NCBI GenBank assembly: GCA_002269645.1
Contig: NIVC01000083.1
Location: 310,001-374,000, forward strand
DNA from: Macrostomum lignano
Lineage: Eukaryota
Direction: 5' to 3'
Length of the DNA stretch: 64,000 nt
A program made the position numbers and the translations under genes. The notes below the pieces were generated by a model that saw only the letters and a list, made by a program, of their open reading frames with translations, had not been told where the DNA came from and searched no databases. This document shows positions 1 to 64,000 of the stretch, piece after piece. The stretch's first letter is position 1, and the number at the start of each line of letters is the position of its first letter.

Positions 1-625
1 TTGGAGGTATTGGATTAGCGATTCTAGGTATGGGATAAGCAATTCTAGGCATGTGATTAGCGATTCGAGGTATGGGATTAGCGATTCGAGGTATGGGATT
101 AGCGATTCGAGGTATGGGATTAGCGATTGGAGGTATGGGATTAGCGATTCGAGGTATGGGATTAGCGATTGGAGGTATGGGATTAGCGATTCGAGGTATG
201 GGATTAGCGATTCGAGGTATGGGATTAGCGATTCGAGGTATGGGATTAGCGATTCGAGGTATGGGATTAGCGATTGGAGGTATGGGATTAGCGATTCTAG
301 GTATGGGATTAGCGATTCGAGGTATGGAATTAGCGATTGGAGGTATGGGATTAGCGATTCGAGGTATGGGATTAGCGATTCGAGGTATGGGATTAGCGAT
401 TCGAGGTATGGAATTAGCGATTGGAGGTATGGGATTAGCGATTCGAGGTATGGGATTAGCGATTCGAGGTATGGGATTAGCGATTCGAGGTATGGGATTA
501 GCGATTCGAGGTATGGAATTAGCGATTGGAGGTATGGGATTAGCGATTCGAGGTATGGGATTAGCGATTCTAGGCATGGGATAAGTGATTTATAGCATGG
601 TATTAAGGATTTAAAGTATGGGATT
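1..625. repeat. 21-bp tandem minisatellite (GGGATTAGCGATTCGAGGTAT), intronic
   Basis: Direct repeat visible from base 1. It decays toward the acceptor cttacag at 651-657. ORFs 53..595 and 72..584 are its periodic translations. Confidence 0.95.
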
Positions 626-657
626 AACGATTCTTGGTGTGATAATAGTGCTTACAG

Positions 658-3075
658 TTCCCTGATAAGCTTTGCCATGTAAAACAGCCAACCGCCGCCC
701 TCTCAACCAAACCAGGCCGCACGTACAGCGGTGCCAGTGTCGCGTCAGCCGAGTCGGGCCTCGGCAGCCTGCACCGCGGCGACAGCCCCGCCTTTCACGC
801 CAGATTCTCGACGTCGACGTCGACTTCGTCGGGTCGAAACTCCGCGGTTGCTACGGCCTCCGCCGCCGCCGCTGCAGCAGCCGCCGCCGCCGCAACCTAC
901 GCGTCCGCCTCCAGCGGCGGAATGTCGAACCTGCCGCCAGATCTGGACGAGCTCGACTTTTTGTCGCAGCCCGACGGCGTCGGGACCGCCTGTTCGCAGA
1001 GCAGCGACTCTTTCAGCCCGCTGACTGTTCTGACATCCACCGCTAGCGGGCCGCTGGGCATCCCCGGCGCCACCAGTCCCTACAGCCCGTCTGCCTTCCG
1101 GTCGACAATGTCGTCGCATGGATCGGCGGCTGTCGGTCCGCTGCCATTTCAGTCTGGAGCTGGCGGCACGTTTGAGGTTGGCTAATCCGCTGCCGGGATA
1201 TCAAAGATGAATACTCCTCAATATCGGGAGAAATCGCCTCTAATGTAGAGAAATCGCCTCTAATGTAGAGAAATCGCCCTATAATGTAGAGAAATCGCCT
1301 CTAATGTAGAGAAATCGCCTCTAAATGTAGAGAAATCGCCTCTAAATGTAGAGAAATCGCCTCTAAATGTAGAGAAATCGCCTCTAATGTAGAGAAATCG
1401 CCTCTAATGTAGAGAAATCGCCTCTAATGTAGAGAAATCGCCTCTAAATGTAGAGAAATCGCCTCTAAATGTAGAGAAATCGCCTCTAAATGTAGAGAAA
1501 TCGCCTCTAAATGTAGAGAAATCGCCTCTAATGTAGAGAAATCGCCTCTAAATGTAGAGAAATCGCCTCTAAATGTAGAGAAATCGCCTCTAAATGTAGA
1601 GAAATCGCCTCTAATGTAGAGAAATCGCCTCTAATGTAGAGAAATCGCCTCTAATGTAGAGAAATCGCCTCTAAATGTAGAGAAATCGCCTCTAAATGTA
1701 GAGAAATCGCCTCTAATGTAGAGAAATCGCCTCTAATGTAGAGAAATCGCCTCTAAATGTAGAGAAATCGCCTCTAATGTAGAGAAATCGCCTCTAAATG
1801 TAGAGAAATCGCCTCTAAATGTAGAGAAATCGCCTCTAAATGTAGAGAAAACTCTTGAAAACAACGCGCAGGCCGCCTCAGGTCGTCACCGAATGAACAG
1901 CGACCAGTCGTCAGCGATGTCCCCGAACTTCGCGCAGAGTCCCATCCTCATCAGCAGCAGCAGCCCGTTCGCCAACCCGGGTGTCGATCTCGAGCGACTG
2001 CAATTCCAGCAGGAGGTCCTCAGGGCGCAGGACGAGGCTCGGCGAATGCGCGAAGCGATGCAGCGAGCTCAGCAAGAGCGAGACGATGCTCAACGACAGC
2101 TGGAATCTGTGCGAGCCCAGCTGCGCGACATCTCGGCTCTGGCTGAGCAGCACTCGCAGTCGAAAGATTTGCTCAGCTTGTCTGCCGAGGAATTGGAAGA
2201 GTTGAAGCAGAAATTGCATCGGCACTTGCAGACTGCGCAACAGGTGAGGACTTTGTGGTTTTTTGTACTCAGCATTTAGGATCTTAGATTCACAGCTTTG
2301 GGATATTGGATTCACGGTTTAGGGTCTTGGATTCACAGTTTTGGGATCTTGGATTCACGGTTTTGGTATCTTGGATTCACAGTATAGGTATCTTGGATTC
2401 ACGGTTCAAGATTGGGATCCTATATTAACCATTAAGGAATTCCTACCCGAGAATTAATTTGATGTGTTGGATGGATGATTCAGATTTTCAGTTATGATTA
2501 ATATAATTAATTATAGATTTTCTTGTTATTATCTACTTGGGTATTGGGATCAACTTCGTTAATTGGCATCTGTTACAGTGGTAAAGTTCTCGATAATTAG
2601 GATCTATCTTCGTGTGGTGGCACCAGTCAGTAAGTTATTCTAAATTAGGTCGTTTACATGTTAATCATTTGCCATTTTGTGTGTTTCTATTTTTAGAACA
2701 TCTTATATCTTTATAAGGCGTAACCCCTTTTGTTTCTATTTTTAGCTCACCCAGGAGGATTCCAGTCCGCCACGTCAACCCGGCGTGACCTCTGCTAGCG
2801 GCGGCGGCGGTCTGAATCTGAGCGCCAGCATCGACAGTCTGGGCTTCAGCGCCGCGCTCTCCACTGTCGAAGAGCTGTCCGGCGACGTGACGCCGAATCC
2901 AGGCACCAGCGAGAGCGCCAGTCTCAACAATAGCGTGAATAATCGATTCGTGTTCAGTCGCGATTCTCTGCAGATGAAAGAGCAGCAGATTAATCAACAG
3001 TCTGTCCAGTCAGACAAAGTCGAACAGCAGGACAAGGCCAAGGCTGAGCAGAGCGAGCAGTTGGAAATTTCCTAA
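658..3075 (+). CDS. 3' part (last three exons) of a low-complexity/coiled-coil protein; weak resemblance to the Unkempt C-terminal half
   Basis: Exons 658-1176 (tacag|TTC...GAG|gttggc), 1872-2243 (cgcag|GCC...CAG|gtgagg) and 2746-3075 (tttag|CTC...TAA). All junctions are phase 0 and join into one open frame. Coiled-coil segment QQEVLRAQDEARRMREAMQRAQQERDD..KDLLSLSAEELEELKQKLHRHLQ. The 5' exons lie outside the window. Confidence 0.75.
1228..1848. repeat. 20/21-bp tandem minisatellite (GTAGAGAAATCGCCTCTAA[A]T) filling an intron
   Basis: Near-perfect units that differ by one A, occupying intron 1177-1871. Confidence 0.95.
2280..2406. repeat. Degenerate 22-bp tandem repeat (GATCTTGGATTCACAGTTTTGG), intronic
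   Basis: About six diverged units shortly after the donor at 2244. Confidence 0.8.
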
Positions 3076-6000
3076 TTTAATCACGATTTCTACATGCGCG
3101 CGTATGAACAGCGACATCGTGCAATGGATAGAAAAACAAATTAGTGCAGTGTGCAAGGCCTTTTTTTAACAAATTCGTTGATTCTTCTTGGTTAGCGTTT
3201 TTTTGTTATAAACCGCAAATTAATTCTATATTTTACAGCATATCTATTTCTTTTGAAGAATAGTTTGCAATGTTTATTCGTCTTTAAATTCTAACTGTTG
3301 TTAATCTCGCGGTTCGGCGTTTTTTTGTTTTTCTCCGTTTTGCGGTGATGTCAACCGTTTTAAACACTGATTTAGCGTGACATAGCTCGTTCTAAATATG
3401 TTTATAGCACGTATTATTAAAATTAGTTTGTTAGTTTCTTGGTTATAGTTTAGTTTTTTATCAATTTTTAATTGTACATAGTTTTTTGTAGAGCAAAGAA
3501 AATATTTTGTTATATCCAGACGCCAATCTTTGTTTTAATTTGCAGGCATCATTGACAGCTTGCTTGTAAAAGTAAATTATTTTTTAACGCGTGACTTTTT
3601 TTAAAGTAGCACTTGGCAAATATATTAGATAGCCATATTTATTAATTCACTTATGCGTTTTCAAAATCCGTAGATTTATAGATTTTTAACAAACTTGTGG
3701 TTAAACCCGGAATTTAGATAAACAGAATAAATAATTAAATGCCAAAGTTAATTTTCAGTATAAAAAAAGAAATAACTTTCGGTGGTGGCATGACGCAGAA
3801 AAAACATTTTTGTTTGTTTAGATTCATAACTTTTTAAAGATATTTTATGTAGCAGCGGTGTCGTTCTGATCTGCGTGTTTTGCTAGCCTTTTTGTGTTTT
3901 TTTGCGTAGCGTTACAATTTATTCAGATTTTTTGTACATGAATGAAAATTATTGGTGTATTCTGTCTTTACCGTTAATATGAAAAATTTGGGACAAAGAA
4001 ATTTGTAATGTCGTTATTATAACTACCCTGTTTATTAACTCGTCTCATCGTTTGGTGGCCATAAAATTAAACTAACGTAATTATAGTTTACGTTTTTAAA
4101 ACTAACAATAGCTTTTCTAATTAAAAATTTCGCAGTTTTGGACTATCGAATTCCAATGTAATATGTGACAACTATTAATCCTCTATCGATGGTATTATGA
4201 AAATACAAATAGTCACTGATGTACTTTAGTCAACCACAAATCGCAAAATATTATGGTAGAATGTTTCACAATGAACGAGTATATAGCTAGGCAAATTATC
4301 CTAAAAAAACACCAGCCCAAATATTAAATGCAGACAAAAAATAATGTTAGACACGTTAGACCACCCCTTACGCACTTTAGTTCTCCAACTCAACTGATTT
4401 GCACAAACATTCACTTGTAAAAACTGTTTATAACAATGCTTGTTTCGTAAAATTACAAGCGTATAAGTGGATTTTTATGGGTTTGCATGGATTCAATATA
4501 CATGTAACTATGTAATTCTAACTTTTTTATTTGTTGCATTATAATTACAAAATTTAATGTAATTTAATACTACGCTCGGTCTCGGCTATTATATAATATA
4601 CTTTCGGTTTAATTTTTTTCTCTTTAAAATACAATCTTTCGTCAAGCACTCTGGGCTACTCGTCAATTATCATTCTGGCGCATAAATTGTAATAAAATTT
4701 ATGTACCGTATGCATCGTTTTTGGAAACAATTGTTACTTAGCTAAGTGTCGAATGCAGGGTTAATTTTTTTGTTATTAAGACAAGCATTCCCCAGGGCAG
4801 TATTGAAACCTATATTTTATTCACTAAACTGCAGTGTTTTGTTCTCCCATAGTCAATATTTATATTTTTGTGCATTGTAAATTTCTAGAAGCTAAATTAA
4901 TTTTTTAGGTTTTTGTTTTAATGCTTCATTTGATTCTAGGAAATATCGACCGGCTTTACCATTTTACGGTCGTATAGTTTTTTCTTTGTAAAACAGGTTT
5001 TTTAATATCCAAAATTTTAAGGTGCAACCTGTAGATTTTGACAAAGGAAACTCACTCATCCTTATGAAAACAAAAGAAAAGATTCTCGATTTACATAGCT
5101 TTCTAATTATTTACTTTATGAGGCCTTGTTGTGCGTTTACTATACAGTTTTGTCGGTTCTCAACCTCCTTATAACCTTTTCTGTCTCTATTTCCAATAAC
5201 TCTATCACCGGATAATTTTGGATCATAAAAATTCCTTCGACAAACTTATTAACGTATCGGCATTCGATTTAAAATTTCTTTCTTTCTCTCGCTCTCTCAA
5301 TATCGTGCATTTACTGAGCATTTTGAAGTCGGTCTTCGTCTTCAAAGCAACATGCTTGTTCGTGCCATCCGCCATCTGCATTTCACCTTTCTACTAATAA
5401 TAAAACATGCCTATATGAGGCTCTGATTATTCTCTTGTTGGCTTTAATAACTATTATTAGGTTTTTGTCACTTGTGCTAATCGTGATAGTTTAGCTATTT
5501 CAATGTACCTCGTAACTTTTTATAATGTGGATTGACTCGAGAAAGTTATTTTAACCAGCGCGATTTTTTCTTGTGTAACCAATTTTTTAACGCTTGTGTA
5601 TCCATATGCTACTCATCAGTGTTATATTGACTGCAGTACTTTTTTTAACAATTTGCTGTGCACCCTACTTGCAGTCAGTAGAGTAGTTAGACTAGTGTAA
5701 TCATTTTGTTTAGAGACGCGACTTCTGTTGTTCTGTAATTTTACTACCATTGCGCTGCAGGGTAACGTGTTAATGATTATTACCCCATGCTTAACACACT
5801 ATTGAAATCACCTTCTTATTATACAGAGCGGTTAATAACAAAACAATTTTTTAGTAATTTTTGTGTTATTCTAAATATTTAATTTCAACGTAAATATATC
5901 CTTACGGCAGTTTAATTTTTTGCTTACTGCCAGATTTTTTGGGGTTAAACAAAACGATAAGACACTTCTTACTTGTGACTTTATGTAATGCAGTCTTTAA

Positions 6001-7096
6001 AAATTATATAGTACAAAACCAAGTGGTCCAAGGAGAGAGAGAGCAATCAAGCATCAGTTAATTTGCAAATTATCTGAATGACACTACAATAAAACGAAGA
6101 AATTTGAATATGTTGATATTTCTATATTTTAAATTATATAAATTAATCATTCTAGTTTAAACAAATTATTTAAAATTGAAACTATGGCTAAACTACTAAG
6201 AGCAGTAGTTAGCTTCGCTAATCAACAAAGACCTAGCAAGTTATCTCAATCATTACGGAATTCTTAGTATAGGGCAGAAAAAAGAAAAACGAACATTTAA
6301 AAGTTAAGATTAAGAATGAAAAAATCAATACGCAAAAATTAGCTACGCAAAATTATAACAAAAAACGTACGATCATCAGATTTAACCGAAGCGGACTTGA
6401 CTAACAGTAAAAAATTATTATTCAATTTAACGCTTTAAAACGAGTGGAGGATTAATGTTGAAAATTTAATAAGCATTTTAGCTTGATAATAAGCGGAATA
6501 AGACAACACATAACAGAAAAGAGGGCTAGCTTGAGACACGTAATCAAAAACATTAATCATTCATTACTTTTTTATAATTGTAGCCTGTCAAAATCAAGGT
6601 CTATCGGGCAACAATTTAAATAGATTGCGATCCTAACACCCAAAAGATTGATTTTTACGAGTGTAGCATATTTATTCGCAGAGGGAAAGCGTTTGCCAAA
6701 ACAAAATTTACGATCGATCCAACGGTCACGCGGCAAGATTACTACTAGCTCATTATCTTTATCTATACACTACTAGTAGCATAGCAAGTCTGCCAATAAT
6801 AGCTAGTCAAAGGATGTGTTTTAAGTTAAAAACCGAAACGTGTGCAAGATAACAAACGGCAACGGGGGAGGGCCGTAGGGGTGGTGGCTGGATGGCTTAG
6901 AGGGGTAGAAAAGTCGGTAAACTGATAAGTGAACACTGACTGATAACGAGAGAGAGAGAGAGAGAGAGAGAAAGCGTCCTTCAAAGGTGGCCGGAAAGTG
7001 GGGCGAAGGGTAGAAAAATAGATCGTAAACTGTCTGTACATTTTAAGTGTACAACTGGTTCTAGCTAGTAAGCTAGCCAAAGAAAGGAATAACCTG

Positions 7097-7133
<37 letters not shown>

Positions 7134-7859
7134 TCAAAGCAAGCCAGGGTCTAGACTAAAGGCGTAGAAAAACTTAAAGTACATCTTTGGGGTGGTGGCT
7201 TCAGATTACCGGCCTAGTGTGTTAGAAAATAATAAAATGAAAGGTCAACAAGACAGCCAAAGTGACGCTAATTGAAAATCGATAATTTTGATGTATCTAC
7301 ACACGTGTACGCAATTAACAACATCGTCGATGTAGGCATTAGACTTGTTGATAACAGCAGAATTGCTATGCTACATGAGTAAACAGTACACATAGGTCAT
7401 CAGAGCAGTATGACCAAACTCGTCCATATTTTTGTACTCAATATTATTCAGATTTATTCAATAATGGGAAAATGTTCAATTAATTGCACATACATGTCTA
7501 TGGAGGAGATATCAATGCAATTTTTTTATTCGGCATTAAGCGGGTTATATCACATTATTGTCCAGTTCTGAGTAGGAGAATGCAGAAAACTTATATAATT
7601 TTTACTTTGTAATGGTTTTCAACTTCCCAAATAATTAGAAAAAGGGATTTGTGTGATCGGAGTATAATAGGCGCAACAATTGATAAACATGCTTTTTATA
7701 CATATAAAGAAATCAACTATTCGAATAAATAAACAAAAATAACAGTTCATTTATTGATAACTGGTAGGGATTAACACAAATGTAGTCGATTATGCAGTGA
7801 GGAGGAGACAGAGTACGGCATTTAACTAGTTGGCCCTTTCCAATCAGGTCAAACGGAGC

Positions 7860-18880
<11,021 letters not shown>

Positions 18881-20046
18881 GACTGATCCAACTGGTTGAG
18901 TAGTTTGGCTGCAAGTGTGAAGGCATTATATAGATTAAAAATACCTTAACATTGAATGCATCATTTTGCTTTTGTAGAATAGAGAAAACAAGCACAATTT
19001 TATACAAGATTTTACTTGGATTATTTTTGTCAAAAATAGTTTTAATAAACAGAGTATAACAAATAACTATAACATTTACATTAATTTACATTAACAAAGT
19101 ATAAAATTTATACTATTGCGCATAGAAACATGTTTCTTTCAAATGCCTACTCTAGATACATATTAACTAACATACCAAAGAAAATATGTTTTTATTTTCT
19201 TTGTCATTCAATATTGTCTAAAATTAAACTATACACATCATGTTGATTGCATTAAAATTTAAACTTATAAGCTTGGCTAGGTTAGCCAGTTGCTGCCTAT
19301 ATATATTCATATCTATAGGCCTTACTCTTATAGACCATTTAACTAGAGCTATCTACCTTTTATCTAGACTTAAGGATTTAGAAAGTATATTTAGGCTTAT
19401 ACTTTTTCTTAATCTAATGAAAGCATTATTCATTTTTTTTAAATTGGCACACTTAAAAAATTAAAGAAAATATTAAGCCTAGTTCATTAAGTTTCATTAA
19501 CTGTGTACAAGGGGTTTTATAAAACAAACATGCTAATAAGGCTTAGTCAGCAAAGATAAATGAAGATGAAATCTATTAACAGTAAGCCTTTTATCATATA
19601 CTTATATAATAAAAGTATTTAAAGTACATCTTATATAATTGTATTTTCTTATTGCATATTGCAAAAGTGCATAATTTATAAGTTTGTTATTCTATATGAA
19701 AAATAAATTTAAAAATGATAGAATACAAACCTCGTCCTATGACCTATACTTTTCCCCCAACAGACCCAGCATATATTAATTATACAATTCAAACTATGGA
19801 CTTGCACCTATTTTCAAATAGATTTGAATATCATTTTTAGTATGCCAAATAGAACTTTTTTAAATTCAAGCATGCCAAATATGCATGTCAATAAATTATA
19901 AAAGGCTCATGTGTGTCACAAAATTCTGGCATATAGGACACCTTCTTGACTATGGTGGTTAAAAGACATTAAAAGAAAAAATGAATAAATATCAAGAAAA
20001 AATAAAAACAATCCTTTTGCACTAAAATTTATGTTAATAAATCAAA

Positions 20047-20751
20047 TAGTGGCACAACCAGGGGGTGGGGTAGGGGGGCAGTTGCCCTTCCTTTAGGTGG
20101 AGAAACTTAAAAAATCAAAGAGGGACCAAGCAAATTTTTGCCAATAACAGAGCCTGAAAAAGAACCATCCCTTTGCCCTCTCCTGGCCACACTCTAGATC
20201 ATGTAGTATATGCCCAAAAATTCAGGTGTGCATTGGCCTTGCACGCCAAAATTAGGCATGCACAGTTGGCATGCATCACTCCTGAGAAAATAGTATACGT
20301 GCACACCTGGCATGCACTTTATAGAATCATGTGTAAGAGTTATTGTAAAGTTGAAAAAAGAATAACAAAGTTCAATTTCAAGTGCAAATTTCAAGCATTC
20401 CAGTTTTTTCAAGCTTGTAAAAGAGCATTTAAACAAATCTCTAAGTGTATAAATTTTCTGCTGTAAATAATATTGTTGAAAGAGCATAAAAAGCAACCAA
20501 ATTATCTGGTAATAAGGCTCTATTATGCATTTTATTGTCAACATAAAAAAGACCATTTATTGTTGCAACACCAGCGTATTTTTTAGAATGGCCATGCACT
20601 TAAATTTTTTTTGGTGTGCATTTGTGATTATTCAATTTTTGTTTGGGCATGTACCCAGCATGATCTATACTAGGGCCTATGGCCTCCTGGGACTTTAGGC
20701 CTATTCTCTAGAACCTACCCCCCCCCCTCAAAATTGCTGGTTGAACTACTA
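20047..20751. mobile_element. Old MITE-like element (imperfect 15-bp TIRs) containing a nested second MITE
   Basis: TAGTGGCACAACCAG (20047-61) versus the reverse complement of 20737-51 (TAGTAGTTCAACCAG), with G-rich and C-rich subterminal tracts. Confidence 0.5.
20187..20682. mobile_element. Degenerate copy of the CCATAG-terminal MITE family seen at 34297-34798
   Basis: Ends CCACACTCTAGATCATGTAGT... and ...GCATGATCTATAC..CTATGG. Flanks TCTCCTGG/CCTCCTGG match at 7 of 8 positions. Internal GCACGCC motifs. Confidence 0.6.
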
Positions 20752-21849
20752 AAACAAAAAGGTATTTTCATATTTTTAAAGGCACATCAGCTTAACAAAA
20801 AAATAATATTCAATTTGATTATTCTAATAAAATAAATATACTAGGCTAGGCCCTATGACCTGGATGCAGTATTTTACTGTTAGATTAAAACCTCCTTTCT
20901 GTTTTTAATGTCTAATTATAATTTATAACTAAGGCACTAAAAAGCAAACTAGGGTACTTGATAGCACAGATATGGGATACCTTCTCTAGAACAATTAGAT
21001 GTTTTATTGCCTAGCATAGGCCCTATTAATAGCACTATTTTTATAAGTGTACACCAAGTCCCTGTATTACAGAATGATAAAATATTAAAATTAATTTTTT
21101 TAAAATATTGGATTCTACTCTCAAGTCAAAGCTTGCTGAAGGAAAAAGCTGAAATAAAAGGTAAAACATGGCTAAAAAACAAGAATGCTGAAAACAAGAA
21201 TGGATAAAAAATGCACAGAATTGTTAATGTTTACAGAATACTATTTGCACATTGCCATAAAGACTTTTGATCAAATAACAGTCCAGAAATTTTACTATAC
21301 ATTAGGCCCAGCTATTTATTTCGAACATGTATTCTAATTTTCTGATAGTGAGTTGCGAGTCTCGAAATTTAGTAGTAGTAGTAAGAGAATTTGGCTCAGG
21401 CAATTAGCCTGTTTGGCCAATATATTATAGAGCTATGTATTTGGAATTTTCGAATATAGAAGTTTATAAAGACGATTTGACGACGATTTGCTAAGTTATT
21501 GTAAAAGATAAAGTATTTGAAAGCGCGCCAGAATTTTTACGGTATTTTTAGACGAAAAGTGACGACTAACAACTAACAACGAGTATAAATATTAATACAA
21601 AAATGAGTACAAATTACGAGGTATAGCTTTAATTGCGAGATTACTTTGGTAAGCGAGTTTGTAAAAAAAAAAAAAGACTTTTAGTATTTTTGAAAGCGCG
21701 TGATATTTCAAAGCGTGAAAAACGAACATAAACAATACTTCGAAAGAATTTTACTTTTAACGAATAACGACGATTTAAATATAGGAAATTAAAAAAGACA
21801 GTAAATGAATAAACAACTGAAAAGCGGATTTGTTACACTGCTGATGTAT

Positions 21850-23100
21850 CTGATTCAGTTTGTTTAACTGTTTTAGCTATTCATGACTTCATATATTTTA
21901 GCTACACCAGTGAGCTCTTTTCTGACTCTTTTTTCATTAGTAGCATATCCTATCTTGTGTATTTGATTGCTATTTAAGAGGTATTGACAGAAGTATTTTA
22001 TCCTGATCTCTTCAGTTTGTGGACATTCGGTCAAGTAGTGTAGAATGTCAGAACCATTTCGCGCTCCACACATTTTACATGGTTCTTGAGAAAAAAAGTT
22101 GGGTGTAATCTCGCATTTCAGTTTTAGGAGGGTTGTTAAGAATTTTTTGTTTCTAAATGTACATGGAAAGAAATCTGAAAGGTCGGGCCTGCAGATTTTT
22201 TTGTAGAGATAGGCGTTTTTGTACGTAGAGTTTAATATGTTGCTGATTCTCTAGCTTTTGGCTAAGTTCTCTTTCTCTGTGTATCTTGAGGTGCTTTTTC
22301 ACTAGGTATTTCTCGTTATTAAAGCTTTGGGAAAGTTTATCTTCAGTTAGTGCTTTTAGGTCTATACTTTCTAGTTTCTTTAGTACATTCATTTTCCATG
22401 GATTTTTTTGGCCGGTGTTTGAGTAGAAAATTTCTAGAGTCGTTTGGCAGAGTTTTTTGTGTCTAATCTTCAGCCAGTAGATGAGGTAGGTTTTAGCGAT
22501 TCGTTGAGAGATTGGAGTAAGCTCAAGTTCTGATGATACCACACTGTTGCTAGCAAATTTTGGTAGATTGAGGAGATATTTGTAGAATTTCAGCTGAATA
22601 TTATCAATAGCTTTTGTATCAGACATGGTAGCCAGAGGGCCCCAGAGCTCACAACCGTAAGTGATAACGGGGTAACAAGCGCGTCAAATAGTCTGCGAAT
22701 GAGTGTGATGTCTAGGGACGTATTCTTTACCCTATGGAGTAGGGAAAACATGGCTGTATATCCCTGCTTAGTTTGGTGTTCAATACATTTTTTAAAGCTG
22801 TTTTTTGGTTCAAAAATAATTCCCAGGTATTTAAATTCATTTACTTCCTCTATTTCTTGGTTGTCGTAGTATATTTTTGTAGCAATGCTTTCTGTGTCGT
22901 TTTTTTGTCTGGTATTGCCCTGCATGAACTTTGTTTTGCTTGCGTTTACTTTCAAGTAATTTTGTTTGCAGTAATTTTCCATAGTCGTAAATGTGTCTTG
23001 AAGTTCGTCTTTGTTTTTAGCTAGAATGGCTTGATCGTCTGCAAAGAGTAGACGTCAGTCTCGCCGTTTATATTGCGAAATATTTTTGCAGGAAATGTCC
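21850..23100 (-). mobile_element. 5'-truncated, frameshifted non-LTR retrotransposon (RT C-terminal half plus C-terminal Cys/His motif)
   Basis: RLLFADDQAIL near 23020-23055; LKVNASKTKFM; EVNEFKYLGIIF; LFDALVTP; CGARNGSDILHYLTECP. Split over three ORFs (22590..22982, 22153..22626, 21873..22073). Confidence 0.85.
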
Positions 23101-23320
23101 TATCTTTTAAAAAAAGCTAAACATGTTGTGTGTATCACTTTAAGCAATAAGTTTCTAACACTTTTTTTTAATTACATGTCAGAATTAAAAGGGTAAACAA
23201 TTTACCTCTTTTTTTAATTAATGTTTGTGTTTTTTTTTGTTTTACCACCTGTATCCAGAGTCTATATATATGAAATCAAATTGGACATTTTCGTCATAAT
23301 AATTTGTTTACCCTCAGGGT

Positions 23321-23404
23321 ATGCAATTTTCTCAAAACCAGCCGACCTCAAGGCAGTCGCGTTGTAGCCTCTACGGGAACCAAACATGGCGAAGCTTTCT
23401 TTAA
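23321..23404 (+). promoter_or_regulatory. Candidate upstream ORF overlapping the antizyme ORF1 start
   Basis: ATG at 23321, three nt after the acceptor ccctcag (23311-17), reads MQFSQNQPTSRQSRCSLYGNQTWRSFL*. The stop at 23402-04 lies downstream of the antizyme ATG (23386) in another frame. Confidence 0.45.
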
Positions 23405-25710
23405 GGTAAAATACTCTTTGAACGAGATGACCACACTACCTTTTGTCTTGTGTAAATGTTGGTTGCAGTCAGACATCCCAAAATTATATTATTTGCCAGT
23501 GTCTGGACTCTGAATTTAATTATAAATTAAATTATGATTACGATTATAAATTTTGCTGCCGCTTCATTGGTACTGTAGAATAAAATTTCTTCAGATTTTT
23601 TATCGCTTCCTTTCCCCAAAAATAATATTTTTATGAGGCTTAGGTTTTTGGTTCTTTAAATCTAATTAGTAATTTATGATTATAAAACCAATGCCAATGG
23701 GCATGGCTTCGATAGCCGAACTTAAATGAAATTAGCTTTTTTACTTTAAACTCCACTCCAAAGACTTGCAGCTGTGGAGAAAACTTCAGGGACAAATGTC
23801 GATCATTCAGCTGTTATCTATTTCTATTAAGTCGAGTGTAATAACTTTTTGCATATTTATTTTTAGATGAATCGACAAAGTCTAACAAATGTTAATGTCA
23901 AATCTATTATGCATATTAAATGGTTGGTATATTATTTATTCTAATCTCCCCCTCCCATCAGGAGCACGGAGTTAGAGAACTTCTGCTCGCGAACGTCTGC
24001 CGGGCCTGGGTGGCGTTTTTGATGCTCCCCGGGCCGCCTTAGTTGACAGCGCGGAGTTGTTGACAGAGGGCAGCGGCCTGGGGGAATCAAAACAGCCCCC
24101 TGTCACCCATGTTAGCGGACAGTCGTTTGCTGCCAGAAGATCGGGCAGTCAGCAGCAGCAGCAGCAGCGAGATGAGACTGTGGAGACCAGACCAGAAGAC
24201 CAGAAGAAGCAGAATAAGTTGGCTCATTTCGTCATCGGCAACGACAATTTCGGTTACAACGATGTTGGAGACTATTACGAAAATGAGAACACCTTCGATG
24301 ATGACGATTGGGAAGCTGCAGAGTCGGCGGTTGAGCAGCAAAGCAGCAACCAACAGCCTACTCTGCCTTACAATCTAGTTAGCGACGGTCCGGACGGCTC
24401 CGGCCGAGCCATGGTGCTCCACCTTGGCGAGACTGAGCTGATTGGCGAAAGTCTCAAGCGAGAACTGACCGATATGTTGGAGTTTGCCGAAGAAGAACTG
24501 GAATGCCGACGCGTGCTGCTTGGCATTAGCCGGCGGAGGCAGGACAAAGGTGAGCGGAGCGAATAGTACACTATTAATTTCACAATACTGTTGATCAGCT
24601 TACAGTTTTTTCAATTGACGCTGATTAAACGCACTAAAATTTTGGTTGAACATCCGTCTGAGGCTTGTTGCTAGGCGGCTATCTAAGATTGGTTGCTAAA
24701 TCTCTGAGCTCTTCTACGATGGTCACTGATCACATTTTCTAAGACGGTCGCTGAGCAGCCCTTTAAGATGATCGCTGAGCAGCCCTCTAAGATGATCGCT
24801 GAGCAGCCCTCTAAGATGGTCGCTGAGCAGCCCTCTAAGATGGTCGCTGAGCAGCCCTCTAAGATGATCGCTGAGCAGCCCTCTAAGATGATCGCTGAGC
24901 AGCCCTCTAAGATGGTCGCTGAGCAGCCCTCTAAGATGGTCGCTGAGCAGCCCTCTAAGATGGTCGCTGAGCAGCCCTCAAAGATGGTCGCTGAGCAGCC
25001 CTCTAAGATGATCGCTGAGCAGCCCTCTAAGATGATCGCTGAGCAGCCCTCTAAGATGATCGCTGAGTAGCCCTCTAAGATGATTGCTGAGCAGCCCTCT
25101 AAGATGATCACTGAGCAGCCCTCTAAGATGATCGCTGAGCAGCCCTCTAAGATGGTCGCTGAGCAGCCCTCTAAGATGATCGCTGAGCAGCCCTCTAAGA
25201 TGATCGCTGAGCAGCCCTCTAAGATGATCGCTGAGTAGCCCTCTAAGATGGTCGCTGAGCAGCCCTCTAAGATGATCGCTGAGCAGCCCTCTAAGATGAT
25301 CGCTGAGCAGCCCTCTAAGATGATCGCTGAGCAGCCCTCTAAGATGATCGCTGAGCAGCCCTCTAAGATGATCGCTGAGCAGCCCTCAAAGATGGCCGCT
25401 GAGCAGCCCTCTAAGATGATCGCTGAGCAGCCCTCTAAGATGGTCGCTGAGCAGCCCTCAAAGGTGGTCGCTGAGCAGCCCTCAAAGATGGTCGCTGAAC
25501 AATTCTTATTTAATTACCAAACTCATTTATTTACGAATTCCAATTTTGTTGCTAAAATTGTCTGCACATTTAACTTTCTCAGACACCCTGATGAGGACGT
25601 TGCCTTTTCTTGGCTTTGCCTGCTACGAGCCTCGCTCCGGTTGCGCTGACCATCTGACCTGTCTGGACACAGACGGCTTCGCTTACATGGCCTACGCCAT
25701 TTCCGATTGA
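23386..25710 (+). CDS. OAZ: Ornithine decarboxylase antizyme; needs a +1 programmed ribosomal frameshift
   Basis: Exons 23386-23405 (ATG..AG|gtaaaa), 23962-24549 and 25583-25710. ORF1 is MAKLSLRSTELENFCSRTSAGPGWRF*, ending TTT TGA (24017-22). The +1 frame continues DAPRAALVD...SLKRELTDMLEFAEEELECRRVLLGISRRRQDKDTLMRTLPFLGFACYEP...FAYMAYAISD*. The GP-W-x-stop-DAP context and the LEFAEE...FLGF...MAY motifs are the antizyme signature. Confidence 0.93.
24014..24085 (+). promoter_or_regulatory. +1 frameshift cassette: UUU-UGA-U shift site plus extended 3' hairpin
   Basis: Shift site at 24017-24023. Outer stem 24026-37 pairs with 24073-85 (one bulge, one G-U). Inner stem GTTGACAGC 24042-50 pairs with GTTGTTGAC 24056-64 around loop GCGGA. 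Confidence 0.8.
24744..25500. repeat. 21-bp tandem repeat (GATCGCTGAGCAGCCCTCTAA) in antizyme last intron
   Basis: Highly homogeneous units; produces the artefactual MIAEQPSK ORFs. Confidence 0.96.
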
Positions 25711-27224
25711 TTTTGCTGAACATCCCGCTCGCAGAAGACTGAATAAAGAACGAATAGAAGTTTGGCTATAAGAGTGTGAGGAAAAAATCGCCATGTTTTG
25801 GTTAGAATTTTTCTTTAATTGTGTGTTGTGCTCTGTAGTGTCCGACTAAATATTTAACATTTTCCTCTCTCATCCCTTTTTATTTCTATTTATGCATCTT
25901 TTATAGAGTAAGAGCGTAAATTTATTTTTTCAAAGTGCGTTTAACTTAAAAAATCAATAATCAACAAAACTTAGCGAATACGAAGTAAAACAAACAACGA
26001 TTAAAACAAAACATTTCTACTCAAAAAATTAAACTGTACGTTTCTTTTTGCGTTTAATTTTAACTTATACATTTAACATTTTTTCACTTTGTAGGTACGC
26101 GCTGTGTATTATGTTGTATTTTTGCTTTAACTTGCAACAACCCAGAGGGTGGGACGCGGAGCTCTCGGGCTGCTTTGATCGTTATCAGATCTGTAAAGAT
26201 ATGTGGGCGTAAAGGCTCGCTTCTCTTTACCTGTGTACTAGATTAATTAAATTTAGTTTTCAAAAGCTCCTAGTTTGCTTTAACCAGTTGTTGCAAAGAA
26301 CAAAACGCAGTTTGGGTTTTAAATATTTAAGCGAAGCATGCCGGAGTTTTATTTTAGTTTTTTACGTTACTTTTTTTTCGTTACGTTTCTATTTTTATTT
26401 AATAAAAAATTTCAAATCAATCCTTTTTTTACCTGAAGCTCTTGTTGGCCTAATTCTGCAATAATTGAATTCAGAACAAAGCGCGGTTGCGTCATCCGTT
26501 CATTCGTTTATTATATTTTTGTTTTAATTTTCATTTTATTACTTGCACATCACCTTCTGGAATTTATTTACGGAAGACGAAAATTTTTCAAGCTATTTTT
26601 CTCTGCGTCATATAGTGTAATTTCCTAAGTTTTATTATGTTAGCATAGCTGAAGTTGAAGTACACAATTGGCTCTAATTGTTGTGACGGTGTAGCGCGTC
26701 ACTTATTAATTTTAATCAATCCTTTTTAATAATATACAATTTCTGCCACGTGCTTTTGGCGATGCGTCATTGAGTTCATTCAAAATTTCTATTCGTTATC
26801 GGCAATTCTTTGCATTGTTTATTAGTGAAATCTTGCATTACGTGTATATACTCAGCAACATTTGACAGCAGTATTGACTTTTGAGTGACGCAACTTGCGC
26901 CATGCGACGCAAAGTTGGGCTGGGTGAGGAGGGATTGGGAAGAGCGAAGGGTGAAGAATGGATGGATTGAAGCTTCCGCCCGGTTTTCATTGTTTTTTCA
27001 AGCATTTTTTATATTAAAATGGTTGGCCAGTAGATTGACGCTGTCGAAAAACATGCTCACTTGGGCAAAGGGTGGCGTCTTTTCAATGTTGTTCAGAATA
27101 CAAAGACAACAACAAAATACGTTGTCAGCCAGTCAGGCGAGTCATGAGAGGCAAAGACAACGGGGTCGTACTATAAAGCTGTCGTAGCGTAAGTTCGATC
27201 GTACATCGAAACTTTTACACTGCG

Positions 27225-28600
27225 GAGATAGGAGTGTGGAGAAGACGACGCCAGTCACCTCCGCAACCTGAGAGCAGTTCTGAAGGTCTTCAAGGAGTCC
27301 AGGCTGAACTGCAAGCTTGAGAAATGCATCTTTTTCAGCGATGAAGTCATGCACGTACCTAGGCCACCGCATCGACGCCGAAGGGCTGCACCCGCTGGAC
27401 GATAAGGTTCGAGCTGTGCTGGACGCGCCTGCCCCGACTAACACGACTCAACTGCGGAGCTTCTTGGGCCTCATCAACTACTACGGCCAGTTTTTGTCCA
27501 ATCTTTCCAGTATCCTGGCCCCGCTGCACAGACTGTTGGAGAAGAACTCAAGGTGGCATTGAGATCGCAGCGAGGCGGGCGCCTTCAGCGCGGCAAAGCA
27601 GCTGCTCACGCAGCACAGCTTCTTAGTGGATTATAACGCTGCAGAAGAGCTCTACCTGGAGTGAAACGCATCGCAGTACGGGCTCGGCGCCGTTATATTC
27701 CACTATCGGGCGGCATGGACAAGCCGATCGCGTACGCTTCGCGCTGTCTCAGCTTAGCAGAAAAAAAATACTGCCAGCTGGAGAAGGAGGCCTTGGCGCT
27801 GGTTTTCAGGTCTAAAAATTCCATCACTATCTGTTTGGTCCGGAGTTCAACCTGTTGACTGACCACCCGCTGTTTCTCGGCCTTCTAGGACAAGAGCGAC
27901 CGCTTCCAGCCCTGGCTTCCGACCGAGTCCAACGATGGGCGTCGCTGCTGACCGCGTACCGGTACCGTCTTGTACATCGGAGCGGTGTCTCCATGCTCCG
28001 AGCAGACGCTTTAAACCGCCAGCTTCCTGCATCAGCGGGGCCTAAGGAAGTTCCGGTGCCTCCAGATGTCGTGCAAGTGATGGACTGCCTGGACGCCGGG
28101 CCGGTGACTTCATTAGACGTGCGCACCTGGTCACGCCGCGACTCTATACATTGACACGCGTAGTTCGGTACTGTCTCTCTGCCTGGCCGGACCGAGATTC
28201 CTGGACTTCCGATCTGGTACCCTTCGGGAAGCGGCTGCGTTCTCTGGGGTAGTCGTGTCGTCATTTCTGAAGTCGGCCAAAGCCGCTTGCTCGACTGCCT
28301 GCATGTCGGACACCCTGGAGCATCCCGGATGAAGTCGCTTGCCAGAAGCTACATATGGTGGCCTGGCCTGGATCGTGACATTAAGGCCAATAGAGCTGCC
28401 CGGACTACCAGCGAGCCGGACCAGAAGCTCCGCTGCAGCCATGGCTGCTAATAGCGCTGTCCACGTCGATTTCGCCGGTCCCGTCCAAGGTTGAATGCTG
28501 CTGCTGGTGATCGTCGACTCCTACTTAAAGTGGCTCAATGTGTATGTGACGACAGCGACGACGACTTTCGCAACAGAGGAAAAGTGTACAGAGTTTCAGC
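27225..28600 (+). mobile_element. Decayed Ty3/Gypsy pol fragment (RT end, RNase H, integrase start)
   Basis: YLGHRIDAEGLHP...LRSFLGLINYY; KPIAYASRCLSLAEKKYCQLEKEALA; TDHPLF..LQRWASLL; LHVGHPG..MKSLARSYIWWPGLDRDI; VHVDFAGP. Many stops and frameshifts; no LTR pair identified. Confidence 0.9.
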
Positions 28601-30264
28601 ACTCATCCATGGCCTACATGTGTAGAATTCATCTCGCCCTTGAAGTTTAGAACGTGTATGTGTAGGTAACTCAGTAGTTGTTACGAGCTAGAGCTACCTA
28701 CTCTAGTAGCATCTCTAAAGCTAAAACTGAAACTGTACTGTAAACAGTTACATTTTCCCCATACTGATCGACTTGGCGTTGGCCCATTTAAGCCAATCTT
28801 GTCTCTGAAGCATTTACATGTACTTGTACACGTGCAGCTCTCGTCCTTACCTGCATGTACATGTACCTCTCAGCCCGAATTTATCTCACAATTCACCTCA
28901 TTTGGTATGCCCCTGTAATGGATCCAAGCTGCTGACCATATTGCCCTATTTGAAGTTGAACGGACGCCTCTTCACTTACGAATACGCTCCAGCAATTTAT
29001 TCTGAATAGTATATTAATTTACGAGTCATCAATTAACAATGTTTTATTAGCGCTGTCTGCTCTAACGTAATGTAGCATCGGGGCCGCCCCGGGGGGAGGG
29101 TCCGTAGGCCCGTACAGTATACAGAGAAAATCTAAAGCGAACTAAATGGAAAATTCCACTCCAACTCTGATAGTGACTGGATGATATGTATTATGAGAGC
29201 GAGAGAGCGCGAGGGAGAGAAGAAAACTAAAATCAGGCGATGGAAATTTCCACGCGGCCTTCTAGAGCAGATAGGAAGGCTCGGTCGGCTGCTGCCGTTT
29301 TTATATTGCCTTGTGCCTTTAAGCCTAAGGACAGCCAGGCAAAAACCTCGTCTCTCGTTTTTTTCACTTTAATCGCTCTTACACTACATGGATAATACCA
29401 GCTGCCACAGCCAGTTAAAAGCAATTACATCCAATTTAACAGTTTTAATTAACTAGTGTGTACTGTGGGTGAAACTTAAAGTATGCTAATTCTTGTTAAA
29501 CTAGGGGCTCGCATACTTCTCGCATAAAAAAGCTCGCATGGTGCCCTCGATCTCAGCCGCTGTGGCGCCCCAATTCACCACAGTGGTGGCACCCCAGAAG
29601 TACTGTGGACCATGGCGCCCCTCGATGCTGGCGTCGCCTTAATAAATACGCGCGGCTCTCCAATAAAATATTCTTGGCTATAAACCCCTGCATGCATGAT
29701 GCATGATATGTACATATATGTGTACTTTTATCCACAGTAGCGTCAGACGATCACGGGACTTCAGAAAAAAACATTCACGAGGGATGGGAACGGGAAATTG
29801 AAACTTTCGAAGAGTGCATGAAGACTAATCTCTTCCTAAAGTGCATTGTTGATGCTGGACTGCAAGACGCCTGTGCCAAGATAATCCAATTTCCGATCTT
29901 GTCTGGTGTGGGCAACGTAAAATTCTAGGTTAGGCCCCAAGAGTTTTATTGATCCAGGGCAGCTAGGGGCCACATCCTGCAGGGAGGGCTTAGGGAGGAC
30001 GACGCCCGGCCATCCTCATTTTCTCAGTTTTCCACATCATATGGCTGCAGTCTGTAGTGAGCTACGTATGCGTGTAATTCTGCCTTGCTTCAGTCGGCTG
30101 TATACTGCGCGCTAATTAATTGTTTGCTTCTGTATTTTGCAAAGTATAAAATAATAAGAGTTGCAACAAATTCGTAACCGATTTTTTTATTTTAGATTGA
30201 ACTAAATGGTTACGAAGATTGGTTTGTAATAATTCGATCACTAATACACAACATGTTCATTGTT

Positions 30265-32760
30265 CACAACAACAACAACAAACTACAGCAACCCTGGGCA
30301 AGCCAATTAAGTTGGGTTGCTGTCAAAATGCGCGCGCAAGCGCAGATTTGCGCAGAATAGCGAGTCCGCGGGGGGTCGGAGATTTCAGCGTCTCTTAAAA
30401 GCAGGTCGACAAAACGCACACTTCTCGCCTGACAAAGCCGCCGCGGCCCTTGAAAGCCGGATGCGCAGCAGCTGGTTGGATCGAGAGAGCTGGGCCCGTC
30501 GGTATAACTCGTCATTGCTGGTGTTGGTGGTGGCGCTCGGCGAGTAGTGGACACCGAAGGCGGCTCTCAGGAGTCCAGCGTGAGCGGCGTCGAGTTGCCG
30601 CTCCTGCGGGTCGTTCAGTGTTCACGTTTCAGCGTTGTAAAGGAGGACGGTTTCAATGACGGCCTGGAACAGCCGCCCTCTTAGCCGATCCAGCAGCGCG
30701 GGGCTCTGCAGGACACTCCGCACGGTGCGGAATGCGCCCCAGGCAAGCGCCCTGCGCCGTGCCGTGTTCTCCGTGATGCTTGGCACCAGACCACCGAGGT
30801 AGACGAACTCTTTGCAGCAGGGCAGCAACGCCACCTGCCCGTTCGTGCAGCGGCAGTAGATCTCAGCTGGGAGGTCCGTCTGCACGGTCAGCACCATCGT
30901 CTTTTTGGTATTCACGGACAGTCCGATCGCAGCGGCCGCCGCCGTCAGCTGGTCTAGCAGGCGTTGAGCTCCTTCAGCTGTGCTAGACAGCAGCGCTAGA
31001 TCGTCTGCGTACGCTAGGATGGAGAGTCGCTTCTCGTGGTGCCGCCTGCTTGTTCTGCGGCGGAGCAAGAATCCTTTGGAGTCGTCAGGGAGGCCAGTGC
31101 GCAGTACCCAGTCCAGGACCAGGACGAACAGAAAAGGAGCCAAGGACCCTTGGAGAACGCCGGAAGACGTGTCGAAGAGGTCGGAAAGGCCATCCGGTGT
31201 CACAACTGCCTCTCTTCGGGCGTGTCACCCGCCAGGTTCAGAGCGTTGCGTCTCTTGCGGCTTGTCAGCTGATTGACGACCGACCAGACGGCACGCGGTT
31301 TCTTGTCGGGATCGGCGTCCGTGATCTCTTGAATAGCGGTCTCTACCGCGGCGCGTTGCCGGGCTTCAAATGTCTCCGCTAGAGTCTCCTCTTCATTCTC
31401 CGCGGGCTATCCGCTACTCCGCAGTCTCTCCACTGTCAGCCGATCCTGCCGCAACACTTCGTCATTCTGCCACACTGGCCGACTCCTTTCTGCTGGCTTC
31501 ACCAGCGGTAGAGTTTTGGTAGCGGCGGCTTGGATGGCCTGCACTGATGTCCGGATACTCGGCTGGGGTTGTTGTAACTGGCCGTTCTTCGAGCGCCTCG
31601 GCAAATGCCAGACAGAAGCGGCCACTTGTAACCGCGGGTCGCGTATGGCGCGGAAGTTTGCGTTGAAGTTTTGGCTGTTTTTTCGGTGGTCGATATAGCG
31701 GGTCCTTCAAGTGCAGGTCGCAGTAGAGCAGCCTATGGCCTGACCGCATTACCAACGGAGCCACCGTATCGCAGTTAGTCACTCGTCATCGTTATCGCTG
31801 GCGAAGCAGCACGTGGTCGAGCTGTGCGAGTGTCTTCGTAGCAAATTTTCCAGACGCTTTCCGACGTGGCCGTTTACAGCCAGAAAATTTTGCCAATCTG
31901 TGAAGCGGCTTCGTGAACAGTGTGTTTGCTGAGACCAGGTCGTGGCGGTCCATGAAATCCATTAGGGCATTAGTATTGTTGTTTTCGCGTGGCGTTACAA
32001 AGCGAGCGCGCTCAGCCTCCGAGTACCAGTACCGTGTCGCGTTGAGCGGTCTTCTCCAGCTGCGCTGACAGGAACTCCAGAAACTGCCGGTGCTCCTCAG
32101 GGCGAGCAGCCGTGGGCGCATAGGCACAGATCGAAGAGACGCATGTTACGCTTGCGAAGTCGGATGTCAACGCGCAGAAGCCGCGGCGAGAGGCTCTCAC
32201 AGCGTGTACTTTGCTGAAGCCTCGGCCCGGTAAGTATCCCCGACCTTTCGAGTCTGCTGATGTGTATTGCAGGAGCCAGCCGCCGCCTATGTGCTCCTGG
32301 TGAAGACGAAGCCCAGACTCGGCCGTGATGGAGAGCTCCTGCAGCATAATTATATCAAGTTGTAGGTCGCCTGCTAGCTGGGCCAAAAGATGTTGTCTCC
32401 ACTTTTGCTCGCAAAGTTCGGTAGGTCCAGGTAATAATTATGAGCTGTTGCTGTGCGCATTTTGGTTCGGCTGGGGTCCGGTGATTTTGAACCCTACGGT
32501 CCATGGCGCCACCCAGCAGATCCGTACCACCATTTGGCAGGGACCGGCTGCCTATGGCTCGTCGCTCGCGTCCCCGAAGACGGCCACGGCGATTTTGCTC
32601 ACGGCACCGTTCTTTGCGACGACGCTCACTTCGGCGGCCCCGCCGAGTGGATGGTGTGCCGGCCGCTCTTGGCAGCCGCAGCAGAAGCGCGGCTCTCCGT
32701 TGAGGCATTGGAACGCACCGCTAGCATGCTTGGCGGCGGCACCAGGAGGCGGCAGCGCTA
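30265..32760 (-). mobile_element. RTE-like non-LTR retrotransposon (APE plus RT), internally deleted, with (GTT)n tail
   Basis: APE motifs IITWTYRTL, DIIMLQE, CAYAPT, DLVSANT..F, QLDHVLL. RT motifs SGVLQGSLAPFLFVLVLDWVL, LAYADDLALL, GLSVNTKKT, FVYLG. (AAC)n at 30267-82 forms the 3' tail. The RT N-terminal subdomains are missing at a junction near 31205-31215. Confidence 0.88.
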
Positions 32761-33734
32761 TTTAAACGATCAGCGTTTAAATATAGACTGCAATAGACTG
32801 CAACAGACAGAATGCATGTACATGTACATATGATGCAAAATATGCAGTGAATTTCTTATTTTTTTATCGTTTTTTGGCTCTGAAGCTTATGTTTTGCTTA
32901 TTTTATTCCAGCGTACATAAGCATTTTAAAATAATAAAAAGTAATTACATGGATATAGTAAAAAAATATAAATTAAAAAATCAATCAAGTAGTGGTCGGC
33001 CGCCACCCTTCAAACAATGTCGCCAGTAGGACTTTTAATAGTAGTAGGACCAGAAAGATGGTAACAAAAGAAAGTTTAAAAACACTTTCGTTTTCTTGAA
33101 ATTTCATTTTTAAAAAATGCCCCAAGTTTCAGTGTTTCATCAGAAGCTGTTTCTATTTACGTCTTTGAAAAAAAGTCGTAAGCGGCAATTTTAAATATAT
33201 AATATTCTTCGAAAGTTGTTAAAAAGGGAGTTACGATTTACGAGCAGTAGTAGCAGAAAGTAACGAAGAGAAATTAGGCCAACCGGCCGAGTAAGTCGAA
33301 ACACAGGATTGATATCTTCTGTTTTCAGTGTCTAAGTCAATATTCTTTTGTTTTACGTATCTGGGAGTTTAAATAAATACTGGGCCCTAGCTCAACTCAG
33401 CTGTTTTGAAGTCAACAGTCTTGATTCAAGATCAAGGAGTGAAAGCGCAAACCAAGATTTAGACCAAAAATACATACCATCGCCACCCCAACGCAGACGC
33501 TGACTGTTGTCAGTTTTTTTACTGCTTTTTTTGCAGAAAAGTTCTAAATCCAAAGAAGATCCAAAATCCTAAATTTGGACTTTAAATCCAAAATATAATA
33601 CCAAAGAAACAAATCAATTTATAAAATTAAAGCTCCTCCTAATTCCATCTAAAGCAAAACATTTCCTGTTTCCCAAGGACACAAGTTACTAATCTTGTAA
33701 TCTAGTTGATTTTATCCTACTTACTTAAATTAAA

Positions 33735-36700
33735 ATGGGGTAAGTGAATATTTATTATTGTGCTTCTTGTTAAAGATATATCAATATTAATGGAGAATGT
33801 GATAACTATTAATCGGGTAGTGTAGCTCGCTTGGCTAGTAAAAGGAAAATGAATCCGAAAATCAACATTGTGTAAGTAGGCCTAACGACGCGTTTTGCAC
33901 TCTTAGGTGCATCTTCAGGTTTATTTTTTCAACAATGAAATTGAACAGGTTTTGCAAATAAATATATGGAGTTGGTTATAGGTAAACAAGAAAAATTAGA
34001 AAAATTATTGAACAAATTGATATTGAAAAACATGAGTTAGTCGATATGGCAGAGTGAAGTCCAGGGCAGAAAGAATGTACACCCAGTACTCTCTCTCATC
34101 AAAAAACACGGAGTAGGTGCCCCGCGCCACTATGTTGGAGTTGTGTGTTTAGGCTGGGTAACTTGAAATTCTTGAAATTTAATTAGGTTATACTATATTA
34201 CTTAGAAAAAACAATTCATAAACTATGCCTCATCTACTAATAATATTAATTGTCATTTTCTTGATTCCCTATTAAACTTGCAATGTTAGGCCTAAGCCAT
34301 AGTGTGGATCATGCTAAGTGCACGCGAGAAACGACCCAAAGCTAATTCCCAAAAGCACGCCGACGACAAGCGAATGCACGCCGATGCACGCCGATAAATT
34401 AAAATTCAAATTGAAGACAAAAAACGTATTTTAAATTGCATTGTGTAAAACAAAGCAACAAACGATGTACAAAAGAAATGATATATCTTTAAAAACGTGC
34501 ATTTCTAATACATTAATTTATTTAACAGTCTTATACACTGTTTATTTACAATAGTTTTTTTCAAAAGTTAAATACAATAATACGTATTTTATGTCTGCTT
34601 ACCATTGCATTGGCAGCTTTGCCACATCAGGTGCCAGGCACGCGGCACGCGGCGCATGCCAGGCACGCCAGTGTATTTATGTAGTGTGCATTATACACGC
34701 CAAATGCACGCCACTTACCTAATCGCACGCCGGTGCACGCCACTTTTGAAAATGCACGCGGGAAAATTCTCGCGTGCACTACATGATCTACACTATGGGG
34801 CCTAAGATTATAGATTAGAATTTTCACTAAAGTACTATCGCTATCTATAGCTTTTCTATAAAAGGACAAAAATATAGTTATTCTAGAACATTGCTATGTA
34901 AACTGAGCCCTATCACTTCACCCTTGAAATTTTGAGTCTTGAAATTTTAGATGATTTCCAAAATAGTTAAATATTATATCAAATTTGGTAAAATTTAATA
35001 ATTGGTAAAATCAAATCAAATTTTGGTAAAATGGTAAAATTTGCTATAAAGTATTCAATGAATAAAAGTCCTTGTTATCAGTTTTTTTGCATTTTACAAA
35101 ACTTAGATTTAGAAAATTTGAAGGTCACTTAAGATATTTTTTATAATGAGTTTTAGGTGGATAAAAATGGTATCATTTGATAAAGTGGTTTGGTAGATGT
35201 GAGGGTTCCCCGACAGATATTCGCGACAGATATTTTCTCCTTCAAACGGATAATTCAAACAAAAAATGAATTTATGTTTCGGGATGCATTACTTACTCTG
35301 ACGCCGTATTCAGCTTTAAAATTTTGTAGACAAAAAGTTTGTCTTAAAGAAAAAAATATTAGTATGAATACAAATTGTGTCAAAATGAATTTTATCACAC
35401 ATTCCTTACAAAAAAATTCTCACGCCAAAGAACTTATGAAGTAGCGGTAGCAATGAATTTTTTGTCAGTTTCTGAGGCATGTCTCAACTTTGCAATGACA
35501 CCTTAGACACATGTCTGACTTTTGTATTTCCTGGGATATCTGCTTCCAAAGTGTGCTTTCCATGAGTCATTCATCATCCGTACCAAGACCAGCCAAAACT
35601 TTGACTTATCGCTCCGTCTCTATGCTTCAATCATTTGCTCTGAAACTTCTACCACTTCTTGACGCATGTCTCAGCTTTGCAGTGACACCTTAGACACATG
35701 TCCTACTTTTGTATTTCCCGGGATATCTGCTTCCAAAGTGTGCTTTCCGTGAGTCATTCATCATCCGTACCAAGACCAACCAAAACTTTGACTTATCGCT
35801 CTGTCTCTATGCTTCAATCATTTGCTCTGAAACTTCTACCACTTCTTGACGCATGTCTCAGCTTTGCAGTGACACCTTAGACACATGTCCTACTTTTGTA
35901 TTTCCCGGGATATCTGCTTCCAAATTGTGCGTTCCGTGGGTTATGTCTATATCTCTCGCTGCGTCTTTTGCTCAAGCATACTACAAGACACGCGATCAAA
36001 CACATGATTGGTTTGCGTATTTCTCGAGATATTTTTGAGCTCTTTGGTTTCAAAATGACACCTTTAGATAGAGTCAGCTAGCTTTTGTGTTATTCCTGAA
36101 CAATGTCTGTTTCTTGGCGAATCCGGTGGCGAAAAGTATATTGTCGACATAAGTTTTTTGTAAAGTATTACAAGCAGTTTCTCGAAACAAAAAACAATAA
36201 CTCATTAAGAACAACTGTATTTGTGTAAATGTCTTGTACTATGTATAGATTATTGCAGTTACTATTGTAGTTGAGGGGAAAGAACAAATGGTCGTATGAA
36301 TAAAGTGAGTAGTTGCTCAAACTCAGCGAGATTCTCAAATCAGTATGAATAAAATGAGTGCGTCCTCCTGAGCAAGTGCTCAAAATCAATTTCCCAAGAG
36401 TTACATGTAGTGCTCTCCCCGTGAGCAAATGCTTGGTGACTGAGTAGAGACTCGCTTCAGTATGAATAAACTCTGGTCATAAACAATTGCAATTTGTCTT
36501 GAGATCTTGCTCAGCAAAAGTTGAGTCTCCTCTGTAGTAGACTCACTGGTTGAGCAGCATCCAGCCATGTCCCTAAGCGGCAAACTTGCTGTCATGTTGC
36601 TGTTTCTGAGACTGTTGCTGCTGCCGTTCTGTCTGCTGCTGTTGCTGTTGTGGGGGCTGGTCATGTTGCTGATTCTGAGAGTGATAAATTATTTTTACAA

Positions 36701-39700
36701 AGTTCCTCATTGTATACTTCGCTCGTCTTCTATCCCACTGCTCCTGCGCTCCTTCTGGAGTCATGGAATCGTGCTTTCTCTTTCGAGGGCAGAAAAATGG
36801 TCGAGACTTTGTTTTGTGGGCAATGTTTGCTTCTTTGATTCTGTCATGAATGAATTCTGCGTTGGATTTACAAAACATTGTGGGCAAAAGAGGCAGTTCC
36901 AGAGTTGATTTTATTCTTTTAAACCAACTTTCCACATGCACATTAGAAAATGGGGACTTAAACTTCACCAGCAAACAATGCCATGTAAAGGCGGCCCATA
37001 GAGGAAGGTATGGTAAATAACGCAAGATCAAAAACTCTACTATCTCTGGAAAGTAAAGCTCGTTATCATTCACATCAATGCCGCGAAAGTGATTTATCCA
37101 ATATTTCTTTCTGTCATTGAAGTAGCAATAAAATGGCGATCTTCTGTGCAAGGCAGTCTCATTTTCGGAATCGGAGTCATCATCATTTGAGCAAACATTT
37201 ATTTGTTGTAATTCATCGTCGGAACTCGAGGAGTCTGAACCACTACCAGAGACTAAGCCGTCATAGGACAGACGTGTATGAGCATTGGCCGACTGTAAAG
37301 TTTCTCTCACGATGAAAACAGTTTGGCATTGCTGTGACAATTCAGTTTGTGCTGTAATGCATTCTGTTGCTGATTTCGAAAGAAATATGATCATTATTTT
37401 CTCGATAAAAAATTTGGCCTCCTCACTGCTTTTTGCTTGAATGACCATGGTGAAAATATGTATGAAGGTATCCCTAATGCACTGCGGTACTCTACGACGC
37501 TTTAGATATCGACTAACAGAGTGGATGAGGTGATTTTTGCAAAGAACTACTCCATAGTTGTGAGGAAAGGGTTCTGAATTCTCGAAGTAACGGAACTGCA
37601 TAATTAAATAAGTTTCTAAGTCACATTGTTGAAATTCAAAGCAACTGTGGATGAGGGCCCAGGAGAAATCAGTCACCCAAATGATAGGTATAGTAGACTT
37701 TTTAAAAATGGGATGCATGTTCAGTAAGTGATGACAGAAAAGCCGTAGAAAGTTGGAAATCGATACAACTGAATGATCATCGCTGACACAGTCTGCAATG
37801 GATATTGATGGAATGTTTTCTGCTGCACTGGTCACAACAGAATATAAGAATATTATTCCGCTACCAGCCGCCTTAGATATAATAGATCCCGTCGAGTCGA
37901 TGTGCAAAGCACAGACACTGTTTTGTTTGATTATGGAAGCTAGGTAATTTAATTGCTCAGCAGAGTACATTACAACTCGAAGTGGCTCGCAGCATCTTTC
38001 TCTCACAATTCCAGGCAAATATGGGTGTGAGTAATCACATTTCAGTCCTTCCTGCATGCGAATCAATTCTATAAAAACATCTTTGTGCAGTTTCTCCTTC
38101 CTCCGAGAGCTTTTCAATACCCTTTTAAGGACATTTCTTGATTTGCAGGAGTCAAAATTCATCGCGAGAACATGCATCATATGTTTCTTTTCAAGCATGA
38201 GTTTCCAATGGGCTTCTGTAACACCTTTGCAAGAGTCGATTTTCCTTTTTAACAAAATTTCTTCTGCTTGAGTCGTTCTCCTAAACGTTGGCGATTCAGC
38301 TTCTTTGTGGTTATAAGTTCCCTCTGCATAAACCTTCCAAACCCATCTTTCTGAACACGTGGGTTGTTCTTTCATAATAAAAGTAAATTTGCAAAGGCAC
38401 CCTTTAATTTTACACGCAGCCTTAACGGTCCAAAAATTGCTTTCCGCCTTCTGAGATCGAAGAGATTTAATGTGATAGTAACCTCTCATGCGTAGACAGC
38501 AAGTCAAGACTCTACGCAGTGCTTTACAGAGGGCTTCGTTTAGGTTGGATTTCGAAAAAGAAAATTTACGCGTATTTTCTAGCTGCTTGAGGTCAACGGC
38601 TTTAATTTCTGCGGGTTCAAAATATATTTCTTGGGTATCTGTTTCTTGATCCAAAACTAAAAGGCTCTCTTTAGGAGGTGGTGTCTGGTGTCTCGACTCG
38701 TGCATATTATCTTTTTCTTCAATGCAAACTACCGTCCCAGAGCCTCTAGTTGAGGATGATGAGTTTTCAGTATCTGATGGAGCCCCTGACGACTGTAAGG
38801 GTACATGTACATGTACTGGTGTTGGAGGTGAACTGGGTGGACTGGGTGCTTGATTGGAATCCCGTCGAATCCAATTCCACATAAGCAATCGATTGCGAAC
38901 TGTGTTGCGTAGATTGAGTCTCGCTGACAATAATAAATAAATTGCTCCTGGCGAACAATAGTCTGTTGGAATGCCATGTTTTTTAACAGCCTCCAAAACG
39001 GCGGAACTAATCTGGAAAGTAACCAACAAATGCACAGAATAAAATGCGCGTTTCTTTAAGTCTACCATCAATCCTACATGTGGTAGACGTAGAGGCTACC
39101 CATACGGCAGTCAGCAACACGATATGTTATTTAACTTACCTCTTTCTTCAATGGGTAACAAGAACACGCAATAAACAATGTAAAAATCAAGACTATAAGC
39201 TTCATACTGAAGTAGAGAATATATACTATTTATTTTCCAATAATTAGTTTTTATAAATTCACCACATTTACGCAGAGATTGACAAACCAAAAAGGACAGA
39301 ATTTTTTTGACAAGCGCGTGAACGATTCTGAAATTGAAAAACTTGACATTAACTTTGCATCCATATCCAAAGATCCACAAAATACTGCTGCTGAATTTGC
39401 TATAAGAGGTGTGTACAGTTTCTTGCATTCCTAGAGTAATTTGCTTAAACGAGGACAGTTGGAATGTACAGCAACTTCTGTGTACAGTTGTCAGTTGCAG
39501 AGAAACAAACAGCATTGATTATAGGAATAGCGCAAATTAGATGAGTGATGACTCAACATACTTAAGGTACCGATCAATGATAGCTAAAAAGTGCATTAGG
39601 AATTGACGAAACTTGCCAGTTGCAAAAATAAAGCTTCTTTATTTTAGCTTAGATTATTTTAGATTAAAGCTTCTTTAAAACTTCGTAAAACTAGACCTTA

Positions 39701-42700
39701 GCTTTGCTAATGTTAATGAACTTGAAAAACATGGTTAAAATTGGTATTAACCTTATTATAATAACCAAGGTAACATTTTATGTTAATATTATACATGCAC
39801 AACCCCCCTTATTTACACATGTAAAAAAACTAAAGCAAATTGTGATGGCCTGGGCTGGGGATTGCTCTGCAGCCCTGGCCATATGGTCTGCCGCTCCTAC
39901 TGACTGTTTGTTTGCACTCTGTTTGTTCCCCTCACTGACTCACCGGAGTCACCCCTTCTGAACACTTCCCCCATGCTACATATGCACCATTCGTACGCGT
40001 GTTCCATGCATCGTGCCACAGCACACCTGGCTATGTTGGGGCCCAGGAGCCCGTAAATATATGGCAAAGCTAGACGATATGGTCTGGTTTATATGTCTTA
40101 TTCCTGTCTGCCACTTGGGAGCCAATTCCCAGTGCATAGCGAATCAAGACTTCATTCTCAAGTCATCACACAAATATTACCACAATTTTGGATAAATAGA
40201 GAAGGAACTATGACTGTCTTATTAAGACTAAATGCTATGTCATCTAATTAGTACTATGTTTATAATTTTGGGTTGGCATTTTTGCAACTTACCTTGGTTG
40301 GGCCCCTCGCCAGCTAGCCAGATCAGCTGGGTCAGCTGGGTGTTATTCTTGTATGGTTGATATTGTAGCTGAAAAATGACTAGGTTTTCTTTAATTATCT
40401 AAATCTGCTATCTTTACATTGTTTGCACATAATTAGTTTTTAAATGTTAAAAAAATTCTTATATTTTTACTTATAGTATCTTTAATTTAAATGAAATTAA
40501 TGTATAACCAATCATTTATATTTACTAAGATTGAATATTTAGATAGTTGCCTAATTTCCCCATTAGCATTTTACAAACAGACTAGCAATCTAGTGCCCCC
40601 AATTCCTGGTTCATTTATTTAAATCACATTATTTGAATAAAATTGTCACAGACAAAGATGTTTGCTATAAATCTCTTTTTTTCTAAAAGTAAAAAAGACA
40701 ACAAAATAAAGCTTTCACAGAGATAGCAGGCATTCCCCCCCCCCCCAGATAGAAAGCATCCCCCAGATAGCAATGCTAGGAAAATTTGTGCTTTTATAAT
40801 TATGTAAAATTTTAATAGTTTAGTTATATATTAAAAATGTAGTTATGCGCCATGCATATGACATCATACATAACATATCTCTTATCCTCAAACCTGTCCA
40901 GGGAGTCGCCAATTTACAGTTGCACCGCTCACGTTTTCACAATCGACCCCAAGACTAAGAAAACTTGGCTACCGGCCAGCAATCAGGGTATTAAAGTGTC
41001 ATTTTTCTTTGACAAATCTCGTGAACAGTATCGCATACTAAGCATAGATGACACAGCCCAGGATCCAACTCGCAAGATGCCTATCAACAGCATCATGACT
41101 GAGAAGATGTCGTTTAAAAAGACTTCTCAAAAATTTGGCCAATGGGCCGACACGAACTCTGGTACAGTCTATGGCCTGGGCTTCACTAATGAGGCTGAAT
41201 TGGACAGGTGAGTTTATCCCACCTTTATATTTGGAGTTTTTATCCCATCTTCATATTTAGAGCTTTAATCCCATCTTGATATGTTGGAATTTTATCTTAT
41301 TTTCATATGTAGGGATTTTTATCCCATCTTCATATTTTGAGGTTTTATCCCATCTTCATAATTAGAGATTTTATCCCATCTTCATATCTAGGGATTTTAT
41401 CCTATCCCCAAGAATAGGGGTTTCTCTCACCCGCCCTCTTCCTCAGATTCGTGGAGCAGTTCTGTCAAGCTCTGGATCACACGCGCCGTCTGCGTAAGCA
41501 ACAGCCGCAGCCGTCGCATCAAGTTTTCGGTGGCGGCGGCGGAGGAAGTTTGTCAGCAGAATACGAGCAGCCAATGCAACAGCAGCACTCGCAGAGCGGA
41601 GGTGAAAACTCTCTGGGCAGCGGTGATGATGTCGAGCGGTTGGCCGCCCAGCTTCAGCAGGCTAATTTGAATATGCAGAAATTAGAGCGAGAGAACCAGG
41701 CACTGCGGGCTGGGGCCAAGGCTGTGAGTGTTTGGTTTCTCTAGTGCCTCTATTCTCTTCTTGTCTCTTCTCCCCTGTCTGCTCTCGTCCCCCCTGTCTT
41801 TCTCCCTCCCTGTCTTCCTCTTCTCCCTCCCTGTCTCCCTCTCTTCTCCCACCCTGTCTCCCTCTCTTCTCCCTCCCTGTCTCCCTCTCTTCTCCCTCCC
41901 TGTCTCCCTCTCTTCTCCCCCCTGTCTCCCTCTCTTCTCCCTCCCTGTCTCCCTCTTCTCCCTTCCTGTCTCCCTCTCTTCTCCCTCCCTGTCTCCCTCT
42001 CTTCTCCCACCCTGTCTCCCTCTCTTCTCCCTCCCTGTCTCCCTCTCTTCTCCCTCCCTGTCTCCCTCTCTTCTCCCTCCTTGTCTCCCTCTTCTCCCTC
42101 CCTGTCTCCCTCTCTTCTCCCACCCTGTCTCCCTCTCTTCTCCCTCCCTGTCTCCCTCTCTTCTCCCTCCCTGTCTCCCTCTCTTCTCCCTCCTTGTCTC
42201 CCTCTTCTCCCTCCCTGTCTCCCTCTCTTCTCCCACCCTGTCTCCCTCTCTTCTCCCTCCCTGTCTCCCTCTTCTCCCTCCCTGTCTCCCTCTCTTCTCC
42301 CACCCTGTCTCCCTCTCTTCTCCCTCCCTGTCTCCCTCTCTTCTCCCTCCCTGTCTCCCTCTCTTCTCCCTCCCTGTCTCCCTCTCTTCTCCCTCCCTGT
42401 CTCCCTCTCTTCTCCCTCCTTGTCTCCCTCTTCTCCCTCCCTGTCTCCCTCTCTTCTCCCACCCTGTCTCCCTCTCTTCTCCCTCCCTGTCTCCCTCTTC
42501 TCCCTCCCTGTCTCCCTCTCTTCTCCCACCCTGTCTCCCTCTCTTCTCCCTCCCTGTCTCCCTCTCTTCTCCCTCCCTGTCTCCCTCTCTTCTCCCCCCC
42601 TGTCTCCCTCTCTTCTCCCTCCCTGTCTCCCTCTTCTCCCTTCCTGTCTCCCTCTCTTCTCTCTCCCTGTCTCCCTCTCTTCTCCCTCCCTGTCTCCCTC

Positions 42701-44097
42701 TCTTCTCCCTCCCTGTCTCCCTCTCTTCTCCCTCCCTGTCTCCCTCTCTTCTCCCCCCTGTCTCCCTCTCTTCTCCCTCCCTGTCTCCCTCTTCTCCCTT
42801 CCTGTCTCCCTCTCTTCTCTCTCCCTGTCTCCCTCTCTTCTCCCTCCCTGTCTCCCTCTCTTCTCCCTCCCTGTCTCCCTCTCTTCTCCCCCCCTGTCTC
42901 CCTCTCTTCTCTCTCCCTGTCTCCCTCTCTTCTCTCTCCCTGTCTCCCTCTCTTCTCTCTCCCTGTCTCCCTCTCTTCTCCCTCCTTGTCTCCCTCTCTT
43001 CTCTCTCCCTGTCTCCCTCTCTTCTCCTACCCTGTCTCCCTCTCTTCTCCCTCCTTGTCTCCCTCTCTTCTCCCTCCCTGTCTCCCTCTCTTCTCCCTCC
43101 CTGTCTCCCTCTCTTCTCCCTCCCTGTCTCCCTCTTTTCTCCACCCCTGTCTGCCTCTCTTCTCTCCCCGTCCCCCTCTCCTCCCCTGTCGCCTGTCTTC
43201 TCCTTGTTCACATTTAAATCGTCCTAATTAATGTTTTTTAAAGTACGAGTAATTGATTTTCCTGTGAAAGAAAGTTTTAACTCGGACAATTTGCTTTAAT
43301 TAAAATAATTTCAGCCGGAATCCGATGCCAGAGTGGCCCAGTTAGAAAAGGAGAACTTTATGCTCAAGACTAGGATAAAGGTGAGAATGTGTTATTATTA
43401 CTGCTCATATTTATCGTACTGTATTTAATCGTGTTTGCCGCGATGTTGCTTTCAATTGGGTTTTATTCTCAGGATTAGATTTCCCTTAATACTTTGCTCC
43501 CTGGGTGACATTTCCTGTTTTCCCATCAAACTCTATTACTATCAAATCTCTTATTGAGATTTCCATTTTCTCATCAAAATCTTTGTCATCTTTGAAAGTT
43601 TTTTCCTTCAAATGATGGTGCAGCGCTCGAAACAGATGATAGTCTGTAGGGGCCAGATCGGGGCTGTATGGTGGGTGGGGCAGCACTTCCCAGCCCAGAT
43701 CTAGCAGCCTTTGCCTGGTCAAATTAGCGGTGTGCGGCCGAGCGTTGTCGTGAAGGAAGCTTGCTTTTCTTGCCCATGGCAGCCTAAGGGCGATGCTGTT
43801 TAGTTCAAAATATCTGGCCATAAGTGGGTGCTGAAAAGCAAATGACTTGGTTAGAATGACCACTTTCCTAACAACGTAATATTATTACCAATATATATTA
43901 CTTGTCTCTGCCAAGACCCCTCTTCACCCCTACCGTTGCCATAGCAATTAGAGGACACGGTGACTCAGCTTGATCAGCCGTTGAAAGACGCCCCAGCGCT
44001 GGCCTCGGAGCTGCAGCGCCGGCTGCACGAAGCAGGCGATTTGGCTGCCCAGCTGGTGAAGTCCACGGCTGCTGGCGGTGGCCACGGGAAATATTGA
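33735..44097 (+). CDS. Homer: Homer scaffold protein (EVH1 domain plus coiled coil), 5 exons, 268 aa
   Basis: Exons 33735-33739 (ATGGG|gtaagt), 40902-41207, 41447-41723, 43315-43380 and 43945-44097; phases compatible, 807 nt. EVH1 motifs AHVFTIDPKTKKTW and FKKTSQKFGQWAD...TVYGLGF are diagnostic. The assignment of the 5-nt first exon is inferred from phase and the conserved MG start. Confidence 0.92.
34297..34798. mobile_element. Non-autonomous DNA transposon (MITE), ~33-bp TIRs, perfect 8-bp TSD
   Basis: Left TIR CCATAGTGTGGATCATGCTAAGTGCACGCGAGAA; right TIR reverse complement CCATAGTGTAGATCATGTAGTGCACGCGAGAA. TSD GGCCTAAG at 34289-96 and 34799-806. Subterminal GCACGCC repeats. Confidence 0.9.
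35478..35935. repeat. 187-bp tandem repeat, about 2.5 copies
   Basis: Units start near 35478, 35665 and 35852. ORFs 35511 and 35698 are near-identical and 187 nt apart. Confidence 0.9.
36573..39071 (-). CDS. Intact 832-aa Mutator-superfamily (NOF/FB-like) DDE transposase ORF, nested antisense in Homer intron 1
   Basis: Uninterrupted 2.5-kb ORF. WRKY/GCM1-like Zn finger (CKIKGC...YNH); D1 in LHIDSTG; D2 in VTDFSWAL; CxxH in LCKNH; E in NVHVESWF. This order matches MULE-type transposases. Gln-rich C-terminus. TIRs were not found. Confidence 0.82.
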   Translation of the reverse strand: MMVDLKKRAFYSVHLLVTFQISSAVLEAVKKHGIPTDYCSPGAIYLLLSARLNLRNTVRNRLLMWNWIRRDSNQAPSPPSSPPTPVHVHVPLQSSGAPSDTENSSSSTRGSGTVVCIEEKDNMHESRHQTPPPKESLLVLDQETDTQEIYFEPAEIKAVDLKQLENTRKFSFSKSNLNEALCKALRRVLTCCLRMRGYYHIKSLRSQKAESNFWTVKAACKIKGCLCKFTFIMKEQPTCSERWVWKVYAEGTYNHKEAESPTFRRTTQAEEILLKRKIDSCKGVTEAHWKLMLEKKHMMHVLAMNFDSCKSRNVLKRVLKSSRRKEKLHKDVFIELIRMQEGLKCDYSHPYLPGIVRERCCEPLRVVMYSAEQLNYLASIIKQNSVCALHIDSTGSIISKAAGSGIIFLYSVVTSAAENIPSISIADCVSDDHSVVSISNFLRLFCHHLLNMHPIFKKSTIPIIWVTDFSWALIHSCFEFQQCDLETYLIMQFRYFENSEPFPHNYGVVLCKNHLIHSVSRYLKRRRVPQCIRDTFIHIFTMVIQAKSSEEAKFFIEKIMIIFLSKSATECITAQTELSQQCQTVFIVRETLQSANAHTRLSYDGLVSGSGSDSSSSDDELQQINVCSNDDDSDSENETALHRRSPFYCYFNDRKKYWINHFRGIDVNDNELYFPEIVEFLILRYLPYLPLWAAFTWHCLLVKFKSPFSNVHVESWFKRIKSTLELPLLPTMFCKSNAEFIHDRIKEANIAHKTKSRPFFCPRKRKHDSMTPEGAQEQWDRRRAKYTMRNFVKIIYHSQNQQHDQPPQQQQQQTERQQQQSQKQQHDSKFAA
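41212..41410. repeat. Degenerate ~26-bp tandem repeat (TTTTATCCCATCTTCATATTTAGAG) filling Homer intron 2
   Basis: About seven diverged units between the donor at 41208 and the acceptor at 41446. Confidence 0.75.
41760..43200. repeat. CT-rich 21/23-bp tandem repeat (CCCTGTCTCCCTCTCTTCTCCCT) in Homer intron 3
   Basis: Strongly pyrimidine-biased array; the source of several artefactual 460-510 aa ORFs. Confidence 0.96.
43486..43863 (-). mobile_element. Mariner transposase 3' fragment in last Homer intron
   Basis: FLHDNARPH and HPPYSPDLAPTDYHLF motifs (mariner D..D34D region). The 5' two-thirds are absent. Confidence 0.92.
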
Positions 44098-44271
44098 TAA
44101 AAATTATGTTCCTCATTGGCATTAGAGATTTTGCTGAGTTGCTAGAAACAGAATTTCTATCCTATTGTTTTTTATACATAAATTACCTGATTGATCGCTT
44201 GTTCTGCGCTTCGTAGCTTTATGAAATACTATAGATCCTGCAGTGCCCGGCTTTTCACATAACATTTGTAC

Positions 44272-44362
<91 letters not shown>
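44272..44362. repeat. (GTCT)n microsatellite
   Basis: Pure tetranucleotide array. Confidence 0.95.
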
Positions 44363-44363
<1 letters not shown>

Positions 44364-44657
44364 CGTGTCTGGGTAGTCTGGCTGTCTATTCTTCTGTATT
44401 ACCCGTGACTCTTTCCTTAACGCGTTGTGTCTTAAAGTATATACCAAATAATTTCTCATATTGTACTTAATTAAATATGTTATTTTTTCTTAAGTATTTA
44501 TCTCTATTGCACGCACATAAAGATATTGATTGAATGCTCGATATTTTACCCCTGTTTTTCTGGGCTTGGTAACCGTTATTAGTTTAAGTGTTTTATAATC
44601 TCTTTAAAGATGCGGCTATCTGTTGTATCTACCGTTCTGCAGTTATCATGGCAGATC

Positions 44658-46090
44658 ATCAGTTGCTGGGCCAGCCTCCCAGAGTGTCAGTTGCTGGGCC
44701 AGCCTCCCAGAGTGTCAGTTGCTGGGCCAGCCTCCCAGAGTTTCAGTTGCTGGGCCAGCCTCCCAGAGTGTCAGTTGCTGGGCCAAAACCTCCCAGAGTG
44801 TGATTTGCTGGGCCAGCCTCCCAGATCCCCAGTTGCTGGGCCAGCCTCCCAGATCCCCAGTTGCTGGGCCAGCCTCCCAAATCCTTAGTTGCTGGGCCAG
44901 CCTCCCAGATCCCCAGTTGCTGTGCCAACATCCCAGTGTCAGTTGCTGGGCCAGCCTCCCAGAGTGTCAGTTGCTGGGCCAGCCTCCCAGAGTGTCAGTT
45001 GCTGGGCCAAAACCTCCCAGAGTGTGATTTGCTGGGCCAGCCTCTCAGATCCTCAGTTGCTGGGCAAGCCTCCCAGAGTGTGATTTGCTGGGCTAGCCCC
45101 CCAGATCCCCAGTTGCTGGGCCAGCCTCCCAAATCCTTAGTTGCTGGGCCAGCCTCCCAGATCCCCAGTTGCTGTGCCAACATCCCAGAGTGTCAGTTGC
45201 TGGGCCAGCCTCCCAGAGTGTCAGTTGCTGGGCCAAAACCTCCCAGAGTGTGATTTGCTGGGCCAGCCTCCCAGATCCTCAGTTGCTGGGCAAGCCTCCC
45301 AGAGTGTGATTTGCTGGGCTAGCCCCCCAGATCCCCAGTTGCTGGGCCAGCCTCCCAGATCACCAGTTGCTGGGCCAGCCTCCCAAATCCTTAGTTGCTG
45401 GGCCAGCCTCCCAGATCCCCAGTTGCTGTGCCAACATCCCAGTTTCAGTTGCTGGGCCAGCCTCCCAGAGTGTCAGTTGCTGGGCCAGCCTCCCAGAGTG
45501 TCAGTTGCTGGGCCAAAACCTCCCAGAGTGTGATTTGCTGGGCCAGCCTCCCAGATCCTCAGTTGCTGGGCAAGCCTCCCAGAGTGTGATTTGCTGGGCT
45601 AGCCCCCCAGATCCCCAGTTGCTGGGCCAGCCTCCCAAATCCTTAGTTGCTGGGCCAGCCTCCCAGATCCCCAGTTGCTGTGCCAACATCCCAGAGTGTC
45701 AGTTGCTGGGCCAGCCTCCCAAATCCTTAGTTGCTGGGCCAGCCTCCCAGATCCCCAGTTGCTGGGCCAGCCTCCCAAATCCCCAGTTGCTGGGCCAGCC
45801 TCCCAAATCCTTAGTTGCTGGGCCAGCCTCCCAGATCCCCAGTTGCTGTGCCAACATCCCAGTGTCAGTTGCTGGGCCAGCCTTCCAGAGTGTCAGTTGC
45901 TGGGCCAGCCTCCCAGAGTGTCAGTTCCTGGGCCAAAACCTCCCAGAGTGTGATTTGCTGGGCCAGCCTCCCAGATCCTCAGTTGCTGGGCAAGCCTCCC
46001 AGAGTGTGATTTGCTGGGCTAGCCCCCCAGATCCCCAGTTGCTGGGCCAGCCTCCCAAATCCTTAGTTGCTGGGCCAGCCTCCCAGATCC
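44658..46090. repeat. 28-bp tandem repeat (CAGTTGCTGGGCCAGCCTCCCAGAGTGT) with recurring variant blocks
   Basis: Units at 44660, 44688 and onward. Variants AGATCCC, AAATCCTT, GCCAAAACC and TGTGCCAACAT recur in ordered groups. Confidence 0.94.
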
Positions 46091-46798
46091 CCGAGTAGTC
46101 TATGTACTTTCTGTGCAGATGTTTCTTGTTTTACTTCTCTTTTGTCCTATGCTTCAACTAATCAGAAGATATTTAGGAAGGCAGTGACACTCTTCATCTG
46201 ATATTTATTTTTAAACCCCGAGTAATCTTTTGTATTTCCATCTGTAGGCAGGTGTGTCTACATGTTTTTATGGTTAAAGTTATTTATAAAGAGAGGTTTC
46301 CATTTTAATGTTATTACATGTAGCAGGCATGATTTTCCTGTTTGCTAGTTGTTTGTATTCTAGCTAAGTGGGATTGCTTACCTATCCTCTCGTCTGCCCT
46401 TGCAATCTTGTGCTGTTCTCCACTGTGCTCTTCATTTTGCAGTCTATAAATAAACAAATTATCTCTCCTGCTAGCCCTACCATAAATCTATATCGAATAT
46501 TTTTGCGATTTTCAACTTCTCACTGTTAGTCAATACAATTAAAAATTTTAAACCAATAAAAATTGTTTCATTTGTTAATCGCTTTAAACTATGATTTAAA
46601 GCCAGTGTCGCTTTAGTATTACATTTTTTATTTTGTAATAAATTTTCTGAAATTTGTTTTTGATTGTCTGATTTAAACTTTTGATTGCCCAGACCTTTTC
46701 TGCCTTTTGTGTTCTTTTTCGAGTTTATAGTAATTGAATAGGAAACGTGCCATGAGAATAGTTACTCATGGCACGTCTGTTTTATTAAGCTGTCCGGT

Positions 46799-49470
46799 CC
46801 CGATTCCAGAAATTCCAATCCCAATTCCAAGAATCCCGATTCTAGGAATCCCAATCCCGATCCCGATTCTAAGAATCCCAATCCCGACTCTAAGAATCCC
46901 AATCCCGACTCTAAGAATCCCAATCCCGACTCTAAGGATCCAAATGCCGACTCTAAGAATCCCAATCCCGATTCTAAGGATCCCAATCCCGATTCTAAGA
47001 ATCCCAATCCCGATTCTAAGAATCCCAATCCCGACTCTAAGAATCCCAATCCCGACTCTAAGGATCCAAATGCCGACTCTAAGAATCCCAATCCCGATTC
47101 TAAGGATCCCAATCCCGATTCTAAGAATCCCAATCCCGATTCTAAGAATCCCAATCCCGATTCTAAGAATCCCAATCCCGACTCTAAGAATCCCAATCCC
47201 GACTCTAAGAATCCCAATCCCGATTCTAAGGATCCAAATGCCGATTCTAAGGATCCCAATCCCGATTCTAAGGATCCCAATCCCGATTCTAAGGATCCCA
47301 ATCCCGATTCTAAGGATCCCAATCCCGATTCTAAGGATCCCAATCCCGACTCTAAGAATCCTAATCCCGATTCTAAGGATCCAAATGCCGACTCTAAGAA
47401 TCCCAATCCCGATTCTAAGGATCCCAATCCCGATTCTAAGAATCCCAATCCCGATTCTAAGGATCCCAATCCCGATTCTAAGGATCCCAATCCCGATTCT
47501 AAGGATCCCAATCCCGACTCTAAGGATCCCAATCCCGATTCTAAGGATCCCAATCCCGATTCTAAGGATCCCAATCCCGATTCTAAGGATCCCAATCCCG
47601 ATTCTAAGGATCCCAATTCCGATTCTAAGGATCCCAATCCCGATTCTAAGGATCCCAATCCCGATTCTAAGAATCCCAATCCCGATTCTAAGAATCCCAA
47701 TCCCGATTCTAAGAATCCCAATCCCGATTCTAAGAATCCCAATCCCGACTCTAAGAATCCCAATCCCGACTCTAAGAATCCCAATCCCGATTCTAAGGAT
47801 CCCAATCCCGACTCTAAGAATCCCAATCCCGACTCTAAGAATCCCAATCCCGATTCTAAGGATCCAAATGCCGATTCTAAGGATCCCAATCCCGATTCTA
47901 AGGATCCCAATCCCGATTCTAAGGATCCCAATCCCGATTCTAAGGATCCCAATCCCGATTCTAAGGATCCCAATCCCGATTCTAAGGATCCCAATCCCGA
48001 TTCTAAGGATCCCAATCCCGATTCTAAGGATCCCAATCCCGATTCTAAGGATCCCAATCCCGATTCTAAGGATCCCAATCCCGATTCTAAGGATCCCAAT
48101 CCCGATTCTAAGGATCCCAATCCCGATTCTAAGGATCCCAATCCCGATTCTAAGGATCCCAATCCCGATTCTAAGGATCCCAATCCCGATTCTAAGGATC
48201 CCAATCCCGATTCTAAGGATCCCAATCCCGATTCTAAGGATCCCAATCCCGATTCTAAGGATCCCAATCCCGATTCTAAGGATCCCAATCCCGATTCTAA
48301 GAATCCCAATCCCGATTCTAAGAATCCCAATCCCGATTCTAAGAATCCCAATCCCGATTCTAAGAATCCCAATCCCGACTCTAAGAATCCCAATCCCGAC
48401 TCTAAGAATCCCAATCCCGATTCTAAGGATCCAAATGCCGATTCTAAGGATCCCAATCCCGACTCTAAGAATCCCAATCCCGATTCTAAGGATCCCAATC
48501 CCGATTCTAAGGATCCCAATCCCGATTCTAAGGATCCCAATCCCGATTCTAAGGATCCCAATCCCGATTCTAAGGATCCCAATCCCGATTCTAAGGATCC
48601 CAATCCCGATTCTAAGGATCCCAATCCCGATTCTAAGGATCCCAATCCCGATTCTAAGGATCCCAATCCCGATTCTAAGGATCCCAATCCCGATTCTAAG
48701 GATCCCAATCCCGATTCTAAGAATCCCAATCCCGATTCTAAGAATCCCAATCCCGATTCTAAGAATCCCAATCCCGATTCTAAGAATCCCAATCCCGACT
48801 CTAAGAATCCCAATCCCGACTCTAAGAATCCCAATCCCGATTCTAAGGATCCAAATGCCGATTCTAAGGATCCCAATCCCGATTCTAAGGATCCCAATCC
48901 CGATTCTAAGGATCCCAATCCCGATTCTAAGGATCCCAATCCCGATTCTAAGGATCCCAATCCCGATTCTAAGGATCCCAATCCCGATTCTAAGGATCCC
49001 AATCCCGATTCTAAGGATCCCAATCCCGATTCTAAGGATCCCAATCCCGATTCTAAGGATCCCAATCCCGATTCTAAGGATCCCAATCCCGATTCTAAGG
49101 ATCTCAATCCCGATTCTAAGGATCCCAATCCCGATTCTAAGGATCCCAATCCCGATTCTAAGGATCCCAATCCCGATTCTAAGGATCCCAATCCCGATTC
49201 TAAGGATCCCAATCCCGATTCTAAGGATCCCAATCCCGATTCTAAGGATCCCAATCCCGATTCTAAGGATCCCAATCCCGATTCTAAGGATCCCAATCCT
49301 GATTCTAAGGATCCCAATCCCGATTCTAAGGATCCCAATCCCGATTCTAAGGATCCCAATCCTGATTCTAAGGATCCCAATCCCGATTCTAAGAATCCCA
49401 ATCCCGATTCTAAGAATCCCAATCCCGATTCTAAGGATCCCAATCCCGATTCTAAGAATCCTAATCCCCA
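46799..49470. repeat. 21-bp tandem repeat (GATTCTAAGGATCCCAATCCC), ~2.7 kb
   Basis: Very homogeneous array; explains the 900-950 aa ORFs on both strands. Confidence 0.98.
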
Positions 49471-50169
49471 ATCAGGATATCCATATTCGCAAATCGCAAA
49501 CAAAATTCGCAGAAGCCTCATTTGATTTTTTAGTAAATCACCATAAATTAAAGTACTTTCAACTTATGTTCAACACTGATTCACCTGCAGTTTTCTAATT
49601 AACGTAGTAATTATTGTACACATATTCTGTCCATAATGCCCTGTTTTATAGTAACCTAAACCAGCAAATTTTTATCACTAAAAGTTATATTATACAGTCG
49701 ATACTAATATTGTACTTTTAAACTTTCTATAAAAACTTCATAGTCAGAATTTCAACATCGAGTAATCCTTGAAGGAGCGGGTGGTACTCATATTGGTGCT
49801 AGGGATATAGCATCAATAATGTTGATGAAATCTTTTGTTAACTTTGATATTCTTTATGTTTGATATTTAAATAAAAATCTTTTTCAAATTCAGAGTCTGG
49901 TATTAAACTAATTATATTTCAGATACAATTCAAAGAATCTTCTAATTTTGCTAATTATTCAAGCAAGTCTAAATAATGTGCTGTTATCGGCATTAGCTAG
50001 TAAATAGCAAATTTCATGTAAATTTATTATTAAGGAGTAATTTTGTTAATTGCTATTATATTTTCATAATGCTGATTGATTCTTTTATTATGTTTTTAAA
50101 TTTAGTAAAGAACATTTTGTTTAGTTTTTTCAACTGAAATAGAAATAGTTCTGATAATTCCCAATTCTG

Positions 50170-50900
50170 GAGTCCTAAATCCTTAGTCTTAAATCCCAGT
50201 CCCAAATCCCATTGTTTTGAATCCAATAGTCCCAAAATCTCACAATTTTAAATCCCATGCCGGTAGTCCTAAATCCCAAGTCCCAAATTCCCTATAGTCC
50301 CAAATCCCATCTTCCCACATCTCACAGTCTCAAATCTCATAGTCCCGAATCCCATAGTCCCGAATCCAATACTCGTAGTCACAAATCCAATAATCACAAA
50401 TCCCACAGTTCCAAATCTCAAGTCTGAAATCCAATAGTTTCAACTCCAATAGTCACAAAGCCCACAGTCACAAATCCCATAGTCCCAAATCCAATAGGCA
50501 CAAGTCCCATAGTCCCAAATCCCATAGTCCCAAATCCCATAGTCCCAAATCCCATAGTCCCGAATCCTATGTCACAAATCCCATAGTCCCTAATCCAATA
50601 GTCACAAATCCCATAGTCCCAAATCCCATGTCACAAATCCCATAGTCCCAAATCCAATAGTCACAAATCCCATAGTCTCAAATCCCATAGTCCCAAATCC
50701 AATAGTCACAAATCCCATAGTCTCAAATCCCATAGTCCCAAATCCAATAGTCACAAATCCCATAGTCCCAAATCCCATAGTCCCAAATCCCATAGTCCCA
50801 AATCCCAAGTCAAATCCCATAGTCCCAAATCCCATAGTCCCAAATCCCATAGTCCCAAATCCCATAGTCCCAAATCCCATAGTCCCAAATCCAATAACCC
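50170..50900. repeat. 15-bp tandem repeat (AGTCCCAAATCCCAT), degenerate at its 5' end
   Basis: Homogeneity increases toward 50900. Confidence 0.9.
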
Positions 50901-50982
50901 CAAATAATTACAAGCCTAATCCCAATCCCAAATCGCGGATCTCAATCGCATTCCAGCAGCTCAGCTCAAGCAGAGATTCGCT

Positions 50983-51648
50983 ATGAACGGTGGTCCGCCG
51001 AATTTTGAGTCGCTTTTCCAACAAATGGACGAGATGATGCGCCAGCTGGATTCGTTCCTGCTTGGACCGGGCATGGACGACGCCAGGCACGACAACGGCT
51101 GGCAGTGGCCTCTGTTTCCTCGCTCGGAGCAGCCGCCTCTGAACAATCCCAACGAATCGTCGGGCTCTTCAACCAATCCTCGAGATCGCCTGTTGAAGTC
51201 GACACCGGAGCCGAAATCGACGCTGCCGCCGGTTCCGTTGCCAGCTGATCGAAGAGACGTCGACTTGGACAGCGAGCCTCGCTGGCGCCTGGGGGACGAG
51301 CCGTTCAGAGAGGATGCCGACGAGCCAGTGCTGCCGTCAAGAGACTTCAACAGCGGCGGCGGCGGCGGCTGGTTCAGCGGCCGGATGGAGCACTCTGTTC
51401 GAGAATCGGACGGCACAGTTCGTCGAACTGTCACCACGGTCGGTCCAGACGGACGGCGGAGTAGCGTCACCACGGTTGAAACTCCCGACGGTCGGGTGAC
51501 GACTTCGACTACTGACGGGGAGCGCGATGGCGACCCCAGATCAGCTTTGACGCGTAGAGACCATCAGTGGCTGTTGGACCAGCAGCAGGAAAGCGACAGG
51601 CCGTCTATGAAGGGCCTTGGCTCTTGGTTCCGGTCCTGGTTTGGTTGA
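50983..51648 (+). CDS. HAX1: HAX1-like protein (HCLS1-associated protein X-1 family)
   Basis: 221-aa ORF: FESLFQQMDEMM, NPRDRLLK, DVDLDS, DGTVRRTVTTVGPDGRRSSVTT and C-terminal LGSWFRSWFG. These parallel the recalled HAX1 motifs LRDSMLK, DNDLDSQ, PDG.VEERRTV.DSEG..TTVT and LGRWFRS. An extra 5' exon cannot be excluded. Confidence 0.68.
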   Translation: MNGGPPNFESLFQQMDEMMRQLDSFLLGPGMDDARHDNGWQWPLFPRSEQPPLNNPNESSGSSTNPRDRLLKSTPEPKSTLPPVPLPADRRDVDLDSEPRWRLGDEPFREDADEPVLPSRDFNSGGGGGWFSGRMEHSVRESDGTVRRTVTTVGPDGRRSSVTTVETPDGRVTTSTTDGERDGDPRSALTRRDHQWLLDQQQESDRPSMKGLGSWFRSWFG

Positions 51649-51879
51649 AACTTGAGAACTGCATTGAATAAATCTGTTAGATTAGATTGGAGGCCCAAGT
51701 TCAGAATGAACCCTGTCATTTTTCATAGAATCATTTCTGTAACTAACGCCACCTTCCAGGTATCCAGCTCTGTGAAATGGGTTCTGAATGACTTCAAAAG
51801 TCTCCGGGATTACCTTCCAGGATGTCCCTTCAATAGTCACATGAATTGGCTTTCAAGACCCATTAAAGTCGTCTGTAAA

Positions 51880-52748
51880 CACCCTCAACGATCGCCCTTA
51901 AACACCCTCAACAATCGCCCTGAAACACCCCTCAACAATCGCCCTTAAACACCCTCAACAATCGACCTTAAACACCCTCAACGATCGCCCTGAAACACCC
52001 TCAACAATCGCCCTTAAACACCCTCAACAATCGCTGCTTAAACACCCCTCAACAATCGCTGCTTAAACACCCCTCAACAATTGCCCTGAAACACCCTCAA
52101 CGATCGCCCTTAAAAACCCTCAACAATCGCCCTTAAACACCCTCAACAATCGCCCTGAAACACCCTCAACCATCGCCCTTAAACACCCTCAACAATCGCC
52201 CTGAAACACCCTCAACAATCGCCATGAAACACCCTCAACAATCGCCCTGAAACACCCTCAACAATCGCTGCTTAAACACCCCTCAACAATCGCTGCTTAA
52301 ACACCCTCAACAATCGCTGCTTAAACACCCCTCAACAATCGCCCTGAAACACTCCTCAACAATCGCCCTTAAACACCCCTCAACAATCGCCCTGAAACAC
52401 CCCTCAACAATCGCCCTGAAACACCCCTCAACAATCGCCCTGAAACACCCTCAACAATCGCCCTGAAACACCCTCAACAATCGCCCTGAAACACCCTCAA
52501 CAATCGCCCTGAAACACCCTCAACAATCGCCCTGAAACACCCTCAACAATCGCCCTGAAACACCCTCAACAATCGCCCTTAAACACCCCTCAACAATCGC
52601 CCTGAAACACCCCTCAACAATCGCCCTGAAACACCCTCAACAATCGCCCTGAAACACCCTCAACAATCGCCCTGAAACACCCTCAACAATCGCCCTGAAA
52701 CACCCTCAACAATCGCCCTGAAACACCCTCAACAATCGCCCTGAAACA
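51880..52748. repeat. 23-bp tandem repeat (AAACACCCTCAACAATCGCCCTG)
   Basis: Units of 23-25 bp, directly visible. Confidence 0.94.
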
Positions 52749-53440
52749 TAAATTTATTAATCAAAGCTTAAAACTAAACTTTTGTTAAACGCAAGATTTA
52801 CAATTTCATTTAATTTTTATCCGGACTGAGTTATTAGCTCAATTAATTTTGAGTTACTCATATCATTATGTGTCATGCCATCCTAATTTCCCGTGTATGA
52901 AAGTATTTTGCATTTTATTGTTATCATCATCACTGCTCATGTATGCATGCCAATGTCGTATTTATCATATGACAATGCCTAACTTTGCTGTGTTGCTGTT
53001 AAAAGTCAGTTATAACCTCTGTGGGCCGTCATTTTCATATTTTAGAATTGCAGTCAAGGTCGAGTGCTATAAATAGAATCGCCTCTAAGTTCTGTTTACA
53101 TTCTGCTGGATCACTTGCGAACGTATTGCCTTATTAAGAGATTAATTTACAATCTAATGCTAATTTAGATTAAATCAATATAAAATGATACTTAGTAGTG
53201 TATTTCAACCTTCCTTTTCTATTCATCAAGCTGTACATTTGTACTTGCGGTCAGCTACACTTTAACAGCCTTTTAGAGTCGAGCTGTCTATTTGCTGTCT
53301 CTATGATGCTGTCTATTTAAGCTACTTAATTCATGTATCATCGGTAGTATTGTATAGAATGTGACAGTCTAAATCTAGCTATTTACATTTATATGAAAAA
53401 AGAATGAAAGTGAAACTAGAAAATAGAAGGCAAAATAGAG

Positions 53441-53770
53441 GCGATGATGCAACTAAATGTACATCACAGGGCAGATAAGACTATGGCGCAACTAAATGTA
53501 CATCACAGGGCTGATAATACTATGACGCAACTAAATGTACATCACAGGGCAGATAAGGCGATGGAGCAACTACATGTACATCACATGGCTGATAAGACTA
53601 TGACGCAACTAAATGTACATGACTGGGCTGATAATGCTATGACGCAACTAAATGTACATCACAGGGCTGATAATACTATGACGCAACTAAATGTACATCA
53701 CAGGGCAGATAAGGCTATGACGCAACTATATATGCACGTCACAAGGCAGATAAGGCGATGGAGCAACGAC
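53441..53770. repeat. 39-bp tandem repeat (ATGACGCAACTAAATGTACATCACAGGGCTGATAAGACT)
   Basis: 13-codon periodicity of ORF 53444..53791. Confidence 0.9.
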
Positions 53771-54353
53771 ATGTACATCTCTCAAAGCTAAATCGCATGA
53801 TAAAATGAAAGCAACCAGAAAGAACACAAAGCTATAACTATTTCTAAGAAACCTGATTAAAAATCTTGTACGAACGAATGTAATACCCGATAATTAATGA
53901 GAATTTCAGTCTTAACGATCTTCGATCAAGTAAGGCGATACATGAGCCAGTGGCTCTCCTCGTAGTAGTACAGTACCAGCAAGTCAAAGTACAGGTTTTT
54001 ACCCTCCCGACTGTATCCCACGGCTGAAATACAATTGTGAAGGGAAACTTTTCTCTGCAAGCCTGTTGCATTGTTTGCCGGAACTGAAGAAGAAAACAAT
54101 AGCCCTGTGAAGAGCTTTGGGGGGGAGAGAGAAAGAGCGATGGGAAGAGATGATGCTGAGCATTGAGCCTCGGGGATATGCAGCTTAATGCAAACTGTAC
54201 ACAGCTGGCAGGCGGTTTGCAATGACAGATACAGCAAGCCATCCAGTCAGTGTACAGTGTGCAGATCGACCCAGCCACAGTAGTGCCAATTACAGTAAAA
54301 AACGATCCCCAGAATTTCTGCTCCTACTGCCGCTGCTGAAAGCTGCCTGGACC

Positions 54354-55777
54354 ATGAACAGCAGTAGCAGGGCAGACGATCTGGAGATCTCTGAGAAACT
54401 GCGCCAATGCGCGCAGGAAACAACGCGCAGGTTCGCCCGGCTGCACGAGCAACAAATGGCGCGCCTGGTAGCCGAGAGCGAGCTAGCCGAGCGCCAGCGC
54501 GCAGAGGAGCGCGCCAAATCGGATGAAGCTGTCGCCACGATCTGTCGGAAAGCGCGCCAACGCGAGGCGTCGATTGAGCAGCTCGCCGAGGCTGCCAGGC
54601 GCGGCGCCGAGGCGCTGGCGGGTGCGCGCCAACGATCGGTCAAGCTGGCATCGGCGCTGACGGTGATTAGCGCCGAGCGAGACGGCGCCAGGCGTCAATT
54701 AGCGACGATGACGACGCTGCAGTCGACAGCCGACGGTCGAGACGATCGAACGGACAGCAGTTCGGGAAGATCTGAGAACGACTCGTTGAAGGACACGGAG
54801 GCGGCGCTGGCGGCAGCGTCGGCGAGACGGGAGAAGCTGCAGGTGCGCCTGCTTGAACTTTATGGGAGTTGCATGGCTCCAGGTGCATATACAGTACCAG
54901 AGGCGTCGCCACCGAGGGGGACAAGGGGGGACACAAAGATATAATGGGGGGCATGCCATTCTTTGTCCCTTGATCTCACTCCACCAATTGTGACCCGGTA
55001 TGGAGAACAAAAATTTTTCCTCAGGGCGCTAAAATGAGTGCCTGCGGCGCCAAAATGAGTGCCTGCGGCGCCAAAATGAGTGCCTGCGGCGCCAAAATGA
55101 GTGCCTGCGGTGCCAAAATGAGTGCCTGCGGCGCCAAAATGAGTGCCTGCGGCGCCAAAATGAGTGCCTGCGGCGCCAAAATGAGTGACTGCGGCGCCAA
55201 AATGAGTGCGTGCGGCGCTAAAATGAGTGCCTGCGGCGCTAAAATGAGTGCATGCTACCTGTAAATGGAGCCTGCCAACCTACCAATACTCAGCTAAGGC
55301 TCCCGACCCCAACCGCCGTCTCTCCATCTTAAACAGACTCAGGTGGAGCAGCTCGAGTCGGAGCGAGCAGCCGCCGACGCATTTGACGCCGAGCGACAAG
55401 TCGAGCTGGACAGCCGCCTTGCCGAGCTGGCATCGGCGCGGGAACGCGCGACTCAACTCGAGTCCCGACTGGCGCGCTGCGATGGCGCCGAGCTGAGAGA
55501 GGCGCGCTCGGCTGCCGCGGCGCTCGAGGCTGCCAAGACCGACCTGCTGCTGACTCTGCGCTCGCTGAAATCAGGACGAAGTCGTCCCGACACTCTCGGC
55601 GAAGGAAACGACCCTGACGCCGACGCCGACGGGGATGAATTGTCGGTCAGTTTTCGGGACTTCGTGTCGGCCAGGCGCGAGCTGGCGGCGCTGCGCGAGG
55701 AGAATGACCGTCTGCGCAGTCGGGCGGCGTCAGCAGTTGCGTCAGCCAAGAGTCTGCGGCGGCTGCGGAGGGATTAA
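54354..55777 (+). CDS. Unassigned Ala/Arg/Glu-rich coiled-coil protein, at least two exons
   Basis: Exon ~54354(ATG)-54842 (CTGCAG|gtgcgc) joins in phase 0 to exon 55343-55777 (ctcag|GTG). GC-rich composition matches the other exons; heptad-like composition. Both the start and the true 3' end are uncertain. Confidence 0.68.
55031..55250. repeat. 21-bp tandem repeat (AAAATGAGTGCCTGCGGCGCC), intronic
   Basis: About ten units in intron 54843-55342. Confidence 0.93.
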
Positions 55778-55789
55778 CGACAAGAGGGT

Positions 55790-56380
55790 TGGGATAAATA
55801 TGAGGATTAGGGAATTTTTAGTGAGGGATTATCTGGGGATTGGGAAGCTCTGGTGTGGGATTATCTGGGGATTAGGGAAGTTTTGGTGAGGGATTATCTG
55901 GGGATTAGGGAAGTTTTGGTGAGGGATTATCTGGGGATTAGGGAAGTTTTGGTGTGGGATTATCTGGGGATTAGGGAAGTTTTGGTGTGGGATTATCTGG
56001 GGATTAGGGAAGTTTTGGTGTGGGATTATCTGGGGATTAGGGAAGTTTCGGTGAGGAAATATCTGGGGATTAGGGAAGTTTCGGTGAGGAATTATCTGGG
56101 GATTAGGGAAGTTTCGGTGTGGGATTATCTGGGGATTAGGGAAGTTTCGGTGAGGAATTATCTGGAGATTAGGGAAGTTTTGGTGTGGGATTATCTGGGG
56201 ATTAGGGAAGCTTTGGTGAGGGATTATCTGGGGATTAGGGAAGTTTCGGTGAGGGATTATCTGGGGATTAGGGAAGTTTCGGTGAGGGATTATCTGGGGA
56301 TTAGGGAAGTTTCGGTGAGGGATAATCTGGAGATTAGGAAAGTTTTGGTGAGGGATTATCTGAGGATTAGTGAATTTCTT
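55790..56380. repeat. 33-bp G-rich tandem repeat (GGGATTATCTGGGGATTAGGGAAGTTTTGGTGA)
   Basis: 11-codon periodicity; each unit contains TTAGGG and three G-runs of at least 3. Confidence 0.93.
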
Positions 56381-56789
56381 AGGGATCCAATTAGGATCTG
56401 GAAAGTTCAAGGTATGATTATAGATGAATTAGTAAATTTAAAGCAAGGATTAAATGGTATATTAATAAAGTTTTAAAGGGTGAGGATTATTATAGCTATA
56501 AGAAATGCTTATCTGGGTTATTCGCTGGAGCTTAAAGAGGTTAAAGCGCTGATTACAACTGTAAGCTCTGTCTGGGTCAATCGGGTCATTGAGAAGGATT
56601 TTGAGAATGGAATGATAATATACTCTTATTAAATAGTCTGGTTTCTAACCTGAGCTTAAGCACCTGAGCCTTATACTCGTAGCTTTCAAATAAATGGATA
56701 CACCTCAGGCAGGACTGCTTTACAGAGAAGCAGACAACATCGAATTAGCAAACTGCTGGGACTGCTTCGGGTTTGTTCTTTTTACAGTT

Positions 56790-58036
56790 TGCACTATAGA
56801 ATCTGACAGTTTGCACTATAGAATCTGACACAGTTTGCACTATAGAATCTGACAGTTTGCACTATAGAATCTGACACAGTTTGCACTATAGAATCTGACA
56901 GTTTGCACTATAGAATCTGACACAGCTTGCACTATAGAATCTGACAGTTTGCACTATAGAATCTGACACAGTTTGCACTATAGAATCTGACAGTTTGCAC
57001 TATAGAATCTGACACAGTTTGCACTATAGAATCTGACAGTTTGCACTATAGAATCTGACACAGTTTGCACTATAGAATCTGACACAGTGTGCACTATAGA
57101 ATCTGACACAGTGTGCACTATAGAATCTGACACAGTTTGCACTATAGAATCTGACACAGTTTGCACTATAGAATCTGACACAGCTTGCACTATAGAATCT
57201 GACACAGTTTGCACTATAGAATCTGACACAGTTTGCACTATAGAATCTGACACAGCTTGCACTATAGAATCTGACACAGTTTGCACTATAGAATCTGACA
57301 CAGCTTGCACTATAGAATCTGACACAATTTGCACTATAGAATCTGACACAGTTTGCACTATAGAATCTGACACAGTTTGCACTATAGAATCTGACACAAT
57401 TTGCACTATAGAATCTGACACAGTTTGCACTATAGAATCTGACACAGTTTGCACTATAGAATCTGACACAATTTGCACTATAGAATCTGACACAGTTTGC
57501 ACTATAGAATCTGACACAATTTGCACTATAGAATCTGACACAGTTTGCACTATAGAATCTGACACAGTTTGCACTATAGAATCTGACACAGTTTGCACTA
57601 TAGAATCTGACACAGTTTGCACTTTAGAATCTGACACAGTTTGCACTATAGAATCTGACACAGTTTGCACTTTAGAATCTGACACAGTTTGCACTATAGA
57701 ATCTGACACAGTTTGCACTATAGAATCTGACACAGTTTGCACTATAGAATCTGACACAGTTTGCACTATAGAATCTGACACAGTTTGCACTATAGAATCT
57801 GACACAGTTTGCACTATAGAATCTGACACAGTTTGCACTATAGAATCTGACACAGTTTGCACTTTAGAATCTGACACAGTTTGCACTATAGAATCTGACA
57901 CAGTTTGCACTATAGAATCTGACACAGTGTGCACTATAGAATCTGACACAGTTTGCACTATAGAATCTGACACAGTTTGCACTATAGAATCTGACACAGT
58001 TTGCACTATAGAATCTGACACAGTTTGCACTATAGA
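56790..58036. repeat. 24-bp tandem repeat (TTTGCACTATAGAATCTGACACAG)
   Basis: 8-codon periodicity; 22-bp variants alternate at the 5' end. Confidence 0.97.
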
Positions 58037-58348
58037 GTTTGACAATATAAGCAATATTTTTGAACGTGAAATCTGAATTACGGCGCGTTACTCTGCTGTG
58101 TGGCTATCTCTCTCACACACACTCTGCCTACTTCAGTAGCCCTGCGCATACGTAAGTTCGCACTGGTGAGCCAGATTAAGTACGCAGGCAACAAGAGGAG
58201 CGTAGATGATACTAGCAATCTTCGCCCCCGTTGGGGGACATCTGGATAGAATCTCTGTTCTCTACAAGTAACAAAAAGATAGCCAAAAAAGCCTTCACAA
58301 AGACGACAGACAAACTGCTCAAATAAAGTGTAATGCAAAAAGAAATCA

Positions 58349-58455
58349 TCCCAAGACAGCAAGCATCCCCCAAATAGCAAGCATCCCCCAGATTGCAAGC
58401 ATCCCCCAGATAGCAAGCATCCCCCAGATAGCAAGCATCCCCAAATAGTAAGCAT
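58349..58455. repeat. 18-bp tandem repeat (AGATAGCAAGCATCCCCC)
   Basis: About five to six units; related units also occur at ~40721-40775. Confidence 0.85.
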
Positions 58456-58565
58456 CCACCATACAATAAGTACCCGGTAGCTAGTGCTACAATTTCCTTA
58501 GCTCTATAGTGGCTCCTTTAAAATTGGCATGACGCTTACTTTTACGTTTGAAATTGTGTAAATTT

Positions 58566-61290
58566 TATGTTTGACATGGTGGCTCCTAAATGTTTGACAT
58601 GGTGGCTCTTTTATGTTCGACATGGTGGCTCTTTAATGTTCGACATGGTGGCTCTTTAATGTTAGACATGGTGGCTCTTTAATGTTAGACATGGTGGCTC
58701 TTTAATGTTAGACATGGTGGCTCTTTAATGTTAGACACGGTGGCTCTTTTATGTTCGACATGGTGGCTCTTTAATGTTCGACATGGTGGCTGTTTAATGT
58801 TAGACATGATGGCTCTTTAATGTTTGACATTGCGGCTCTTTAATGTTTGACATGGTGGCTCTTTTATGTTGGACATGGTGGTTCTTTTATGTTCTACATG
58901 GTGGCTCTTTAATGTTTGACATGAGGGCTCTTTTATGTTCGACATGGTGGCTCTTTTATGCTTGACATGGTGGCTCTTTACTGTTTGACATGGAGTCACA
59001 TATATGTTTGACATGGTGGCTCTTTTATGTTTGACAAGGTGGCTCTTTAATGTTTTACGAGGTGGCTCTTTAATGTTCTTCATGGTAGCTCTTTTATGTT
59101 AGACATGATGGCTTTTTAATTTTCGACATGGTAGCACTTTAATGTTAGACATGGTGGCTCTTAAATGTTTGACGTGGTGGCTCTTTTATGTTCGACATGG
59201 TGGCTCTTTAATGTTCGACATGGTGGCTTTTTAATGTTAGACATGGTGGCTCTTTAATGTTAGACATGGTGGCTCTTTAATATTCGACATGGTGGCTCTT
59301 TAATGTTAGACATGGTGGCTCTTTAATATTCGACATGGTGGCTCTATAATGTTAGACATAGTGGCTCTTTAATGTTCGACATGGTGGCTCTATAATGTTA
59401 GACATGGTGGCTCTTTAATATTCGACATGGTGGCTCTTTAATGTTTGACATTGAGGCTCTTTAATGTTTGACATGGTGGCTCTTTTATGTTGGACATGGT
59501 GGTTCTTTTATGTTCGACATGGTGGCTCTTTTATGTTTGACATGGTGGCTCTTTACTGTTTGACCTGGATTCACATATATGTTTGACATGGTGGCTCTTT
59601 TATGTTTGACATGGTGGCTTTTTTATGTTTTACATGGTGGCTCTTTAATGTTAGACATGGTGGCTCTTTAATATTCGACATGGTGGCTCTTTAATGTTAG
59701 ACATAGTGGCTCTTTAATGTTCGACATGGTGGCTCTTTAATGTTAGACATGGTGGCTCTTTAATATTCGACATGGTAGCTCTTTAATATTCGACATGGTG
59801 GCTCTTTAATGTTTGACATTGAGGCTCTTTAATGTTTGACCTGGATTCACATATATGTTTGACATGGTGGCTCTTTTATGTTTGACATGGTGGCTCTTTT
59901 ATGTTTGACATGGTGGCTCTTTAATGTTAGACATAGTGGCTCTTTAATGTTCGACATGGTGGCTCTTTAATGTTAGACATGGTGGCTCTTTAATATTCGA
60001 CATGGTGGCTCTTTAATGTTAGACATAGTGGCTCTTTAATGTTCGACATGGTGGCTCTATAATGTTAGACATGGTGGCTCTTTAATATTCGACATGGTGG
60101 CTCTTTAATGTTTGACATTGAGGCTCTTTAATGTTTGACATGGTGGCTCTTTTATGTTGGACATGGTGGTTCTTTTATGTTCGACATGGTGGCTCTTTTA
60201 TGTTTGACATGGTGGCTCTTTACTGTTTGACCTGGATTCACATATATGTTTGACATGGTGGCTCTTTTATGTTTGACATGGTGGCTTTTTTATGTTTTAC
60301 ATGGTGGCTCTTTAATGTTAGACATGGTGGCTCTTTAATATTCGACATGGTGGCTCTTTAATGTTAGACATAGTGGCTCTTTAATGTTCGACATGGTGGC
60401 TCTTTAATGTTAGACATGGTGGCTCTTTAATATTCGACATGGTAGCTCTTTAATGTTAGACATAGTGGCTCTTTAATGTTCGACATGGTGGCTCTATAAT
60501 GTTAGACATGGTGGCTCTTTAATATTCGACATGGTGGCTCTTTAATGTTTGACATTGAGGCTCTTTAATGTTTGACATGGTGGCTCTTTTATGTTGGACA
60601 TGGTGGTTCTTTTATGTTCGACATGGTGGCTCTTTTATGTTTGACATGGTGGCTCTTTACTGTTTGACCTGGATTCACATATATGTTTGACATGGTGGCT
60701 CTTTTATGTTTGACATGGTGGCTTTTTTATGTTTTACATGGTGGCTCTTTAATGTTAGACATGGTGGCTCTTTAATATTCGACATGGTGGCTCTTTAATG
60801 TTAGACATAGTGGCTCTTTAATGTTCGACATGGTGGCTCTTTAATGTTAGACATGGTGGCTCTTTAATATTCGACATGGTAGCTCTTTAATGTTAGACAT
60901 AGTGGCTCTTTAATGTTCGACATGGTGGCTCTATAATGTTAGACATGGTGGCTCTTTAATATTCGACATGGTGGCTCTTTAATGTTTGACATTGAGGCTC
61001 TTTAATGTTTGACATGGTGGCTCTTTTATGTTGGACATGGTGGTTCTTTTATGTTCGACATGGTGGCTCTTTTATGTTTGACATGGTGGCTCTTTACTGT
61101 TTGACCTGGATTCACATATATGTTTGACATGGTGGCTCTTTTATGTTTGACATGGTGGCTTTTTTATGTTTTACATGGTGGCTCTTTAATGTTAGACATG
61201 GTGGCTCTTTAATGGTCGACATGATGGCTCTTTAATGTTCGACATGGTGGCTCTTTAATGTTTGACATGGTGGCTCTTTAATGTTTGACA
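58566..61290. repeat. 23-bp satellite (GACATGGTGGCTCTTTAATGTTA), block 1, with higher-order repeats
   Basis: The marker variant CCTGGATTCACATAT occurs at 59564, 59840, 60231, 60668 and 61105. Spacings of 276, 391, 437 and 437 are all multiples of 23. Confidence 0.97.
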
Positions 61291-61350
61291 TTGTGCTTTT
61301 TTGTGTTTAGCATTTGTGTTTTTAAGGTTTTTGAATAAAAAAATCTTTTT

Positions 61351-61420
61351 GCACTACTAAGATTCGAACCCAGGTCGCTGCATTAGCAGTCCAGTCTGTT
61401 CGCATCTATGCTATCTCTTG
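61351..61420 (-). other. Degenerate tRNA-like sequence (SINE head or tRNA-Ser-like pseudogene)
   Basis: Minus strand AGCATAGATGCGAACAGACTGGA-CTGCTAA-TGCAG-CGACCTGGGTTCGAATC, with a GCT anticodon-like loop and B-box GGTTCGAATC. The acceptor stem is not convincing. Confidence 0.5.
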
Positions 61421-61850
61421 TCAATTGGAATACGTGAATTGTGGCCCTTATAATTAAATTCTTATAGCAAATCGGTTAGAGTAAAAAGTTATGACATAAT
61501 CAATTTCTCAGTCAGCCAGTATCAGTGTCAATTTAAGTTAGCAATATTGTTACGCAACTTAAATCAAGTTTTGTGTGCATTTGTTCGGCACTGTTTTCAA
61601 CTGGTTGTGATGTAATCTTTATCACAATTGGAATTCAGTCAGTCAGTTTTTTCTCTAGCATTCTTACAATGCATTTCAGGTCGAAAGAGCTGCTTGACCT
61701 TTGCAAAAAAGCATGTTTTTCGAATATTTAATCCCTTTAATATTGAGCAATTTCTTAGCCAAGATGCATGTACCGTCCCAGGAAAATTTCTGATCGAATG
61801 GTGCAAGTTTGAAGAAAATCGGTTGAGCCATTTTTTCTGAAATCTATCGC

Positions 61851-64000
61851 ATTCGACATGGTGGCTCTTTAATGTTTGACATTGAGGCTCTTTAATGTTT
61901 GACATGGTGGCTCTTTTATGTTGGACATGGTGGTTCTTTTATGTTCGACATGGTGGCTCTTTTATGTTTGACATGGTGGCTCTTTACTGTTTGACCTGGA
62001 TTCACATATATGTTTGACATGGTGGCTCTTTTATGTTTGACATGGTGGCTTTTTTATGTTTTACATGGTGGCTCTTTAATGTTAGACATGGTGGCTCTTT
62101 AATATTCGACATGGTGGCTCTTTAATGTTAGACATAGTGGCTCTTTAATGTTCGACATGGTGGCTCTTTAATGTTAGACATGGTGGCTCTTTAATATTCG
62201 ACATGGTAGCTCTTTAATATTCGACATGGTGGCTCTTTAATGTTTGACATTGAGGCTCTTTAATGTTTGACCTGGATTCACATATATGTTTGACATGGTG
62301 GCTCTTTTATGTTTGACATGGTGGCTCTTTTATGTTTGACATGGTGGCTCTTTAATGTTAGACATAGTGGCTCTTTAATGTTCGACATGGTGGCTCTTTA
62401 ATGTTAGACATGGTGGCTCTTTAATATTCGACATGGTGGCTCTTTAATGTTAGACATGGTGGCTCTATAATGTTAGACATGGTGGCTCTTTAATATTCGA
62501 CATGGTGGCTCTTTAATGTTTGACATTGAGGCTCTTTAATGTTTGACATGGTGGCTCTTTTATGTTGGACATGGTGGTTCTTTTATGTTCGACATGGTGG
62601 CTCTTTTATGTTTGACATGGTGGCTCTTTACTGTTTGACCTGGATTCACATATATGTTTGACATGGTGGCTCTTTTATGTTTGACATGGTGGCTTTTTTA
62701 TGTTTTACATGGTGGCTCTTTAATGTTAGACATGGTGGCTCCTTAATATTCGACATGGTGGCTCTTTAATGTTAGACATAGTGGCTCTTTAATGTTCGAC
62801 ATGGTGGCTCTTTAATGTTAGACATGGTGGCTCTTTAATATTCGACATGGTAGCTCTTTAATGTTAGACATAGTGGCTCTTTAATGTTCGACATGGTGGC
62901 TCTATAATGTTAGACATGGTGGCTCTTTAATATTCGACATGGTGGCTCTTTAATGTTTGACATTGAGGCTCTTTAATGTTTGACATGGTGGCTCTTTTAT
63001 GTTGGACATGGTGGTTCTTTTATGTTCGACATGGTGGCTCTTTTATGTTTGACATGGTGGCTCTTTACTGTTTGACATGGAGTCACATATATGTTTGACA
63101 TGGTGGCTCTTTTATGTTAGACATGGTGGCTCTTTAATGTTAGACACGGTGGCTCTTTTATGTTCGACATGGTGGCTCTTTAATGTTCGACATGGTGGCT
63201 GTTTAATGTTAGACATGATGGCTCTTTAATGTTTGACATTGCGGCTCTTTAATGTTTGACATGGTGGCTCTTTTATGTTGGACATGGTGGTTCTTTTATG
63301 TTCTACATGGTGGCTCTTTTATGCTTGACATGGTGGCTCTTTAACGTTTGACATGATGGCTCTTTTATGTTCGACATGGTGGCTCTTTTATGCTTGACAT
63401 GGTGGCTCTTTACTGTTTGACATGGAGTCACATATATGTTTGACATGGTGGCTCTTTTATGTTTGACAAGGTGGCTCTTTAATGTTTTACGAGGTGGCTC
63501 TTTAATGTTCTTCATGGTAGCTCTTTTATGTTAGACATGATGGCTTTTTAAATTTCGACATGGTAGCACTTTAATGTTAGACATGGTGGCTCTTAAATGT
63601 TTGACGTGGTGGCTCTTTTATGTTCGACATGGTGGCTCTTTAATGTTCGACATGGTGGCTTTTTAATGTTAGACATGGTGGCTCTTTAATGTTAGACATG
63701 GTGGCTCTTTAATATTCGACATGGTGGCTCTTTAATGTTAGACATGGTGGCTCTTTAATATTCGACATGGTGGCTCTATAATGTTAGACATGGTGGCTCT
63801 TTAATATTCGACATGGTGGCTCTTTAATGTTTGACATTGAGGCTCTTTAATGTTTGACATGGTGGCTCTTTTATGTTGGACATGGTGGTTCTTTTATGTT
63901 CGACATGGTGGCTCTTTTATGTTTGACATGGTGGCTCTTTACTGTTTGACCTGGATTCACATATATGTTTGACATGTTGGCTCTTTTATGTTTGACATGG
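61851..64000. repeat. 23-bp satellite, block 2, running off the window end
   Basis: Same monomer and same ordered variants as block 1 (marker at 61995, 62271, 62639, 63950). Confidence 0.97.

Follow-up and report, generated by a model that had tools for sequence, protein, structure and literature searches.

A Macrostomum lignano gene that very probably encodes an ornithine decarboxylase antizyme through a +1 ribosomal frameshift at UUU-UGA

How can a gene be translated when no single open reading frame (ORF) spans its coding region? This question is raised by a locus in the window, the stretch of 64,000 nucleotides of Macrostomum lignano DNA that was analysed here, in which positions 20411–29710 are identical to NIVC01000083.1 (GCA_002269645.1; contig L009). 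A sequence-only reading had placed an antizyme with an intron-split ORF1 and a UUU-UGA shift site at positions 23386–24023, and these coordinates proved exact. Among cellular +1 recoding events that sense a metabolite, antizyme frameshifting is the textbook case. We conclude with high confidence that the gene encodes an ornithine decarboxylase (ODC) antizyme, that it uses a +1 ribosomal frameshift at UUU-UGA, and that it is one of three genomic copies.

Two reading frames and an antizyme domain

The antizyme gene lies on the + strand and has three exons and two ORFs. Its features are as follows.

23386–23405, + strand: candidate coding part of the proposed exon 1, ATG plus 17 nt (MAKLSL + AG), then the donor AAG/GTAAAA
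23406–23961, + strand: intron 1, 556 nt, phase 2, splitting ORF1, with the 3′ end CCCTCCCATCAG
23962–24549, + strand: exon 2, with the last 19 1/3 codons of ORF1, the shift site, and the first 176 1/3 codons of ORF2
24550–25582, + strand: intron 2, phase 1, GTGAGC...CTCAG, with a 24-nt minisatellite at 24738–25498
25583–25711, + strand: coding part of exon 3, with the C-terminal 42 codons of the antizyme domain and the stop TGA at 25709–25711
25742–25747, + strand: AATAAA, candidate polyadenylation signal, 30 nt after the stop

ORF1 ends with GGG CCU GGG UGG CGU UUU UGA U at 24002–24023, and the +1 frame, ORF2, is open from 24021 through 24549 and splices to 25583–25711 (G/GTGAGC ... TTTCTCAG/AC). 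On the 5′ side of the shift site, a TAG at 23972–23974 closes the ORF2 frame, which is open from 23975, with no ATG; its first in-frame ATG is codon 131 after the shift site, corresponding to residue 157 of the product. The chance probability of about 130 stop-free codons before the first Met is approximately 0.002, calculated as (61/64)^130. The sequence and the translations of the two ORFs bear out the proposal that a +1 shift at UUU-UGA-U is needed: a short ORF1 is overlapped in the +1 frame by an ORF2 without its own start near the overlap, which is a frameshift-dependent architecture.

Scripted translation of the spliced reading yielded a conceptual frameshift product of 244 aa. The Pfam family PF02100 (ODC_AZ) matched this product with 50.5 bits (E = 2.2e-13) at a cut-off of 24.2, the match covering product residues 153–241 and only profile positions 25–113 of 114. 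Antizyme 1 chains in the PDB (4zgy and 1zo0) matched it with E-values of about 3e-5 across the exon 2/3 junction. The junction peptide RRRQDK/DTLMRTL lies inside both the Pfam and the PDB alignments and matches the database proteins P0001 and P0004. With its C-terminal antizyme domain above the family threshold, the product is a member of the ODC_AZ family, and the Pfam and PDB matches confirm the earlier identification of the gene as an antizyme. For the large ORFs in the rest of the window, Pfam returned only pseudo-hits of low-complexity or coiled-coil type, for which minisatellites were responsible. By homology, the product presumably has antizyme function, which would include binding ODC monomers and delivering them to the proteasome. 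Its synthesis would be stimulated by polyamines, a dependence that we infer from other antizymes, so that high polyamine levels would increase frameshifting and thereby decrease polyamine synthesis.

The antizyme gene is present in three genomic copies (L007, L008, and L009), whose introns differ by about 3%. The minisatellite array in intron 2 is 389 nt shorter in the paralogs L007 and L008.

The first coding exon and the intron within ORF1

In the unspliced sequence, a TAA at 23942–23944 closes the ORF1 frame, and there is no ATG between this codon and the exon 2 acceptor; thus, the start must come from an upstream exon. The acceptor at 23961/23962, CCCTCCCATCAG/G, is well supported by comparison with homologous cassettes: it lies 58 nt before the ORF1 stop, and a CAG acceptor of the same phase lies 55 nt ahead of the ORF1 stop in the genomic contigs L027, L032, and L034. 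The L032 acceptor was verified against a cDNA-type contig (L018). The closing TAA and the phase-2 intron at nearly the same place in other invertebrate contigs uphold the earlier view that ORF1 is split by an intron. A phase-2 intron inside ORF1 that appears to be deeply conserved may be a novelty found at this locus.

Within 4 kb upstream, 107 phase-compatible ATG...GT segments are candidates for the first exon, and eight of them tie on a crude donor score. The proposed exon 1 is the nearest among the top-scoring candidates, with its ATG at 23386–23388 in the context CCAAACATGG and its donor AAG/GTAAAA after 23405. Joined to exon 2, it would give an ORF1 translated as MAKLSLRSTELENFCSRTSAGPGWRF up to the stop, with 26 sense codons. 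This length agrees with the sequence-only reading; exon 1 would contribute six codons plus 2 nt, with codon 7 straddling the junction. The description of ORF1 as very short did not hold, since 25–28 codons is the commonest ORF1 length among related cassettes. The proposed exon 1 alone among the candidates gives both an ORF1 of 25–28 codons and an M-x-x-[LIVM]-[ST] start, which was found in 8 of 17 homologous ORF1s. It is indirectly supported by the conserved same-phase intron position and the typical ORF1 length, and we propose 23386 as the start codon and 23405/23962 as the junction. The sequence of the proposed exon 1 is identical in the three genomic copies. In the comparison of these copies (97% identical), mismatch-free runs as long as that of exon 1 also occurred inside the intron, and the contrast between exon 1 and the intron is uninformative because the copies are too similar.

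It is unlikely, but deserves consideration, that the frameshift is real and ORF1 starts elsewhere, in another upstream exon, at an SL trans-splice site inside exon 2, or at a non-AUG codon. The number of phase-compatible candidates leaves room for another exon. In M. lignano, roughly 30% of genes are trans-spliced to an SL whose last three nucleotides are AUG (PMC8629364); trans-splicing at AG/TTA (23971/23972) or AG/AAC (23977/23978) would put the SL AUG in the ORF1 frame. However, the position and phase of the acceptor match the conserved cis intron of other invertebrates, in which cDNA has an upstream coding mini-exon, and the proposed exon 1 gives the commonest ORF1 length and the M..LS motif, together with a good Kozak context, a good donor, and a TATA-like element about 120 nt upstream. 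At the strong acceptor 23961/23962, moreover, the terminal SL AUG falls in the third frame (MEHGVREL..., ending in a stop) rather than in that of ORF1, and SL trans-splicing at 23962 was rejected as the source of the ORF1 AUG. The evidence argues for initiation at 23386 in a cis-spliced first exon. Separately, if the transcript includes the ATG at 23321, translation from there would yield an overlapping uORF of 27 codons (23321–23404), which together with the ORF1 intron is the only possible novelty of the window itself.

The shift site and its flanking elements

The elements around the shift site are located as follows.

24002–24016, + strand: 5′ stimulator-like sequence GGGCCUGGGUGGCGU, corresponding to metazoan antizyme modules B and A
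24017–24023, + strand: frameshift site UUU UGA U, with the P-site Phe codon at 24017–24019, the ORF1 stop at 24020–24022, and the 3′ U at 24023
24026–24030, + strand: pyrimidine tract UCCCC (consensus UCCCU), starting 3 nt after the stop and overlapping the start of stem 1
24027–24037, + strand: pseudoknot stem 1, 5′ arm CCCCGGGCCGC, pairing with 24073–24083
24062–24071, + strand: pseudoknot stem 2, 5′ arm GACAGAGGGC, pairing with 24095–24104 and followed by the hinge A at 24072
24073–24083, + strand: pseudoknot stem 1, 3′ arm GCGGCCUGGGG, pairing with 24027–24037
24095–24104, + strand: pseudoknot stem 2, 3′ arm GCCCCCUGUC, pairing with 24062–24071

The predicted class II-type H-pseudoknot (24027–24104) begins 4 nt after the stop and has a loop 1 of 24 nt and a one-nucleotide hinge. 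A start a few nucleotides 3′ of the stop, a long loop 1, and a single-nucleotide hinge are the geometry of class II (IIa), and class II antizyme pseudoknots have been reported for Platyhelminthes (PMC1874602). It did not match the class I (vertebrate OAZ1/OAZ2) or Rfam antizyme model: an Rfam scan of positions 23000–29000 at E <= 10 found no antizyme element and returned only two chance-level matches (SNORD44-like and FsrA-like). This result adds no support, since no hit would be expected here should Rfam model the vertebrate element alone.

Scanning metagenome contigs for the cassette motif yielded 44 loci. Five of them (L026, L031, L041, L044, and L048) were not antizyme cassettes and were dropped, and among the remaining 39 cassettes, 38 distinct ones were compared. 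All 38 cassettes have canonical pairs at each of the ten core positions of stem 1 (positions 2–11), four of which alternate among GC, AU, GU, and CG, and the 5′ arm of this stem lies outside the search pattern. The outer three pairs of stem 2 covary; its inner part and part of the 3′ arm of stem 1 were fixed by the search pattern, so that invariance there is uninformative. An unexplained A.C mismatch in stem 2 occurs throughout the set, where the search pattern had itself fixed the positions. Compensatory changes were thus found in both stems across the 38 cassettes, apart from the fixed inner stem 2. In a test with five sequences, 91.8% of cells were paired, compared with 36–53% when the partners were slid, and four pairs changed on both sides. 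The fold energy was −46.4 kcal/mol versus −37 ± 3.5 kcal/mol for shuffled sequences (z = −2.72), and stem 1 was present in the minimum-free-energy fold. The covariation across the 38 distinct cassettes supports the view that the pseudoknot is real.

The shift site is identical in L007, L008, and L009. On its 5′ side, the GGGCC, GG, and UGG/GUG positions are conserved in both the 38-cassette comparison and the five-sequence alignment. The sequence GGGCCUGGGUGGCG at 24002–24015 aligns with GGGCCUCGG(U/C)(G/A)GUG in most of the 38 cassettes, in agreement with modules A and B as defined for metazoan antizyme mRNAs (PMC1874602), in which the UCCCU pyrimidine tract has also been described as an antizyme element. 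The 5′ modules, the UCCCC tract, and the pseudoknot, all putative stimulators of the shift, make up the complete invertebrate frameshift cassette. Homologous cassettes without exception have a stop codon in this register with respect to the pseudoknot. In the transcripts L001, L010, L011, and L012, the CUU-, AUU-, or UCC-UGA that ends ORF1 is followed by the same structure at an unchanged distance, and the 38 cassettes carry the P-site codons UCC (28 of 38), UUU, GUU, AUU, and CUU on one conserved pseudoknot scaffold. This set constitutes a compact natural experiment on the P-site codons that the scaffold tolerates.

The following course of translation is proposed. Initiation would occur at the AUG of the tiny first coding exon, most likely that at 23386, and ribosomes would read the 26-codon ORF1, whose two parts are joined by the removal of intron 1. 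When UUU (Phe) reaches the P site, UGA-U would occupy the A site and termination would be slow. The peptidyl-tRNA-Phe could then move one base downstream with perfect re-pairing (UUU U to U UUU); alternatively, the initial U of UGA could be skipped. GAU (Asp) would be decoded next in the +1 frame, and reading of ORF2 through exons 2 and 3 would give the 244-aa antizyme. The 5′ sequence GGGCCUGGGUGG, the UCCCC tract, and the class II-type H-pseudoknot would presumably stimulate the shift. The model predicts a trans-frame peptide, ...TSAGPGWRFDAPR..., which spans GWRF/DAPR.

Public gene models and comparison with other antizymes

The public M. lignano models found for this gene are all wrong. 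The GenBank models PAA91617.1, PAA65606.1, and PAA91652.1, one per genomic copy, are each an 88-aa "hypothetical protein", and PAA91617.1 starts at an internal Met of ORF2. The UniProt entries are ORF2 translations without a Met; A0A1I8HZZ7 is this frame read from the upstream stop. PAA91617.1 and A0A1I8HZZ7 confirm the expectation that automated annotation would truncate the gene. Because the models are wrong, studies of polyamine regulation in M. lignano, a model for regeneration and stem cells, would overlook the gene or be mis-designed against it.

The three GenBank models agree with a reading in which there is no frameshift product and the 88-aa polypeptide from the internal ORF2 AUG is the functional protein. 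This is very improbable, because such a reading ignores the 130 stop-free codons upstream in the same frame, the shift cassette and covarying pseudoknot common to the 38 cassettes, and the published description of frameshifting for M. lignano (PMC1874602); the 88-aa model corresponds simply to the longest ATG-initiated ORF. Weaker still is the reading, considered from the outset, that the extra T is an assembly error or the copy a pseudogene: although the site lies in a 5-T run of a long-read-based assembly of a repeat-rich, polyploid genome, all three copies, each assembled separately, have the same T5 run, five Ts are required by the ...GGVFDAPR of proteins predicted from an independent assembly, the stop lies at the exact pseudoknot register in all homologous cassettes, and UUU-UGA was reported for M. 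lignano in 2007 (PMC1874602).

The UUU-UGA antizyme site of M. lignano is thus already known. Ivanov & Atkins (NAR 2007; PMC1874602) name Macrostomum lignano as having a UUU-UGA antizyme, enter UUU for Platyhelminthes in their Table 1, and make the same class II statement for this phylum; the codon-stop combination is a known invertebrate variant, as the sequence-only reading had held. For M. lignano, the main text of that review offers neither a gene structure nor coordinates nor an ORF1 sequence, and its entry presumably came from transcript (EST) data. M. lignano is absent from the OAF paper, and literature searches on the gene identifiers Mlig032063 and Mlig002806 and on the SRA runs behind the CUU-UGA transcripts found no matching papers. 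Another confirmed antizyme instance adds little. The present analysis adds the genomic exon-intron model, the three copies, and the pseudoknot coordinates, and its one new point is the mis-annotation of the public models. With the shift site, 5′ modules, and class II pseudoknot located exactly, these coordinates can serve for building reporters.

Among known systems, the invertebrate class IIa mRNAs (type Crassostrea gigas; Ivanov et al. 2004, as given in PMC1874602), in which stem 1 starts a few nucleotides after the stop, share with M. lignano the long loop 1 (24 nt in M. lignano), the one-nucleotide hinge, modules A and B, and UCCC(U/C). The core sequences CAGAGGGCAGCGG and GCCCCCUGU are common to M. 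lignano and the 37 other cassettes. M. lignano differs in its P-site codon, UUU instead of the usual UCC (28 of 38), and in the middle of stem 1, GGG/CCU instead of the common A(C/U)G/(C/U)GU. Within the same phylum, Dugesia japonica DjOAZ (PMC5574924) has two ORFs and an AUU-UGA-UGA-G site, and in both species NUU-UGA permits UU-U re-pairing; planarian and trematode antizymes have AUU, whereas M. lignano has UUU. L045 carries a DjOAZ-type AUU-UGA-UGA-G site and the shared pseudoknot, with a different sequence around module A. The antizymes of Caenorhabditis-clade nematodes have the same P-site codon and stop, UUU-UGA, but their mRNAs lost module B and gained module E (PMC1874602), whereas in M. 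lignano the module B-like GGGCCU and a class II pseudoknot are retained. The two lineages probably acquired UUU independently. Mammalian OAZ1 resembles the M. lignano gene in the +1 shift at the ORF1 UGA-U, the 5′ GGGCCU.GGUGG, the 3′ pseudoknot, and the ODC_AZ domain, and differs from it in the UCC P-site codon without +1 re-pairing, the compact class I pseudoknot, and the longer ORF1 with two AUGs.

An additional observation concerns the transcripts L001–L006 and L011, in which an antizyme-related cassette contains CUU-UGA (CUU-UGA-G). According to the 2007 review, CUU-UGA had not been found in any natural antizyme gene (PMC1874602); if still unreported, this would be the first natural CUU-UGA antizyme. 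We tentatively consider that in a probably-flatworm lineage the first base of the antizyme P-site codon may vary freely while UU-U is fixed, with UUU in M. lignano, AUU in planarians, trematodes, and L010, and CUU in L001–L006 and L011, although this generalization is somewhat doubtful. A first natural CUU-UGA antizyme would further speak for re-pairing of the tRNA on UU_U, and not base occlusion in the A site, as the way in which these lineages shift. The CUU-UGA-G antizyme site has the same P-site codon and stop as the shift site of bacterial release factor 2.

Antizyme gene and its reading frames

The 3′ end of ORF1 described by the sequence-only reading, GGG CCU GGG UGG CGU UUU UGA U, was found exactly at 24002–24023. 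In the unspliced sequence, the ORF1 frame was closed by a TAA at 23942 and contained no ATG, so initiation must lie in an exon further upstream. The +1 frame was open from 24021 (DAPRAALVDS...) as far as 24549, followed by a phase 1 splice to 25583–25711. Its upstream end was a TAG at 23972, with no ATG in between, and the first ATG of this frame encoded residue 157 of the conceptual product, which is 244 aa long. This product matched Pfam ODC_AZ with 50.5 bits (cut-off 24.2) and also aligned with solved antizyme 1 chains, the alignment spanning the exon 2/3 junction. The frameshift observation was confirmed, and its interpretation as an antizyme was supported. The matches in a protein database were UniRef A0A1I8HZZ7 (named "Ornithine decarboxylase antizyme, Macrostomum lignano"), whose N-terminus, RTSARERLPGLGGVFDAPR, is the ORF2 frame from the upstream stop onward without Met, and one distant relative.

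The UUU-UGA antizyme of M. lignano is already known, since it has been in the literature since the 2007 review by Ivanov & Atkins (PMC1874602), in which Table 1 marks Platyhelminthes for UUU and AUU. Among full texts that mention both antizyme and Macrostomum, only this review and one unrelated paper were found.

Frameshift cassette and predicted pseudoknot

A second protein search with alignment yielded three more relatives, and their transcript-like contigs were retrieved. In each, an AUG-initiated ORF1 stopped at UGA in the same register.

ORF1 ends in the transcript-like contigs
L001–L006 and L011: ...GGG CCU UUG UGG UGU CUU UGA G
L010: ...UGU AUU UGA A
L012 and L013: ...GGG CCU CUG UGG UGU UCC UGA U

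Two blocks 3′ of the shift site were nearly identical in nucleotides, while the proteins overall were just about 31–38% identical. These blocks are predicted to form an H-type pseudoknot.

Predicted pseudoknot elements
24027-37 with 24073-83, + strand: stem 1, CCCCGGGCCGC with GCGGCCUGGGG
24 nt, + strand: loop 1
24062-71 with 24095-104, + strand: stem 2, GACAGAGGGC with GCCCCCUGUC
24072, + strand: hinge, single A

In a five-sequence alignment, 91.8% of cells were paired versus 36–53% with the partners slid, and four pairs showed two-sided changes. A nested fold recovered stem 1 (−46.4 kcal/mol, z = −2.72). JGI metagenome and metatranscriptome contigs were then scanned with AGAGGGCAGNGGNNNGGGGN{8,14}GCCCCCT, which covers only the 3′ half of the pseudoknot, and 39 of the 44 loci returned (L014–L057) were antizyme cassettes; this 22-base motif was almost specific for antizyme mRNAs in these data. 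Thirty-eight distinct cassettes entered the comparison: 34 came from the scan, three from transcript contigs, and one from the window. All ten core positions of stem 1, the 5′ arm of which lay outside the search pattern, paired in 38/38, and four positions alternated among GC, AU, GU, and CG, with G-C reversed to C-G in some cases. Covariation was also seen in the three outer pairs of stem 2. In its long loop 1 and one-nucleotide hinge, the element agrees with the class II(a) pseudoknot of invertebrate antizymes, which is present in Platyhelminthes (PMC1874602). Modules B and A and the UCCCU tract of the same authors have counterparts in the 5′ sequence GGGCCUGGGUGGCG and in UCCCC at 24026, respectively (PMC1874602). 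Rfam gave no match in the cassette region.

The P-site codons of the 38 cassettes were UCC (28), UUU (4), GUU (3), AUU (2), and CUU (1), and the stop context was mostly UGA-U, with UGA-C, UGA-G, and UGA-A in a few. In M. lignano, where the P site would hold UUU and the A site UGA-U, the peptidyl-tRNA-Phe could re-pair perfectly with the overlapping UUU (24018–24020), and GAU would then be decoded as Asp. By analogy with established antizyme biology (PMC1874602), frameshifting would be made more efficient by slow termination, by the 5′ modules, and by the pseudoknot that starts 4 nt downstream, and polyamines would adjust this efficiency.

The CUU codon occurred in the ORF1 end UGG UGU CUU UGA G (L001:163–172, L002–L006, and L011:161–170) of transcript contigs, which were drawn from six SRA runs, one ENA assembly, and JGI data; the sister sequence L010 read AUU UGA A. 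These transcripts are probably from a flatworm, because AUU is confined to Platyhelminthes in Table 1 of the review (PMC1874602) and stem 1, CCCCGGGCCG, is common with M. lignano. According to the review, CUU-UGA had not been seen in a natural antizyme gene, and a limited literature check found no later report of one.

Proposed start of ORF1 and annotated gene models

From the acceptor to the shift site there was no in-frame ATG, and splicing is therefore needed. The junction and exon proposed below are likely to be exact.

Proposed features of the ORF1 start
23386, + strand: start ATG, context CCAAACATGG
after 23405, + strand: exon 1 donor AAG/GTAAAA, from sequence reading
before 23962, + strand: polypyrimidine/CAG acceptor, from sequence reading

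Joining 23405 to 23962 gave an ORF1 of 26 codons, MAKLSLRSTELENFCSRTSAGPGWRF followed by the stop. Among the cassettes, ORF1s bounded by an upstream stop were most commonly 25–28 codons long, and many began with MPS(L/I)S. Within 4 kb, 12 of 107 phase-compatible ATG...GT candidates yielded 25–28 codons; only 23386–23405 among these 12 had an M-x-x-[LIVM]-[ST] start, and its donor was the nearest of the top-scoring ones. Exon 1 was inferred from genomic sequence, and an ORF1 start elsewhere keeps some probability but is unlikely.

The genomic-type contig L032 and the cDNA-type contig L018 were collinear for exactly the 55 nt that precede the ORF1 stop; at the break, L032 read ...TTGCAG, whereas L018 ran on into ATGCCGTCATTATCAAACGCCAATAA. 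A pyrimidine-rich CAG at −55 was also present in L027 and L034, and the M. lignano acceptor (23961/23962) lies at −58, one codon off and in the same phase. A phase-2 intron within ORF1 was observed at nearly the same site in three unrelated environmental invertebrate genomic contigs (L032:3075, L027, and L034). The 26-nt coding mini-exon was absent from the 3.1 kb upstream in L032. On these alignments, the phase-2 intron looks like an ancient position in antizyme genes. The "very short, intron-split ORF1" of the sequence-only reading held as to its 26 codons and proposed split, but it is no peculiarity: both are typical of the class (25–28 codons, conserved intron).

The spliced leader of M. 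lignano terminates in AUG (PMC8629364); trans-splicing at 23962 as the source of the ORF1 start was rejected, as this AUG lands in the third frame. Upstream, the ATG at 23321 (context CAGGGTATGC) begins an ORF of 27 codons (23321–23404) that is out of frame with ORF1, overlaps its proposed start, and stops at TAA 23402–23404, directly ahead of the proposed donor. At 23263 there is a TATA-like TATATATA. If the transcript begins upstream of 23321, this ORF would be an overlapping uORF.

The 90% cluster of A0A1I8HZZ7 contained three GenBank entries (BOX15_Mlig032063g1 and Mlig002806g1/g2), each an 88-aa "hypothetical protein" from an internal Met, and the forecast of truncation by automatic annotation was therefore correct. 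That this annotated 88-aa product is the true protein is highly improbable, as both the stretch of 130 open codons and the conservation of the recoding cassette speak against it. Two points remain useful: the gene model can be corrected at three loci whose annotation is wrong, and related transcripts carry a natural CUU-UGA antizyme site.

Gene copies and surroundings

The window is eukaryotic. L009 (NIVC01000083.1, M. lignano assembly GCA_002269645.1) was identical to window 20411–29710, and L007 (NIVC01001635.1) and L008 (NIVC01000082.1) were two more antizyme copies in the assembly. Among the three, ~3% of intron positions varied and there were several indels; the candidate exon 1, acceptor, T5 run, and entire cassette were identical. 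Since the UniRef proteins derive from a separate assembly and their peptide GGVFDAPR needs five Ts, and the 2007 review names the site, an extra T arising from assembly error, or a pseudogene, can practically be dismissed.

L007 and L008 were the same over ~1 kb aligned (upstream region to early exon 2), with about 97% identity to the window copy and an R-to-Q change (RRRQDK to RQRQDK). Such copies fit earlier descriptions of the M. lignano genome, which report hidden polyploidy and duplicated scaffolds. Intron 2 carried a minisatellite at 24738–25498 (24 nt, TCTAAGATGATCGCTGAGCAGCCC, 31.7 copies, 95% matches); in both paralogs the array was shorter by 389 nt, or about 16 units.

Minisatellites with periods of 12–39 nt occurred throughout the window (1–64000; 30 TRF rows scoring 200 or above), for example at 46854–49468, 58563–64000, 41792–43187, and 56784–58044. 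The largest were 21 nt × 124.5 copies and 23 nt × 236 copies, the latter reaching past the window end. They produce long ORFs, of at most 954 aa and open on both strands, for which Pfam gave only spurious coiled-coil or low-complexity matches. About 1.5 kb 3′ of the antizyme gene, ~27200–28400 (+ strand) resembles a degenerate LTR-retrotransposon pol (RT/RNase H-type, ...PIAYASRCLSLAEKKYCQLEKEALALVF...), with 14 stops in one continuous-frame translation.
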